From: a bacterium
Lineage (GTDB): Bacteria > UBA8248
Assembly: GCA_965219955.1 (NCBI GenBank)
Contig: OZ244799.1
Location: forward strand, 1,056,001 to 1,120,000
DNA: 64,000 nucleotides
Reading direction: 5' to 3'
Shown here: one piece after another, positions 1-64,000 of the stretch
How the letters are laid out: each line of letters starts with the position of its first letter
Position numbering within the stretch: the stretch's first letter is position 1
Translations under genes and position numbers: made by a program
The notes under the pieces: model-generated
What the model saw: the letters and a program-made list of their open reading frames with translations, nothing else
The model's database searches: none
Told to the model about the DNA's origin: nothing

Positions 1-4
1 AGGA

Positions 5-226
5 GCACCCCCCCTCGTCAGAGGATAAAGGCACCCCCCCCTACCCCCCTTGTCAGGGGGGTAAAAAAGGCAACATCCCCACTGTTGGAAGACCTGATCG
101 ACCAGCTGGCGCACTTGTCAGGGGGTAAAAAAAGCAACCCCTCCACCGGCGAGGGGTTTGGTTCTTTTTACCCCCCTGACAAGGGGGGTAGGGGGGGGTT
201 GCTCTTTCCCTGACGAGGGGGGGTGC
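5..226. repeat. Long imperfect inverted repeat (CCCCCCTTGTCAGGGGGG family)
   Basis: Arm 5-68 (gcacccccccctcgtcag...ctaccccccttgtcaggggggtaaaaa) pairs with arm 165-226. An internal direct copy cttgtcagggggtaaaaaaagcaac lies at 114-138. Confidence 0.85.
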
Positions 227-453
227 CTTTTATAGGATTTCCCTTTCAAGGGGGTTGCCTTTCAAGGAGAGAGCCTGCGCCGCCCGGGTTCGGATTCTGG
301 CCGTCATTCCGGCGGTGTGGACGACCCCGGCACGAAAAAGGGCCACCCCCTCGTTTCTTACGCCGGTTTGACTTCCGGGGCCGGCGTTCTATATTTTGAT
401 GGTCAATACCACGTATCGTCCCGTCCTGAATACTTAAACTTTGGAGACAGGTC

Positions 454-1491
454 ATGAATCGCAAGACTTTGATTATATTTGTATTCGTCGCCATCCTCGG
501 GGTGGCGACGCTCGCCTCCCTCCCGAGCCGGGCCGAAGCCGCCTGCAGGGTCCGCATCGGCGATTTGAACTGGGACAGCGCCAATTTTCACGGCCAGGTT
601 GCCGCCTTCATCCTGACGCACGGCTACGGCTGCCGGGTGCGGCTCATCTACGGCGGCACGCTGCCGACCATGGCGGCGCACTATCAGGGCAAGAACGACC
701 TGATCATGGAACTCTGGTACGACAGCACGAAGGATCAGTACGACCTCGCGGAGAAGGAGGGCAAGGTCAAGAAGCTGAGCGTGAACACGCCCGACAGCAT
801 ACAGGGCTGGTTCATCCCGCGCTTCGTCCAGAAGGCGAACCCGGGCCTAAAGACGGTCTACGACCTCGCGAAGTACAAACATCTCTTCAAGGATCCCGAA
901 GAACCCTCCAAGGGCAGGTTCGTGAACTGCATCCCCGGATGGGCGTGCGAGGTCATCAACACGGTGAAGCTGCGAGCCTACGGGCTGGAAAAACATTTTA
1001 CGAATTTCCGGCCCGGCTCGGGCGGCGCGCTCGCGGCGGCCATCAAGGGCGCATACCTCAAGAAAAAGCCGGTCGTGGCCTATTACTGGGCGCCCACGCC
1101 GCTCCTGGGCCAGCTCGATCTGGTTCAGCTCGAAGAGCCTGCGTGGAACGAGGCCGACTGGGACGCGATGATGAAGCACGTGAACGCGCTCAAGAAGGGC
1201 GGGTTGGAGGCGATGGGCAAACCCGGGAAGGCCGTCGCCTACCGGACGATGGAGTTGCCCAAAACGGTCACGACGAAGTTCGCGGCCAGGCATCCGGAGA
1301 TCGTTGCTTTCCTCGAGAATTACTCGCTCCCCTCTAAAGTCGTCTCGGAGGTGCTCTCCTATCTCGAGAAAGATGCCGGCGGCGACGCGAAGGTCACCGC
1401 GCTCCATTTTTTGAAGACGAACAAGGTCTGGAAGAAGTGGGTTCCGGCCGACGTCGCGAAAAAAGTGGAGGCGGCGCTCGACTCGAATTGA
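454..1491 (+). CDS. Glycine betaine/proline-type ABC transporter substrate-binding protein (ProX/OpuAC family)
   Basis: Signal peptide; LNWDSA, MELW, FKDPEEPSKGRFVNCIPGWACE and YYWAPT motifs. Confidence 0.88.
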   Translation: MNRKTLIIFVFVAILGVATLASLPSRAEAACRVRIGDLNWDSANFHGQVAAFILTHGYGCRVRLIYGGTLPTMAAHYQGKNDLIMELWYDSTKDQYDLAEKEGKVKKLSVNTPDSIQGWFIPRFVQKANPGLKTVYDLAKYKHLFKDPEEPSKGRFVNCIPGWACEVINTVKLRAYGLEKHFTNFRPGSGGALAAAIKGAYLKKKPVVAYYWAPTPLLGQLDLVQLEEPAWNEADWDAMMKHVNALKKGGLEAMGKPGKAVAYRTMELPKTVTTKFAARHPEIVAFLENYSLPSKVVSEVLSYLEKDAGGDAKVTALHFLKTNKVWKKWVPADVAKKVEAALDSN

Positions 1492-1735
1492 GCCGTTGCG
1501 GCAGGGCTGTAAATTTCGCTATCCTGCACGGGCTTCTCGCCTCATCTTTGCCTGCCATTTTCGCCAGAGGTCATGGATAGCCATGTTGACCAGATTGGAG
1601 CGCAGCTTTTTCCGCGTTTTCCCACCAAAATATAGAAACAGGCATTGGGAGAAAAATCTGCCGATTCGACGGTTTCAGCCCTCGAAAATCAGGGGGAAAG
1701 TGATCATATGCGCCTTGAGCGCTTATGGATATGGA

Positions 1736-2632
1736 ATGAAGACCCGCGGAAAGGTACAGCTGAACCTGTTTTTTCCGCCCTTTTGCCGAATATTGGGACA
1801 ATGCGGGATTGCAACGTCGTGTGCGACCGACTTCGAGGGCTTGAGGCATAAGATCGAGGCTTCCGAAGGGGTGCCGACCGTTCTGATTAATCTCATCAAT
1901 GAAATATACGATGAGATGGATGAATATGACATTCCGGAAGATTTATTGCGGAAAGCGAGCGCAGTTTTCAATTCTCATCAAACCACCGGTATCATCAAAG
2001 ACAAGCGGAAGGCAAACGAAACATTGTCCGGCCAAGGCATCATGATGCCGAGCCTGAAGTTGGATGAAGGGAAGAGGATATTCAGCAACGCGAGAGTCGG
2101 TTCTGGAGAGAACGTCTTTGTCCTCGAAAAAAATCAGGAAATCGATGACGGCCGCTACAATGCGGAATTTATCGACACCAGGGTCCCGTTTGAAAACTCC
2201 GTCTATTATACGTGTGTGAGGCTGGTCTGCATCGGTACACGCACGCTGCAGATATATGTTCGCGCCCGGGACGTCGAAGAAAACAACCCGTCGGTGCACA
2301 GCAAGGATACTCCGAAAAACCCCGAACTTCTGGAATACCTGTATCGAAACCTGGTTGAGCCGCGCCTGGAGCAACTTCATGCGCTGGGCCGCCGTATCGG
2401 AAGCGCCCTGGGGCCGGGATTCTACGGGCATGACGTGTTGGTGGACAACAAATCCGGGCATATATTCTTGTGCGAGGCAGGTTTTAAGTTCTATGACCAT
2501 ACTTACTGCAGCCGGATGATGAACGTAATATGCGACGGGAGCCTGCAGCGCACGATGCTCGACCAGGAAACTTATGCGGGGTACGCAGGTTCCGTTTTCT
2601 TGGCGTACTGCTCGGAAATGGGTTTCTTGTAG
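1736..2632 (+). CDS. Hypothetical protein, probable ATP-grasp fold
   Basis: KDKRKANETLSGQGIMMP and FYGHDVLVD...IFLCEAG resemble ATP-grasp segments. Start uncertain (ORF open from 1496). Lower GC than neighbours. Confidence 0.55.
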   Translation: MKTRGKVQLNLFFPPFCRILGQCGIATSCATDFEGLRHKIEASEGVPTVLINLINEIYDEMDEYDIPEDLLRKASAVFNSHQTTGIIKDKRKANETLSGQGIMMPSLKLDEGKRIFSNARVGSGENVFVLEKNQEIDDGRYNAEFIDTRVPFENSVYYTCVRLVCIGTRTLQIYVRARDVEENNPSVHSKDTPKNPELLEYLYRNLVEPRLEQLHALGRRIGSALGPGFYGHDVLVDNKSGHIFLCEAGFKFYDHTYCSRMMNVICDGSLQRTMLDQETYAGYAGSVFLAYCSEMGFL

Positions 2633-2842
2633 CGTCGTCAATTCTCCGAATCGGCAGCACCGCTTCCGGCTTCTGGCGCCTCCAGGGGGGAGTAACTTCC
2701 AGAAACCTAAATCGTGGATGATGCCGAAATATGAAAGATAATGGCCAAATTCTCTGGATTTCACCATTCGCCGGAGTGACGAGCAAAAGCGAGTTCAGCA
2801 CGCCTTCCCTGATCGGTCGCGGCAAACTTTGTTCATCAACGC

Positions 2843-2868
2843 TTTTTCAACAGCCCCTTTGAGGGGGT
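2843..2868. repeat. Isolated right-end TIR (TTTTTCAACAGCCCC) fused to a CCCCTTTGAGGGGG hairpin
   Basis: Same end motif as the composites at 6835, 26526 and 26932. Confidence 0.7.
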
Positions 2869-3027
2869 AGTTGGAAACCGCTGCTACTGTCTTTTGGTGT
2901 TTGGATATTTTGCACCCGATATGGGAGGGTATCGAGAAGCTGGGACACAGGAACCGCGCCCGCAGGTGTGGCTTATCCGCTTCTTGTATTTGGTTTTTTC
3001 GGCTCCAAAATAATGGAAAGGGAAATC

Positions 3028-4050
3028 ATGAAAAGAATTTTCGTGCCTCAACCGATCCCGGAGGTCGCCGCCGCTAAACTCGATACGCTTGGCGAGGTGA
3101 CCACGTATCCGCACGTCGACCGCATGATCCCGGAAGCCGAGCTGCTGGAAGCGGTGCGCGACAAACACATACTGTTCGGCATCGGGGAGATTCCCTTCGA
3201 CGAGCGGGTGTTCGAAGCGGCGAAAGAGTTGGAGTTCGTCTCCGTCATGCATGGGTCGGCGAGGTTCATCGATTTCGCCGCGGCGACGCGCCGCAACGTC
3301 CCGGTTTCGGGGCAGAAAAGCATGACCCAAAAAAACACCGCGGAATTCACGTTCGCTCTTTTGATGGCGACGGCCTGGCGACTGCCGGAGGCGGATACAT
3401 TCCTCCGTGAAGACCGCTGGCGGCAGAATCAGTCGATGGCTTTCTTGGGTACGCGTCTTTACGGCAAGACGCTCGGGATCGTTGGGATGGGCCGAATCGG
3501 GCAACTGGTGGCGCGCAAAGCCGTCGCTTGCGATATGCGCATTATCTACAACAAGCGCACCCCCCTGAGCCCGGCGGAGGAATTCACTCTCGGGTGCGCC
3601 GAATACCGCACTCTCGACGATTTGTTCAGAGAGGCGGATTTCGTCGCATTGACCCCGGCGCTCACCAAAGACACCGTGGGTCTCATCACCGGAGAGCTCA
3701 TCTCTCTCATGAAGCCGAGCGCCATTCTGATCAACACTTCACGCGGCCTCATTCTGGACGAGGCGGCACTGGAGAAAGCCCTCAGGGAAAAGCGGATCCG
3801 GGGCGCCGGGCTGGACGTCTATCAGACCGAGGTGCCGGAGCCCAACCCGGGACCGATAGCGGGTCTCAAGGAGTTGCCGAACGTCGTTCTCACCCCGCAC
3901 ATGGGCAGCGCGGGGCGCGAGACGCGCGAGGAGATGGCCTTGCGCACGGTGATGAACATCGAGCGCTTCATCGACGGCAAGCGGCCGTATGACGTCTTCA
4001 ACCCCGAAGTTTACGGCGAGGCGCCCATTACGGACGAGGTCATCGGATAG
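3028..4050 (+). CDS. D-isomer-specific 2-hydroxyacid dehydrogenase (glyoxylate reductase-like)
   Basis: GIVGMGRIG Rossmann motif; INTSRG, GLDVY and TPHMGS catalytic motifs. Confidence 0.9.
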   Translation: MKRIFVPQPIPEVAAAKLDTLGEVTTYPHVDRMIPEAELLEAVRDKHILFGIGEIPFDERVFEAAKELEFVSVMHGSARFIDFAAATRRNVPVSGQKSMTQKNTAEFTFALLMATAWRLPEADTFLREDRWRQNQSMAFLGTRLYGKTLGIVGMGRIGQLVARKAVACDMRIIYNKRTPLSPAEEFTLGCAEYRTLDDLFREADFVALTPALTKDTVGLITGELISLMKPSAILINTSRGLILDEAALEKALREKRIRGAGLDVYQTEVPEPNPGPIAGLKELPNVVLTPHMGSAGRETREEMALRTVMNIERFIDGKRPYDVFNPEVYGEAPITDEVIG

Positions 4051-4240
4051 CCGATGAGACGACGGTTTCACTTCCGGGAACCCTTGCGCCTTGAAGTAAT
4101 TGTCCCACCGCCGCACCTGAAACCCTTGGATGGCGAATCGGTAATTCCGCATAGAATCAATCGCTTCTTCGTCTCGCCAAGGAAGGAGCGATGTTTTCTC
4201 GCCATTTTACGCAACGGAGTTGCGCCGCCCCGTCTTTCGT

Positions 4241-4295
4241 TTTTCATGAATTTTCCATGATTTTGTAACGTGCGCGCGACGGCGGGTCGTTATAA
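4241..4295 (+). promoter_or_regulatory. Putative Pho box and -10 element upstream of phoX
   Basis: Heptamers TTTTCAT (4241), TTTCCAT (4252) and TTGTAAC (4263) at 11-bp period; TATAAT at 4290-4295. Confidence 0.55.
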
Positions 4296-4382
4296 TCCGC
4301 CCCGATGACGAAGTCGCATGAGGCGGGCGCGTCATTCGCGCTCGTGCGTTATTCTGGAATTTCACACAGTGGGGGATGAGAG

Positions 4383-6308
4383 ATGCACGAGGATGTAACG
4401 CGCGAAGCGAAGCTCGCCGCGCACGAAGAGTATTCACCGGATGAGTTCGACGAGATCCACCATCCGCGTCACGAGGAGACGGATTTCGAAAAGCTGGCGG
4501 AGAAGATGATCTCCCGGCGGGGCTTCCTGGGCCGCGGGGCGGCGTTTGCCGCGACGGCGTTTGTCATGAGCGCGGGCGGCGTCGACCCGCTCTCCGCCTT
4601 CGCGAACGCGAATCGCTTCGGCTTCGAGGCCGTGCCCGCAGGCACGCGAGACACCATCACCGTGCCCAAGGGCTACAGCTGGCACGTCGTCGCCCGGTGG
4701 GGAGACCCCATGTGGACGCGCGGGGCCGAGTTCGACCACGCCACGCGCGGCACGGGCGCGAGCCAGGAACTCGCCTTCGGCGACAACAACGACGGCATGT
4801 CGCTCTTTCACACCGGGGACAGGAACGTCCTCGCCGTCAACAACGAATACGCGAACGTCTCCATCATCCACGGCGGTGCGGGTTCCGGCAAACCCGAGAC
4901 CGCCGACGACGTACGAAAGAGCAAGGCGGCGCACGGGGTGTCTATCGTGGAGATTGCGCAGAAGGGCGGCAGATGGTCGATCGTCAAGGATTCCTCCTAC
5001 AACCGCAAGATCACGCCCGACACGCCGATGGAGATCACCGGCCCCGCCCGGGGCCATGCCCTCATGAAGACGGCCGCCGACCCCCAAGGCGCGCGCTGCC
5101 TCGGCACCTGGAACAACTGCGGAAACGGCGCGACGCCGTGGGGCACGTATCTCACGTGCGAGGAGAATTTTCACGGCTATTTCTCATCGAGTGACCCCGA
5201 GGTGAAGGTTTCTCCCGAGTTCAGGCGCTACGGCGTGGGCCCCAAGAATTGGGGATACCGCTGGGAGATGACGGATGAGCGCTTCGACATCTCGAAACAC
5301 GCAAACGAACCCAACCGCGCGGGCTACATCGTCGAGATCGACCCGCTCGACCCCGATTCCACCCCCAAAAAGCGCACCGCACTCGGGCGCTTCAAGCACG
5401 AGAACGCGGAGGTGGTGCTCGCCGCGAACGGCCAGGTGGTGGTCTACATGGGGGATGACGAGCGCGGCGAGTTCATCTATAAATTCGTGAGCGAGGGCCG
5501 CTACGCCGAGGGCGGCGACAACTCGAATCTCCTGGAGACGGGCAAACTCTACGCGGCGAAGTTCGCGGAAAACGGCCGGGGCGAATGGGTGGAACTTACG
5601 CCCGAATCCACGGGTCTGGCCTCGCAGGCGGAAGTCTGCGTCCACACGCGGGTCGCGGCCTCGGCCGTCAAGGCCACCACGATGGACCGCGCAGAGTGGG
5701 TGGCGGCGAACCCGAAGAAGGCGGAGGTCTACTGCTGCCTCACCAATAATAAAAATCGCGGCGTGAAGCCCAACAAGGGCGGCGACCCCACCCCCGTCGG
5801 CGGCCCGAACCCCCGGGCGAACAACCGCTACGGGCAGATCGTCCGCTGGGCGCCGGAGGGGGGCGATCACCTCTCGAACGCCTTCTCGTGGGATTTATAC
5901 GTCGTCGCGGGCAACCCCGCCGTCCACAAGGGCGCGAACGCGGGTTCCAAGAACGTGACGCCGGATAACATGTTCAACTCCCCCGACGGCCTCGCCTTCG
6001 ACAGGAACGGGATGCTGTGGATCCAGACCGACGGCAACTACAAGAACGCGAAGGGCTTCGCGGGCCAGGGCAACAACCAGATGCTTGTGGGCGACCCGGT
6101 GACGGGCGAGATCCGCCGCTTTATGGTCGGGCCCAGGCAATGCGAGGTCACGGGCCTCGAATGGAGCGCAGACGGCAGGACGCTCTTCGTGGGTATCCAG
6201 CACCCCGGCGAGAAGGGCGGCGACAGCCACTTCCCCGACGGCGGCGACACCACGCCCCGCTCGGCGGTGGTCGCTGTAACCCGCGACGACGGTGGGGTTA
6301 TCGGCTGA
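4383..6308 (+). CDS. phoX: PhoX-family alkaline phosphatase (Tat-exported)
   Basis: SRRGFL twin-arginine motif; NNDGM, TPWGTYLTCEEN, LGRFKHE, SPDGL, WIQTDG and CEVTG...IQHPGE motifs. Confidence 0.95.
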   Translation: MHEDVTREAKLAAHEEYSPDEFDEIHHPRHEETDFEKLAEKMISRRGFLGRGAAFAATAFVMSAGGVDPLSAFANANRFGFEAVPAGTRDTITVPKGYSWHVVARWGDPMWTRGAEFDHATRGTGASQELAFGDNNDGMSLFHTGDRNVLAVNNEYANVSIIHGGAGSGKPETADDVRKSKAAHGVSIVEIAQKGGRWSIVKDSSYNRKITPDTPMEITGPARGHALMKTAADPQGARCLGTWNNCGNGATPWGTYLTCEENFHGYFSSSDPEVKVSPEFRRYGVGPKNWGYRWEMTDERFDISKHANEPNRAGYIVEIDPLDPDSTPKKRTALGRFKHENAEVVLAANGQVVVYMGDDERGEFIYKFVSEGRYAEGGDNSNLLETGKLYAAKFAENGRGEWVELTPESTGLASQAEVCVHTRVAASAVKATTMDRAEWVAANPKKAEVYCCLTNNKNRGVKPNKGGDPTPVGGPNPRANNRYGQIVRWAPEGGDHLSNAFSWDLYVVAGNPAVHKGANAGSKNVTPDNMFNSPDGLAFDRNGMLWIQTDGNYKNAKGFAGQGNNQMLVGDPVTGEIRRFMVGPRQCEVTGLEWSADGRTLFVGIQHPGEKGGDSHFPDGGDTTPRSAVVAVTRDDGGVIG

Positions 6309-6322
6309 TCCCGCATCCTGTC

Positions 6323-6849
6323 GGGGTTGTTGAAAAAGCCTGGTCTGCATCTCCGTAAACCGCCAACGCCTCTTTCCTCACCCTGAGTAGCCGCCGAAGG
6401 CGGTGTATCGAAGGGCGAGGAACTCGCGTCGGAACGAGAGCAAACGCTCATTCATCAATCGCGTTTGACATTCGATACGCGGCTCCGCCGCTACTCAGGA
6501 TGAGGCGGTGCGGGTTTTGGCCGTCATTCCGGCGAAAGCCGGAATCCATTTTGACTTTTCACCGGGCGGGGCGGCCACGACCTTGTTGTTTAGAGGCGTC
6601 CGGATGCGGAATTCAGAAAATTCGCCTTTCGTTTTTGTGTTCGATTCCGATACTCCCCGCCCGGGAGTAAAGACGTCCGAGCGAGGAGGCGAAAAAGCAA
6701 AGGCGAAAATGGATTCCGGCTTTCGCCGGAATGACGAGCAAAGTCACATCGCTTCTTGTAGGGACAGGTCGCGACCTGTCCCTACGGACCCTTCTCACCG
6801 GTTGGGTTTGTTCGCCAAATCACGAAATCAGGATTTTTTCAACAACCCC
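6323..6849. mobile_element. TIR-bounded composite repeat element (MITE-like, non-autonomous)
   Basis: Perfect 15-bp TIRs GGGGTTGTTGAAAAA/TTTTTCAACAACCCC. They enclose a CTCACCCTGAGTAG doublet (6376-6505), a GTCATTCCGGCGAAAGCCGGAATCCA doublet (6522-6736) and a GTAG palindrome (6758-6785). Confidence 0.8.
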
Positions 6850-6954
6850 CTTGCGGGCGGGGCATTTTTTTTCGCACACTTGTCCGCCGGAAGATGAAAC
6901 ACACAATTTCACGCTAGATGAAACCTGGAGCAAGAAATAAAGGACGCGCGCGCA

Positions 6955-8046
6955 ATGGAAAACGGCAAACGACCCATCGAATACGCCTGGTATCTGCCCT
7001 CGAACAAGCGGGGCGACGCCACCAGGCTCGGAACCGGCGAGGTGGAGATACCGCCCGAGATCGACTATCTCGTCCACGTGGCGCAGACGGCGGAGGCGAG
7101 CGGCCTCACGAACATGCTCATCCCGTGCAACACCTCGTGTTCGGACGGCTGGCTTCTGGCTTCCGCGATCGCCCGCGAAACGCGGAGTATAAAATTCTGC
7201 GTCGCCATACGGCCCGGCCTCACCACGCCGACCTTCGCCGTGCAGCAGGCGAACACGCTCGATTTCATCTCCGGCGGGAGGCTGACAGTGAACGTCGTGC
7301 CCGGCGGGTCATCGGTGGACGCGCGCCGCTACGGCGACTGGGTGGATCATGACGGACGCTACGAGCGGGCGGACGAGTTTCTGGATATCGTGCGCGCGTT
7401 CTGGACGGACGGGGAGGGTAGGGTGAACTACGAGGGCGCGCACTACCAGGTGGAGGACGGCTTCGTCTTCCCCGGCCCCGCGCGGCCGGGAGGGCCTCCG
7501 CTTTATTTCGGGGGAAGCTCGCCCGCGGCGAAAAAGGTCATCGCCAAGCACGCCGACGTTTTCCTGAAATGGGGAGAGCCCCCCTGGCAGATCGCCGAGG
7601 AATACGAGGAAGTCAAGAAAATGGCGCGCGAGGAGCATGGCCGCGATTTGAGATTGGGCGTGCGCTTCCACATCCTGGTGCGCGAGGACGACGCGCAGGC
7701 CAAGGAAGAGGCCGAGTCCATCATCGCGGGCACGGCGTCCTACGGGGAGAGTTCCTCCGTCACCGGCGAGGTGGCCGGGCAGGTGGAATCCGTCTCCCAG
7801 CAGCGGATGAACGCCATGACGGCGGAGGGGAAGCTCTGGCACGGGCCCGCGCTGTTTTCGGGCATCAACCTCGTGCGCCAGGGGGCGGGCACCATGCTCG
7901 TGGGAAGTCCCGAGGTGGTGGCCGACGCCATGCGCGAGTACATTGACTTAGGCGCGACCACGTTCATCCTCTCCGGCTGGCCGCATGACGAAGAGGCGCG
8001 TAATTTTGGGAAGTATCTTCTGCCGCTGCTGCCGGATGCGGTGTGA
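6955..8046 (+). CDS. LLM-class flavin-dependent monooxygenase (SsuD/MsuD-like)
   Basis: AIRPG, GGRLTVNVVPG, RYERADEFL, LYFGGSS, WGEPP and FILSGWPH motifs. Confidence 0.9.
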   Translation: MENGKRPIEYAWYLPSNKRGDATRLGTGEVEIPPEIDYLVHVAQTAEASGLTNMLIPCNTSCSDGWLLASAIARETRSIKFCVAIRPGLTTPTFAVQQANTLDFISGGRLTVNVVPGGSSVDARRYGDWVDHDGRYERADEFLDIVRAFWTDGEGRVNYEGAHYQVEDGFVFPGPARPGGPPLYFGGSSPAAKKVIAKHADVFLKWGEPPWQIAEEYEEVKKMAREEHGRDLRLGVRFHILVREDDAQAKEEAESIIAGTASYGESSSVTGEVAGQVESVSQQRMNAMTAEGKLWHGPALFSGINLVRQGAGTMLVGSPEVVADAMREYIDLGATTFILSGWPHDEEARNFGKYLLPLLPDAV

Positions 8047-8064
8047 GGGGGGTGTAAGGATTTT

Positions 8065-8092
8065 GTAGGGACAGGTCGCGACCTGTCCCTGC
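8065..8092. repeat. GTAG-type REP palindrome between convergent genes
   Basis: GTAGGGACAGGTCGCGACCTGTCCCTGC; near-identical copies at 6758, 14318 and 26232. Confidence 0.9.
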
Positions 8093-8113
8093 GGGTTCCG
8101 AATCTTTCTTCCT

Positions 8114-9061
8114 TCACCTCTCAATCAGGATATCCCCCGAAATCGAGGCCAGATCCTTACAGCCCGCCAGCACCATGGATTTTTCGAGTTCCGCCTGCAT
8201 GAGTTCGAGCATCTCCGCCACCCCGGCGGGGCCTTTTGCGAAAAGCCCCAGCACGAGCGCACGTCCCGAAGTCACGCCCTTCGCACCCCGCGCGAGCAGC
8301 TTCAGCACGTCGTCGCCTCTACGGACGCCGCTTTCGGCCAGGATCAGCACGTCGTCCCCCACGGCGTCCACGACCTCGGGGAGGATTTCCATGGGATGCG
8401 CCCAGGAGGGCCCGTGCGCGCCCCCGTGCGTGGTGACGATGATGGAAGCGGCCCCGGCGTCGCGCGCGATGCGCGCGGTCTCGGCCGAGCCCACCGCCTT
8501 GAAGACGAAGGGAAGCCCGGTGGCCTTCACGTAGCCTTCGAGCGCGTCCGCCCGCTGGGGTTCGCATTCGGGGTTGTAAAAGCCCGATTCGAAATCCATG
8601 CCCACGGCGAAGGCACCGGTGTCTTCGGCGAGTTTGAGCGAGGTAAGCGTGCGCTGTTTGTCCCGCCAGGGTTTCACGATGCGTATGGCGGAAGGATATG
8701 CGGCGGCGGCTTCGCGCCAGACGTCGTCCGAACAGTCGCCTATCCAGTATTGCGTCCCGAAGCGGGCGGCGCCCCTGGCGACTTGCAGGAACCCGTCCGC
8801 CCAGTGAGCGGCCAGCGTGTTCGCGCTCATCGAACCCGTCATGATGGGGCTTTTGAGCTTCTTGCCGAGAAAATCGAACCCGGTGTCGGCGGAATCGGTG
8901 AGCATCAAGCGCATTTTCAGGCCGAAGCGCGTGAATCCGGCCAGCGCGGTCTGCGTGCCGGGGAGGTCCGGCCCCAGGATATCGTAGGGGTTTCCTCCGC
9001 CCGATTTTTCGATGTTCACACGCGCTTGTTCATAAATCTCCCGATACGCCGCCTCGCTCAT
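8114..9061 (-). CDS. FMN-dependent alpha-hydroxy-acid oxidase family protein
   Basis: LPFVFKAV, VTTHGG, LPEVVDAV, SGVRRGDDVLKLLARGA and GRA motifs; start chosen at MSEAAY. Confidence 0.85.
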   Translation of the reverse strand: MSEAAYREIYEQARVNIEKSGGGNPYDILGPDLPGTQTALAGFTRFGLKMRLMLTDSADTGFDFLGKKLKSPIMTGSMSANTLAAHWADGFLQVARGAARFGTQYWIGDCSDDVWREAAAAYPSAIRIVKPWRDKQRTLTSLKLAEDTGAFAVGMDFESGFYNPECEPQRADALEGYVKATGLPFVFKAVGSAETARIARDAGAASIIVTTHGGAHGPSWAHPMEILPEVVDAVGDDVLILAESGVRRGDDVLKLLARGAKGVTSGRALVLGLFAKGPAGVAEMLELMQAELEKSMVLAGCKDLASISGDILIER

Positions 9062-9233
9062 TGCTTCATGCTCCTTCTCGCTTGAGGTTTCCTCGTTTCT
9101 TAAGATTTCCGGCTCCCGCGCGCCCGTTCCGCCTGCGTTTGGCGGATTCGCCACCCTGGGCTATCATTTCATGCAAAATAAACGCAAGAGATAACCCGTT
9201 CCGGTTTTCGGACATCCTGAGGAGGACGCCACC

Positions 9234-9542
9234 ATGATGATGGTCATTCTACACTATCCCGCCGTCGCGCCCACGCTCGCCGAGGTCCGCGCGGACAAGG
9301 AGCAGGCCGCCGCCTTTTTCGAGAACGAGGTGCCCGGCCTCATCGACAAGACTTGGGGCATGAACGAGGAGACGGGCCGCATGGCGTCGGTCTACCACTT
9401 CGAGGACAAGGCCACCGCCGACGCCTGGTTCAACTCCGAGAAACAGCGCAGCTTCCGCCGGGCGAACAACGCGAGCCTGGAGTACTTCGACGTGGCGGCG
9501 ATCGCGTATACGAAGCCGCTCAGGGAAGAGGCTACTGCGTAG
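9234..9542 (+). CDS. YdhR-like small dimeric alpha/beta-barrel (putative monooxygenase)
   Basis: VPGLIDKTW...ASVYHFEDKATADAW pattern; GAGGAGG RBS. Confidence 0.65.
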   Translation: MMMVILHYPAVAPTLAEVRADKEQAAAFFENEVPGLIDKTWGMNEETGRMASVYHFEDKATADAWFNSEKQRSFRRANNASLEYFDVAAIAYTKPLREEATA

Positions 9543-9607
9543 GTTCGCAGGGGCGATGGTTTTGTAGGGACAGGCCTCCGTGCCTGTCCGAGGTCGCGAC
9601 ATGTCCC
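9491..9607 (+). repeat. Direct repeat copy 1 (ydhR-like 3' end plus GTAG REP)
   Basis: Aligns with 11564-11676. Confidence 0.9.
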
Positions 9608-9667
9608 AGCGCGAGAATCGCGCCATGCTAAACGCCACACCCAAGAAATCTAAGACGGAACAATTTG

Positions 9668-10927
9668 ATGATTACACTGATTGAAGCCTTGAATTATCGA
9701 TGCTTGCGGTACGTGTCGAGACCTCTTGAGCCATTTCACGTTCTGGTCGGACCGAACGCCAGCGGCAAGACGACCTTTCTCGACGTCGTCGGATTTCTTC
9801 GGGATCTGGTATCCGGGGGATTGGATGAGGCGTTATCCAGCCGAACCACGAACCCGGAAGAACTCCTCTTTCGGCGTCAGGGCGAGAAGCTGGAACTTGC
9901 AGTTGAAGCCCGCATACCCGATGAGTTGCGCGAGCGAACGGCGAAACCGGAAATGGGCGCGGCGCGCTACGAGGTGGCCATCGGCTTCGATGGAACAAAG
10001 CGCCAGTTCGAGTTCAAGGCCGAGAAATTCTTGCTCAAGAAAACCCGGCTTACAGAGCCTGCCCAGCATTCACTATTCCCCATGCCCGCCGACGCGCCGG
10101 CATCGCTGTTGACAACGAAAGGTAGCCGTAACTACAAAACCGTGGTCAACAAAGTACAGGATGGAAATGACAATTTTTACAGCGAGACCTATCCCCAGGG
10201 GGGAAAGGGTTGGACCCCCTCATTCAAACTTGGGCCGCAAAAATCGGCCCTCGGCAATCTTCCAGCGGATGAAAAATCCCTTCCGGTGGCCTCGTGGTTT
10301 CGAGAATACCTGAAAACCGGCGTACAGCAGTTTGTTCTGAACAGCCTCGCGATCAGACAACCCAGCCCACCGACCCGAGTAACAGGTTTTTTACCCGATG
10401 GATCGAATTTGCCCTGGGTGGTCGCCCGTCTACGGCAAGAGAACAAAGACAGGCATGGTGACTGGATTGCGCACCTTCGGACGGCGCTCGACGATCTCGT
10501 AGATATTACGACCATTGAGCGCCCGGAGGATAAACATTGCTATATGGTCTATGAATATAAGGGTGGTTTGAAAGTGCCTTCGTGGATGGTGTCCGATGGC
10601 ACGCTCCGGCTTACGGCACTGACCTTGCCTGCTTATCTCGACGAGTTGAAAGGGATCTATCTGATCGAAGAACCGGAGAACGGCATCCACCCACGCGCCG
10701 TGGCGACCGTTTATGATTCTCTCTCCTCGGTGTATTCAGCCCAGGTCCTGCTGGCGACTCATTCACCGGTGGTCTTGAGCGAAGCTAAAATTGACGATGT
10801 GCTGTGTTTTGCCAAGGATGGTTCGGGAGCGACGGATATCGTTCTTGGTTCCAAGCATCCCAAACTACAGGAGTGGCACGGAGAAGCCGATCTTGGGACG
10901 TTACTCGCCTCAGGGGTTTTGGGTTGA
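9668..10927 (+). CDS. ABC/AAA_21-type ATPase, defence-associated (resembles MADS Mad3 and OLD-type ATPases)
   Basis: N-terminal NYRCL, Walker A GPNASGKT, signature VSDGT, Walker B LIEEPENGIHP, H-loop ATHSP. Confidence 0.85.
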   Translation: MITLIEALNYRCLRYVSRPLEPFHVLVGPNASGKTTFLDVVGFLRDLVSGGLDEALSSRTTNPEELLFRRQGEKLELAVEARIPDELRERTAKPEMGAARYEVAIGFDGTKRQFEFKAEKFLLKKTRLTEPAQHSLFPMPADAPASLLTTKGSRNYKTVVNKVQDGNDNFYSETYPQGGKGWTPSFKLGPQKSALGNLPADEKSLPVASWFREYLKTGVQQFVLNSLAIRQPSPPTRVTGFLPDGSNLPWVVARLRQENKDRHGDWIAHLRTALDDLVDITTIERPEDKHCYMVYEYKGGLKVPSWMVSDGTLRLTALTLPAYLDELKGIYLIEEPENGIHPRAVATVYDSLSSVYSAQVLLATHSPVVLSEAKIDDVLCFAKDGSGATDIVLGSKHPKLQEWHGEADLGTLLASGVLG

Positions 10928-11550
10928 AAGACCTTGTTATTGTCGTCGCCGACAAAAACCTGGAACACGCTCTGAACGGGTTACTTTCCAGGCCGGAAGC
11001 ATTAGGCATTCGAGCCATAGAGGCGGATATCTACCGGCATCCGCAACACGATCCAGGTTGTGCAGTACACGGTGTTGAATTCATTTCCAATTTCGCCAAC
11101 CAGTATCGCCACGGTTTGCTCATGTTCGATCATGAAGGAAGCGGAAAAGAGACGACGACTACGCCTAAAGCGTTGCAAGAAAGCCTTAATGAGAGTTTCG
11201 CCATATCAGCTTGGGGCGAACAAGCCAAGGCCATCGTGCTTGCTCCTGAGCTGGAGGTTTGGATTTGGGGCAATTCTCCGCACGTCGACGAGGTGACGGG
11301 ATGGAGGAACAGGGAACCCGGTCTTCGTCAGTGGTTGGTCGAGCAAGGCTATTTGCAAGAAGGCGAAGTCAAACCCTCGCGACCGAAAGAGGCTTTCGAA
11401 GCAGCCCTGCGGGAAGCGCAAAAACCTCGCAGCGCATCTCTATATCTTCAGATGGCAGAAAGCGTTTCCTTACGTCGATGTACGGATTCGGCCTTCATAG
11501 AGTTGAAAAGCATCCTTAATGATTGGTTTCCCCCCGAAAGTGAAGTGTAG
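10924..11550 (+). CDS. ATPase partner protein (resembles MADS Mad4; possible TOPRIM-like nuclease)
   Basis: TTG start overlaps the ATPase stop (TTGA); DLVIVVADKNLE, HPQHDPGC, FDHEGSG, PELEVWIW and RPKE motifs. Confidence 0.65.
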   Translation: MKDLVIVVADKNLEHALNGLLSRPEALGIRAIEADIYRHPQHDPGCAVHGVEFISNFANQYRHGLLMFDHEGSGKETTTTPKALQESLNESFAISAWGEQAKAIVLAPELEVWIWGNSPHVDEVTGWRNREPGLRQWLVEQGYLQEGEVKPSRPKEAFEAALREAQKPRSASLYLQMAESVSLRRCTDSAFIELKSILNDWFPPESEV

Positions 11551-11563
11551 CGTATCATTCATC

Positions 11564-11676
11564 CGTGGCGGCGGTCGCGTATACGAAGCCGCTGCGGGAG
11601 GAGGCGACGGCGTAGTTTTGTAGGGGCGGGGATGTGGTAGGGACAGGCCCCTGTGCCTGCCCGAGGTCGCTGTCCC
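11564..11676 (+). repeat. Direct repeat copy 2 (orphan ydhR-like 3' end plus GTAG REP)
   Basis: Encodes VAAVAYTKPLREEATA*, versus VAAIAYTKPLREEATA* in copy 1. Confidence 0.9.
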
Positions 11677-11691
11677 GATTGATAATGCCTT

Positions 11692-11718
11692 CGTAGGGGC
11701 GGACCCGTGTGTCCGCCC
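11692..11718 (+). repeat. GTAG REP, left arm of the inverted pair around the HEPN gene
   Basis: CGTAGGGGCGGACCCGTGTGTCCGCCC; exact reverse complement at 13409-13435. Confidence 0.92.
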
Positions 11719-11811
11719 TGTTTGTTGGGAGGCCGTTGCGAAGATGAAATGTTTATTGAGCGTAACCAATGAATGACTGTAGATGTTGCATACCGCTAAA
11801 ATAGGGGCAAA

Positions 11812-13302
11812 TTAAAAAAAGTCATTCGAATCAAACTGTCTCGATTCGATTGGAAGAATAATCTTGTTCCTGTCTTTACCCTCTTCTTTGATCTGTTCTT
11901 CTCTGTGCATTGCCAAAGACAAGTAAACTAGCGCTTCCCTCGCTATTCGGAGCATTCGTAAAGTATTATCAATAAAAGCATCAAGGGGAACAAAACCATG
12001 CAACTCTGTCCCCGACATAGCTTGGCTGTAGAATTGGAGGTTCAGAAACCTATGCTCCGCACGATTTCGGAGATCGGATAACTGTGTGGCGTCGGGTTCT
12101 GCCACGTCGTTGAATTCAATTTCAAACAAATCCTTGGAAAGGAAATAGAGCCCACGAAGAAGCCAGTTCTGGTTTCCTTGAAAGATCTGCCTGAGTTGAT
12201 AACTTGTTGTACCATGTGGCTTCTCGCACCATATGTTTCTAAAGTTGACTCCTTTAGGATTGAGTCCAATAGAATAATAGTCGTTCAAGAACAAGGCTAT
12301 CTTGTCAAGAATTGCGTATGCTGCCCGGAAAGATGATTTCAATTCCTCGGTATGGTGGCCATATATATTTCCATCCGCCAAATCATACAAACTAATGTCA
12401 CGATTCACGAAGCGGTCATTGGTTTGATTTATTGCGCTGAAATAGCGATATCGAGAGCTTACAAATTCCTGCTTTAGAATGTTGTAATATTCTACAAAGC
12501 GTGGGGCTTCATCAATTTGGTATTTGTGATTTGGAAGATGAAGAATATCTCTTGCGGCTACAGAAAGTTTAAGTACATCATTTAATGGATTCAAAAACAG
12601 TTTCTCATCAAGGCACCAGCGGCGGAAATGTCGCTCTTTCTCACTATTGCCCAGCGACCATTGGTTCAAATCAAAATTGTCATCAAACTTGCAGTCTTTT
12701 AGGAAATTATCAATTTCTTTCCTGCTGTCTTGGAAGAGTGGCTTGAAATTTGAATGTTCAAATTCGTCCCATACCGCTTTTTGAGAGAGGGCGGCATCAT
12801 AACCAGAGCGAGCGGCGCCCAGCATGATTGGTTTATGGCCGGGATCATAAAGGGCCCCAGCATAATGGGAAATGGAACGGGCTTGATTACCGAGTGCCAT
12901 TGCGAAATTAGGATTTTGCTTTAAAACCGTATTCCATTGCTCGATAGCTGCGATTGGTCGTCCAAGATTATTAAGCCTATTACCGAGATTCGTGCGTATT
13001 CTGTACTGAAAGATGGCATCCACCTTGCCAAAAGCGGATTCTTTGATTGCTTGTCTAAGCGCGAGAATTTCAGCGATATTCTCAGGCTGATTCCAACCCC
13101 AAGCATAATCTGTGCCAGTCGAGCGAACAGCAAATATGCCAGCGTATGAATTAGCTTCGTAATAGCGTAGTATTACTCGCTGCTCGTCTGTGGCGACTTC
13201 TAATTTGTCTCGGCATTCTTGAGCTAATACCGCCAATGTTTTTTCGTCTTTGGCATCACATGCTGCATCAATTTGCTTACCAAGATTGAACGGGTCATCC
13301 AT
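11812..13302 (-). CDS. LA2681-family HEPN domain protein with TPR-like N-terminus (putative RNase toxin)
   Basis: LFLNPLND, YAILDKIA, LRGLYFLSKDLF and the HEPN R-x4-H motif LRNRAEH; low GC. Confidence 0.8.
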   Translation of the reverse strand: MDDPFNLGKQIDAACDAKDEKTLAVLAQECRDKLEVATDEQRVILRYYEANSYAGIFAVRSTGTDYAWGWNQPENIAEILALRQAIKESAFGKVDAIFQYRIRTNLGNRLNNLGRPIAAIEQWNTVLKQNPNFAMALGNQARSISHYAGALYDPGHKPIMLGAARSGYDAALSQKAVWDEFEHSNFKPLFQDSRKEIDNFLKDCKFDDNFDLNQWSLGNSEKERHFRRWCLDEKLFLNPLNDVLKLSVAARDILHLPNHKYQIDEAPRFVEYYNILKQEFVSSRYRYFSAINQTNDRFVNRDISLYDLADGNIYGHHTEELKSSFRAAYAILDKIALFLNDYYSIGLNPKGVNFRNIWCEKPHGTTSYQLRQIFQGNQNWLLRGLYFLSKDLFEIEFNDVAEPDATQLSDLRNRAEHRFLNLQFYSQAMSGTELHGFVPLDAFIDNTLRMLRIAREALVYLSLAMHREEQIKEEGKDRNKIILPIESRQFDSNDFF

Positions 13303-13355
13303 TCGATTAACTCTGAAAACGGGTGGTCAAAAAGGCGGGCGAAAACACATGGGAT

Positions 13356-13384
13356 GGTATAACGACGGCGAGAGATTTCGTCAA
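13356..13384 (-). promoter_or_regulatory. Sigma70-type promoter of the HEPN gene
   Basis: Minus strand TTGACG-17 nt-TATACC. Confidence 0.55.
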
Positions 13385-13408
13385 ACATATTGTGTGCGTA
13401 AGTCGATT

Positions 13409-13435
13409 GGGCGGACACACGGGTCCGCCCCTACG
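13409..13435 (-). repeat. GTAG REP, right arm of the inverted pair around the HEPN gene
   Basis: GGGCGGACACACGGGTCCGCCCCTACG. Confidence 0.92.
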
Positions 13436-13454
13436 GAAGCACTGCGATAGGGGG

Positions 13455-13667
13455 TTCACTCCCCCCTTGAGAGGGCTGTTGAAAAAGCCCTGTATGCGTC
13501 CCCTGGAAACCGCCGACGCCTCTTTCCTCACCCTGAGTAGCCGCCGAAGGCGGCGTATCGAAGGGCGAGGGGGCTCGCGCCGTGGCGAGAGGGCATCCTT
13601 CGATACGCGGCTTCGCCGCTACTCAGGATGAGGCAGTGTGGTTTTGTTCGTCATTCCGGCGAAAGCC
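13455..13667. repeat. Left part of composite repeat element, truncated next to brnA
   Basis: ACTCCCCCCTTGA, then TIR GGGCTGTTGAAAAAG (13473), CTCACCCTGAGTAG doublet and partial GTCATTCCGGCGAAAGCC; collinear with the 6323 and 28637 copies. Confidence 0.85.
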
Positions 13668-13682
13668 CCGGCGGCACCTCGT

Positions 13683-13973
13683 TTACGCCCGTTTCGAGGC
13701 CTTCGTGGCGTGTTCGCGGAGCACGCGGTTCATCTCGGTCTGGTATCCCCGACCGTTTGGGGCGTTCGACCGGAACCAGGCCACCACGTCGGCGTCGAGC
13801 CTGAGTGTGATCTGCCGCTTCACGGGCCGGTAGAGGAGGCCGCGCCTCGCTTCCGACCAATCCAGAATTTCAGGAATGTCGCTCGTATCGATCGCCTCAT
13901 CAGAAAGGCCCGCGAGCGCCTCGATTTCCGCCTTCTGCTTCCCTGTGAGTTTTTTAGAAATCGCCTTGCTCAT
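13683..13973 (-). CDS. brnA: BrnA-family antitoxin
   Basis: IDTSDIPE, RPVKRQITLRLDADVVAWFR and GYQTEMNRVLR motifs. Confidence 0.92.
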   Translation of the reverse strand: MSKAISKKLTGKQKAEIEALAGLSDEAIDTSDIPEILDWSEARRGLLYRPVKRQITLRLDADVVAWFRSNAPNGRGYQTEMNRVLREHATKASKRA

Positions 13974-14238
13974 AAGCTCTCCTCTCTCGCGCCGTGGCTT
14001 TTCTGGCGCTGATGATGCGGCCCGTCTCGGCGCCGGTTTCGCCCTGCGCTTGAGGCCATGTGTGCGCCACGATGACGACCACGCCCCCGATCATCCCGAT
14101 GGTGTGCCACCGCTCCTCGTTCGGGTTCGGGCGGTGGGCCATGAGCGGATCGTCGAACACAAGCCTTGCCGTCTCGAAGCCGAGGCCATGCTTGCGCCTG
14201 TTCGCGCGATTCTTGTCGTCATCCCATTCCCAGCGCAA
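13954..14238 (-). CDS. brnT: BrnT-family RNase toxin
   Basis: WEWDDDKNRANRRKHGLGFE, EERWHTIG and RIISARKAT motifs. TTG start chosen because the upstream ATG lies inside the promoter. Confidence 0.92.
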   Translation of the reverse strand: MRWEWDDDKNRANRRKHGLGFETARLVFDDPLMAHRPNPNEERWHTIGMIGGVVVIVAHTWPQAQGETGAETGRIISARKATARERRAYEQGDF

Positions 14239-14264
14239 CGAACCGGCTCTTTTGTCGTTATGAT

Positions 14265-14293
14265 ATTGTAGTGACATAAATGTATTTCGTCAA
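14265..14293 (-). promoter_or_regulatory. Sigma70 promoter of brnTA
   Basis: Minus strand TTGACG-17 nt-TACAAT. Confidence 0.7.
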
Positions 14294-14317
14294 GCAAGCG
14301 AATTTCGGCATGAATCT

Positions 14318-14656
14318 GTAGGGACAGGTCGCGACCTGTCCCTGCGAAATCATAACTCTTCCTTAACTTACCGGACGAGAATGACCAACTAACTAAAGAC
14401 GGGCGGACACTTAGGTCCGCCCCTACAGCGGGCCTTTTTCATACCGCGCAGGTGGCCACAAAGCCTCATCCTGAGTAGGCGCGCAAGCGCCGTATCGAAG
14501 GATGGGGAGGTGTCACCCGCCGAGCGAGAGCAATCGCTTCCGCATTGGGCGCGATTGTCCTTCGATACGCCGCCTTCGGCGGCTACTCAGGATGAGGAAG
14601 GTGGGGGGCGGAGCCTGCCCCGAGCGAAGTCGAGGGGCCGCTACTCAGGATGAGGA
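14318..14656. repeat. Cluster of GTAG REPs and CTCATCCTGAGTAG-family repeats
   Basis: GTAG palindrome 14318-14345; inverted REP 14401-14426; doublet 14464-14597; GAGCCTGCCCCGAGCGAAGTCGAGGG...CTACTCAGGATGAGG 14611-14656 (also near 28816-28860). Confidence 0.85.
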
Positions 14657-14691
14657 AGACGGGGAGGCTCGATTACAGGGAGAACCCACCG

Positions 14692-15426
14692 TCAATAACC
14701 CAAGACGCTGTAATCGCCGTCCAGGATCAGGCGGATGGAGACGTACAGCCCCAGCAGCGGGCACAGTATCCAGGGGGCATTCATCGCAAGGATGTAGATA
14801 TACAGTTCGCCCCGGCTGATCCGGGCTTGCCGGTCGGCTACGAAGAAGCTGACCAGGTAGACCGACGTCATGTACGTCAATTGCCAGAACAGCATTGCGC
14901 CGATGACCCCCGCAGCGAGGGCGGGCAACATATCGAACGTATAGGCGGCGTAGAGGATCAGCGTCGGGACCGGCGTCGCGAAGCCGTTCGCGATATCCAC
15001 GTTGAAACCGTAAGTGCGCCGGTCCGCGTAGGAGCCGTCGAACTGTGCGTACGTCGCCCAGATATCCGCCCACACCGTCGGCGACAGCGCCTTCGCAAGC
15101 GGAACTTTCGTGAGGAGGAATTCGACGGCCGGTGTTCCGCCCGCCTCGTCCCGGCGCTCGCGCCAGTACACGGTGCGCGCCTCGATGTAGTCGCGTCTTA
15201 AGAACAGGCACGCCTCGAAATAGCAGATCAGCAGATTGGTCGAAAAGAACAGGCTCAAAACGGCGTGAATGACGTCGAAATCCCCGCGAGCGAAGTAGCG
15301 GCCGCCGACCCCGGCGAATGCCAGTGTCGCGACGAGCAGCGCGGCGAGCAGTCCCGCCGGCATCCCCAGCCGGCTCAGGCGCGCGCCGCGTTCTGGGTGC
15401 GCTGGGTCGGTTCGGTATTCGGGCAT
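14692..15426 (-). CDS. Integral membrane protein, EXPERA/emopamil-binding-like
   Basis: About 6 TM segments; WATYAQFDGSYAD and MNAPWILCP resemble EXPERA motifs. Confidence 0.5.
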   Translation of the reverse strand: MPEYRTDPAHPERGARLSRLGMPAGLLAALLVATLAFAGVGGRYFARGDFDVIHAVLSLFFSTNLLICYFEACLFLRRDYIEARTVYWRERRDEAGGTPAVEFLLTKVPLAKALSPTVWADIWATYAQFDGSYADRRTYGFNVDIANGFATPVPTLILYAAYTFDMLPALAAGVIGAMLFWQLTYMTSVYLVSFFVADRQARISRGELYIYILAMNAPWILCPLLGLYVSIRLILDGDYSVLGY

Positions 15427-15528
15427 GTATCTTGATCCTCGCAGGGAGTCCAGCGTCACAACTCCCTGCATTGTAATCGATCGATGCCCCCCCGCAATCC
15501 GCACCGGTGGGTCAAACCCGATCGAAGA

Positions 15529-15749
15529 GGGGTTGTTGAAAAGTCCCGTGGAGCGATTTTGGCTGATCGCATGCTTTTGAAGTTCACTCCCCCCTTGAGG
15601 GGGAGTCGATGAAGCCGAGCGGTTTGTGCGAAGGCTGAATCGGTGGGGGGTAAAATGCGTTTTATCGCCATTCCGAATTATACCCCCACCGGTTCGCTTG
15701 CGGGCTTACGCCCTTACCTCACCGACTCCCCCTCAAGGGGGGAGTGAAT
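15529..15749. repeat. Left TIR plus ACTCCCCCCTTGAGGGGGAGT doublet
   Basis: GGGGTTGTTGAAAAG at 15529; hairpins at 15583-15607 and 15724-15749 in inverted orientation. Confidence 0.8.
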
Positions 15750-15832
15750 CTCATCTTGCTCGCTCGCCTTTATTCACTAGCACCCGCCCAGCCTCTCGCG
15801 ATATAAAGATCGAAGCCGCCGGGAGGAAGATC

Positions 15833-16996
15833 ATGAAAATTTTATGGAAGAATGCAATGCTTGCCCTCGGGTCAAAGAGGTGTGCCGCGGCCCTGCCATT
15901 GCTCCTCGCTTTGCTGCTCTCCGCACTTACCGCCACTCCCGGGTGGGCGGCGGTGCGCCAGACACTGAGCGGCCCGGTTTCTGTCGAGCAGGTGGCTGGG
16001 GACCTCGATACCCCCTGGGGGATTGCGTTCCTGCCGGGCGGGGCGTTTCTCGTCACCGAGCGTGGCGGCTCGCTTTTTCATTTTGACTCTGTGCGTCGCA
16101 GGATTAAAGTATCAGGCGTCCCGCAAGTCTACGCTTGGGGGCAGGGCGGGCTGATGGACGTCGCCGCCGCGCGGGATTTCCCCGAAACGCGCGAGATTTT
16201 CCTCACCTACTCGAAACCCCGCCGAGGCGGCGGAGGCACGGCACTGGCCGTCGCCGCCCTTTCTGCCGACAACCGGAAGCTCGAGAACCTGCGCGTCATC
16301 TTCGAGATGGCGTCGCCTTCCTCCGGAGGCCGGCATTTCGGCTCGCGGGTCATCGAGGCGCCCGATGGCACGCTCTTTCTCACCCTGGGCGAGCGGGGCG
16401 ACCCCGACAAGTCGCAGGACCTCTCGCTCCACCACGGCAAGATAATCCGCATCCGGCGCGACGGGAGCGTTCCGCCTGACAACCCGTTCGTCGGGCGGGC
16501 GGGGACGCGTCCTGAAATCTGGTCGTGGGGACACAGGAACCCGCAGGGCGCCGCGCTCGATGCGGCGGGCGCGCTCTGGGCCGTCGAGCACGGCGCGCGG
16601 GGCGGGGACGAGATAAACCGGGTGAGGCGAGGGCGCAACTACGGGTGGCCCGTCATCGCCTACGGGCGGCACTACTGGGGCGGGAAGATAGGCGAGGGCA
16701 CTGCGAAAGAGGGCATGGAGCAGCCCGATTTCTACTGGGACCCCTCCATCGCGCCCTGCGGGATGGCGATCTATTCAGGAAAGCTGTGGCCGGCCTGGCG
16801 CGGGCATTTTTTCGTCTCCTCGCTGAAATACGACCATATCTCAAGGCTGGACCCCAAAGGCGGTCTCAGGGAAGTGGAGCGACTGGCTTTCCCCGAGACG
16901 GGCCGCGTGCGCGACGTCCAGGAAGCGCCCGACGGCTCAATTTGGTTCCTGTCCGAGGAGAGGGAGGCGGTCTACAGGATCAGGCCCCTTCGGTAG
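15833..16996 (+). CDS. PQQ-dependent aldose sugar dehydrogenase (YliI/GSDH family)
   Basis: PWGIAFLP, GQGGLMDV, HFGSR, GHRNPQG, EHGARGGDEIN and GRVRDV motifs. Confidence 0.92.
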   Translation: MKILWKNAMLALGSKRCAAALPLLLALLLSALTATPGWAAVRQTLSGPVSVEQVAGDLDTPWGIAFLPGGAFLVTERGGSLFHFDSVRRRIKVSGVPQVYAWGQGGLMDVAAARDFPETREIFLTYSKPRRGGGGTALAVAALSADNRKLENLRVIFEMASPSSGGRHFGSRVIEAPDGTLFLTLGERGDPDKSQDLSLHHGKIIRIRRDGSVPPDNPFVGRAGTRPEIWSWGHRNPQGAALDAAGALWAVEHGARGGDEINRVRRGRNYGWPVIAYGRHYWGGKIGEGTAKEGMEQPDFYWDPSIAPCGMAIYSGKLWPAWRGHFFVSSLKYDHISRLDPKGGLREVERLAFPETGRVRDVQEAPDGSIWFLSEEREAVYRIRPLR

Positions 16997-17004
16997 ATGC
17001 CTGC

Positions 17005-17478
17005 TCATTTCTTCGGTTTCATTCCGTGGCCCCCATGCTTCATGGCCTTGCCTTTGCCGCCATGGGACATGCCGGATTTGTGCCCGCCGTGGCCTTTCAT
17101 TCCGCCGAAATGGAGTTTCTTGATCAGGCGGTCCCGGCCCGGCTTGGTGAAATCCAGCTTGAGCGCCCACTCTCCCGTCATTTCGAGGTGAACCCGCGCC
17201 CGGTAGGTTCCGGGGGTTCCGCCCGGTTCCGCGGGCGCCGGACGCACGTTGTGGGCGCCGGGCATGGACGGCATATCGGCGCCGACCGTGAACTCGGCGC
17301 CTGCGACCGGCATGCCGCTCTTCTTGCCCTTGAGGGAGATCATGCAGTCGTAGACCAGCTTCTTCTCCGCCGGTTTGCACTTCACCTCGGCCACCTTTCG
17401 CTCGCCCGCCGCCGCCGGAACCGCCACCAGCCAAATTCCACCGACAACTAACACGATAAACAAACGGGGCTTAAACAT
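17005..17478 (-). CDS. Exported FixH/YtkA-like Ig-fold protein with His/Met/Gly-rich tail
   Basis: Signal peptide; ADMPSMPGAH, PGTYRA and MTGEW motifs; tail GHGGHKSGMSHGG...HGGHGM. Confidence 0.65.
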   Translation of the reverse strand: MFKPRLFIVLVVGGIWLVAVPAAAGERKVAEVKCKPAEKKLVYDCMISLKGKKSGMPVAGAEFTVGADMPSMPGAHNVRPAPAEPGGTPGTYRARVHLEMTGEWALKLDFTKPGRDRLIKKLHFGGMKGHGGHKSGMSHGGKGKAMKHGGHGMKPKK

Positions 17479-17493
17479 GGTTGACCCTCCTTC

Positions 17494-18225
17494 CTAGTTT
17501 GGGCTTGATGATTCAGGCGCGGGTATGCCCAGGTAATTCGACACGAGCCGCTCGTCCGACATCAGTTCCGCCGCAGTGCCGTGGAGCGTAATCCGTCCGC
17601 TTTCGAGAACGTAAGCCCGGTCGGCGAGCGCCAGAGTCCGCCGGACGTTCTGTTCGACGAGGAGGATGGTGATCCCCTCCTCGCGCAGCCGGGAGATCAG
17701 TCCGAAAACCTCCTCCGCCAGCCTGGGCGACAGGCCGAGCGAGGGTTCGTCCAGCAGCAGCATCCGGGGTTTGGACTCGAGCCCGCGGGCGAGCGCCAGC
17801 ATCTGCGCTTCGCCGCCGCTCAGGCCGGCGGCCGGACTGTCCAGTTTGTCCGCAAGGGCGGGGAACAGGCGCTGCAGGCCCGGGCGGCCGCGGCGCCGCA
17901 ACACGAACCGGCCGCTCTGATGGGCGGCGACCTGGAGGTTTTCCTCCACGCTCAAGGTTCCGAAGATCATCCGCCCCTCCGGAACCTGCACGATGCCGCG
18001 GGCGACGACGGCGTGCGACGGCAGGCCGCCGATCGACTCCCCCTCGAAGAGGATCTCGCCCTTCTCCGGCGGCACGATGCCCGAGACCGCATTGAGGACC
18101 GACGTCTTGCCGGCGCCGTTTGCGCCGATGATGGAAACGATCTCTCCGGGCCGGACTTCCAAGGACACCGCATCGACCGCGCGGATACCGCCGTAGGAGA
18201 CGCCCAGCCCGCGCACTTCAAGCAT
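17494..18225 (-). CDS. Branched-chain amino acid-type ABC ATP-binding protein (LivF-like), set 2
   Basis: GANGAGKT, LSGGEAQ, LLDEPSLGL and VEQN motifs. Confidence 0.9.
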   Translation of the reverse strand: MLEVRGLGVSYGGIRAVDAVSLEVRPGEIVSIIGANGAGKTSVLNAVSGIVPPEKGEILFEGESIGGLPSHAVVARGIVQVPEGRMIFGTLSVEENLQVAAHQSGRFVLRRRGRPGLQRLFPALADKLDSPAAGLSGGEAQMLALARGLESKPRMLLLDEPSLGLSPRLAEEVFGLISRLREEGITILLVEQNVRRTLALADRAYVLESGRITLHGTAAELMSDERLVSNYLGIPAPESSSPN

Positions 18226-18976
18226 CGGGCGCATCGTCCCTGCCCAGATAGGCTTCACGGACCTTCGCATCGGCGAACACCTCGCCCGGGAGGCCTTCCG
18301 CTATCTTGCGGCCGAAATCGAGCACGCAAATACGGGTGCACACGCCCGCGATCAGCGCCATCTTGTGCTCGATCACCACACAGGTGCGGTTCGGAGCGAC
18401 GACCTCATGGATGAGCCGGGCCATGTCCGCGGTCTCGGCCGGAGTCATGCCGCCCGCCGGTTCGTCCAGGAACACCAGCGGCGGATCGGTCGTCAGCGCG
18501 CGGGCGACCTCCAGGCGCCGGCGCGCCGGCAAGGGGAGGTTTTTCGCCAGCACTTCACGATCTTTCAGAAGTCCAAACAACTCCAGCATTTCATCGACTC
18601 TTCCGGTATCGGCGCATTTGTGCGTCGGTCGGCTTCGCAACAGTCCGAGCAGCCCGCCCGAAACCCGGCTGTGCTGCGAGGCCCACACGTTCTGGAAAAC
18701 GGTCATGGTTGGAAACAGGCGGATGTTCTGAAACGTGCGCGCGATTCCCAGGCGTGCTATCCGGTGCCCTCGCCATCCGGTGATGTCCGCGCCCTGAAAG
18801 GAAATGCGCCCGCCGCTCGGCGGGTACACGCCGGTCACGGTGTTCAGAAGCGTCGTCTTGCCCGATCCGTTGGGTCCGATGAGGCCCAGAACCTCTCCGG
18901 CCGCGACCTCGAGGTCGATCCTGTCGAGCGCCGCCAGAGCGCCGAAGCGTTTTTCGACCCTCCTAAGCGCGAGCAT
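18218..18976 (-). CDS. ABC ATP-binding protein (LivG-like), set 2
   Basis: GPNGSGKT, ARTFQNIRLF, LDEPAGG, EH and AYLG motifs. Confidence 0.9.
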   Translation of the reverse strand: MLALRRVEKRFGALAALDRIDLEVAAGEVLGLIGPNGSGKTTLLNTVTGVYPPSGGRISFQGADITGWRGHRIARLGIARTFQNIRLFPTMTVFQNVWASQHSRVSGGLLGLLRSRPTHKCADTGRVDEMLELFGLLKDREVLAKNLPLPARRRLEVARALTTDPPLVFLDEPAGGMTPAETADMARLIHEVVAPNRTCVVIEHKMALIAGVCTRICVLDFGRKIAEGLPGEVFADAKVREAYLGRDDAPDA

Positions 18977-19871
18977 GATTCCGCCTCGAGAACACGGCCT
19001 TCAACCGATGCACCCGCTCCTCGTCGAGGATGCCGCGCGGCATGAAGATCAACAGTATCGCCACCAGGCCGCCGAACACGATCATCCGGTAGCCCTGGAT
19101 GAAGCGAATCGCCTCCAGAAAGCCGACGTCGATGGCGACGCCGATGAGCGGTCCGAACGCCGTGCCGAGGCCTCCGATCAGGCCGTAGGCGAGGGCGTGC
19201 ACGCCCAGCATGACGTTGAAGAACTGCGGCTCCACATAGGTGGTGAAGTGTGCGTAGAGAGCCCCGCCGACGCCCGCGATCACACCGGCCGCCCCCACCG
19301 CCAGAATACGATAGCGCACGGTGTTCAGGCCCTGCATCTCGGCCAGCAGATCATCCGAACCGAGCATTCTGAGAACCGAACCCAGACGGGAGCGCTCGAC
19401 GAGCAGCAAGAAAATCACCGTCAGTGCGAGCAATCCGTAGATGAGGAGCATGAACTCGGTCAGGCTGATGTCGCGCTCGAACATCCAGCGGATGCCGTGG
19501 AATCCGTTTGCGCCCTCCGGACCTACCATCTCTCCATCGACTTCGACCTGAATTTCGACGATCAACAGGATCAGGCGCGCCATCTCCGCAAAAGCCAGGG
19601 TCGCTACCGAAAAGTAGAGACCGCTGAGCTGAAGCGTCAAAGCCCCCACGACCATCGCGATGATTCCGGCCACGCACGCGCCGACGAGAATTCCGGCCCA
19701 GATCGGCAACTGGAACATGGCGGTCGCAGCACCGGCCGCGTACGCGCTCAGGCCGAAGTAGGCCTGCTGGCCGAAGGAGATCTCCCCCGTCAGCAACAGC
19801 AGGTAGGCAGACAGCGCGATGAACGAGATCATGCCGATGTTCGACAGCACCGTGATGACGTAGTCGTCCAT
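18963..19871 (-). CDS. ABC permease (LivM-like), set 2
   Basis: GEISFGQ, GLYFSVATLAFAE and GGLGT motifs. Confidence 0.9.
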   Translation of the reverse strand: MDDYVITVLSNIGMISFIALSAYLLLLTGEISFGQQAYFGLSAYAAGAATAMFQLPIWAGILVGACVAGIIAMVVGALTLQLSGLYFSVATLAFAEMARLILLIVEIQVEVDGEMVGPEGANGFHGIRWMFERDISLTEFMLLIYGLLALTVIFLLLVERSRLGSVLRMLGSDDLLAEMQGLNTVRYRILAVGAAGVIAGVGGALYAHFTTYVEPQFFNVMLGVHALAYGLIGGLGTAFGPLIGVAIDVGFLEAIRFIQGYRMIVFGGLVAILLIFMPRGILDEERVHRLKAVFSRRNHARA

Positions 19872-19874
19872 CCC

Positions 19875-20774
19875 TCAAACCCGCCGGAAAGCGAGAGCCT
19901 CGCGGCTCAGAATGCGTTGACCCATGAGGCCGCCGGGCCGCAGCACCAGCATCCCGAACAGCAGCAGATATGCGCTGAGATCCTTGTATTCGTTACCCAG
20001 ATACCAGAGAGCGTGGGCTTCGACGACGCCCAGCAGCAAGCCGCCCAGAATCGCGCCCGGCAGCGACCCCATGCCGCCCAGCATCATCGCAATGAGACCC
20101 TTGAAGGTGGCCCACAAGCCGAAGAAGGGGGTAATCTGCGCATCCGTGGACAATATGGCGTAGCCTGCCACCCCGCCCATCAGGGACACCAGCGCGAATG
20201 CGCACAGCGTGACCCAGGCCGCATTGATGCCCATGTAGGCGGCGGCCAGAGAGCTTTCGGAGACCGCTCGCAACGCCAGGCCAAAACGGGTGCGATACAA
20301 CAGGACGTGCAAAACGCCGACCATGATCATCGCCAGGACCAGCATCGAGGTCTGTTCCGCCCGGAACAGAAAAGGTCCGAGTTCGAAGGAATCGGCTGCG
20401 AGCAAAGCGGGGAAGGCGTAGGTGCGCTCGGGCAGCAGATGAATTGCAGCTTCCTCCAACTGCATCCAGATCACGAAGCTCGACACCATCGACGCGAGCA
20501 CGGCGCTGCGGCGGATGGCGTGAAAGCACAAGCGTTCGACGTAGATGCCGACGAGGACGGTGCTCGTCAGTGTCGTAAGAGCGACGATCCACACACTGAC
20601 CTGATGATGCACATGCAGCCACGTGCCGATGTAGGCGCCGAGCATGATGGTGGCGCCGAAGGAGAGGTTGATCCGGCGCATCACGCCGAAAATGATCGTG
20701 AAGCCAATCGCCAGAAGCGCGTAGGACGAACCGAACATGATGCCGTCGACCGTATTCTGGACAAAATCGATCAA
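19875..20774 (-). CDS. ABC permease (LivH-like), set 2
   Basis: YALLAIGFTIIFG, TRFGLALRA, GGMGSLPGA and RPGGL motifs. Confidence 0.9.
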   Translation of the reverse strand: MIDFVQNTVDGIMFGSSYALLAIGFTIIFGVMRRINLSFGATIMLGAYIGTWLHVHHQVSVWIVALTTLTSTVLVGIYVERLCFHAIRRSAVLASMVSSFVIWMQLEEAAIHLLPERTYAFPALLAADSFELGPFLFRAEQTSMLVLAMIMVGVLHVLLYRTRFGLALRAVSESSLAAAYMGINAAWVTLCAFALVSLMGGVAGYAILSTDAQITPFFGLWATFKGLIAMMLGGMGSLPGAILGGLLLGVVEAHALWYLGNEYKDLSAYLLLFGMLVLRPGGLMGQRILSREALAFRRV

Positions 20775-20801
20775 GACGCGCTCCCACGACTCCGGTATTC
20801 G

Positions 20802-21518
20802 TTAATCCTTCTGCGACCCGAGGTAGGCCCGGTGAATGACCTCGTCTTCTGCGAGTTCACCGGGCGATCCCGAGAATGTGATTTCTCCGTTTTCGATGAG
20901 GTAGAACTTGTGGGCCACGGTCAGCGCCATATGGGCGTTTTGCTCGACCAGGAAAATCGTGACGCCTTCCGCATTCAGTTCGCGGATGATGCTGAAAATC
21001 TCCCTGACGATCAACGGCGCCAGCCCGATGGATGGTTCGTCCATGAGGAGAATCTTGGGACGATTCATCAGGCCCCTGGCGATGGCCAGCATCTGCTGCT
21101 CGCCTCCCGACAGAGTGCCCGCAAGCTGACCCTTGCGTTCTTCCAGGCGAGGAAAGCGCCGGTACATGTCCGCGACATCGGCCGCGACCTCCGCCTCGGA
21201 AGCCCGCCGGGAGTAGGCGCCGGCATGGAGGTTCTCCTCGACGTTCATGTAGGGAAAGACAAGACGGTTCTCGGGCACCAAAGCGAGGCCTCTTGACACC
21301 ACCCTGCTGGCCGGCAACCGCGTTATGTCATCGCCGCTCAAAACGACGGAGCCGGATTCGGGGGAAAGGATGCCTGCAATGGTGAACATGGTCGTCGTTT
21401 TGCCCGCGCCGTTCGGGCCGAGCAGACACGTGATTTCGCCCTCGGCCGCATCGAGGCAGATGCCTCGCAGCGCCTGAACTTTTCCGTAGGAAGTGACGAG
21501 ATCCCGAACGCTCAGCAT
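20802..21518 (-). CDS. ABC ATP-binding protein (LivF-like), set 1
   Basis: GPNGAGKT, LSGGEQQ, MDEPSIGL and VEQNA motifs. Confidence 0.9.
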   Translation of the reverse strand: MLSVRDLVTSYGKVQALRGICLDAAEGEITCLLGPNGAGKTTTMFTIAGILSPESGSVVLSGDDITRLPASRVVSRGLALVPENRLVFPYMNVEENLHAGAYSRRASEAEVAADVADMYRRFPRLEERKGQLAGTLSGGEQQMLAIARGLMNRPKILLMDEPSIGLAPLIVREIFSIIRELNAEGVTIFLVEQNAHMALTVAHKFYLIENGEITFSGSPGELAEDEVIHRAYLGSQKD

Positions 21519-21522
21519 GTTC

Positions 21523-22299
21523 TCAATCGCCCGTATCGAGAGAGGGGGCATCCGAGTCGGATGTTCCCAGGTAAGCCTCCTGCACGGCCTTGTTCCGCTG
21601 CACGTCGCCTGGAGTCCCGGATGCGATCTTCTGCCCGAAATTGAGAACGGCGATTTGCTCCGCCACACCCATGACGAGTTCCATCACGTGCTCGACGAGC
21701 AGAATCGTTACTCCGGAATCACGGATACGCCGAATGCGCAGGCTCAAATCATGAATCTCCTGGCGGTTCATGCCGGCTGCAGGTTCGTCCAGCAACAACA
21801 ACTTCGGGCGGGCCGCCGCGGCGCGGGCAAACTCCAGTCGCCGTTGTTCCCCGAATGCGAGGTTGGATGCGAGTTCATCGCTTTTGTGTTCCAGATCGGC
21901 GAGTTCGAGCAGGGTGGCGATCTCCCTCCGGGTCCGGCGGGTAGCGCCGAACCAGCGTGACAGAAAGCCTTGCGTGGCGAGATCCTCAGGTGAGTTCTGC
22001 GCCACCCACAGATTCTGCCATACGGTGAGATTCGGAAACAGGCGGATATTCTGGAACGTTCGGGCGATTCCCGCCCGCAGGCGCTGGTGCGGCGGCTTGC
22101 CGTTCATCAGTTCCTCGTGGAATCGAACCGTACCGGCCGTTTCCTGATACACGCCGCAGATCAGGTTGATGGTCGTGCTCTTGCCCGATCCGTTGGGGCC
22201 GATCAACCCGAAGATCTCACCCTCTTGAACCGTGATGTCCAGCTCATCTACGGCCCTGACTCCACCGAAGTGTTTCGACAGTCCGCTCAGCTCAAGCAT
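21523..22299 (-). CDS. ABC ATP-binding protein (LivG-like), set 1
   Basis: GPNGSGKS, ARTFQNIRLF, LDEPAAG and VEH motifs. Confidence 0.9.
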   Translation of the reverse strand: MLELSGLSKHFGGVRAVDELDITVQEGEIFGLIGPNGSGKSTTINLICGVYQETAGTVRFHEELMNGKPPHQRLRAGIARTFQNIRLFPNLTVWQNLWVAQNSPEDLATQGFLSRWFGATRRTRREIATLLELADLEHKSDELASNLAFGEQRRLEFARAAAARPKLLLLDEPAAGMNRQEIHDLSLRIRRIRDSGVTILLVEHVMELVMGVAEQIAVLNFGQKIASGTPGDVQRNKAVQEAYLGTSDSDAPSLDTGD

Positions 22300-23206
22300 C
22301 GGACTTCTCCTGCGCGCCGAGACCGACCGCGCGCTTCAGGACCTGGGCGGTGCGCGCATCGAACAGGCCGGAAGGCTTCAGGTTCATCGCCATGATGATC
22401 AGCAACCCGAACACGATGTTGCGCCAATCCCCCATGAATCGAAGCCCCTCCACGAGTACGCCCTGAATGAAGACGACCGCCACCAGGGTGCCGAACACGC
22501 TCGAGAGGCCGCCGAGGATCGGATAGGAGACCGCGAAGGTCGCGAGCAGCACGGTAAAGGTGAGGTGATCGACGTAGGTCGCCGTGTGCGCGTAAAGGGC
22601 TCCGCCGATTCCGGCGATGAAGCCTCCGGCGGTCATGGCCGTCACCTTTACCGCGGTGAGGTTGACGCCGACGCTTTGCGTCGCGAGTTCATCTTCTCCG
22701 ACCGCTCGCAACACCGCTCCGGCACGCGAACGGTCCATCCACCACAGCGCCGCCATGACCAGGATGACGAACGTCCAGACGAAGGCCGTGATCTCCCACG
22801 GCGACCATCCGTTCGCCACGAAGTACCGGATCTCGCGGAAGCCGTTGGTGCTGTCCGGCCCGACTACGATGTCGCCGCGCGGCACGCGCCAGCTCAGGTT
22901 GAAGAAGAACAGACGAACGAACTCGCCGAACGCGATGGTCGCGACCACCAGCATCAGTCCCTTTACCCTCAAGGCGGGAAAACCGACGAGGAACGCGAAG
23001 AACGCGGCAATGACCGCGGCCGCAAGCAGTGCGGGAAGAATGGGCAACTCGAAGATGACGGTGAGAATGCCTGCGGAGTAGGCTCCGATCGCAAAAAAGC
23101 CGGCCTGGCCCAATGAGAGTTGTCCGGTCAGCATCAGGACATACGCGGACAAGCCGAGAAGAGTGTGAATCCCGATGAGTTGGGCGAGGCCAAGGTAGTA
23201 CGACAT
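22292..23206 (-). CDS. ABC permease (LivM-like), set 1
   Basis: GQLSLGQ, ATIAFGE and ILGGL motifs. Confidence 0.9.
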   Translation of the reverse strand: MSYYLGLAQLIGIHTLLGLSAYVLMLTGQLSLGQAGFFAIGAYSAGILTVIFELPILPALLAAAVIAAFFAFLVGFPALRVKGLMLVVATIAFGEFVRLFFFNLSWRVPRGDIVVGPDSTNGFREIRYFVANGWSPWEITAFVWTFVILVMAALWWMDRSRAGAVLRAVGEDELATQSVGVNLTAVKVTAMTAGGFIAGIGGALYAHTATYVDHLTFTVLLATFAVSYPILGGLSSVFGTLVAVVFIQGVLVEGLRFMGDWRNIVFGLLIIMAMNLKPSGLFDARTAQVLKRAVGLGAQEKSDA

Positions 23207-23212
23207 CGGTGG

Positions 23213-24109
23213 CTAGTCCCGGTCTATCGCTGAGCCGAAGAGGCCGTCGGGTCTGAAAATCAGGAAAACGAACAGCAGCAGAAGCACGTACATATCGCGT
23301 TCGTTGACGCCCCGGAAGTACAGGAACGCATTTTCCAGCCCGCCGACCAGCAACCCGGCCGCAATGGCTCCCGGGATCGAGCCCAAGCCCCCGATAACGC
23401 TGACGATCAGGCCTTTCACCGTGAGCGGCACGGTGATCAGCGGCGACAGCACTCCGACAGCGGACGCCGTCATCGAGCCGGCGATGCCGCCTAGCAAGCC
23501 TGCGAGCACGAAAGTGATGGCGTTGGTCCGATGGACGTCGATGCCGCAGAGCTGAGCCGCCACGTCCTGTTGGGACACCGCTCGCGTCGCCAGGCCCAGC
23601 CGGGTTCGGTAGAGCACGTAGAGCAGTCCGATGGTGCTGACGATGTTCACCGCCAGCACGAACAGCAAATCGCCGCGCACCCCGTAAGGGCCCATTTCGA
23701 ACATCACGTCGTCGAACAGTGCCGGAAAAGTAAGCGGTGAACCATCGGTCGTATGCACGACGATCTCGTCGATGAAGAACAGCGCCCCGATGGAAGCCAT
23801 CAAGGCGGCAAGGTGGTTGTTGATGGGTATGAACCTGAAGCAGGTGATATACACGGCGCCGCCGATCAGCCCCGAGGCGAGCGCAGAGATCAGGAACACC
23901 ACCGGGGCCGGGGCTTTGATGAAGGTGAACGCGGCCAGGCCGACGTACGCCCCGGCCAGAGCCGCCGCGGCGTAGGTCATGTTGAGTTTTCGCATGGCGC
24001 CGAATATCAGGGAAAAGCCGATACCGATCAGCGCATAGGTCGTACCGAAGAACAGGCCGTCGCCGATGGTCTGGGTGATCTCTACGAACTCGAGCAAAAA
24101 ATCACTCAT
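23213..24109 (-). CDS. ABC permease (LivH-like), set 1
   Basis: YALIGIGFSLIFG, TRLGLATRA and GGLGSIPGA motifs. Confidence 0.9.
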   Translation of the reverse strand: MSDFLLEFVEITQTIGDGLFFGTTYALIGIGFSLIFGAMRKLNMTYAAAALAGAYVGLAAFTFIKAPAPVVFLISALASGLIGGAVYITCFRFIPINNHLAALMASIGALFFIDEIVVHTTDGSPLTFPALFDDVMFEMGPYGVRGDLLFVLAVNIVSTIGLLYVLYRTRLGLATRAVSQQDVAAQLCGIDVHRTNAITFVLAGLLGGIAGSMTASAVGVLSPLITVPLTVKGLIVSVIGGLGSIPGAIAAGLLVGGLENAFLYFRGVNERDMYVLLLLFVFLIFRPDGLFGSAIDRD

Positions 24110-24331
24110 GGTCTGATCTCATTTGTACCCTCAGCGACCAGGGACAATCAGCGTCGCGCGAGACTAATACCGGATACGTGATCGGACCTGCCTAGTCGTG
24201 TTTTCTCGCACTTTCCTGGGAAAGACGCCGGCCCCGGCCCGGCGACATGGTGAACGGGAGTTCGAGTAGATGTTGTTCACCATGTCGCCGCATCAAGGAT
24301 CCACCAGTCGCGATCCTGGTCGGAGACTGCG

Positions 24332-25609
24332 TTAGCGTGGATCGTGAACGACTTTCCACGTACCCTTTTGGGCTTGCACGAAGACGTAGGGTTTGATGGA
24401 TTCGCCCTCGTTCTGGACCCGACCGATCTCGCCCATCAGCCCATTGACCTTGACCAGGGCTTCGAGGCCGTCGCGGACCTTGCGCCTGTCGGCCTTCAGC
24501 GTCCCGGGCTTGGCCATGACGCCGGTCGCCTCGACCACCTGCTTGATGATGTGCGCGTTCTCCCAGGCGGCCGCGCTGTGCAGATCGGCGGCCCCGCCAT
24601 TGGCTTCGGCGGCGGCGGCGACCTTCGCGGCGGCCTTCGTGATCGGAGCGAAGCCGGTCGGGATGTAGATGCCCTCCGCGGCGGCGGAGCAACCCTTGAG
24701 GGTTTCCGCACTGGACGAACTGGTGAGTCCCACGAGCACCTTCGGCCTGATTCGCTGGCGCCTCAATTCCTTGAGCATGCCGCAGGTGGTGAAGGGGTGC
24801 GAGGAGATGATCATCATGTCGGCGCCCGATCTCTTGAAGGCGCGGGCCTGGACCGAGAAGTTCGTATCGGCAAGCAGCCAGTTGGACGATTTCGAGACTT
24901 TGAGCACATTCTTCATGCCCGCTATAATCTTGCCGGTCACCCCTTCGATGCCGCCGCCGACCCACTCGAAGCCGTATTTCTTGGCCTTTTGGACGATGAC
25001 GGCGGCGAAGGTGATCCTGGAGTGGGCCTGGTCGGTCTCGGTTCCGCCGTAGATCGTCTTGACGTCGGGATACTTCGAGCGCAGCCATTTGAACAACGCG
25101 TCATACATGGTGATCTCGTTGGGCACGTTGCGGAACGTCCATTGGGACTTTTTGGCAAGGCCGGGACGAATCGCTGTGTCGGTGAGAATGGGAAACTGAA
25201 GCCCGCTGTCAGACTTGTCGTCCACCTTTTTCTGAAAGATGCCGTACATGGCCGCCGCGGCGCCGGAGCACGTCGGGCCGATGCCGGCCAAAGCTTCGGT
25301 TTGCGATTCGACCTTGCGCGCAATCGAGATGGCCTGATCGGCATTGCAGGCGGAGTCGTAATAAGTGAATTCCATCTTGGCCATGGTGCCGTCGCCCAGT
25401 TTCACGCCGCCCGAATCGTTGATGGCCTTTATCGCTCCTTTGAGCACGGCCTCGGAGTTGACCCCGAAAGAGCGCAAGGGCCCCGACTTAGCACCCCAGG
25501 CCGCGATCTTGACGGTGCGCTCGGCCGCGACCACCGGATGCGCGAGCATGAAGAATGATGCGACCATGACGAACATAGCCGCTGCCGTGAGTTTTGTTGT
25601 AGCAGACAT
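24332..25609 (-). CDS. ABC substrate-binding protein (LivK/Peripla_BP_6 type)
   Basis: Signal peptide; AINDSGGV, YDSAC, GPTCSG and WTFRN motifs. Confidence 0.88.
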   Translation of the reverse strand: MSATTKLTAAAMFVMVASFFMLAHPVVAAERTVKIAAWGAKSGPLRSFGVNSEAVLKGAIKAINDSGGVKLGDGTMAKMEFTYYDSACNADQAISIARKVESQTEALAGIGPTCSGAAAAMYGIFQKKVDDKSDSGLQFPILTDTAIRPGLAKKSQWTFRNVPNEITMYDALFKWLRSKYPDVKTIYGGTETDQAHSRITFAAVIVQKAKKYGFEWVGGGIEGVTGKIIAGMKNVLKVSKSSNWLLADTNFSVQARAFKRSGADMMIISSHPFTTCGMLKELRRQRIRPKVLVGLTSSSSAETLKGCSAAAEGIYIPTGFAPITKAAAKVAAAAEANGGAADLHSAAAWENAHIIKQVVEATGVMAKPGTLKADRRKVRDGLEALVKVNGLMGEIGRVQNEGESIKPYVFVQAQKGTWKVVHDPR

Positions 25610-26088
25610 TTCGAGTCCTCCCGTTTGAGTTCCTCAGTGGGCTTGATCGCCATTGGCCAAGTGTTCGACTTTTGGGCGCCCCCATCTTGTCGTCAGCATT
25701 TATGGCCACCGAAATCCTGCGTCGAAGCGCTGGACACGGTTCATACCCTGCATTGTTACAAGAAACTGAATGCCAAACCATGCCCAATATAAGATTTATA
25801 TATCTCAATTTTGATAACAGTTTAGCGCCATATCATCTCAAAACGCGCCGCTCTGAGGATCGTCAGGTCTTCGTGCTCCCCGGCAATTGAGATGCGAGTA
25901 TCGCCACAACCGAACAAAATAAAACTGTGGTCGATATTACCGGATGCGAGGTCTTCCGCTACGGAGTCCCGCCATCGCGGATGCGCGCCGGCCTGCGTTC
26001 ACGTATTGCCGGATTCGGGTTCGGGAGTTGCCGGCATTCCGTTCGGGTGCACCGGATTCCGCGGCAAACGGACAATTGGCATCAAAGG

Positions 26089-26946
26089 GGGGTTGTTGAA
26101 AAAGTTCCGAACTCTGAATTTGTCGTATGCAATCGACCGACGAGAGAGAGGAACCACTCCCCCTCAAGGAGCTGTTGAAAAACCCCTGGTTTCGTGATTC
26201 TCCATATGGAGCCGACCGGGAAAGGGGTGCTGTAGGGACAGGTCGCGACCTGTCCCTACGAGACGGTGCGGTTTTGTTCGTCATTCCGGCGAAAGCCGGA
26301 ATCCATTTTGCTTTTTAGCTTTTCGCATTGATTCATCCCCATACGAAGATGGAATCAAACGCCTGAGCGGATCCGCCCTCCTCGGCTCCAGGCTCGGCAT
26401 TCTCTCCCGCCTTGATCGGGACTGACGCCGGAATACGATCAAAGGCGAAAATGGATTCCGGCTTTCGCCGGAATGACGGCCAAAACCCGAAACCGGGCGC
26501 AGGCGTCACTTCCTACTCGATAGGCTTTTTCAACAGCCCCTTGAGGGTCGGCCTTTCCTCCTCGGAAGCCAGACCTCCTCAAGGAGTTGTTGAAAAAGTC
26601 CTGATGAGGGAGGGGTTTGTTCCGTAGGGGCTGCTCGCGAACGGTCTTTGCCGGAGAAACGGGCGCTTCACGAAGCGCCCCTACGACACCTTTCCGGAGA
26701 GATCGCAACACCCGTCATTCCGGCGGAAGCCGGAATCCATTTGTTTTGCCTTTGTTTTCTCTTTTTTGATTGGTTTCCGCCAATGCCGAGGAGATGAAAA
26801 GCCGGCGTATCGTCACTCTGCTTTAGAATGGATTCCGGCTTTCGCCGGAATGACGGCAGTGGCCAATTCCGACCGGGGGTGACTTTTTCAACAGGCCCCT
26901 CAAAGGGGGAGTGGTTCCTCTCTCCTCGGATTTTTTCAACAACCCC
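26089..26946. mobile_element. Nested TIR-bounded composite repeats (outer element with two inner elements)
   Basis: Outer TIRs 26089-26103 and 26932-26946; perfect 21-bp IR 26144-26164 / 26904-26924; inner elements 26168-26540 and 26583-26899. Confidence 0.8.
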
Positions 26947-27086
26947 TAAACGGATTGCCTGGTTATCGAGTCTGGCGGGCGAGTGCGGCCCCGTGCAGAA
27001 CGGCGTTCGCAACCCGTGACAATCGCAGCTGGGAAAAATTTATTGTTCAGAGGCAATCGTTGTTTTATTATTATTGGAATTGAGAA

Positions 27087-27114
27087 CAACCAATAGCACA
27101 AATGATATTGGTTG
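27087..27114. promoter_or_regulatory. Candidate operator (inverted repeat)
   Basis: CAACCAATA-N10-TATTGGTTG in AT-rich DNA upstream of the LysR gene. Confidence 0.45.
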
Positions 27115-27410
27115 ATGGTTGTCCCGCTTGTTTTATAGAGCACTTCCGGAAATCCTGCCGGGAGCTCCAAAAACGGCGTCGCCCACGGCTGGCGCCGGCC
27201 GGGAAGCACGCAGCCGCGAAAGAGAGGTTCGGAGCCGATGTGTGTTCGCCAGTCCGGTCAGATGTCACATTTCTTTCTGCCCGGGCGGGCCGGAAAGGGA
27301 GGACACGCGGGCGTCCCTGCGGTCGCATGCCCATGGTCCGGCGAGGGCTCGACGAAAAGCCTTCGTCTCCACGCCCCGGCGCATTCTCGGGCGAACATTG
27401 GAGGCCGGTC

Positions 27411-28352
27411 ATGAGTGGTCCCCGGTTCAAGATTCCCTCCACCAACACGCTGCTCGCCTTCGAGGCGGTCGCCCGGCTCGGCAGCGTCGGCCGCGCCGCT
27501 GAGGAGCGCAGCACGTCGCAATCGGCGATCAGCCGTCACCTGAGCAATCTGGAGGACGCGCTCGGCGTGATGCTGTTCGAGCGTTCGGGCCGGGGAATCG
27601 CGCTGAACCGGAGCGGCGAAAAGTATTTTCTCGCCGTCCAGTCGGCGATGGGCACCCTGCAAGACACCGCTCACGGGCTTCACAACCGCAAAACCGGCCT
27701 GACCATCGGATGCACCCTGGATATCTCGGGTCTGTTGCTGCCGCCGATCTTTTCCAGGCTGAAGCGGTCCCTGGGCGATGGCGTCGCGGCCCGGATTGTG
27801 GTCTACGACTTCGACATACTGTCCATGCAGATACCTGTGGGCCTCGACATTATCTTCGAGTCTTCGGTTGGTGCGCCGCACCCTAACGAGAATGCGGTCA
27901 AGGTCCTGGATGAGGAAATCGTGCCGGTGGCCTCGCCCTCCTTCCTGGAACGGTTCGAGCCGGTGCTGGCCGGACCGCCGCAATGCTGGTCGGGGGTGCC
28001 GCGCCTGGACATCGGTCTGCCCAGCCCGGGCTGGGCGACCTGGGATACCTGGTTCGACGAACATGGCTGCGCGCCCCCGGACGCACCGGTCGAGACTTTC
28101 GAGAACTACATCCATCTGCTGCGGGCGGCGGCCGACGGCGACGGCATCGCTATCGGCTGGAACGGATTCCTGACCGATTACACCGAAGCGGGGCAACTTG
28201 TGGCCGTCCGGAACGAGTGGCTGCGAACCGGGCTCAGCATGTACGGCGTTCCCACGCCAAACGGCAAGCGCAACCCCGCTTCGAAGGACTGCCTGCGGGA
28301 GCTTGGTCGGCTGATCGGGGAGCTTTGCAGCCGCGGGCCCGTGACGAAATGA
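27411..28352 (+). CDS. LysR-family transcriptional regulator (GcvA-like)
   Basis: LLAFEAVARLGS...AAEE...SQSAISRHLSNLEDALGVMLFER HTH; AADGDGIAIG. Confidence 0.9.
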   Translation: MSGPRFKIPSTNTLLAFEAVARLGSVGRAAEERSTSQSAISRHLSNLEDALGVMLFERSGRGIALNRSGEKYFLAVQSAMGTLQDTAHGLHNRKTGLTIGCTLDISGLLLPPIFSRLKRSLGDGVAARIVVYDFDILSMQIPVGLDIIFESSVGAPHPNENAVKVLDEEIVPVASPSFLERFEPVLAGPPQCWSGVPRLDIGLPSPGWATWDTWFDEHGCAPPDAPVETFENYIHLLRAAADGDGIAIGWNGFLTDYTEAGQLVAVRNEWLRTGLSMYGVPTPNGKRNPASKDCLRELGRLIGELCSRGPVTK

Positions 28353-28585
28353 GTCGTGGGCGGCTTTGTATTCCGGTGCAGCGGCGGCGGAATGGAATGG
28401 GATGATGCTTCGAAGACCGGCGCTGCGTGTCTGTCGCCCTCAGACGGGCGAGGAACGTGAATTCGGGAACTGTCCTCGGCCTTGCCGTGGTAACGGCAAG
28501 CCAATCCGGCAAAATAGCGCAATTCCCCGCATTTGGCGTCACGGCGCGCCACGGGCGTTACGCTAGAGTCGATTCCGGTTGATGA

Positions 28586-29083
28586 GGGGCTGTTGGAAAA
28601 GCCCTCTCGGGGGCATCGCTTTTGCCCCCCCTTGTCGGGGTTGTTGAAAAACCCCTGTATGCGTCCACTGGAAACCGCCGACGCCTCTTTCCTCACCCTG
28701 AGTAGCCGCCAAAGGCGGCGTATCGAAGGGCGAGGGGCTCGCGCCGTGGCGAGAGGGCATCCTTCGATACGGCGCTTACGCGCCTACTCAGGATGAGGGG
28801 TGTCGGGGAACAGTGGAGCCTGTCCCGAGCGAAGTCGAGGGGCCGCTACTCAGGATGAGGCGATGTGGTTTTGTTCGTCATTCCGGTGCCGGAACCGACC
28901 AATTGCTTTGTCGTTGCTTTTTCTTTTCTGATTGATTCCCGCCAATGACGGGGAGATGAAAAGCCGGAGTATTGCCATTCTGCTCGGCACTGGATTCCGG
29001 CTTTCGCGGGAATGACGGTCAAAACCCGAAACCGATCGGAGGCAGAGGCGTCACTTCCTCCTTGATGGGGTTTTCAAGGCCCC
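28586..29083. mobile_element. TIR-bounded composite repeat element with apparent target-site duplication
   Basis: GGGGCTGTTGGAAAA ... TTTTCAAGGCCCC, flanked by GATGA at 28581-28585 and 29084-29088; second left TIR at 28637; same internal modules as the 6323 copy. Confidence 0.7.
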
Positions 29084-29390
29084 GATGAATGAGGGTTTGA
29101 CGCAGCGGCCAGACCTCTCCACGGGGGCGAGGCGGCGCTTCAGCCGGGCCGGTCGGAACCGTGCGGGTTTCATGAGGGAGGTTTTTTGATGGAAAAGGCA
29201 ATCTCAGGTGTTGTTCTGGTTCATGCGAAGCGGGAAGGGCGGGTCAATCCTTCCCGGCGGGCGAACGCGCGAACTCCCTCGAATCGGTCGAACCCCTCGA
29301 ACTACGAGCAACCCGGCGAACAGGGCGAGGCGATGAAGCCCTCAGTTCCCTTCGGTGACGCGCAAACGCCAATCGCTCCTTCGTCAGTCG

Positions 29391-29550
29391 CGATTAACCG
29401 GTAAAATACGATAAATATAGATAAATATCGGTAAATTACCGAAAATATTTTTGGATTGAATGAACATTGTATTTTGCTATAATTTAACCGTTTGTCGGAT
29501 GATATTAAAGTAATACATTATATAATTATCGAAATTTATCGAATTAAAAA
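29391..29550. other. AT-rich block with ~10-bp periodic degenerate repeats
   Basis: gtaaaatacg/ataaatatag/ataaatatcg/gtaaattacc and tataattatc/gaaatttatc/gaatt. Confidence 0.7.
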
Positions 29551-29583
29551 CTTTTTTTCGGACCCCGCAATTCCCCGCATTTG

Positions 29584-30687
29584 CTACGCGAAGCGCATCG
29601 GGTCATAAGGCGCGGGATCGATCGGGGGGGCGTCTCCCAGATAGAGCGCGGTGGCCAGCCTCACGCTGGCGGGCGCAGGCCCGATGCCCGAAGGTCCGTG
29701 CCCGGTGCAGAAGTAGAGGCCATCGAGAGCGCCCTGGCCGATGAGGGGCAGGTAGTCCGATGAGGTGGGCCGGAAGCCGCTCCAGGTTTCCTCGATGGCG
29801 CACGAGGCGATTTCCGGGGCGATGCGGGTTCCCTCGCTCAGCAGCCATGAGAGGCCGCCCACGGTGAGCCTCGGGTCCTCGCCGGCGAACTCCCTCGTCG
29901 CGCCCAAAAGAACGCGGCCGTCTGCGCGGGGTACGAGGTAGGGGTCGTTCACGGTCATCACAACGCGCTCAAGCCCCAGCGCGCGGGCGTCCATGGCGAT
30001 CATCTGCCCGCGCTGGGGGGTGATGGGCGGCCGCGGGACGGCGCCGGGAACGCTGCGGCTGCCGGTGCCTGCGCAGATGAAGACGGCGGTCGCCTCGTGA
30101 ACGCCCGCATCCGTGCGGACGCCGGTGACTCTCGCATCGGCGCTCAGGATTTCCTCCACCGCGCATCCGGTGATGATCTCCACCCCCAGCCGCCTGCAGG
30201 CAATCTCGAGCGCAGGCCCCAGCTTTCTGACTTCGAGGTTTCCGCCCATGACCTGGAGCGCTCCCGCCAAATCATCCGAGAGGCAAGGTTCTTCGCTCTT
30301 CAGGACTTCGGGCGGCATCCATTCCGCCTCCCCCCACTCGCGCGCGCGGGCTTTTTCCTGTATGGACTCTGCTTCGGCCTCATCGAGGGCGATCAGCAAT
30401 ACGCCGTTGAGGCGGTATTCGATGTCCGTTCCGCTTTCCTCGGCGATAGCTTCCGCGAGTTGGGTCCAATCTTCATCCGAGTCGCTCCTGAGCCTCAAGC
30501 CCGGCAGACCGGCGATATCGGCGGAGCCGCTCGTCCCGTGGGCGGAGATGATGCCGGCGGAAGCCCAGGTGGCGCCCGCTCCGGGCCGGCCCTTTTCGAT
30601 GATGGTGACGCTCCTGCCCGTTTTGCGGAGCTCTCTGGCTATGAGGAGACCCATGATGCCGCCACCGATGATAATAACGTCGCGCAT
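29584..30687 (-). CDS. FAD-dependent oxidoreductase, glycine oxidase (ThiO)/DAO family
   Basis: IIGGGIMG, ATWASAG, PQRGQ, YLVPRADG, WSGFRP and TGHG motifs. Confidence 0.88.
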   Translation of the reverse strand: MRDVIIIGGGIMGLLIARELRKTGRSVTIIEKGRPGAGATWASAGIISAHGTSGSADIAGLPGLRLRSDSDEDWTQLAEAIAEESGTDIEYRLNGVLLIALDEAEAESIQEKARAREWGEAEWMPPEVLKSEEPCLSDDLAGALQVMGGNLEVRKLGPALEIACRRLGVEIITGCAVEEILSADARVTGVRTDAGVHEATAVFICAGTGSRSVPGAVPRPPITPQRGQMIAMDARALGLERVVMTVNDPYLVPRADGRVLLGATREFAGEDPRLTVGGLSWLLSEGTRIAPEIASCAIEETWSGFRPTSSDYLPLIGQGALDGLYFCTGHGPSGIGPAPASVRLATALYLGDAPPIDPAPYDPMRFA

Positions 30688-30803
30688 GAAATGCCTTTCT
30701 ATGTATTCCATCTGTTGGATGGTCTGAGTGGCCTTGCTGATGAGGTTATATCATGGAGATTCGGCCCTGCCGCAAGCGGGGGAGATCCATATCAGCAGAC
30801 AAA

Positions 30804-30833
30804 AAAACGACGGCCCGGGTGAGCCGTCGTTTT
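30804..30833 (-). terminator. Intrinsic terminator after the cold-shock gene
   Basis: aaaacgacggc/gccgtcgtttt stem with a U-tract on the minus strand. Confidence 0.75.
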
Positions 30834-30850
30834 GATTTTTTTGATGAGGG

Positions 30851-31066
30851 TTATTCTTCGGAGTCACCCCCTTTTGTGACGTTGGCCGCCTGAAGCCCTT
30901 TCGGGCCTTGGACAATTTCGAAGTTCACGTTCTGTCCTTCCTCCAGGGTTTTGAAGCCCTCTCCCTGGATGGCGGAGAAGTGAACGAAAACGTCGTCACC
31001 ATCCGTCTGCGAAATGAAACCATAGCCCTTCGCGTCATTGAACCACTTTACTGTTCCTTCTGGCAC
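30851..31066 (-). CDS. Cold-shock protein (CspA family)
   Basis: [24 protein letters not shown] and [10 protein letters not shown]; GTG start with GGAG RBS. Confidence 0.95.
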
Positions 31067-31279
31067 TTGCTGATCTCCTGCATATTTTGGAAATGGGTAG
31101 AGGTGAAACAGGTAGCGGCCTTTCACTTCAAGTACATTTCCAGAAAACACAATTTGGCCGCGCCTGCCGCAGCCTTATTAACTGCTTATCAGACTAAGCA
31201 TCGCCTTGCAACCTGTGAAATTCTTATGTAGCAGGTGGAAGGTGAATGTTCACGCACATTTCAGCCTATGGGAGAACTC

Positions 31280-31834
31280 ATGCCGATGACACGTTTGACC
31301 GAGACACCAATGGAACAGATGACGGATGCGCAAAGAAAACTCTATGAAAAAATCGCTTCCGGACCCAGAGGAGGTGTACGTGGCCCTTTTCTGGCGTGGC
31401 TGAAAAGCCCGGCTTATCTTGCAAGACTGGAAGAGACGGGGCGTTACCTGCGCTATGATACCCTTTTTGAACCCAGGCTGAGCGAGTTTGCGATTTTGAT
31501 CACCGCCCGGTTCTGGAGTTCGCAATATGAATGGTACGCTCATGAGCCTTTGGCCAGGAAGGGAGGCTTGTCTCCCGAGATCATCAAGGCGGTTCAGGAG
31601 AACAGGCGACCCGAAGAAATGGCCGCCGATGAGGAAGCAATCTATGATTTTTGCACTGCATTGCACGAAAATCACTTCGTGAGCGGTGACGTTTACCAGA
31701 ATGCACTCGAACATTTCGGAGAGCGTGGGTTGGTCGAGTTAATCGGTCTTATTGGACATTATACGACTGTCTCGATGACGCTCAACGCATTTGAACTTCA
31801 GGTTCCGGAGGGAGAAGAAGCTCCGCTAAAGTAA
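31280..31834 (+). CDS. Carboxymuconolactone decarboxylase family protein
   Basis: GPRGGVRGPF, EFAILITARFW, YEWYAH and FGERGLVEL motifs. Confidence 0.85.
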   Translation: MPMTRLTETPMEQMTDAQRKLYEKIASGPRGGVRGPFLAWLKSPAYLARLEETGRYLRYDTLFEPRLSEFAILITARFWSSQYEWYAHEPLARKGGLSPEIIKAVQENRRPEEMAADEEAIYDFCTALHENHFVSGDVYQNALEHFGERGLVELIGLIGHYTTVSMTLNAFELQVPEGEEAPLK

Positions 31835-31848
31835 AGAGGTCACTCGAC

Positions 31849-32604
31849 ATGCGACTAAAGGGAAAGACGGCTTTCATCACGGGAGCCTCTGTGGGAATTG
31901 GCTCCGCCATCGCAAGGCGTTTCGCCGAGGAAGGATGTTCACTATATTTGGCGGGTGGCAGGAACCAAAGAGCTTTGGAGTCGACCCTCGATTATTGCAA
32001 GTCCCAAGGAATATCGGCGGCCGGCGAGGGGATGGATTTGTCGAACCTGGCGAACGCCGCTCCTTTAATGGGTCGCGCACTAGGACACCTGAAGCGTCTC
32101 GATGTTTTGGTGAACTGCGCTGGAATCCGCTGCAATAAGCCTGTAGAAGAAGTCACATATGATGATGTGGTCGCACTCTTTCAAGTCAATGCGATGGCTT
32201 CGTTTCTTCTGAGTGGATTGGCAGCCAAGCACATGATCTCCAGGAAAAATGGTCAGATCATCAACATTGGCTCGACATCCGGCGAGGCGGGAGTACCAGA
32301 TAATTCCCTCTATTGCGCCACGAAAGGGGCCATGCACCTGATGACGAAGGCGCATGCCGCCGAACTCGGGCCCAAAGGGATTCGGGTGAATGCGATAGCT
32401 CCGGGAACGACTTTGAGTGAGGGGACGAAACATCGCGTGGAAACGCAAGCGGATAGACGAGAGAAACTGATGAGTAATATACCTTTGGGACGATTTGCTG
32501 CTCCGGAAGAAATCGCCGATTGCGCTGTTTTCTTGGCTTCTGGTGAAGCGTCATACATGAACGGGTCGATCATTCTGGTTGATGGAGGCCGATTGTGCCA
32601 ATGA
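31849..32604 (+). CDS. SDR-family oxidoreductase
   Basis: TGASVGIG, VNCAG, YCATK and RVNAIAPG motifs. Confidence 0.92.
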   Translation: MRLKGKTAFITGASVGIGSAIARRFAEEGCSLYLAGGRNQRALESTLDYCKSQGISAAGEGMDLSNLANAAPLMGRALGHLKRLDVLVNCAGIRCNKPVEEVTYDDVVALFQVNAMASFLLSGLAAKHMISRKNGQIINIGSTSGEAGVPDNSLYCATKGAMHLMTKAHAAELGPKGIRVNAIAPGTTLSEGTKHRVETQADRREKLMSNIPLGRFAAPEEIADCAVFLASGEASYMNGSIILVDGGRLCQ

Positions 32605-32641
32605 TCGTGGTCCAGAGCTTGGTTTTCGGGAAAGGTTTGTT

Positions 32642-33640
32642 ATGACGAATCGCCTCGGGTTTTGGCTTCTCACGTTTGCGGACATTTCCTTTGAGGGGCT
32701 GGGAGAGGTTTCCAGGCTTGGTGAGGAATTGGGATATGATCGTGTTTATACGACAGAATCTTTGACGGACACCCTTGCCATCAATCAGTTGATGGCGTCA
32801 TACACATCCAAAATTGAGATAGGAAGTTCGGTCGCCATCATTTATTTGCGCCATGCCTCTATGGCGGCTCAAGGCGCGGTGGCGATCAACGAAATCTCCG
32901 GCGGCCGCTATATTTTGGGTCTCGGACTTGGGCACCCGCCCCGAATCAAGGCGATGGGGATACAACCCGGAAACCCTCTCGATGATATGCGAAAATATGT
33001 GAGTGAGGTTAAAGGTGTATTGGAAGGTGAGTCGGTGTATCCTCTTCCTGTTCAGACTTACCAGGGAGAGGAGTTGAAATTCAGGCGCTCAAACTATCCC
33101 GTCCGTATTTACATAGCAGCCGTCGGTCCCAAGATGACAGAGCTTGGCGGAGAAATAGCCGATGGATTGTTGCCGTATATGGTTCCACTTTCAAGAATGG
33201 ATGCTTATTTGGAAGCGAGAGATGCAGGAGCGAAACGAGCGGGCAGAAAGCCTCGTGATGTAGAAATTGATCTTGGAATACATACTTTTTTGTGTGATGA
33301 CCTCGCCTTTGCGAGAGAAACTGCCCGCCAAACGTTGACATATTGGCTTGGGCTTCCCGCGTACAACAAATCAATTCGGGAAAGCGGCTATGAACAAGAG
33401 GCGGAATCCATAAAACGAGCCTTCGAACAAGGTGATCAACAAGCTTTGAGAGATGGGATAACTGACGCCATCATCGATGAGTTTTGCCTTGTCGGCCCGC
33501 CTGAGAGATGCCGGGAACGCTTGGCCGCTTTCCGGGATGCCGGGGTGGATATGCCAGCATTGATGATAGACCCTGTGTTAGCTGGAGAGAGTTATCAAGA
33601 AGCAGTCGAACGCACGCTAATAGCCCTGGCCCCAAGGTAG
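32642..33640 (+). CDS. LLM-class oxidoreductase (F420/Mer-like subgroup)
   Basis: SGGRYILGLG, IYIAAVGPKM, GEIADG and GPPERCRERL motifs. Confidence 0.85.
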   Translation: MTNRLGFWLLTFADISFEGLGEVSRLGEELGYDRVYTTESLTDTLAINQLMASYTSKIEIGSSVAIIYLRHASMAAQGAVAINEISGGRYILGLGLGHPPRIKAMGIQPGNPLDDMRKYVSEVKGVLEGESVYPLPVQTYQGEELKFRRSNYPVRIYIAAVGPKMTELGGEIADGLLPYMVPLSRMDAYLEARDAGAKRAGRKPRDVEIDLGIHTFLCDDLAFARETARQTLTYWLGLPAYNKSIRESGYEQEAESIKRAFEQGDQQALRDGITDAIIDEFCLVGPPERCRERLAAFRDAGVDMPALMIDPVLAGESYQEAVERTLIALAPR

Positions 33641-33642
33641 AT

Positions 33643-34854
33643 ATGAACAACAACCCCAAGAATTCAGAAAAGCCATCCTTGCGCACTTTACCTTGGGCCG
33701 GAACAGGCCTTATTTTCTTTGCACATTTCGTGGTAGATAGCCAGGCGAATTTCTTCGCACCCCTTGCCCCATTATTAAAAGAAAAATTAGGACTCAGTAT
33801 CACGACAATCGGTTTTTTGATTTCTTGTCAGACAGTGAGTGGCTCTATCACGCAACCCATCACCGGTATCGTCATTGACAGGTGGCCTTGGTTACCTTGG
33901 CTAACCGTAGGCCTGGTCGGAAGCTCCATAGCTTTCACGGCGATTGGTTGGGTGACGAGTGTATATGGTTTGGCCGCTGCAGTAATCATGGGAGGAATTC
34001 TTTTTGGTCTGTGCCACCCGGATATGGCCGCGCGTGCGGGCAGGCTGAGTTCCGAGCATGCCGGATTTATTGTCAGCTTGTTCGTTACGGCGGGAAGGCT
34101 GGGTTTCGCCATTGGTCCGTTGATCGCCATTTTTATCGCAGAAATGATGGGGATGGAGCATTTGTGGGTGTTCATCCTTGTAGCGGTGCTCGCCATGGCG
34201 GGTGTGAAATTAGGGATGCCGGCTCCGCCCCAGAGAAAGAAAAAAAATTACGCAGAAGGCGGGCAAACGGGTTTGATAATAGCGCTTAAAAATGTACGAG
34301 GTCCTGTATTGCTCCTGTTCGGTATTGCGGTTGTGCGGGGGATGACCTTGATGAATTTATCGGGCTTTTTGCCCACGATATTTGTTGAAAGGGGCTTTGG
34401 GCTTTGGCGAGGTGGCATGGCTAACTCGATCATTTTTATCTCAGGAGCTATAGGCGTCATGCTCGGTGGTATTCTGGGTGACAGGTACGGGAAGCCTAAA
34501 GTGATTACAATCGGTGTTGGATGCGCCTTGGCCGGTATGTTGGTTTTTCAATTATCTTCCTTGGAATGGTCTTATATATCTCTTGCAATCATTGGTGCAG
34601 GGGCTTTTGTGCCGATGGGCGTATCGGTAGCCTTGGCCCAGGAGTATCTACCCGAGCACCGAGCTTTCGCAAGCTCATTGATACTGGGTGGTGGTACATT
34701 ATTGGCCGGATTAACAGCGCTCCCCCTTTCTATTCTTGGGGAAAGAATCGGAATGTTGAATGCTTTTTGGACGATTCCAGTCGTTTTGTTTGTGGGATTT
34801 GTTTTAGCTTTGTTATTGCTTAAACGACATCCTGAGCAGGAATCCATTGCCTGA
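33643..34854 (+). CDS. MFS transporter (Fsr-like)
   Basis: HFVVD, QPITG, CHP, GFAIGP and LGDRYG motifs; about 12 TM segments. Confidence 0.85.
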   Translation: MNNNPKNSEKPSLRTLPWAGTGLIFFAHFVVDSQANFFAPLAPLLKEKLGLSITTIGFLISCQTVSGSITQPITGIVIDRWPWLPWLTVGLVGSSIAFTAIGWVTSVYGLAAAVIMGGILFGLCHPDMAARAGRLSSEHAGFIVSLFVTAGRLGFAIGPLIAIFIAEMMGMEHLWVFILVAVLAMAGVKLGMPAPPQRKKKNYAEGGQTGLIIALKNVRGPVLLLFGIAVVRGMTLMNLSGFLPTIFVERGFGLWRGGMANSIIFISGAIGVMLGGILGDRYGKPKVITIGVGCALAGMLVFQLSSLEWSYISLAIIGAGAFVPMGVSVALAQEYLPEHRAFASSLILGGGTLLAGLTALPLSILGERIGMLNAFWTIPVVLFVGFVLALLLLKRHPEQESIA

Positions 34855-35081
34855 TCAAAGCAAGTCGAAACAGACTGGAAATTTCCTTGGAACGGTAAAT
34901 GGGGATGGATAGCTGGAGCGTAGAGGGATGCAATTATGCATGAAGATATGTTATGGTTTCTTCACACATCGAATTGATAGGAATAATGAGATTGAAATTA
35001 GCTCCCCGATAACGGGTTGCTCATCTTAGGGTTGCATTCTTGGATGCCTTCGGGCCAATGAATCTCAAGGAGGATAGTGTA

Positions 35082-36077
35082 ATGAAGGGAAGGAGTATTT
35101 GTTTCGTAGTTGCAATAACCATCGCGGCGGTATTGTCGGCTGCATATACAGCGAGTGCGGCGCCGTTCCGCATCGGCCACCACCGCTCTGTTATGGGGGC
35201 GGTCACCATCGTTGCTCATAAGATGGGCTACTATGATCAAACCATCGGCAAGGGAAAATACACCATTAAACAATTTCCGCAGGGCAAATTAATGCGTCAA
35301 GCGATTTTGGCGAACTCTCTTGACATTGGTGGCGCCGCCGACCGGGCTTTTTATTCAGCCATATCGAAAAGAGCGAATGCCCCTGGAGTCGGAAATGCAA
35401 ATTATTGGTGCAAAGCAAATAAAATTCTCACGTCTCCAAAATCACCTGTGAAAACCTTGCATGACTTGAAGGGCAAAAGACTTGGGGTAGGTAAAGCTAC
35501 GGGTACGTATTTCACGCTGACGACCTTCATTCTGCCGGAATATGGTTTATCCGTGAAAGACTTCACGACCGTGAACATGAACAACGATACCCGCATGGCG
35601 GCGCTTAAATCCCGGACGGTGGATATGATAGCTTTGAATAACCCGCAGGCTGCTATTGCCATCGACAGGGGATATGCCCGCACAGTGGAAACTTTTTGCA
35701 AATATGCAAACAACCTGTGGATTTTAATGGCCAATGGAAAAACCCTCAAGAAAGATAGAGATGTTTATACGAAGTTTTTGAGAGGATTCATTCGTGGCAT
35801 GAAATTGCACAGAGACAATCGCGATAAGTTTGCACGTGTATACCTGAACCACTTGCAATCGAAAGGTTCGAAGATCAAGCTTAAAATAGTGAAAGCCTCT
35901 GTAAACGATCTGACTTTTGGCCTTCTCCCATCAGAGGCGGATTACAAATGGTTTGATCACATGGGTAAAGTTCTTCTGCAAAAACGCAAAGCGAAACGAA
36001 CAGTGGATCTTCGTAAGGAAGGCATGGATCTAAGCATGGTGAAAGAGGCCATCGCAGCTGAAGGATGGAAAAATTAG
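35082..36077 (+). CDS. ABC substrate-binding protein (SsuA/TauA/NMT1 type)
   Basis: Signal peptide; SPVKTLHDLKGKRLGV motif. Confidence 0.8.
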   Translation: MKGRSICFVVAITIAAVLSAAYTASAAPFRIGHHRSVMGAVTIVAHKMGYYDQTIGKGKYTIKQFPQGKLMRQAILANSLDIGGAADRAFYSAISKRANAPGVGNANYWCKANKILTSPKSPVKTLHDLKGKRLGVGKATGTYFTLTTFILPEYGLSVKDFTTVNMNNDTRMAALKSRTVDMIALNNPQAAIAIDRGYARTVETFCKYANNLWILMANGKTLKKDRDVYTKFLRGFIRGMKLHRDNRDKFARVYLNHLQSKGSKIKLKIVKASVNDLTFGLLPSEADYKWFDHMGKVLLQKRKAKRTVDLRKEGMDLSMVKEAIAAEGWKN

Positions 36078-36094
36078 CCTTTTCTTTGAGATAG

Positions 36095-36139
36095 AATAAA
36101 AGAGCCGCGGCCAGCAACACCGGCCGCGGCTCTTTTATT
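36095..36139. terminator. Bidirectional intrinsic terminator
   Basis: aataaaagagccgcggcc/ggccgcggctcttttatt stem between convergent genes. Confidence 0.85.
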
Positions 36140-36213
36140 TTGCTCTGCTGAATTAGGAATCAGCGATTTCGTATCACCTGATCGTTTGTTCGTGTCGGTG
36201 GATGTAAGAAAAG

Positions 36214-36876
36214 TTAGGGTTGTTTGACGACCCGAATATATGGAAGCGGCGATTCCCAACCCTCCGGGTATTTCTTTTTCGCATCCTCATCGGAAACGGC
36301 TGGTAAAATAATCACGTCTTCACCCTGCTGCCAGTTCGCCGGAGTCGCCACCTGTTCACTAGCCGTCAACTGGCAGGAGTCAAGCAGTCTCAGGATTTCG
36401 CTGAAATTCCGGCCTGTGCTCATCGGATAGGTGAGCGTCGCCTTGATTCTCTTGTCCGGGCCGATGACGAAAACCGAGCGTGCCGTCGCATTATCAACGG
36501 CCGTCCGACCCTCCGAAGTGTCGCCCGCATCGGCGGGCAGCATGTCGTAGGCCTTGACGATCGAAAGCTCGGGGTCGCCAATCAGGGGATAATTCACGGC
36601 ATGGCCTTGAGAACTTTCGATGTCTTTCGACCATTTTTCGTGATCGGAAACCCCGTCGACGCTGATACCAATCACCTTGCAGTTTCTTTTGTCGAATTCC
36701 GGCTTGAGCCCGGCCATTGTCCCGAGTTCTGTGGTGCAGACGGGTGTAAAATCCTTCGGGTGTGAAAATACAACGGCCCAACCTTCTCCAATCCATTCAT
36801 GAAAATTGATGGAGCCTTGCGTCGTGTCAGCTGTAAAATCTGGTGCTTCATCATTGATTCTTAGAGTCATTTTCAT
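36214..36876 (-). CDS. 1-Cys peroxiredoxin (Prx6)
   Basis: SHPKDFTPVCTTE, YPMSTGRNF and VATPANW motifs. Confidence 0.95.
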   Translation of the reverse strand: MKMTLRINDEAPDFTADTTQGSINFHEWIGEGWAVVFSHPKDFTPVCTTELGTMAGLKPEFDKRNCKVIGISVDGVSDHEKWSKDIESSQGHAVNYPLIGDPELSIVKAYDMLPADAGDTSEGRTAVDNATARSVFVIGPDKRIKATLTYPMSTGRNFSEILRLLDSCQLTASEQVATPANWQQGEDVIILPAVSDEDAKKKYPEGWESPLPYIRVVKQP

Positions 36877-36945
36877 CTCCTTGCATTAAGGATAAAAGAA
36901 ATCTACGAATTCCTCTGCGCTAGATTTAAACTCGTAAGAATGAAG

Positions 36946-37019
36946 TGGCTGGGGGAGGAGGATTCGAACCTCCGTACCCAGATCCAGAGTCTGGTGTCCT
37001 GCCGCTAGACGATCCCCCA
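36946..37019 (-). tRNA. tRNA-Gln(CTG)
   Basis: Minus strand TGGGGGATCGTCTAGCGGCAGGACACCAGA-CTCTGGA-TCTGG...GGTTCGAATCC...CCCCAGCCA, with encoded CCA. Confidence 0.95.
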
Positions 37020-37033
37020 AAAAGACCTAGATG

Positions 37034-37062
37034 TTTATATGTATGAGTTCTTTATTCGTCAA
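37034..37062 (-). promoter_or_regulatory. Sigma70 promoter of tRNA-Gln
   Basis: Minus strand TTGACG-17 nt-TATAAA. Confidence 0.65.
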
Positions 37063-37080
37063 GGACGATGTGGAAGTGAT

Positions 37081-38490
37081 TTATTGATTGACTCTGCCCA
37101 GAGCCGCGTCGAGACGGTATAGACTCCTGTCTCTTCCGAGAAGGCTGAGGGTTTCAAAGATACCGGGACTGATAGTGCCGCCCGTGATAGCAACGCGCAC
37201 GGGTTGCGCCAGTTTACCGAGCTTTACAGCTTCTTCGTCCATAACGCGATGAAAAGCCGATTTGACGTTTTCGGACGAAAACGCATCGATTTTATTCAAT
37301 TCGTTGCGTAGTTTCAGCATCAACTCCGAACTCTCCGAGGTCAGGAATTTCGAAGCCGCCTTCTCGTCCAATTCGACTTCATCTTCGAAGAAAAAACGAG
37401 CGCCTTCTATCATATCCACCAAGGTGCTCGAGCGCGTTCTGAGTTCATCCACAATGCCTTCGCGAGTTTTGCGGGAGAGGACATCAGGCGGTAACCCCTG
37501 TTTTTTGAGGCCCGCATCAAGCGAGTCGACGAGAAAACCACCATCGGCCGATTTGATGTATTCCTGATTCAGCCACAATAATTTTTCCGGGTTGAAGATG
37601 GCGGCAGATCTGTTCAAATTCTCTAAGGCAAAATTGGCGACAATCTCGTCTTTGGAGAAAATCTCCTGGTCTCCGTGGCTCCATCCCAGGCGAACAAGAT
37701 AGTTGATCAACGCTTCAGGGAGAAAACCGCGCTCTTTATATTCCAGTACCGAATCTGCGCCATGACGTTTTGAGAGTCTTTTCTTATCGGATCCTAATAT
37801 CATTGATATGTGCGCGAATTTTGGCGTCGCTTCTTGTAGGGCCTGATAGACAAGGACTTGCTTGGGGGTATTGGATAGGTGGTCGTTGCCTCGAATCACG
37901 TGGGAGATTCTCATGTCGATATCGTCGACGGCCACGCAAAAATTGTATGTAGGCATTCCATCGGTGCGGACGATGACCATGTCGTCGAGTTGTGAGTTCT
38001 CGAACACGACCTCCCCGGCGAGGATGTCGTCGACAATCGTTTCCCCGGTATCAGGTGCCCGGAGGCGAAGGCAAAACGGGACATCCGGCTCTTTTTCGTA
38101 TCGATCCCGACAAGTGCCGTCGTATTTCGGCGTTTTCCCCTTGGCACGAGCCCGTTCACGCATTGCGTTCACTTCCTCCGGCGTGCAAGTGCACCGAAAG
38201 GCAGCACCGGAGGATAAGAGTTTTTCGGCTGCTTCTTGATACAAATCCATCCGGTTGGATTGGCGATATGGGCCTTCATCCCATTCGAGACCGAGCCACT
38301 CGAACGCCTCCAGGATTGCGTCGTAGTATTCTTCCGTAGAGCGTTGGCGGTCGGTGTCTTCGATTCTTAAAATGGCTGTGCCTGCGTGATGTTTCGCAAA
38401 GAACCAGTTAAACAGAGCTGTTCGCGCGCCGCCGATATGGAGGTGGCCCGTGTTGGATGGAGCAAAGCGAACTCGGATATCTGAAGTCAT
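37081..38490 (-). CDS. gltX: Glutamate--tRNA ligase
   Basis: RFAPSNTGHLHIGG, RIEDTD, HVIRGNDH and RLSKRHG motifs. Confidence 0.96.
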   Translation of the reverse strand: MTSDIRVRFAPSNTGHLHIGGARTALFNWFFAKHHAGTAILRIEDTDRQRSTEEYYDAILEAFEWLGLEWDEGPYRQSNRMDLYQEAAEKLLSSGAAFRCTCTPEEVNAMRERARAKGKTPKYDGTCRDRYEKEPDVPFCLRLRAPDTGETIVDDILAGEVVFENSQLDDMVIVRTDGMPTYNFCVAVDDIDMRISHVIRGNDHLSNTPKQVLVYQALQEATPKFAHISMILGSDKKRLSKRHGADSVLEYKERGFLPEALINYLVRLGWSHGDQEIFSKDEIVANFALENLNRSAAIFNPEKLLWLNQEYIKSADGGFLVDSLDAGLKKQGLPPDVLSRKTREGIVDELRTRSSTLVDMIEGARFFFEDEVELDEKAASKFLTSESSELMLKLRNELNKIDAFSSENVKSAFHRVMDEEAVKLGKLAQPVRVAITGGTISPGIFETLSLLGRDRSLYRLDAALGRVNQ

Positions 38491-38660
38491 CAAAAATTTG
38501 TCCTTTATCAAACCATGGAGGAGTAGCCACAGTAGGAGAGAATTCTAGAGATGATAGGTGTATGATTGCAAGACGGAAATTGTAATGGCCTTGCGAGCGA
38601 TACTAATAAAATCAACAACCGGAAAATTAACTCGATACGTAGACCAAGAGGAGAGGCCGG

Positions 38661-38990
38661 ATGCAGTATTTTTACGATTTAGCGGAAATTGAACCGCAAA
38701 AGATGCCGGGCAGGGAGCGCAGGCTCGTCGTCGGTGAACAGGTGATGATGTTGTATATCGAAAGAGAGGGAGGAACGGAACAGGACCATACTCATGATGT
38801 AGAGCAACTTGTATATCTCATGAAAGGCGAGGCTAAGTTTACAGTCGCCGGTGAAACACGCGAGGTCAAAGCGGGTCAGGTGGTACACATACCCAAGGGG
38901 GTGCCGCATCGGCTGGATGCCCCAACACCCATCACATATATTGGCATATATTCTCCATTGCGTGAGGAGGCAATTCGGGCAGAAGCTTGA
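38661..38990 (+). CDS. Cupin domain protein
   Basis: HTHDVEQ...G...IPKGVPH cupin motifs. Confidence 0.85.
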   Translation: MQYFYDLAEIEPQKMPGRERRLVVGEQVMMLYIEREGGTEQDHTHDVEQLVYLMKGEAKFTVAGETREVKAGQVVHIPKGVPHRLDAPTPITYIGIYSPLREEAIRAEA

Positions 38991-39024
38991 GCATCGCTGT
39001 TATGAACTGACGAAAAATTGCTGT

Positions 39025-39420
39025 TTAGGCGGGATATGTCCAGCCCTCGTCTTTGAGTTCGTCCATTGCTTCCAGCATGCAGGTGACGCCATAAGTTAGC
39101 ACCTTGGAGCCCGCCGGGTTTACGCAGACCATGAGCGCCTCTGCGATTTCCTCCGGGTGTAAACCTAGCTTGAGTCCTTTTTTCAAATGCTGTTTGAGGT
39201 GCGGTTGGTTATGCGGGTTCGAACCCTCAACTGCAAGGGCTAAAATATGAAACAGTTCATGCATTCTTTCATCGAATCTTCTCTCTTTCGCACGGATGAT
39301 CTCGTCGAGATGCAAAAGCGCTTCCATGTAGTCTGGAAATTTCTCGGCAATGAACTCATGAGCTGGATACCTACGTCCTCTGCGTTTTGCAATTTCTTCT
39401 GCTAATTTTTTTTCTGGCAT
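39025..39420 (-). CDS. CMD/AhpD-like protein
   Basis: DERMHEL...H...GLKLGLHPEEIAEAL pattern. Confidence 0.7.
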   Translation of the reverse strand: MPEKKLAEEIAKRRGRRYPAHEFIAEKFPDYMEALLHLDEIIRAKERRFDERMHELFHILALAVEGSNPHNQPHLKQHLKKGLKLGLHPEEIAEALMVCVNPAGSKVLTYGVTCMLEAMDELKDEGWTYPA

Positions 39421-39441
39421 AACGAACCCCTATTATCGGAA

Positions 39442-39843
39442 TCATTCGATTTCGTCAAAAAAATCCAGATCGTCCAAAGGTTTTTTTTGATTTTGTAGCG
39501 TGTCTAGCAAGACTTTCCTGAGTGCGCGGATTGCGCGGTTTCTGGCCTGACGATCAATCATTTCGTAAACGATTTCCGTTGCCTCGTCATTTTGGGAATC
39601 TAAAATTCTACGAGAAGATTGCTCCGCCCACTCATCGGCGTAACGCTGGAGGATCTGGCGTATGCTCGCCTCGTATATTCTGTCTTGTGTAATTCGGTCA
39701 AGAATGTGAACGATGTCAGACGAAAAGGCATCGACAGTTTCTCTCGAAACATCGACATCATCAAGATGAAACATCAATCTTTGGTAAATCTGTTCACGAA
39801 AATCCAAGTCTACTCCGAGAGACGGCCACAGGAAACGAAACAA
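39442..39843 (-). CDS. Hypothetical protein
   Basis: Helical acidic ORF collinear with its neighbours; start may be TTG at 39807 (GGAG RBS). Confidence 0.6.
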   Translation of the reverse strand: MFRFLWPSLGVDLDFREQIYQRLMFHLDDVDVSRETVDAFSSDIVHILDRITQDRIYEASIRQILQRYADEWAEQSSRRILDSQNDEATEIVYEMIDRQARNRAIRALRKVLLDTLQNQKKPLDDLDFFDEIE

Positions 39844-39880
39844 TCAATAGGTTGCGCTTTCAGTAAGAGCAGGCGAACAC

Positions 39881-41152
39881 TTATTTTCCCTGGCTATACT
39901 GGGCCGATTTCCTGGTTTCCGGTGTTAGCCATAATAAGGCGCCCCCCGCAAGGAAAAAAACAAGCACGGATAAAATCGCAGATCTCTGGTCTCCAGTCAG
40001 TGCTGACACACCCCCAAAAACCAGTGGACCGAGAACCGAACTCATTTTGCCGCAAATACCATAAAACGAAAATAATTGTGCTGAACTTTTTTCAGGAATG
40101 TAGCTAGCCATCAGGGCGCGGCTTGCTGATTGGCTGGACCCGAGGGAAAGCCCCGCCAACAACGAGACACCCAGGAAAACATATTTCGTTTCGGTGAAAT
40201 AAGCCACAATGACGACCACGCACCAATTCGACAGAGTCAGCAGAATCGTTTTCCGCGGTCCCCATGCATCTGTGAGATACCCGAGTGCAAATGCGCCGAC
40301 GCCAGCTGAAACTTGAACCATAATGAAAAGACTCAAAACTTCGCCCATGCTGAATTTCAGCGTAGAGACCGCATAGATCGAACTGAAAGAAATGACGGTG
40401 ACAATTCCGTCGTTATAGAGGAAAAAGGCGATAAGAAACCTGATTGCGCCCGGCGTTTTTCTCGTGTCCTGTAGCGTTTTCCATAGTTCGGCGAAAGCGT
40501 TTTTTTCGGTTAGTTGAGTGTAATTTATTTTTGTTTCCCGAAGCCAAAAAATCAACGGAAGCGTAAATAGGCCATAGAACACGGCGACCGCAACAAAGCT
40601 CATACGGAACAAGGGAAGATTTTCCTGCGAGAACCCTCCCGCCAAAAAAGGTTTGACCAAAAAAAGACAAAGCAGACCGCCCAGATACCCAAGTCCCCAG
40701 CCCCAGCCACTAATTTTCCCGACATTTTTCGGTGTCGAGACGTCGGGCAAAAAGGAGTTGTAGAAGATGAGAGAGCTTTCAAATGCAGCCGTAGCGATGA
40801 TGAAAAACGCCATTCCGGCAAAGATCATGCCGGCGGTTACATTTGCGAGAAGGGCGGTGGCCAATACGCAAATATAGGCATAAAGGATCAAGAAAAGTTT
40901 ACGGCTGCCCCTTCTGTCAGCTATCGCGCTCAAAGGAGGAGTGATGGTCACGCTTAAGATCATGGCTGCCGAGAGCGCTATCCCCCATAGGAAATCTCCT
41001 TTCCCGCCGCCGCCGGCGACGATTGTCTTGAAATAGACGCTATACGCAACCGTGATGATTAGTGTCGGAAAAGCGGAGTTTGCAAAATCGTACATGCACC
41101 AGGAGAAAACTTCTCGGCTTCGATTCGGCTTCAGAATGTGTGGATTTGCCAT
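39881..41152 (-). CDS. MFS transporter (UMF1/ATG22-like)
   Basis: SWCMYDFANSAF, GWGLGYLGG, YNDG and QSASR motifs. Confidence 0.9.
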   Translation of the reverse strand: MANPHILKPNRSREVFSWCMYDFANSAFPTLIITVAYSVYFKTIVAGGGGKGDFLWGIALSAAMILSVTITPPLSAIADRRGSRKLFLILYAYICVLATALLANVTAGMIFAGMAFFIIATAAFESSLIFYNSFLPDVSTPKNVGKISGWGWGLGYLGGLLCLFLVKPFLAGGFSQENLPLFRMSFVAVAVFYGLFTLPLIFWLRETKINYTQLTEKNAFAELWKTLQDTRKTPGAIRFLIAFFLYNDGIVTVISFSSIYAVSTLKFSMGEVLSLFIMVQVSAGVGAFALGYLTDAWGPRKTILLTLSNWCVVVIVAYFTETKYVFLGVSLLAGLSLGSSQSASRALMASYIPEKSSAQLFSFYGICGKMSSVLGPLVFGGVSALTGDQRSAILSVLVFFLAGGALLWLTPETRKSAQYSQGK

Positions 41153-41331
41153 TGGGCTATCGTGATTTTTCTTCATATAGGCACTTTATGAGAATAGAAG
41201 AATTGTGTTGCAAACATCAGAAGAAACAAAAAAATCACACTTTTCTAATATATAATATCAGGTAATGTTGTGAAATCTGAATTGTTTTATGATTCGTGAG
41301 CCGCCTTCTTGTTTTCCGCGATGGGTCCTCT

Positions 41332-44300
41332 ATGTATCGACTCCTGAAATGGTTGGTTTGGATTGCCGGTATTTGTTTCGTTCTCATCGTCGTTTCTATC
41401 TTCATCATACAAATTTTTCTTTCCTCCGATGAGATAATCAGAATCGCGGAGAGAGAAGGGCGAAAAATCCTGGGCCGAAACGTATCAATCGAGCGGCTGG
41501 AACTGGGACTGTTCAAGATCGAGGCGAGTGGAATCGTCATCGACGGGCAAACAGAAAAAGATGGGGTAAAGAGCGATAAACCCTTCGTTCGATTCGACGA
41601 TGTTGAAATACTTCTGAATCCATCGACCCTGATTTACAAGCGTATCAGCATTCTCCAGCTCACCATCAAAAGCGCCACCGCTCGCGTACACCGGGATGGA
41701 CAGGGCAGGTTCAATTTCCAGGACATTATCGACAATCTGAATCGGGAATCAAGCAATGCGATTCCGACGAATTCGGGAAAAACGTTTTCGTTCATCAAAT
41801 CCGCCGAGGCGGCGGAGAGCGTCCCGCAAAGTTCTGAACAAGGATTCACTTTTATCATTCACGAATTTGACCTTTATGACGCTAAAACCGAATTGCGATT
41901 CGATGCCAGCAACACCTCGCCTGCTTTCGATGGTTCATGTTCTTTTGCTCACATCGAAGTCGACAAAGTAACGCCTGGCAAGCCCTTGGACGTTGTTCTC
42001 GAAGGGAAGTGTAAGAGGCCGGACGGGCAACCACTCATCGAAATGAAAGGCAAGGCGTACGTCGACATGACAGGCCGGAATTATCGCGCGTCTTTCGAGA
42101 TGCCTCTTTTGGATTCGTCTTTCCTGCCTGTGGTGGCGCCTACGGTACCGGGCTCTCGTTTCAGGAAAGGAATTTTCGCCGGGAACTTGAAGTTCGGCTA
42201 TGTCGCCGAAAAACCGGTAACCTGGGATATTGATTTGAACGGCCAAAACATTCTCGCGGATTTCCAAATGGATCGACGAGCAAAATGGCGAAAACTGGAG
42301 TTGCCCAGATTCAAGCTGAAGACGAAGGGTCGATTCAATCTGTTATATGGTTCCGCGCACATCGACACTCTCTTCGTCGAAACGCCTTTTCTGGATGCGA
42401 AATTGACGAAACCTTCGTTCTGGAACGTCTCGGCGCAAGATGAAGTGCATTTTGAAGCGAACATCCGTGATATGCGTGAAACGGGCGACTGGATTTCGCG
42501 AGTCGCGGGCATAACGCTACGAGGCTTCCAGGAAAGAGCAACGGCCCGGGTTCTGATATCGGCGAAGCGGGATCGCAAGATATCGGATGACTTCGTACAA
42601 CTAGAGGTGGATTCCCGCTTCGACCCGGTGGACCTGTCCCGGTTCGTTGAATTCATTCCCTCTGTTGACCATGTCTTGAAAATCAAGGGGAAAGTGGGCG
42701 GAAAAGCACGCGTGGTTTTTGTTTCAGGCGAGCGTGTAGGATGGGATGTGGCTTTAGAAACCCGGGACTTCGGCGCAAAAGTCAGGATAGACAAGAGAAA
42801 ACAATGGAAAGCGCTGACGTTGGGGAGAACCGTTCTTCATTCGACGGGGAACTACGACGAGAAGAATGCATCCGCGAGTATCAATACCCTGGATATCAAG
42901 TTGCCGTTCGCCACGGCGAAACTCCAAAAGCCCGCGAAATGGAACGTAGATGGTAATGATGAAGCCGCGATTTATGTCGAGGTGAGTGATTTCTCATCTG
43001 CGAATGATTTCATGCAGAGACTCGGGTTAGTATCGCTTGGAGACGTTCCCCAAGATGCGAAGCTCCGTTTTAACGTCGCCGTGTCTCGAAATCGGAAAAA
43101 TCCCTCGGCCTACATGGTAGATACGAGCGCGCGTTTCGATTCTTTGCCGGTCGCGCCACTCGTGGATTTTGTCCCTTTGCCAGCCTACCTGCAAAAAGCC
43201 ACTGGCTGGCTCAGCGGTGAGTTGCAAGTGTCTTCGACCCTGGATGGTGCCCTCCGGTGGAAGGCAGATATCGTCGGGAAGAACCTCGGTGCGCGTACCA
43301 AAATAATTTCAAAAGAAAAGTGGCGCGATTTATCCCTGGCATCTCTAGCAATTCAATCGGACGGTTTTTATCTCGCTTCAAAAGGCTCTGCCGAAATCAA
43401 GAGGTTGGATTTGAGGTTTCCCTTTGCGAGGGCATATCTGAATCGCATGGTTTTGTGGAATCAAAATGGCAGGGATGAATTTTCGTTTACGTTTGACATC
43501 ACGGATTTGAGTACCGCCGAAGTCTGGCTGGGCGAATTGATAGGGCATCCCGTTCAATCGGGGCCAAAGAATGAAAAATTGAAAATTTCACTCTCAGGAA
43601 CGAGAAACAGGAAAGATGGGGCTGTGTTTTCCTATAAGGGATACGCGCTCTTTGATCCTGTTCATATATCACCTTGGGTGAATTTTGTTAGCGATACTCC
43701 TGTGATTCGAAATCCAGCAGGAGAGATCGCCGGCAAGATAGAATTTTCATACGTCCCCAAGGAAAAGGCAAAATGGAACCTGGGGCTCACGAGCGAAAAT
43801 TTAAGCGGGGAATTCCTTGCGCCGATGAGCCGCGACTGGAGACTGCTGCAGACGGGAAAATTCAGCGTTGAAACAACGGGTTCTTATGATTTCCAAAATC
43901 AATCTGGAAGGTTGCAGAGCCTGAACCTGAACATGCCATTCGGAGATCTTCGGGCATCGAGGCCCGCCGATTGGAGCATGAACGGAGTGGATTCAGGTCG
44001 ATTCCAATGGACGGTATCGAACCTGAAACACGCGACCCGATTGGCCGGGAGTATTTTTGGAGAACCGGTGTCTGAGTTTTTAGTGGCCGGCGCCGCTAAA
44101 GGCACGATTGCAGTTTCGAGAAACAGAAAAAAACCACAGTCGATTTCGACACGGGGGTCGTTCTCGGTGGATCTCTCATCGCTCGCGCATACTGCATACC
44201 CGAATTTCAATGTGACGGGAAGTTTTTCAGGGCAGGTTGATGACGATGCGATAAAAATTCGGATTCCGGAGCTGAAGACATTCGACTTTAACAAACCAAA

Positions 44301-45450
44301 TGCGGAACCAGATATTATTCTTCAAGATTTGGAAGCATCTCTAGGGCGTTCATCCATCTTGCGAGGAGAGATACGGTCGTCAAGCGTTCGGATCAAAAAG
44401 TTGAACATTCGATATGCGCTTCATGAAAAAGGAAAAACTAATTTTGACTCATTGTTCGAGACAACGAAAGCAGGTGAAAAACAAACCCAGCGATTAAGAA
44501 ACCAAGAAAAAACGGTACCTGCAGATAAAGATAAAAAGACCACATTAGGGCAACGCCGAAAGATCGCGAAAAAAGGGGGTGGGCCTCTTTTTCCGGCGAT
44601 TAAAATTGGGAAATTCGAAGTTGCAAGAATGGCCTTTTATTATCAGGATTTTATTGCGGCGGATAAACCGCCGGTAGTTTTGCAGGTTCCGGATGCCAAG
44701 CTTTTGGTTACGAATTTGGATACGCTGATGGTTCCCGGCTTGCGGGAAACGCGCCTGGAGTTCAGGACGCTCGGAGAATCGCCCTCCATCCTGGTGAAGG
44801 CGAACCTGAACCCTGGTTCGGTGCCTCCGGATGTAGATGGAATTTTCAACCTATCGCGTTTCGACCTGCGAAAAATATCTCCTTATCTCCGTGACAGTAA
44901 GGGAGAGAGTGCCAGCGCCTTGTTGATGCGAGGGACCGAGATCACAAGGGGCGTGCTGGATTTCAAATCCACTTATTCGTTGAGAAAGAGCCGCTTGAAT
45001 TTGGATGGGACCGCGCAGATTACCGGATTGCGTTTGAAACCCGACGAGAAGTTTCCCCTGGTCGACCTCGTGGTGAAATTGCTCCGTGAGTCTGTATTCC
45101 GCCTGTTCGAGAGACCGGACGATACCATTAAGCTGAATGTTCGGGTAACAGGGCGTTTGGATGATCCGGAGTTTCATTTTCTGGACGCGATTGCGGAGCC
45201 GATATTTGTAAGCCTGTTTGAGAAGGCGCTGAACCTGGGGGGCAATGTCAAGGACATCGTTACAGGTATTCTTGGCACTGCCATTGAGGGGGTGCAAAAA
45301 ATAGTGCCGGTACCGGGGGATGATCGAGCAGCGCCCGATAAAGGTTCTGCGAAAGAATTGGACAGAGGAGAAAGCCAACTTGAGCAGTTTGGAAAAAAAC
45401 TCGAAAAATCTTTGCGGAAAGGTCTCCGCGGCTTATTCGGTGCTAAGTAA
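41332..45450 (+). CDS. Large AsmA/DUF748-like envelope protein with four internal repeats
   Basis: N-terminal TM; RDGQGRFNFQDI, GKTNFDSL and VTGRLDDPEF motifs; beta-rich. Confidence 0.8.
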   Translation: MYRLLKWLVWIAGICFVLIVVSIFIIQIFLSSDEIIRIAEREGRKILGRNVSIERLELGLFKIEASGIVIDGQTEKDGVKSDKPFVRFDDVEILLNPSTLIYKRISILQLTIKSATARVHRDGQGRFNFQDIIDNLNRESSNAIPTNSGKTFSFIKSAEAAESVPQSSEQGFTFIIHEFDLYDAKTELRFDASNTSPAFDGSCSFAHIEVDKVTPGKPLDVVLEGKCKRPDGQPLIEMKGKAYVDMTGRNYRASFEMPLLDSSFLPVVAPTVPGSRFRKGIFAGNLKFGYVAEKPVTWDIDLNGQNILADFQMDRRAKWRKLELPRFKLKTKGRFNLLYGSAHIDTLFVETPFLDAKLTKPSFWNVSAQDEVHFEANIRDMRETGDWISRVAGITLRGFQERATARVLISAKRDRKISDDFVQLEVDSRFDPVDLSRFVEFIPSVDHVLKIKGKVGGKARVVFVSGERVGWDVALETRDFGAKVRIDKRKQWKALTLGRTVLHSTGNYDEKNASASINTLDIKLPFATAKLQKPAKWNVDGNDEAAIYVEVSDFSSANDFMQRLGLVSLGDVPQDAKLRFNVAVSRNRKNPSAYMVDTSARFDSLPVAPLVDFVPLPAYLQKATGWLSGELQVSSTLDGALRWKADIVGKNLGARTKIISKEKWRDLSLASLAIQSDGFYLASKGSAEIKRLDLRFPFARAYLNRMVLWNQNGRDEFSFTFDITDLSTAEVWLGELIGHPVQSGPKNEKLKISLSGTRNRKDGAVFSYKGYALFDPVHISPWVNFVSDTPVIRNPAGEIAGKIEFSYVPKEKAKWNLGLTSENLSGEFLAPMSRDWRLLQTGKFSVETTGSYDFQNQSGRLQSLNLNMPFGDLRASRPADWSMNGVDSGRFQWTVSNLKHATRLAGSIFGEPVSEFLVAGAAKGTIAVSRNRKKPQSISTRGSFSVDLSSLAHTAYPNFNVTGSFSGQVDDDAIKIRIPELKTFDFNKPNAEPDIILQDLEASLGRSSILRGEIRSSSVRIKKLNIRYALHEKGKTNFDSLFETTKAGEKQTQRLRNQEKTVPADKDKKTTLGQRRKIAKKGGGPLFPAIKIGKFEVARMAFYYQDFIAADKPPVVLQVPDAKLLVTNLDTLMVPGLRETRLEFRTLGESPSILVKANLNPGSVPPDVDGIFNLSRFDLRKISPYLRDSKGESASALLMRGTEITRGVLDFKSTYSLRKSRLNLDGTAQITGLRLKPDEKFPLVDLVVKLLRESVFRLFERPDDTIKLNVRVTGRLDDPEFHFLDAIAEPIFVSLFEKALNLGGNVKDIVTGILGTAIEGVQKIVPVPGDDRAAPDKGSAKELDRGESQLEQFGKKLEKSLRKGLRGLFGAK

Positions 45451-45849
45451 TTTAATGAAGGTTTCCTGTTTCTGAAACGCGGTGTTTTGGTAGTAAGCCC
45501 TTATTATCAACATTATGAAGAACAGTTGATTCGACAGGCGCCGCGTTTTTTCGGGCCGCTCGTAGTAGACGAAAAACATGAATATGAATCCCCCACATTT
45601 CAGGATTGATTCCAGACTATATTCCAAGGGGATGTCGTGTTTCTGTCGAAAATTATAAAAATCGCATGAACGGACTACTTCTTCAAGATGTGATAGATAA
45701 AGTACTCGGTACTGATTTCCGCGACTGAATTCATTAACTTCAAACTTTTCTTGCATTTCCCACTTAAATTTGATAGCGTTTCTAGGTTTTCCTCTGCCCG
45801 AGGACGCATCTCCCATTCTGTTTGTGGGTGGGAACATAGGATCCAGTGT

Positions 45850-48828
45850 ATGCCTACTCGTCGCTCGGGTATCCGATCCGGACCATCCCCGGTTTCCCAA
45901 AGGACCAATGAGATCGTAGGTTTATCCTTGGTTGGTTTCGCTGTTTTCCTGGCGATTTCGCTTTGGAGTTTCGATTCTGGCGATCCGTCTTGGGGCGCTT
46001 ACGTCAATCAAAAGTGGCGCATTCGAAATTACGGCGGAGCCGTAGGCGCATATACGGCCGGCGCTATGGTTCAGGCGGTGGGCGCATTCTCGATTTTGAT
46101 GCCCATCGGATTCCTTATTTGGGGCGTAACCGCGTTTGCAGGTTTGCGCTCATGGCGGCCTGGTTGGCGTGAACTGGTTGGCTTGTTCTTTCTTTTGAGC
46201 GCATCGGGGTTATTTTTCAAAGCATTTGAAACCGATCCTCTTTTTGGGACGACGACATTAGCCGGTGGAATTGTCGGCTATAGTGTCGTGATGTTGCTGA
46301 ACGCATATTTGGGCAGTGCGGGCAGTTGGGTGTTGCTTGGCTCCGTGTTGCTTGCCTCGTTTGTCGGCATAACCGGTTTTTCATTCAAAAAAATGATTTC
46401 AGGACTGGCAATTGCGCATTGGTGGTTTTTTTCTCGCATTTTTATGGTTTTTAAAAAGGTATTGCTCGGGGCAGTAAGGGGCGTTGTATTCGCGACCCGA
46501 AAACTCTTTTCCACAGTTGTAGGCATTCCGTCACCTCTACCTGAAGAAGGGTCCTGTACTGAATATGCCGAAACGATAGCTGGCACTGAAGACGCAGCGC
46601 ATGGATATTTTGAGCAAGACAGCTTGAGCGGCGAGGAACCGAGGCTGAACCACTCGAAAAAAGATGCCGACAAATTAATTTTGGAACCGAATAGCTCCTA
46701 CTTGTCAAACCAAAAGAATGGCAGGCTTGTTCTTCGGCCATCGGCGCAAAACGGCCCTTCGCTGTTTGGAGGAGAGAAATTTCCGGGCCCGGACTTGCCT
46801 GCGCTGCGCGGTCCGGCGGCCAGCGATGAGGAAATCGAACCCGTAAAAACCCCCAAGGGTCTTTATGATGAAGCAATGCCCGGCTCGGTGTTAGAAACGC
46901 TTCTTGAGAATGATGATGACGAGCTGCGATTGGCCAACGATGGAACGCGCGACGACTTGCCGCTGAGTGTGGTGGACGAACTGTCACCAAAGGCGAGTGA
47001 AGAAATCGATGATGAAGCAAAGAAGGTGAAAGCAGAGAGAAAATCTGTGACCGGCGGACTGCGGATTAAGCTGAAGAAAAATCTTGCTGGCAATAGCGAT
47101 ATGTTGCCAGCGTCGCAGGAGGAGGCTCCTGTTCCTGGGAGATCACCTGACGAGCTTCCCGAATTCCCTTCGACTCATGTTGAAGATTCAACAAGAAGTA
47201 GAGAATCGGAAGAGCATTTGAAAGTTCGACACGCGGGAACTAGTGGCGAGTCGGACGCTGTTCAGATCCAAGACAATTCTCTGGTCCACTCCGGTGCGCA
47301 AACAGAAAATCGGCACAAGGAGCAAAGAGGCTCTTTACCTAAGAAAGAATATGTTCTTCCTTCTTTGGATATTTTCGCAACCCCTCCCTCTGGCGGACTT
47401 ATAGTAGACGAAGCAAGCATACGCGAAAAATCCTTGCTTCTTGAACAAACGCTGAAAGAATTTGGTGTCGTCGGAACAGTCAAGGAAGTAAAGACAGGAC
47501 CTGTCATTACTAGTTTCGAGTATGACCCGGCCCCGGGAATCAAGGTTTCCAAGATTACCGGCCTGGCAGACGACCTGGCCCGAGCGCTATCCGCGTTAAG
47601 TGTCCGCATTGTCGCCCCGATACCCGGAAAATCGGTTGTAGGCATCGAGGTTCCCAACATCAAGCGTGACGCCGTATTTGCAAAAGAAGTGCTCTCTTCA
47701 AGGGAATTCATGCAGGCCGAAGATAAACTTACGATGGGTCTAGGCAAGGATATTCTAGGGAGAACGGCATTTACGGATTTGGCCAAAATTCCGCATCTGT
47801 TGATTGCGGGCACGACCGGCGCAGGAAAAAGTGTTGCCTTGAACATGATGATTTGTAGTCTCCTGACCAGGTGTACGCCAAGAGAGGTTCGTTTTTTAAT
47901 GATCGACCCCAAAATGCTGGAACTGTCGATATATGAAGGCATTCCTCATCAACTCGTGCCTGTTGTGACTGAACCCAAGAAAGCCTCGGCGGGCTTAAGG
48001 GGTGTCCTGGTGGAAATGGAAAGACGCTATCAGATAATGAGCGAGGCAGGGGTGCGGAACATCCAGGGCTACAATGCTTCCGTAGCGCGGCAAGTGGGTG
48101 ATCGTGAGGCGAATAGAAGATGGAAACAACCTCTGGCCGAAGAGGATACGTCCCTTGATTTCCTTCCTTATATTGTGGTGGTGATTGACGAATTGGCTGA
48201 TCTCATGATGGTCGCGCCACGTGAGGTGGAAGAGTCAATGACGCGCCTGGCCCAGATGGCTCGAGCATCTGGAATCCATTTATTGGTGGCGACCCAGCGT
48301 CCATCAGTGGATGTTCTCACGGGTCTCATCAAAGCGAATTTCCCGTCAAGGATGGCACTCCGCGTTGCTACTCGGACGGACTCGCGGACAATCTTGGACT
48401 CGAATGGGGCGGAACGCTTATTAGGAAAAGGGGATATGCTATTTGTGCCACCCGGTTCTAGCACTCCTGTTCGCATTCATGGAGCGTATGTTTCAGATAG
48501 CGAGATTTCTCAACTCGTTGCGCACTGGAAATCCCAAGGAGAAGCGGTATTCAGGGAGGATTGGTTTGTAGAGGAGGAAAACGCCTCTCAGAATGAACCA
48601 AATAGCGATGACGAGTACGATGAAAGGTATGATGATGCGATTGCGCTCGTCTCCAGGACGCGCGAGGCATCCATTTCTCTCATCCAGAGACATTTGAGGA
48701 TTGGGTACAATAGGGCAGCACGCATGATTGAGCGTATGGAGCAAGAGGGAGTCATCGGCCCGGCGGATGGTGTGAAGAGAAGACAAGTTTTAGTCAGTGA
48801 GATTCCAGACGAAGAACCAGTAGAGTAG
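45850..48828 (+). CDS. ftsK: DNA translocase FtsK
   Basis: 4TM N-domain; PHLLIAGTTGAGKS, IDELADLM, ATQRPS and gamma domain IQRHLRIGYNRAAR. Confidence 0.96.
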   Translation: MPTRRSGIRSGPSPVSQRTNEIVGLSLVGFAVFLAISLWSFDSGDPSWGAYVNQKWRIRNYGGAVGAYTAGAMVQAVGAFSILMPIGFLIWGVTAFAGLRSWRPGWRELVGLFFLLSASGLFFKAFETDPLFGTTTLAGGIVGYSVVMLLNAYLGSAGSWVLLGSVLLASFVGITGFSFKKMISGLAIAHWWFFSRIFMVFKKVLLGAVRGVVFATRKLFSTVVGIPSPLPEEGSCTEYAETIAGTEDAAHGYFEQDSLSGEEPRLNHSKKDADKLILEPNSSYLSNQKNGRLVLRPSAQNGPSLFGGEKFPGPDLPALRGPAASDEEIEPVKTPKGLYDEAMPGSVLETLLENDDDELRLANDGTRDDLPLSVVDELSPKASEEIDDEAKKVKAERKSVTGGLRIKLKKNLAGNSDMLPASQEEAPVPGRSPDELPEFPSTHVEDSTRSRESEEHLKVRHAGTSGESDAVQIQDNSLVHSGAQTENRHKEQRGSLPKKEYVLPSLDIFATPPSGGLIVDEASIREKSLLLEQTLKEFGVVGTVKEVKTGPVITSFEYDPAPGIKVSKITGLADDLARALSALSVRIVAPIPGKSVVGIEVPNIKRDAVFAKEVLSSREFMQAEDKLTMGLGKDILGRTAFTDLAKIPHLLIAGTTGAGKSVALNMMICSLLTRCTPREVRFLMIDPKMLELSIYEGIPHQLVPVVTEPKKASAGLRGVLVEMERRYQIMSEAGVRNIQGYNASVARQVGDREANRRWKQPLAEEDTSLDFLPYIVVVIDELADLMMVAPREVEESMTRLAQMARASGIHLLVATQRPSVDVLTGLIKANFPSRMALRVATRTDSRTILDSNGAERLLGKGDMLFVPPGSSTPVRIHGAYVSDSEISQLVAHWKSQGEAVFREDWFVEEENASQNEPNSDDEYDERYDDAIALVSRTREASISLIQRHLRIGYNRAARMIERMEQEGVIGPADGVKRRQVLVSEIPDEEPVE

Positions 48829-49054
48829 AGTCGTCTGAAAATTTTGGTGTTCCTCCTTTTGGTCATTGTCTTATCGAAAATCCGGATATCTAGTTGGAAA
48901 AGTGGAGTTGACGCCTTTTGGCCAATAGGGAATGATGCTCCAGGTTTCGTTGGTCGAAACGGCGCCATATCCAATTGCGGTTAAGACTTTTGACACGTTT
49001 TAGACACGAATCGTTTTTTCCAGCCCGATGGATTCTGCTCCCGGAGGACATGTA

Positions 49055-49381
49055 ATGGCGGAAGGTGTTATCGAGTTTACGGACCAGAACTTCGAGACGG
49101 ATGTTATCGGCTCAGATACGCCCACATTAGTTGATTTCTGGGCAGAATGGTGCGCTCCTTGCAAAATGATTGCGCCCACGGTTGAGGCACTTGCCCAGGA
49201 ATACGCAGGGAAGGTGCGAGTCGGAAAGTTGAATATAGATGAGAATCCATCAGTTCCGACGAAATTCGGGATTCGTGGTATCCCAACATTGATGTTGTTT
49301 AAGGGGGGCGAGGTTGTGGAGCAGGTCGTGGGAGTGAAATCCAAGGCCGATTTGAAAGCCGCCATTGACCGTGCCCTTTAG
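49055..49381 (+). CDS. trxA: Thioredoxin
   Basis: DFWAEWCAPCK and GIPTL motifs. Confidence 0.95.
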   Translation: MAEGVIEFTDQNFETDVIGSDTPTLVDFWAEWCAPCKMIAPTVEALAQEYAGKVRVGKLNIDENPSVPTKFGIRGIPTLMLFKGGEVVEQVVGVKSKADLKAAIDRAL

Positions 49382-49424
49382 GCCTCAAATCTATAGCTCA
49401 CCAACACTTTAGGAAACCCTCCAC

Positions 49425-50207
49425 TTGTCTTGGTTGCGTCCAGGTTTTCTGAGTTTATCTGGTCATAGAATCGCTTATTGCGAAGCAGGTCCCCAGGCAT
49501 TAAGTAGCGTCGCAGTGTGCATTCATGGAGCGGGAGGGAATCGAGATAGCTGGATTCCCTTGGTGCGCAATCTGGCGGAACAGGGCGTGAGCAGTTTGGT
49601 TCTGGAATTGCCCGGTCATGGTGAGTCTGGTCTAGCCCAAATCTCGGATGTAAAAGAATATAGTCGATTTGTTGTTCAATTCTTAGAAGCCAAGAAATTG
49701 AAATCAGTTTATCTAGCTGGCCATTCAATGGGGGGTGCCGTAACTCTTGCCACCGTTATGTCTCATCCTGAGTTATTGAAAGGTGTCATTCTCATTGGCT
49801 CAGGCGCAAGGCTTAGAGTGAAAGATTCCATTTTAGAAGGTGCAAAAAGCGATTTTGTAAAGACTGTGGATGAAATTATCAGTTATGCTTTTTCCCCGGC
49901 AACGGCTACATCCCTAATCCGAGAGAGCACCAGGGGTTTATTGCGATGCAATGCGGATACCCTGCACCATGATTTTATTGCATGCGATCGATTTGATGTC
50001 CTTTCCGAATTGGAATCTATATCTACGCCCGCCTTGATCCTATGTGGAGAAGACGACCTTTTAACTCCCCCAAAGTATTCACAGTTTATGTCCGAGAAGA
50101 TTCCAAATGCGAAATTATCCATTATCCCACAATCTGGTCACATGGTGATGCTAGAGCAACCGGAGGTGGTCGGGGGTTTGATCACGCAGTTCATGAATGA
50201 TTCTTAG
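49425..50207 (+). CDS. Alpha/beta hydrolase
   Basis: HGAGG, GHSMGG, GEDD and GHM motifs. Confidence 0.9.
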   Translation: MSWLRPGFLSLSGHRIAYCEAGPQALSSVAVCIHGAGGNRDSWIPLVRNLAEQGVSSLVLELPGHGESGLAQISDVKEYSRFVVQFLEAKKLKSVYLAGHSMGGAVTLATVMSHPELLKGVILIGSGARLRVKDSILEGAKSDFVKTVDEIISYAFSPATATSLIRESTRGLLRCNADTLHHDFIACDRFDVLSELESISTPALILCGEDDLLTPPKYSQFMSEKIPNAKLSIIPQSGHMVMLEQPEVVGGLITQFMNDS

Positions 50208-50258
50208 GAATCTTCCAGGTCCAAAGAATCACTGCATCTCCTTCTGGTATTGAGAAGC

Positions 50259-51119
50259 ATGAAATTTCCCGTGTACTTCTATTTGTTTGTAGGGGTCATT
50301 GCACTTGGCTGCTCCGCCATACTCATACGGTTGGCGGATGTCGAACCTTTGGCGATAGCTGCATATCGTATGGGCGGCGGCGCTTTATTGCTGCTGCCGT
50401 TTACAAGCAAGAACGTCATGTATATATGGGGTGCCTTGTCGCTCAAAGAGAAGATAATTTGGGCGGGTTCCGGTATATTCTTGGCGTTTCATTTTGCGTT
50501 TTGGATAGAGTCGCTGTCGCATACGTCCGTAGCAAGTTCCGTCGTGCTTGCGACGACCAACCCCATATTCGCGGGCATTGGCGGAATCGTTCTACTGGGA
50601 GAAAGGGAAGGGCGAAATTTTTGGCTGGGTGTGGTGTTGGCTATCGGTGGCAGTGCAATTTTAGCTTACTCTGACTTTGTGGGATGGGAAGGCAGCTTCT
50701 GGGGAAATTTTCTTGCCTTATCTGCGGCTGTAATGGCTTCTGCCTACATGTTATGTGGCCGAAAGCTGAGAATGAAAATTCCTGTTGGGGCATATGTGAC
50801 GGGGTGCTATGGATTCAGTGGGATTTTACTTTTCGGCGCAGCTTTAATTCTGGAACAGCCTCTCGGCGGATATTCTTATAATTCTTGGCTGCTTTTAGCC
50901 GCTATGATACTCGTCCCGACATTGGTCGGCCATACCTCCATAAATTATGCGTTAGGGCATTTGCACCCGGGTAAAGTGGCGCTTGCCGTTGTAGGAGAGC
51001 CATTAGTGGCTACGGGATTGGCTTGGTGGCTGCTTCAGGAAGTCCCTACGTCCAGTCGACTCTTCGCATGCTCTGTCATATTGATGGGTATCGTATTGGG
51101 GGGAAGAGCAAATCGTTAG
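50259..51119 (+). CDS. DMT/EamA-family transporter
   Basis: HFAFWIESL.HTSVAS, PTLVGH and GEP motifs; about 10 TM segments. Confidence 0.9.
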   Translation: MKFPVYFYLFVGVIALGCSAILIRLADVEPLAIAAYRMGGGALLLLPFTSKNVMYIWGALSLKEKIIWAGSGIFLAFHFAFWIESLSHTSVASSVVLATTNPIFAGIGGIVLLGEREGRNFWLGVVLAIGGSAILAYSDFVGWEGSFWGNFLALSAAVMASAYMLCGRKLRMKIPVGAYVTGCYGFSGILLFGAALILEQPLGGYSYNSWLLLAAMILVPTLVGHTSINYALGHLHPGKVALAVVGEPLVATGLAWWLLQEVPTSSRLFACSVILMGIVLGGRANR

Positions 51120-51313
51120 CATTTCCCTGTCTTTCCGTACGTCTTGAATGCCTTTTCAAGTAGTGGAATATGATATATGGGTCATGAGGGATTTAGAAGT
51201 ATGAGTACATATTGAGATGTCCTCTTTGAGGGGGATATGCACCTTTAATTCATGATGTGAAAGCGGGGTTCTATTTCACATCTTGTACTGAAGAGCCCTG
51301 GGGGCGACAAATA

Positions 51314-51859
51314 ATGACTTCGAGCGTCAGATTATGTGTGCTGTCTGATACACATGGTCGTCTTACGAAAGACGTGCTCGAGTTTTGTCAGAATGCAGAC
51401 CATATCCTTCATGCCGGTGATGTGGGTTCCAATGTTATCTTGCCGGAACTCCAGAGCATTGCACCTGTCAGTTGTGTTTTGGGAAACGTAGATGCGCCCG
51501 GCCTGGCGCCCATGCGCTCAAAGGCCGTTATAGCAGGCTGGCGGATTATGGTTCAGCATATCGTCTGGGACAGGGGAGGACCATCTCGGGAATTGCAGAT
51601 GTTTCTTCAAGATGAGACGATGGATTTGGTGGTTTTCGGTCATACGCATCAACCGCTTTGCCGAAGGATAGGCAAGACCGTATTTTTTAATCCCGGCAGT
51701 TGCGGGCCGAAGCGATTCAGTCTCCCGAGAGCTATCGGCGAGGTCATTTTGGATGCTTCGGGAGGTTGGTTTCGAATCTCTGACCTCATGCATATCCAAA
51801 ATGCGCCGCCCATCATTGAATTGCGATTTGAGCGCCCCCGCGTTTCGGATGAAGGTTGA
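51314..51859 (+). CDS. Metallophosphoesterase (YfcE-like)
   Basis: SDTH, HAGD, GNVD, GHTH and NPGS motifs. Confidence 0.9.
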   Translation: MTSSVRLCVLSDTHGRLTKDVLEFCQNADHILHAGDVGSNVILPELQSIAPVSCVLGNVDAPGLAPMRSKAVIAGWRIMVQHIVWDRGGPSRELQMFLQDETMDLVVFGHTHQPLCRRIGKTVFFNPGSCGPKRFSLPRAIGEVILDASGGWFRISDLMHIQNAPPIIELRFERPRVSDEG

Positions 51860-51959
51860 TTTACATTTTTATTGCATATGAATTGAGAGTAGGGCTATAG
51901 TGCGAAAGCGTAAATGTGGTGATAGCCAACATTTTACATTTCGCTGAGGAGGAGTGTAA

Positions 51960-53678
51960 TTGAGAGTCAAACTGGCTAAAACGGCTGGTTTTTGCTGGGG
52001 AGTGGAAAGAGCGCTTGATATAGCCTTGGACACGGTTAACGATGCATCCAGCGAAGTTTTGACGCATGGGCCGCTAATTCATAACCCGCAAACGGTGGAA
52101 TTGCTGGAGGATAAAAGTGTTTTTGTATCTGATCCTCAGGAGACGCCGAGTAGTACGAGCTTGGTTGTCATTCGGGCGCATGGTATTTCTCCGCAGGTTC
52201 GCGATCGTTTAAGAAGTTCGGGAGCAGGCATTCGAGATGCAACATGCCCGCTGGTCGCCAAGGTTCACGGGGTCATTAGAAAACATTCCCGTATGGGCGC
52301 TTTCACGGTGATCATCGGTGAGGAAGGACATCCGGAGGTGGATGGTCACAAGGGCTACGCTGAGGCTGGCAGCCATCTGATAACCTGCATGGAAGATGTG
52401 GCCGAACTCCCGGAGATTGGTGAACGCCCCGCCGTGGTGGTCGCACAGACGACAATCAATATGCGGGAATGGAAAGATGTCGAAGAAGCTATTTTGAGGA
52501 AATACCCCCAGGCCCAGATGTTTAATACGATATGTGATGCAACTGAGGTTCGCCAGGAAGAGGTAAAGAAACTAGCACCTGATGTTGACCTGATGGTCGT
52601 TGTAGGCGGTCGCAACAGCGGCAATACGAATCGCTTGGTAGAAGTGGCGAAAGAGGGGGGAGCGGATTCGATTCTCATTGAAACTGAAGATGAGATAAAT
52701 GAGGAATTTTTACAACAATACAAGAATATCGCTGTTACAGCGGGTGCATCTACACCGGATTGGATGATTAGGCGTGTTGTGAATCGAATAGAGGCGATTC
52801 CAGATCCGAATCCAAATTTCGTTGACAAGATATTTGATGTCGTCAAGGTGCTGTCGAGAGCAAATGTTCTTCTTTTTCTGTCTGCGCTATTGGGTAGTAT
52901 CGCCATTACGGTCTTAGGTGGTTTCCCCTTTTCGATGAAACTTCCCATAACTGCAGGTCTTTTTCTTTTCGCTGCTCATACGATAAATCGTTGTGTTAGT
53001 TATGAAGCAGATAGGTACAATGAGCCTAATCGAGCTCAGTTTTATGAAAGGCACAAGACCACATTATTATCCTTGGCTGTAGTTGCTGCTTTTATATCGA
53101 TCCTGTTCGGTGTCAGTGTCTCCTATTTGACCGGGGGCATTATGATCGTTGGATTGATTTGGGCTATTTTCTGCAGCCTTAAGCTCGAATCTCGGGCCCT
53201 CGTTAGTAGGGTAATGAATTTCCCGACCTTGAAAATTTTGGTTCTTGCAACGGGATGGACCTTTGGCATGGCATTTTTGCCTGCATTGGCGAATTCACAG
53301 TTGATTTCCGCTGGTTGGGGAGTATCTATATTCGTCGCCTTCGGTTTGATTTTCTTCAAGACTGGCTTGATGGAATTGAGAGATATTCAGGGCGACCGAA
53401 TCGTGGGCAAAAGAACCTTGCCGATTGTTCTGGGAAAAGAGCAGACAGAAGCACTTTTAGGGGTGATTTGTGCTGCATTGGCTGTAGTTCTTGTTAGTGC
53501 TTCTATCAATGGGTGGGTGGCCCCATTGTTTGGTTATGCGATGCTCATTCCGGTTATTTATGCAGGTGCATGTCTATACTGGTATACAAAAAAGATATTG
53601 GGGCATAGTGGACTCATGGAAGCAGCCACCGATCAAATATTTATAATTGCTGGTGTTTTAGTCTTGTTGGTAGTCTAG
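51960..53678 (+). CDS. ispH: HMBPP reductase IspH fused to a UbiA-like prenyltransferase domain
   Basis: GFCWGV, IHN, DATCP, HPEV, QTT, TICDAT and TAGASTP motifs; C-terminal TM domain with ELRDIQGDRIVGKRTLP. Confidence 0.92.
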   Translation: MRVKLAKTAGFCWGVERALDIALDTVNDASSEVLTHGPLIHNPQTVELLEDKSVFVSDPQETPSSTSLVVIRAHGISPQVRDRLRSSGAGIRDATCPLVAKVHGVIRKHSRMGAFTVIIGEEGHPEVDGHKGYAEAGSHLITCMEDVAELPEIGERPAVVVAQTTINMREWKDVEEAILRKYPQAQMFNTICDATEVRQEEVKKLAPDVDLMVVVGGRNSGNTNRLVEVAKEGGADSILIETEDEINEEFLQQYKNIAVTAGASTPDWMIRRVVNRIEAIPDPNPNFVDKIFDVVKVLSRANVLLFLSALLGSIAITVLGGFPFSMKLPITAGLFLFAAHTINRCVSYEADRYNEPNRAQFYERHKTTLLSLAVVAAFISILFGVSVSYLTGGIMIVGLIWAIFCSLKLESRALVSRVMNFPTLKILVLATGWTFGMAFLPALANSQLISAGWGVSIFVAFGLIFFKTGLMELRDIQGDRIVGKRTLPIVLGKEQTEALLGVICAALAVVLVSASINGWVAPLFGYAMLIPVIYAGACLYWYTKKILGHSGLMEAATDQIFIIAGVLVLLVV

Positions 53679-53685
53679 TTTTTAC

Positions 53686-53735
53686 CTCCCATTAAAAAAG
53701 CCGCGCTTCGTGATGCGCGGCTTTTTTAATGGGAG
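53686..53735. terminator. Bidirectional intrinsic terminator
   Basis: ctcccattaaaaaagccgcgc/gcgcggcttttttaatgggag stem. Confidence 0.88.
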
Positions 53736-53758
53736 CGAATGTAATAACGATCTTGGTT

Positions 53759-54079
53759 TTAGATTCCTCTCGCGGCTCGTTTTGAGGCCTTGAGAGGGTT
53801 CAGTTTTTTCTCTAGCGGCGCTTCAAAATCTAATTTAATGTGTGTCGCGAGAGGGCATCTGCCCCGCTCCCAGCGGTTTTCCGGATTAGGGAATTTTGCG
53901 CAATATTTTCCTTTTGGAAACTCTATGATGTGCTCGCATGCTTTCTCATCATCACCCGAAAGGCATTCCTCCACGACAGGGAAGCAGGAACTACCATTGT
54001 ACGAACATGTATTTTGGCCATTAGAGCCTTTCGATGCAAAATGACATTCTACAGGCGCTTCTAAAACCGTACACTCCAT
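53759..54079 (-). CDS. PxxKW-family cysteine-rich small protein
   Basis: YC...PNPENRW...CPLATH...KKLNPLKASKR. Confidence 0.75.
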   Translation of the reverse strand: MECTVLEAPVECHFASKGSNGQNTCSYNGSSCFPVVEECLSGDDEKACEHIIEFPKGKYCAKFPNPENRWERGRCPLATHIKLDFEAPLEKKLNPLKASKRAARGI

Positions 54080-54322
54080 TGCGAATTCCCCCACGAAATT
54101 GGATGCAACGCCTTGAAATCACACAAAACTAGAAAGATGCCGCAAAAAGTGTAAGGAAAAGCTGTATATCGTGCAACCTGGAGACATTGCGATGGTGGAA
54201 AATCCTTGAAATTAGCCAATCATCTGTAATCGTTGATTCTTTCCATGTAACACCACGGAAACATAGTTGATGTAGATACGTCATTGCAGACTGTAAGGGT
54301 GATTATTCATAGGTTTTATTGA

Positions 54323-54350
54323 TTGACGGCCAACTGCTGCGTGTTATAGT
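54323..54350 (+). promoter_or_regulatory. Sigma70 promoter of glnB
   Basis: TTGACG-16 nt-TATAGT with an extended TG. Confidence 0.55.
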
Positions 54351-54384
54351 CGATGGAAACCATCCCATTGGACCTTTCACTTGA

Positions 54385-54741
<357 letters not shown>

Positions 54742-54753
54742 CTACATCTTCCC

Positions 54754-57495
54754 ATGACGCCATCTCTCAATAATTTATTAAAACTACAAAACGACATTCG
54801 GGAAACAACCCTTGCTGCTTGCGGTTGGGAACGAAGCGTTTTTCTCCGCTATATCAAGGACGCTTATGCGCAGGCCGGAGAGTGTATAAGCAATGCGCAG
54901 TCTGAGGGTGCGGGCGGATATGAGTTATGTGAAGCGCATGCGAATTTTATGGATGCGTATATAGCTCAGGTTTATGTGTACGCTTTAGAAGGAGAAAAGA
55001 GAAAATCCGGCGATATTAATCAGTCGTTTCCATGCGCTTTGGTTGCTATTGGTGGATATGGACGGGGGGAATTGTCTCCCAACTCAGATATCGACCTGTT
55101 GTTTTTGTTTTCAGGACATGAGGGGCAAATCAGCGAATTGATTCGCTCTGTCTTGTATCTGATGTGGGATGCAGGTCTTACGATTGGCCATAGTGCCAGA
55201 ACTATTTCTAATTGTCTGAAAATTGCCAAGGAAGATTACCAAAGCGAAACCGCCATGTTGGAAAATCGATTGTTGGCGGGCAGCGAAGAAGTTTTTCTGG
55301 AATTCAATAAGAAATTCGATGGTTACATACAGCGTGTAGCGAAAAGTTCTCACCTTCGGAATCGGCTTGAAGAACGAATGAGACGATACCGATCATGGGA
55401 TCCCTCGGTTTATGTTCTCGAACCAAACGTGAAAGAAAGTGCAGGGGGGTTGCGGGATTTTCATGCCGTTTGCTGGTTGGCCAAGACTTTCGGCATGAAG
55501 GAGATGGATGAGATGTGGCGCAAGGGTTGGGTGCCACAAGCGGAGTTTGAAAAAGCGATGCAGGCTTATGATTTTCTTCTTCGTATACGGGCTCAACTGC
55601 ATATCCGCGCAAAAGCTAAGAACGATATGCTTAATTTTTCGGCCCAGGCAGAAATTGCTCCTGAATTAGGTTATGGAGACGAAGAAAGCGCGTTGGCCAG
55701 TGAGTGTTTGATGCGTGATTATTTCTTGCATGCAAGAAACTTGCATATTTTTTGCCGTGATTTTTTTGAAACTCTCGAAGATCATTTAAAGAGCAGAAGA
55801 TGGGTCAATAGAAAACCGAAGCTCCAACCTCTTGAAGATGGGCTGGCTTTGCAGGATTACCATACGCTCGTGTTGGATGAGTCTAACCCTCGAGCAATCC
55901 TGGAAAATCCTACGGGCTTGATGAAGATATTCGAGTGTCAATATCGTTTTGGATGTCGCTTATCGCCGAATGTAAGAAACTTCGTTCGAGCTCATCTGGA
56001 TACCGTAGATGACAATTTTCGCGCTTCGCCTGATGTAAGGGACAGCTTTTTACGGATATTGAGTGGCAAAGCCGGCGTAACGTCCACGATGCACGAAATG
56101 CACGGTCTCGGTTTACTGGGGTGTTATATCCCCGAATTTGAACCACTGACTTGTTTTGTTCAGTACGATCATTACCATCGATATACAGCGGATGAACATA
56201 CTTTGCTCACGTTAGCGGCATTGGATGAGCTTACATATACGAAAGATGTGTCTTTGCAGCATGTAGCCCATATTCATAGAGAGATGGAACGTACGAATAT
56301 ACTGAGGCTTGCGCTATTATTTCATGATATTGGCAAAGCGAGAGGACCGAGGCATGTGCATAAAAGCGCATCTGCACTTCCCGATATTATTATGCGCATG
56401 GGTCTACCGGCAGACCAGGGGAGCACTATCGAATTTTTGGTGGCCTGCCATATTGATATGAGCATCACGGCCGAAAGACGTGATATCGATGATCCCGTCT
56501 TGATCAGCAATTTTGCCGATAAAATAGGGACGGTGGAAAGGCTCCAAATGCTTTATCTCTTGACGTACGCAGACATATCCGCCGTTGCTCCCGGTATGTG
56601 GAATGAATGGCGAAGCGCCCTGATTTATGAATTGTACAAGCGAGTGCTGAGGGTGATGGAGACAGGAGAGGATTTATACAGGAAAAAGCGCAGGGAAGAT
56701 ATTGTAGAACAAGTAAGTTTAGAAGCCAGGGCGGGAGGAAGCCGAATAGGGCGCGAGGAAATCGCAAAGCATATGGAATCCATGCCGGACAGATATCGTA
56801 CCGGGACTCCACCTCAAGACATCCTGCGCCACATCGAGCTTGGGGCCCGTCTTTCAGATGAATCGATATGCGAGATCGATATCACGCATCGCAGGAGACG
56901 GGGAAATACGCTCTTGACACTGTTGTGCAAGGACCAGCTCGGTTTGTTCGCACTTATCGCAGGCGCGTTTGCTGTGTACGAACTAAACATTTTGGACGCG
57001 AAGGTATATACACGCGAAGATGGTTTGGTGATAGATACTTTTGAGGTCGTAGATTCCGAGGGAAAAGCCGTCGTCGATGAAGGGCTCTGGAATAAATTTC
57101 GCAAATCGCTGGAACGGTTGCTGTCGGGCGAACTTGAATTGTTGGAATTTCTGGGCAGGAGTAAAAAATATTTACGATTAAAGAAACGAATGTCGTTCGA
57201 TTTACCGATCTTGGTAGAATTTGATCAGAATGCAAGTGGAGATGCAACGGTTCTCGAGGTTGTTGCGCCGGATAGACACGGCCTTCTGGCCCAGATTGCG
57301 CAATTCTTCGTACATGAGGGGATTTCTATCTCTCGGGCCAAAATCACAACGGAAGGCCAATGTGCTGTGGATGCTTTCTATATCACGGACAATAACGGTG
57401 AAAAAATAAAGGATACAACTAGACTCGAGGAGTTGTGCGCGCATCTGAGCGAAATTCTTGAAGAAGGGCGCCCAATCGGCGCCATAGTGTCATGA
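54754..57495 (+). CDS. glnD: [Protein-PII] uridylyltransferase
   Basis: GGYGRGELSPNSDIDL, EPNVKESAGGLRD, HRYTADEH, HDIGK and two ACT domains. Confidence 0.95.
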   Translation: MTPSLNNLLKLQNDIRETTLAACGWERSVFLRYIKDAYAQAGECISNAQSEGAGGYELCEAHANFMDAYIAQVYVYALEGEKRKSGDINQSFPCALVAIGGYGRGELSPNSDIDLLFLFSGHEGQISELIRSVLYLMWDAGLTIGHSARTISNCLKIAKEDYQSETAMLENRLLAGSEEVFLEFNKKFDGYIQRVAKSSHLRNRLEERMRRYRSWDPSVYVLEPNVKESAGGLRDFHAVCWLAKTFGMKEMDEMWRKGWVPQAEFEKAMQAYDFLLRIRAQLHIRAKAKNDMLNFSAQAEIAPELGYGDEESALASECLMRDYFLHARNLHIFCRDFFETLEDHLKSRRWVNRKPKLQPLEDGLALQDYHTLVLDESNPRAILENPTGLMKIFECQYRFGCRLSPNVRNFVRAHLDTVDDNFRASPDVRDSFLRILSGKAGVTSTMHEMHGLGLLGCYIPEFEPLTCFVQYDHYHRYTADEHTLLTLAALDELTYTKDVSLQHVAHIHREMERTNILRLALLFHDIGKARGPRHVHKSASALPDIIMRMGLPADQGSTIEFLVACHIDMSITAERRDIDDPVLISNFADKIGTVERLQMLYLLTYADISAVAPGMWNEWRSALIYELYKRVLRVMETGEDLYRKKRREDIVEQVSLEARAGGSRIGREEIAKHMESMPDRYRTGTPPQDILRHIELGARLSDESICEIDITHRRRRGNTLLTLLCKDQLGLFALIAGAFAVYELNILDAKVYTREDGLVIDTFEVVDSEGKAVVDEGLWNKFRKSLERLLSGELELLEFLGRSKKYLRLKKRMSFDLPILVEFDQNASGDATVLEVVAPDRHGLLAQIAQFFVHEGISISRAKITTEGQCAVDAFYITDNNGEKIKDTTRLEELCAHLSEILEEGRPIGAIVS

Positions 57496-57577
57496 CAAAG
57501 CCGAACGGGCTGAACAATTCCTGGTTTTGTGTCGATGATTTCTCGCAAAACCGCAATTCTGCATGGAGGTGTAACAG

Positions 57578-58990
57578 ATGGTTGAAGATGTCTTGAAGTT
57601 GGCTAAGGAAAGCGGCGCCCAAATGGTTGACTATCGTTTCATAGATATGCCCGGTATGTGGCAGCACTTCTCGGCGCACATCGATACTCTTGGGGAAGAT
57701 ACCTTCGAAGAAGGTGTCGGTTTTGACGGCTCGAGCATCCGGGGGTTTCAAAGCATCGATCAGAGCGACATGCTTCTCATTCCGGACCCGACGACCGCGT
57801 TCATGGATCCATTCCTGAAGATTCCGACCTTGGTTCTGATCTGTGACATCAAGGATCCGATTACGCTCGAACTCTACGATCGGGACCCCCGTCACATTGC
57901 CATCAAGGCGGAACAGTACATGAAGTCTACAGGTATCGGGGATGTCGCTTATTTTGGCCCCGAAGCTGAATTTTTCGTGTTCGACGACGTGCGCTATTCC
58001 GGTTCGGAAAATCATGCTTTCTACGAGGTTGATTCATCTGAGGCCGCCTGGAACACGGGCGCCAACGAAGATCCGAACCTCGGCCACAAGAACCGTTACA
58101 AAGAAGGCTATTTCCCCGTGCCGCCCAACGATACGCTACAGGACGTCCGCTCGGAGATGATGCTGACGATGCTCGAATCTGGCGTCGAGTGTGAAGTGCA
58201 CCACCATGAAGTGGCCTCGGCCGGGCAATGTGAAATCGATATTCGATTCGACACTCTGGTGACCACGGCGGATAAGCTGATGAAGTACAAATACATCGTC
58301 AAGAACGTGGCGAGAAAGCATGGAAAGACGGCGACCTTTATGCCGAAACCCGTTTTTCTTGACAACGGCACCGGAATGCACTGCCACCAGAGCATTTGGA
58401 AAGACGACAAGAATATCATGTATCGTGCGGGAACCTATGGCGATTTGAGTCCTGACGCGCTTTACTACATCGGTGGTTTGTTGAAGCATGCGCCCGCATT
58501 GTTGGCTTTCACGAACCCGACGACGAACAGCTACCGCCGCTTGGTGCCGGGTTATGAGGCGCCTATCAACTTGATCTATAGCTGCCGCAACAGAAGCGCA
58601 TGCGTGCGCATTCCGATGTATTCTTCAAGCGAAAAGGCCAAGAGGGTCGAATTCCGCTGCCCTGACCCTTCATGCAACCCCTATATGGCCTTCGCCGCGA
58701 TGCTGATGGCGGGTCTGGACGGTATTCAGAATAAAATCATGCCGCCCGAGCCTATCGACAAGAATCTCTACGATCTCGGTCCTGAGGAAAAGGGCAGCGT
58801 TGAGCAGACGCCTGGAAGTCTCCCCGAGGCTCTGGATGCACTCGAGGCGGACTACGAATTCTTGCTGAAAGGCGACGTGTTTACGAAGGATGTCATTGAC
58901 AACTGGATCGAATACAAGCGTGTAGAGGAAGTGGATGCGGTTCGCCTGCGGCCGCACCCACACGAATTCCACCTCTACTATGACATCTAG
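57578..58990 (+). CDS. glnA: Glutamine synthetase type I
   Basis: [33 protein letters not shown] and NLYDL adenylylation motif. Confidence 0.97.
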
Positions 58991-59023
58991 ATTTTGGTTC
59001 CAGCGATCCTGAACAACTGAGAT

Positions 59024-59065
59024 CAATAAACCCCTCGTGCGGATTATCGTTCGAGGGGTTTATTG
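59024..59065. terminator. Intrinsic terminator after glnA
   Basis: caataaacccctcg/cgaggggtttattg stem. Confidence 0.8.
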
Positions 59066-59144
59066 TTTGTATCGGGGCAAATGATTCATTTGCGCCTCGT
59101 GAAGATGAATTGCCTTCTTTGGACGGGGGTATCTACAAATCCCC

Positions 59145-61274
59145 TTAGAGCAGGGTATCAGGAATGATGATCGCAAAAACATCGCGCGGGCCATGCACGC
59201 CTTTGATGAGCGTCAGGGCGATGTCGGCCGAGCGGCTGGGTCCCGTGATGATGTTGACGCAACTAGGCGAGGCTCCCTCTCCTTGCTTGAGGGTTCTTTC
59301 GAGTTCAGGTCCCAGCGAGGATATATGGGGCAGGATGTTCTTTTCAGGAATGAGGGCCAGGTGAGTTTCCGGTAACAGAGAGTGAAGGCGCGGATGGCCG
59401 GGCCCGCTCCGCAAGACGATACTGCCTGTTTCTGCAATCGCCCAGTCGCAGCCTGTGATTCCGATTCCACACCGGGCGATGTCGTTCCGGTTATCTCCGT
59501 CATTCGATGGAAAAATCACGTCAAAACCCTCTTCTGCAAGCCAATTGGCTACATCGATTGGTAAGCCGTCGCTGATGGCAACGGGGTATTCTTTCCATTT
59601 GGCCGCCAAGCCGAGGACATATTCTCGAATTTCGCCAATGGAATTCGGATGATGAACGGGGTTCGCAATCGCTTCAAACTCCGTGGAGAAGCGAGCGGCA
59701 GTGTCCGGAACAATAATTTCCGGCAGGGGGCCTTCGGTGTTTTCAAAGTGGCCATGCGACAAGCCGTGTGCCAACTCCAGGGCTTGGTGGGTCTTTTCGA
59801 TTACTGCGTCCTGACCGCTGGTTCGTGGTGTGTCATGAGGTGATGCAGACGAATCGACGCCCCTCCGTTTTTTCTCCCGCCAGCGCGCTCGAAAACTTTT
59901 TTTTGCAATTTTGGGAAGATCCCGCCCCTGGGCCCATGCGCCGAGGGGCCCAGGTAGCTTTGCGGCCGCTTTTGCATTCAGGAATCTTGAAAAAACAGAC
60001 CCCAACTTGAAACCCGTCTCCCAAATGAAGGGTTTGCGCATGGCCATACCTAGCAAGCGAAATGAGAACCTTTCCATCAGTGCATTATTTTTCTTGGTCG
60101 TTCTCGCTTCTCTCATTTCCAGCAACATGCGGGGAATGTCTACAAATACGGGGCAGGCGTCCATGCAGGCGCCGCATAGACTCGATGCCGCGGGAAGTTC
60201 TCCGGAAACGTCGAGACCGCGAAGCATAGGACTTAAGATCGATCCGATTGGTCCACCGTATACGGAGTCGTATGTATGGCCGCCGACTGTCTGGAAAACA
60301 GGGCAGGCATTTTGACAAGCCCCGCAGCGGATACAATGAAATGCTTCCTGAAATGGCGTCCCGAGATGCCTGGAGCGTCCTCCGTCGAGCAGCAAGAGAT
60401 GGACTTCATCGGGGCCGTCGGACTCGTTTTCTCTTCTTGGCCCGGTTAACATGGTGAAATAACTGGTGAGTTTCTGGCCCGTTGCGCTTCGCGGAAGTAC
60501 TGAGAGGAGCGTAAGCGTATCTCGCAGCGTGGGCACTACTTTTTCGAACCCCATAATAGCGACGTGAACCTTGGGTAGGGTGGTGACGAGTCGCCCGTTC
60601 CCCTCGTTCGTGACGAGGCAAAGCGTTCCGGTTTCCGCAACGGCGAAATTCACGCCGCTGATTCCCATCCCCGCGCGCAGGAATTCCGTTCTCAGTTTCT
60701 CCCGCGCGATTGACGTGAGCTCCTGGGGGTCAGAACCGGCGTTTGGGTCTACTTTTTCGCGGAAAAGGTCTTGCACCTGTTGCAACGTCTTATGGATGGC
60801 GGGCGCAACGAGGTGACTCGGCGTCTCGTTGGCCAGTTGTAGTATCCATTCGCCCAGGTCGGTTTCATAGGGGGTGATCCCCGCCGCCTCCAATGCTTGA
60901 TTCAGATGGATCTCCTCGGACGCCATGGATTTGCTCTTGACGACTGTTTCGACCCCGTGCTTGCGGGCGATTTCGAGGACGATTCGCTTTGCGGAATCCG
61001 CATCGGGCGCAGAATGAATATGCACGCCGAGATTCTGGAGGCTCCCGAACAAGGTTTCGAGATGCTTGTCGATCTCGTCGAATGTTTTTCTGCGAATTTC
61101 CCTTGCCTTTGCCCGCAAGGCGAGCGGCGCCGCTGTCGATTCGAAAGCCTGAGCGCGCTGGTTGGCGAATTTGCCCGTAGCCGCGTGAAGGGCTTCCTGC
61201 AGAGGGATGTTGATCAATGCGGAAGTCGCGCGCTCGTTGAAAGGCGTATTCAAGCCTGGTCTTCCTCGGGCCAA
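59145..61274 (-). CDS. LutB-LutC (LldF-LldG) fusion lactate-utilisation Fe-S protein
   Basis: KSKSM, ETDLGE, NEGNG, CIRCGAC, SSLCGAC, then a second LUD domain (IAETGS...ITGPSRSADI...GVHGP); start uncertain. Confidence 0.88.
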   Translation of the reverse strand: MARGRPGLNTPFNERATSALINIPLQEALHAATGKFANQRAQAFESTAAPLALRAKAREIRRKTFDEIDKHLETLFGSLQNLGVHIHSAPDADSAKRIVLEIARKHGVETVVKSKSMASEEIHLNQALEAAGITPYETDLGEWILQLANETPSHLVAPAIHKTLQQVQDLFREKVDPNAGSDPQELTSIAREKLRTEFLRAGMGISGVNFAVAETGTLCLVTNEGNGRLVTTLPKVHVAIMGFEKVVPTLRDTLTLLSVLPRSATGQKLTSYFTMLTGPRRENESDGPDEVHLLLLDGGRSRHLGTPFQEAFHCIRCGACQNACPVFQTVGGHTYDSVYGGPIGSILSPMLRGLDVSGELPAASSLCGACMDACPVFVDIPRMLLEMREARTTKKNNALMERFSFRLLGMAMRKPFIWETGFKLGSVFSRFLNAKAAAKLPGPLGAWAQGRDLPKIAKKSFRARWREKKRRGVDSSASPHDTPRTSGQDAVIEKTHQALELAHGLSHGHFENTEGPLPEIIVPDTAARFSTEFEAIANPVHHPNSIGEIREYVLGLAAKWKEYPVAISDGLPIDVANWLAEEGFDVIFPSNDGDNRNDIARCGIGITGCDWAIAETGSIVLRSGPGHPRLHSLLPETHLALIPEKNILPHISSLGPELERTLKQGEGASPSCVNIITGPSRSADIALTLIKGVHGPRDVFAIIIPDTLL

Positions 61275-62029
61275 CCCGGATTATTTGGTCCGGAGAGGGC
61301 CTGCGCAAGATGGAGAAGTTTGATTTTCGAGTTTCGCTTCGATAATCCACCCGAGATGTGCAGCATGCAGCCGGCGTCTGCCGCCACGAGCCAGGTTGCA
61401 TCGACTTTCTCGGCGGATTTGATCTTCTCGTCAAGCATGGCGCATGAGACTTCCGGGAATTTAACGGCGAACGAGCCGCCGAACCCGCAGCAACGGTCGC
61501 AATCGGGCAATTCCTCCCGGTTCTCGGCCACCATGTCGAGGCACTGGCGGGGCGTTTGGTTTTCCCCCATGCCGCGCAGCAGGTGGCACGAATCGTGATA
61601 CACGGTTTTCCCGGGGAGCGTAGCGCCGAAATCGTCCACTTTTATCTTGCACAGGAATTGGGACAATTCGATGACGCGCCCGGAGATTTGCGCGGCTTTT
61701 TCCCGCTCCCACGGGTCGTCCGGGAACAAGGTGGGTAAAACGCTTTTGAGCATCCAGCCGCAAGACCCCGAGGGTACGATGATCGGAATGTCTCTCTCCA
61801 GCAGTCGCAATTGGGGTTCGAGAATTTTCCTCGCCTCCGCCCTGAAACCGTTGTTGAAGTGGGGGAGTCCGCAACAGGTGAGACCTTCCGGGAAAATCAC
61901 CTCGATATCCGCGCTCTCGATCAAGTGGACGGTCGCCTCGCCGACTTCGGGGAAAAACTGATCTACCAGACACGTGGCGAAGAGGAAGACACGCTTGGGT
62001 CGGTTCTCATGCGTTTCAGAAGACATCAT
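61250..62029 (-). CDS. lutA: LutA/LldE CCG-domain Fe-S protein
   Basis: TCLVD, CCG, SGSC, YHDSCH and CCGFGG motifs. Confidence 0.88.
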   Translation of the reverse strand: MMSSETHENRPKRVFLFATCLVDQFFPEVGEATVHLIESADIEVIFPEGLTCCGLPHFNNGFRAEARKILEPQLRLLERDIPIIVPSGSCGWMLKSVLPTLFPDDPWEREKAAQISGRVIELSQFLCKIKVDDFGATLPGKTVYHDSCHLLRGMGENQTPRQCLDMVAENREELPDCDRCCGFGGSFAVKFPEVSCAMLDEKIKSAEKVDATWLVAADAGCMLHISGGLSKRNSKIKLLHLAQALSGPNNPGWPEEDQA

Positions 62030-62186
62030 CCGCTATCCCCAGAGAATGCGCAGTCCGATATCGACATATTATGCCGTTTTCCATCTTCAATACAAACAAA
62101 GGAAAAGAAGATTCCCATTGAACGGAGGTTGTATAAATGTTAGCTTCCATACGGCTCTGAAAGGAAGTGAAGAAGACTATTTGTGC

Positions 62187-62201
62187 TGGCATGGGAAATG
62201 C
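62187..62201 (+). promoter_or_regulatory. Possible sigma54 -24/-12 promoter
   Basis: TGGCATGGGAAATGC (GG-N10-GC) about 40 bp upstream of the ferredoxin ATG. Confidence 0.4.
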
Positions 62202-62239
62202 CGGATACCCGTCTCATCATCAACCCCCGGGGTGGAAGA

Positions 62240-62581
62240 ATGTTCAGGGACAAACGCTACGTTTTGGTCTGTACGAACGAACGGGCGGCGGATCATCCCA
62301 AGGGAAGTTGCACAAACTGCGGCTCCGTGGAAGTCCGGGAGCGAATGAAGTCCCTTCTGGAAGAGAAAAACCTGAAAAGCAGGGCGCGCATTCTCGCGAC
62401 GAGTTGCATGGATATTTGCGAGAATGGCGCAGTTGTTTGCGTAATGCCCGATAATGTCTGGTATGGCGGCGTGAGGCCGGAGGATGCCGAAGAGATCGTG
62501 GAGAAACACTTGGAAAACGGCGAGCCCGTGGAGCGGCTCTTGATACCCGAAGAGATGAGCGGGCTTTCGTTGTTCGGTTGA
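62240..62581 (+). CDS. Thioredoxin-like [2Fe-2S] ferredoxin
   Basis: VCTNER...GSC...SCMDICENG...PDNVWY...HLENGEPVERL. Confidence 0.9.
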   Translation: MFRDKRYVLVCTNERAADHPKGSCTNCGSVEVRERMKSLLEEKNLKSRARILATSCMDICENGAVVCVMPDNVWYGGVRPEDAEEIVEKHLENGEPVERLLIPEEMSGLSLFG

Positions 62582-62623
62582 GAACAGAAAGCCGTTGTCG
62601 CGTGTAATTCCGGGAGCGAAGAA

Positions 62624-63778
62624 ATGGATGTTCAGTTGAACGAGTTTCAGACCGCGCTGCAGAGCAGCGTTCGGCAGTTCGTGAACCAGGAAGTCATTCC
62701 CGTCGCCAGCGAGTATGAGCATAAAGACGAGTATCCTCACCCTTTGGTCGATCGGATGAAGGCGCTGGGGTATTTCGGCGCGCTCGTGCCGGAGTGTTAC
62801 GGCGGCAGCGAGATGGACGCGATGAGCTTCACGGTTCTGACCGAGGAGTTGGCGCGGGGCTGGATGAGCTTGACCGGCGTGCTCGGCAGCCATTCGATGG
62901 TTGGGTGGATGATCAACGAATTCGGCAGCGACGAGCAGCGCCGGGAATGGCTGCCGAAAGTGTCCGAGGGGAAAATGCGCTTCGGCATCGGCATCACCGA
63001 GGCGGATGGGGGTTCCGACGTCGCGGCTTTGAGAACGTCCGCCCGCCGCGAAGGGCAGGACTACGTCGTCAACGGCTCCAAAATGTTCATTACCAACAGC
63101 GAGAACGCCACGCATTTCGCCATCATGGCCCGTACGAACCCCAAGGCGGAGAAACCCACCCGCGGGATAAGCTGCATCCTCATGGACAGGAATCTGCCCG
63201 GGTTCAGCATCAGCCGCCATCTGGACAAGATGGGTTACAAGGGTCTTAGGACGGGAGAGCTGGTTTTTGACGATTGCCCGGTGCCGGCTTCGTACCTGAT
63301 CGGCGAGGAGAACCGGGGATTCCACCAACTCATGGCGGCCCTGGAGCTGGGCCGCATCCAGGTGGCCGCCCGGGCGGTGGGGCTTCATGCCGCCTGTTTC
63401 GAGGATTCCATCAAGTACGCCCAGCAGAGAAAGAGCATGGGCAAGCCCATCGCCGGGCATCAGGCCATCCAGATCAAGCTCGCCGACATGGCCACCTCCT
63501 TAGAAGCGGCCCGCCAGCTCACCTACCGCGCGGCGCGCATGAAGGACCAGGGCGTGCGCTGCGACCTGGAAGCCGGCATGGCGAAGCTCTTCGCGTCTGA
63601 CGCCTGCCAGAGGGCGTCCGAGGCCGCCGTGCACATTCACGGGGGCTACGGCTACATCAAGGAGTTGCCGGTCGAGCGCTATTACCGCGATTCCATTCTC
63701 CTGCAGGTGGGCGAGGGTACGAACGACATCCAGCGGATCGTGATTGCAAAGCGCCTGGTGGAGAAATACCCCGCTTGA
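62624..63778 (+). CDS. Acyl-CoA dehydrogenase
   Basis: ITEADGGSD, NGSKMFITN, KMGYKG, IHGGYGY and GEGTNDIQR motifs. Confidence 0.95.
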   Translation: MDVQLNEFQTALQSSVRQFVNQEVIPVASEYEHKDEYPHPLVDRMKALGYFGALVPECYGGSEMDAMSFTVLTEELARGWMSLTGVLGSHSMVGWMINEFGSDEQRREWLPKVSEGKMRFGIGITEADGGSDVAALRTSARREGQDYVVNGSKMFITNSENATHFAIMARTNPKAEKPTRGISCILMDRNLPGFSISRHLDKMGYKGLRTGELVFDDCPVPASYLIGEENRGFHQLMAALELGRIQVAARAVGLHAACFEDSIKYAQQRKSMGKPIAGHQAIQIKLADMATSLEAARQLTYRAARMKDQGVRCDLEAGMAKLFASDACQRASEAAVHIHGGYGYIKELPVERYYRDSILLQVGEGTNDIQRIVIAKRLVEKYPA

Positions 63779-63780
63779 AT

Positions 63781-63945
63781 TTTACATAATTTCTGGAATT
63801 TTCTGCCCCGAAATACCCTGGAAAACGGCCCCTGAAATCCGTAACTCATTGATATAGCTAGCGATAAATCCCCGAAAAAGTCCGTTTTTTTATCGAAAAA
63901 CCCCGTGAATTTATCTGAATTTATCGAAATTTTCAGAAATTCCCT
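63781..63945. other. AT-rich block with 10-bp phased repeats and an IHF-like site
   Basis: ccccgtgaat/ttatctgaat/ttatcgaaat/tttcagaaat; TAACTCATTGATA (63842-63854) fits the IHF consensus YAA-N4-TTGATW. Confidence 0.65.
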
Positions 63946-64000
63946 CGCAAGGCGGGGCATGAGACCGCTGCCGCCGTCTCCGGAGCGCCGGGGCGCGCGT

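Follow-up and report, generated by a model that had tools for sequence, protein, structure and literature searches.

How does the end of a gene come to stand twice in a genome, once in place and once as an orphan some 2 kb downstream? The question is raised by a 64,000-nucleotide stretch of a bacterial contig (OZ244799.1; hereafter the window), in which the 3' end of a ydhR-like gene recurs on the far side of a two-gene cassette (Table 1). A first-pass annotation read the downstream copy as the native end of ydhR, displaced when a 2-kb cassette with a replacement end arrived from a related lineage.

The duplicated gene end and its surroundings

A repeat search yields one such direct repeat, whose copies A (upstream) and B (downstream) are 107 nt long, 84% identical and spaced by 2073 nt; the pair has E = 3e-26 when the whole window is compared with itself by BLAST. 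The similarity runs, as first described, through a GTAG-tagged palindrome inside both copies (9564-9589 and 11637-11662), and extends to about 9607 and 11676 once a 4-nt gap is allowed. The coding parts differ at 6 of 52 nt in the ydhR frame and the non-coding parts at 11 of 55. These differences are spread over the entire repeat, and the longest exact match between A and B is 19 nt. The six codon changes reported earlier were recovered, one of them conservative (atc/gtc, I/V) and five synonymous (ctc/ctg, agg/cgg, gaa/gag, gct/gcg and act/acg). Under random change, 39 of the 153 possible single changes in the tail would be synonymous, and five or more synonymous changes out of six would arise by chance with a probability of 0.005 to 0.010 at transition biases of 1 to 4. 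This agrees with the earlier proposal that both copies evolved under coding selection, as does the occurrence of the variants in intact orthologues (see below). The downstream copy is indeed the richer in GC codons, with G or C at 15 of 16 third positions versus 12 of 16 in copy A; the GC3 of the ydhR gene body is 0.93. As for other repeats, 28 pairs of at least 45 nt were listed in the window, and those inspected are palindromic or MITE-like or belong to paralogous ABC-transporter genes. The latter holds for 18445-18749 and 21768-22072, a pair that was considered as a diverged gene-end duplicate and rejected.

The cassette between the copies contains mad3 and mad4 only, in keeping with the earlier statement that it has no recombinase on board. 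MAD3 also matches Pfam AAA_21 and AAA_15 and the PADLOC models HEC-01A and mad3, and the TTG start of mad4 overlaps the mad3 stop. In the PDB, MAD3 has weak matches to PtuA and one OLD nuclease only, and a sequence match sought there for MAD4 was not found. Values of dN/dS against relatives are 0.08-0.11 for mad3 and 0.11-0.17 for mad4, which indicates purifying selection on both genes. Values for ORFs g277 and g830 were discarded as meaningless because these are spurious antisense frames, and that for hyp641 of locus L022, which is also meaningless, probably reflects a frameshifted alignment.

MADS is an eight-gene methylation-associated defence system (mad1-mad8, including a methyltransferase) in which MAD3 and MAD4, an OLD-like ATPase and a Toprim nuclease, form a 2:2 heterotetramer (PMC13662399). 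The window's pair resembles this system in that both proteins pass the NCBI equivalog cutoffs for MAD3 and MAD4 and the genes overlap. Unlike MADS, it forms no eight-gene operon: no other MADS model matched in 37 large window ORFs (E ≤ 1e-5) or in four neighbours, and the cassette is flanked by ydhR and a HEPN gene rather than by other mad genes. The cassette thus appears to be a stand-alone pair of MAD3 ATPase and MAD4 Toprim nuclease, a predicted OLD-like anti-phage module. Most likely, the pair cuts invading DNA in the manner of an OLD-like ATPase-nuclease, and we infer that it would act without the other six MADS genes.

Integrase, transposase and RAYT genes were not found in the window ORFs scanned (8, 37 and 22 ORFs; ORFs of at least 80 aa), nor was any tRNA at the site or any Rfam feature within 8000-16000; integron features (attC and intI) were likewise sought, with no Rfam match in that interval and no integrase in the scanned ORFs. 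A scan for promoters and terminators gave nothing above shuffled sequences except the terminator-like REP2. This element, in its forward orientation, lies 78 nt past the copy B stop, and the HEPN gene that it brackets with its inverted partner has about 42% G+C and a nearest homologue that is 79% identical. GTAG-tagged palindromes are present in 5 + 4 copies in the window, intergenic and in both orientations, where 0 are expected by chance, and they occur in most related loci.

Table 1. Positions of the features discussed, numbered from the first letter of the window.
Feature	Position	Strand	Content or basis
ydhR-like gene, 102 aa	9234..9542	+	Pfam ydhR PF08803, E = 1.6e-8, above cutoff; left border of hot spot
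Copy A	9491..9597	+	ydhR last 16 codons and stop (9491-9542), then REP1a
REP1a, GTAG-tagged palindrome, expanded form	9564..9607	+	Pattern match, 0 expected by chance; fold
Leader of mad cassette	9598..9664	+	92.5% identical to L002, 91% to L022
mad3, AAA/ABC-type ATPase, 420 aa	9665..10927	+	NCBIfam NF047739 MAD3, 507.4 bits vs cutoff 420
mad4, Toprim-like nuclease partner, 208 aa	10924..11550	+	NCBIfam NF047734 MAD4, 217.6 bits vs cutoff 160
Non-homologous joint	11536..11563	+	mad4 last 4 codons and stop, then 13 nt
Copy B	11564..11670	+	Orphan ydhR tail (11564-11615) and REP1b (11637-11662)
REP2(+), left bracket of cargo slot	11693..11718	+	Pattern match, terminator-like
HEPN_LA2681 gene, 496 aa, cargo of REP2 bracket	11812..13302	-	Pfam PF18733, E = 2.5e-59
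REP2(-), right bracket of cargo slot	13409..13434	-	33-nt inverted repeat with 11686-11718, 94% complementary
brnA (13683-13973) and brnT (13954-14277), toxin-antitoxin pair	13683..14277	-	Pfam BrnA_antitoxin, BrnT_toxin

Alternative fillings of one site in related genomes

We compared the region with that of 22 related genomes, and the search for tail copies took in 26 fetched loci. Several of the relatives are recorded as Nitrospinota. Across 22 related loci, identity to the ydhR gene ranges from 78 to 100% and upstream synteny is conserved. Downstream of the gene, all 22 relatives have a defence hot spot that takes either of two fillings. One is ordered ydhR-REP1-leader-mad3-mad4 and stands directly after ydhR in six of the 22 loci (L002, L006, L007, L012, L016 and L022). 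The other lacks the mad genes and is ordered ydhR-REP1-REP2(+)-cargo-REP2(-), the REP1 element following ydhR in relatives as it does in the window. REP2(+) lies 54-153 nt past the ydhR stop in nine mad-less loci and in no mad+ locus, and the mad leader begins where REP2 begins in the mad-less relatives. The REP2 bracket, with 1.46-2.0 kb of cargo, recurs in L001, L004, L005, L010 and L013. Cargo in the non-mad loci is AbiJ-like, DUF2806/Abi_alpha, Schlafen-AlbA_2, DUF3644 with a REase, an IS or brnTA; the HEPN gene of the window is absent from all 26 loci.

Distances between genomes in mad3 and mad4 correlate poorly with those in the flanks (r = 0.34 and -0.12, respectively; 21 pairs), and mad-gene dS exceeds flank dS in every genome pair, the window's pairs included. 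Exchange among lineages therefore appears to be frequent at this site, which is probably a recombinase-free defence hot spot 3' of ydhR in a clade of uncultured bacteria.

Copy B proves to have counterparts in the second filling. Its region is collinear with the ydhR-REP1-REP2 head of the mad-less loci L004, L005 and L008, and the spacer ...ATGCCTTC-REP2-TGTTTGTTGGG is the same in L004 and L005. Further to the right, homology to L001, L004, L006, L007, L008 and L022 resumes at 13658-13684. Copy B is thus the head of a complete mad-less haplotype (REP1b, REP2, HEPN and inverted REP2), not an isolated remnant. The window carries both fillings in series: the mad+ filling extends to 11535, and the mad-less one begins at ydhR -52, the start of copy B. 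By alignment, exactly one non-homologous joint links the two haplotypes. Homology to mad+ loci stops at 11535 (L006, L022, L002 and L012) or 11537 (L007) in five of five compared, and L016 is covered by an alignment of the six mad+ right flanks, to which the 28 nt of the joint align at chance level. These 28 nt have no match in the 26 loci or elsewhere in the window. A look for microhomology at the joint gave nothing convincing: only the 10 nt CGTGGCGGCG are shared by A and B at their start, a comparison of the two copies and not of the parental sequences.

An orphan ydhR end is peculiar to the window among the loci searched. One ydhR tail is present in 20 of the 26 loci, none in six and two in none, and neither blastn-short nor a six-frame peptide search found a second or orphan tail in any of the 26. 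The mad+ relatives have the cassette flanked by ydhR/REP1 on one side and a PQQ-dehydrogenase gene or brnA on the other, with no ydhR remnant. The idea that a 2-kb cassette arrived as a unit gains no support from these loci in its original form: mad3-mad4 occupies the same position, with its leader and with no orphan end, in six of the 22. The right boundary of mad4 is different in every genome. In seven genomes (the window and six others) the mad pair stands between ydhR and differing downstream modules, and the six relatives all share further downstream sequence that is absent from the window. The real PQQ-dehydrogenase gene comes after mad4 in L012. In L006 and L022, a relic of the start region of this gene stands right after mad4, 72% and 78% identical, respectively, to the genome's own full gene. 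This relic appears to be a parallel scar of the same kind at the right-hand border gene.

Origin of the serial arrangement

Every synonymous variant that separates copies A and B also segregates among intact ydhR orthologues (17 related genomes). Alignment thus shows both tails to be natural alleles, apparently of different lineages rather than products of a local duplication that drifted. The orthologue alignment had been suggested as a way to recognize the ancestral end; it established the natural status of both versions without telling which is native, with copy A three changes from L001, L003 and L007 and copy B three changes from L022 and L005. The argument from GC3 that B is the displaced native end fails because most relatives have the A-like codons: 9 of 17 carry A at 9522 (agg) and 11 of 17 carry A at 9527 (gaa). 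Other indicators of direction were tried and set aside along with GC3. The nearest neighbours of the segments, flanks and cassette alike, are L006 or L002 with no clear switch, both flanks of the window being closest to L006 and the cassette having no clear donor, and dS shows mad genes more diverged than flanks in every genome pair.

We propose that two alternative fillings of one site, both circulating in the clade, were joined in series in the window's genome. This was probably a recombinase-free illegitimate join, in which a single ordinary homologous exchange within a conserved flank would be combined with one illegitimate end join, a process of homology-facilitated illegitimate recombination that drew on DNA of a related lineage. 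Such a process would entail uptake of foreign DNA and RecA-dependent anchoring. The locus displays two of its features, a conserved anchor flank (the flanks are 84-97% identical to relatives) and, on the other side, one novel non-homologous joint. Our reconstruction of the event draws on other species, with about 88-94% DNA identity in the flanks. Because one exchange is homologous and the other join illegitimate, the incoming filling would be added to the resident one instead of replacing it. The orphan gene end would be a by-product and not a functional site.

The event may have run in either of two directions. Tentatively, a fragment comprising the ydhR tail, REP1, REP2, HEPN, REP2 and sequence beyond may have been anchored on the right, towards brnA, with an illegitimate join immediately after mad4, in which case copy B would be a passenger piece of the donor's ydhR. 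Somewhat less favored is the possibility that a fragment ending in ydhR-tail A-mad3-mad4 had its anchor in the left flank and a backward join at -52, so that copy B would be the displaced native end. We lean slightly to the former because one-sided recombination usually ends in such an insertion plus deletion and because neither a backward join nor a circle is then required. A more speculative and rather doubtful extension is that the ydhR tail and REP1 serve as a portable homology handle with which recombinase-free defence modules are stacked, REP pairs forming the boundaries and a RAYT possibly acting in trans. If so, the ydhR orphan and the PQQ-dehydrogenase relic of L006 and L022 would be products of one recurring route of island growth, and modules would travel as fragments or small circles that carry a border-gene end and would regularly be stacked, not swapped.

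The first-pass annotation favoured integration of a circle, here a 2,073-bp molecule (ydhR tail A-REP1a-mad3-mad4) of a related lineage that would enter an empty site through a single homologous crossover in the tail/REP region, with copy B as the displaced native end. This is an unlikely source of the repeat. The cassette between two homologous segments is the structure left by Campbell-type integration, mad-less sites of the required form are found in relatives, cassette alleles move among lineages, and the rare alleles 9479G, 9521C, 9533T and 9536T cluster at the ydhR 3' end in the manner of a donor tract. However, 107 nt of homology at 84%, with no identical run above 19 nt, make a poor substrate, and the crossover would be confined to the extreme edge of the repeat because the differences span all of it. 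None of the six other mad+ genomes carries a tail at the cassette's right end, and no source of the circle is seen because all six share a different right flank; the GC3 argument for a native copy B is also lost. Genomic islands inserted into a gene's 3' end bring a replacement end and thereby duplicate the att site, and elements of this type leave much the same picture, with direct repeats of the gene's 3' end bracketing the insert and the gene intact. That copies A and B represent attL and attR, left by a decayed element that targeted the ydhR 3' end with its integrase in trans, is nonetheless highly improbable. No integrase or transposase domain occurs in the cassette or window ORFs scanned, the repeats are diverged throughout where an identical core within unrelated arms would be expected, the right-hand repeat is present in none of the six mad+ relatives, and mad4 has a variable right boundary.

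A tandem ydhR paralogue at 11.3-11.6 kb, truncated when mad3-mad4 landed in it, would account for two tails under coding selection, and the first-pass annotation had named such a paralogue in relatives as a case that would refute its own reading. It can hardly be correct, given that a second ydhR or tail within 10 kb was found in none of the 26 loci and that the mad+ relatives have no ydhR remnant ahead of PQQ-dehydrogenase or brnA. An assembly artefact, with co-existing mad+ and HEPN strains assembled in series, deserves a little more weight but is still very unlikely. Each half corresponds exactly to one of the site's alternative haplotypes, both would be expected to co-occur in one population, and the sequence, like all related records, evidently comes from a metagenome-type assembly. 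Against this, the sequence at the joint is unique and offers an assembler no shared stretch, the copies have no exact match above 19 nt, copy B opens with only 10 identical nt, and the reading frame and stop of mad4 are intact across the joint. The contig that holds the window has a recorded length of 4,283,615 nt. The preferred reading thus remains a single illegitimate join between two fillings.

Relation to known systems and implications

Scars of this kind are already known, and the orphan end of ydhR is a further example. Arrays of Rhs, CDI and T6SS effector-immunity genes contain orphan or displaced 3' ends that have been explained by homology-facilitated illegitimate recombination (Kirchberger et al. 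2017, PMC5361080). As in those arrays, so far as described there, the upstream anchor is conserved, a module from a foreign lineage is added and not swapped, no integrase is involved, a shifted-back 3' end is left and the copies within one genome are not closest relatives (PMC5361080). The arrays differ in that they repeat the toxin gene's own end and in that their orphans are described as kept in reserve for immunity or toxicity (PMC5361080), whereas the end repeated in the window is that of a housekeeping border gene and the orphan looks like a mere by-product.

The site also recalls cDHS1 and cDHS2 of Pseudomonas aeruginosa, core defence hot spots that are bounded by conserved genes (Johnson et al. 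2023, PMC10250203). In both cases, by the published description, the border genes form a fixed pair, the defence cargo varies greatly and mobile-element machinery is not obvious; homologous flanks have been proposed as the route of transfer (PMC10250203). Unlike those hot spots as described, the ydhR site shows a visible scar of a failed clean replacement, and its every module is bracketed by REP palindromes. The latter resemble known GTAG-tagged REP/BIME elements, for which RAYT transposases are known, in being short, G+C-rich palindromes with a 5' GTAG that lie in both orientations between genes (PMC3733652, PMC2817692). In contrast to such systems, no RAYT (Y1 transposase) gene is present in the window ORFs scanned, and the joint of the duplicate lies outside any REP.

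How integrase-free hot spots are built is treated as an open question in the work on cDHS1/2 (PMC10250203). A clean replacement through homologous flanks leaves no trace, whereas a failed one, as at ydhR, leaves a scar that dates and orders an acquisition. The alternative fillings of a single site can accumulate in this way, here an OLD-like nuclease pair, a HEPN gene and brnTA, and a defence island could thus grow without a recombinase of its own. Orphan, synonymously diverged ends of border genes may serve as a search key for island growth in any genome. For uncultured bacteria, in which genetics is not possible, such scars are the sole record of these events.

A repeated gene end around mad3-mad4

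The sole long direct repeat of the region consists of two copies, A and B, that share 84% identity over 107 nt at a spacing of 2,073 nt, as found by repeat search (self-BLAST of the whole window, E = 3e-26); their similarity extends to about 9607/11676 once a 4-nt gap is allowed. The 5′ 52 nt of each copy correspond to the end of the ydhR-like gene, comprising its final 16 codons plus stop. When read in the ydhR frame, these tails differ at six sites, five of them synonymous (ctc/ctg, agg/cgg, gaa/gag, gct/gcg and act/acg) and one an I/V replacement. Because just 39 of the 153 possible single changes in the tail are synonymous, the chance of at least five in six is low (P = 0.005–0.010). The non-coding half, which contains a GTAG-tagged palindrome (REP1), differs at 11 of 55 nt. 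The first-pass annotation had described this repeat, and its account of the 52-nt ends, the five synonymous changes plus I/V and the palindrome proved correct in all details checked.

The mad4 gene begins with TTG and overlaps the mad3 stop. Pfam identifies AAA_21 and AAA_15 in the mad3 product and gives no match for that of mad4, and the best PADLOC matches of the cassette proteins are HEC-01A, mad3 and mad4. As reported in PMC13662399, MAD3-MAD4 of Pseudomonas aeruginosa is a 2:2 ATPase/Toprim-like nuclease complex that is related to OLD nucleases and belongs to the eight-gene MADS system. In the window the pair stands alone, since no other MADS model matches any of 37 further large ORFs. 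The cassette has a G+C content of about 53–55%, versus about 64% for its flanks, and its dN/dS relative to related loci is 0.08–0.17, which indicates that selection maintains it.

Features of the repeat, the cassette and their surroundings (window coordinates unless a related locus is named)
Feature	Position	Strand	Remarks
ydhR-like gene	9234–9542		Pfam ydhR, E = 1.6e-8
Copy A	9491–9597		ydhR tail and REP1a
mad3	9665–10927		420-aa ATPase; NCBI equivalog model MAD3, 507 bits (cutoff 420)
mad4	10924–11550		208 aa; NCBI MAD4 model, 217.6 bits (cutoff 160)
Copy B	11564–11670		orphan ydhR tail and REP1b
REP2 palindrome	11693–11718	+	downstream of copy B
HEPN_LA2681 gene	11812–13302	−	about 42% G+C (genome about 62–65%)
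REP2, inverted	13409–13434	−	33-nt inverted repeat with first REP2, 94% complementary
46-nt inverted repeats	13519–13564 / 14559–14604		93% complementary; flank brnA-brnT; part of MITE-like palindromic element
brnA and brnT	13683–14277	−	
PQQ-dehydrogenase relic, L006	12442–12584		72% over 146 nt versus full gene, 14427–14572
PQQ-dehydrogenase relic, L022	12439–12523		78% over 86 nt versus full gene, 13381–13466

Alternative fillings of a defence hot spot

Conserved genes border the stretch 3′ of ydhR, which is a defence hot spot. A single scan of genome contigs with the ydhR protein returned 26 related loci (L001–L026), the window's own genome not being among them. In 22 of these (L001–L022, all metagenome-assembled genomes, several labelled Nitrospinota) the protein is 78–100% identical to that of the window. 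The order 5′ of ydhR is conserved (PhoX-like gene, luciferase-like monooxygenase, FMN-dependent dehydrogenase, ydhR), the right border gene is a PQQ-dependent dehydrogenase, and the content 3′ of ydhR varies. Six mad+ loci (L002, L006, L007, L012, L016 and L022) carry mad3-mad4 at the identical place, with MAD3 88–93% identical in protein and a leader 91–92% identical in L002 and L022. A domain scan to which 25 of the 94 ORFs in these regions were submitted places after ydhR AbiJ-like genes (L001, L003, L004, L015), DUF2806/Abi_alpha (L005, L010, L014), Schlafen-AlbA_2 (L010, L013), an IS (L015) or, in L003, DUF3644 together with a restriction-endonuclease-like domain; L008 has hardly anything beyond brnTA there. 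An FAD oxidoreductase lies nearby in more distant loci (L011, L016–L020).

A second palindrome type, REP2, occurs in plus orientation 54–153 nt past the ydhR stop in nine mad-less loci (65–85 nt in seven), and in five of the nine (L001, L004, L005, L010 and L013) an inverted REP2 closes a cargo slot of 1.46–2.0 kb. REP2 was not found after ydhR in any mad+ locus, and the mad+ leader starts where REP2 starts in mad-less loci, directly past the motif GAGAAT.GC..C. Because of this common start point and the lack of REP2 from mad+ loci, mad3-mad4 and the REP2-bracketed slot are alternatives that fill the same site. In the window, REP1b comes after copy B, then a spacer (...ATGCCTTC), REP2 at +78 nt, TGTTTGTTGGG, one cargo gene and the inverted REP2. 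Since L004 and L005 have this same arrangement, with every base matching in its conserved parts, copy B heads a complete mad-less haplotype.

Several further observations concern this neighborhood. Cargo between the inverted identical REP2 palindromes varies by genome (HEPN_LA2681, AbiJ-like, DUF2806/Abi_alpha, Schlafen-AlbA_2), and intergenome homology around the slot ends at the palindromes. The HEPN_LA2681 gene of the window was not found in any of the 26 loci, and a search of the protein collection gave more than 1,300 relatives, the nearest of them 79% identical; the gene looks like a recent foreign arrival. The inverted REP2 is followed by a MITE-like element, brnA and brnT, and more palindromes. 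Further MITE-like copies lie at about 6324–6540, 26.2–26.9 kb and 28.6–29.1 kb (best pair 92.5% identical; pair listed, 13461–13633 versus 28626–28798). Some relatives keep brnA and have apparently lost most of brnT (L001, L004 and L006 show a brnA match without brnT), and L006 is missing the counterpart of 14038–14195. The five REP-pattern matches of the window all fall inside 9564–14426. As the first-pass annotation had stated, the cassette has no recombinase on board, and no integrase, transposase or RAYT was found among the scanned window ORFs of 80 aa or more (8, 37 and 22 in three scans). Rfam gives no match within 8000–16000, and the only tRNA of the window, at 36946, is far from the site. 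In L015 (10467–11924), a DDE transposase (IS) stands directly after ydhR; no other gene of a classical mobile element was seen in the hot spot. The 2,499-nt contig of L005 is labelled Candidatus Poribacteria, yet its ydhR is 100% protein-identical to that of the window and its REP1-REP2 head matches that of Nitrospinota-labelled loci; this short contig may be mis-binned. Farther downstream, a minus-strand ABC-transporter operon (17494–21668) is paralogous to the adjoining operon (21523–25609), which accounts for the 75–77% repeats 18445–18749/21768–22072; plus-strand ORFs at 17581–18414 and 18804–21296 are spurious antisense frames over its real genes.

The joint and the direction of exchange

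Homology between the window and mad+ loci stops at the WFPP codons near the mad4 end, at 11535 (L006, L022, L002, L012) or 11537 (L007), and L016 behaves alike by alignment of right flanks. At least 60 nt past this point are recognisably common to the six mad+ relatives and absent from the window, where the next 28 nt (11536–11563) match nothing in the related loci or elsewhere in the window; homology to relatives resumes at brnA (13658–13684). For these reasons the window is a mad+ haplotype and a mad-less one fused at one non-homologous joint, the latter starting 52 nt before the ydhR stop. The mad4 frame remains open across the joint and acquires a new four-residue tail. Among the MAD4 proteins of seven genomes (window 11533–11550 and the six mad+ loci), agreement extends up to WF(P/T)P, after which tails of 0 to 7 residues diverge into four kinds, paired as L002/L012, L006/L022 and L007/L016.

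We compared ydhR alleles in 17 relatives (L001–L016 and L022), leaving out L017–L021, with tails more diverged or incomplete, and L023–L026, which are 54–57% identical. All synonymous A/B sites are polymorphic among these intact genes, and the two tails are alleles. Variation is much higher in the tail than in the body: close relatives differ at 3–7 positions in the 52-nt tail versus 5–9 in the 257-nt body. Three changes separate copy A from L001, L003 and L007, and three separate copy B from L022 and L005. None of the 17 relatives shares the I-to-V change of copy B, all having A at that site, which is consistent with a loss of selection on this copy. A truncated second ydhR paralogue, the alternative raised in the first-pass annotation, is removed by the count of tails across the 26 loci: exactly one in 20, none in six and a second in none.

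Both flanks are closest to L006 (92–97% DNA identity in most segments), whereas the cassette has L006 and L002 as its nearest loci (89–90%). Across the full set of 21 genome pairs, distances for mad3 and mad4 are larger than those for the flanks and track them poorly (r = 0.34 and −0.12), a divergence also seen in dS and not peculiar to the window. This pattern points to frequent allelic exchange at the locus.

The structure requires two steps, a homologous exchange within a conserved flank and a single illegitimate join. We lean slightly toward an incoming fragment (ydhR tail-REP1-REP2-HEPN-REP2...) anchored on the brnA side, whose short diverged left end would have failed to recombine and been joined directly after mad4, in place of the previous mad4-brnA spacer. 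This would be an ordinary insertion-plus-deletion product of homology-facilitated illegitimate recombination, with copy B as a passenger. The opposite direction is almost as likely: a fragment ending in ydhR-tail A-REP1-mad3-mad4 would be anchored on the left, and copy B would be the displaced native end, as in the model of PMC5361080 for orphan toxin ends and immunity arrays. Its far end would either have been joined backwards at −52 or, in an unlikely variant, the fragment would first have closed into a circle and entered by crossover within the 107-nt repeat of 84% identity, which has no identical run beyond 19 nt. Rare alleles in copy A (9521C, 3/17; 9533T, 1/17; 9536T, 2/17) and two just 5′ of it (9479G, 9482G) would fit an imported tract; against this, copy B is as far, at six changes each, from three of the four closest relatives. 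The first-pass annotation had favored copy B as the native end, with the cassette entering as a circle. Its observation is confirmed and its interpretation partly supported, but the argument from GC-rich codons fails, as the A-like codons agg and gaa are the commoner state in relatives (9/17 and 11/17). The remaining probability falls to other routes or to an artefact. Chimeric assembly is very improbable, given that the sequence at the joint is unique, copy B begins with just 10 nt identical to copy A, no run common to the copies exceeds those 19 nt, and mad4 is intact across the joint. The record of the window's HEPN protein places it on one 4,283,615-nt contig.

A mirror-image scar and related systems

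In L006 and L022, the sequence directly after mad4 is a relic of the PQQ-dependent dehydrogenase start region (ribosome-binding site, start and signal peptide), and the full gene lies farther downstream, beyond brnA(T). In L012, the real gene directly follows mad4. The relic is the mirror image of the window's scar, so that at the opposite border, too, a separate event put two fillings in series and left behind a diverged piece of a border gene. A recurring process is thus more likely than a curiosity.

The scar of the window resembles integrase-borne islands in outward form, and is of the same kind as those of Rhs, CDI and T6SS loci. The setting is different: the scar involves a housekeeping border gene, the defence hot spot is recombinase-free, the bacteria are uncultured, and each module is enclosed by REP pairs. 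The construction of such hot spots is stated to be open in PMC10250203, and the scar bears on how recombinase-free defence hot spots are built.
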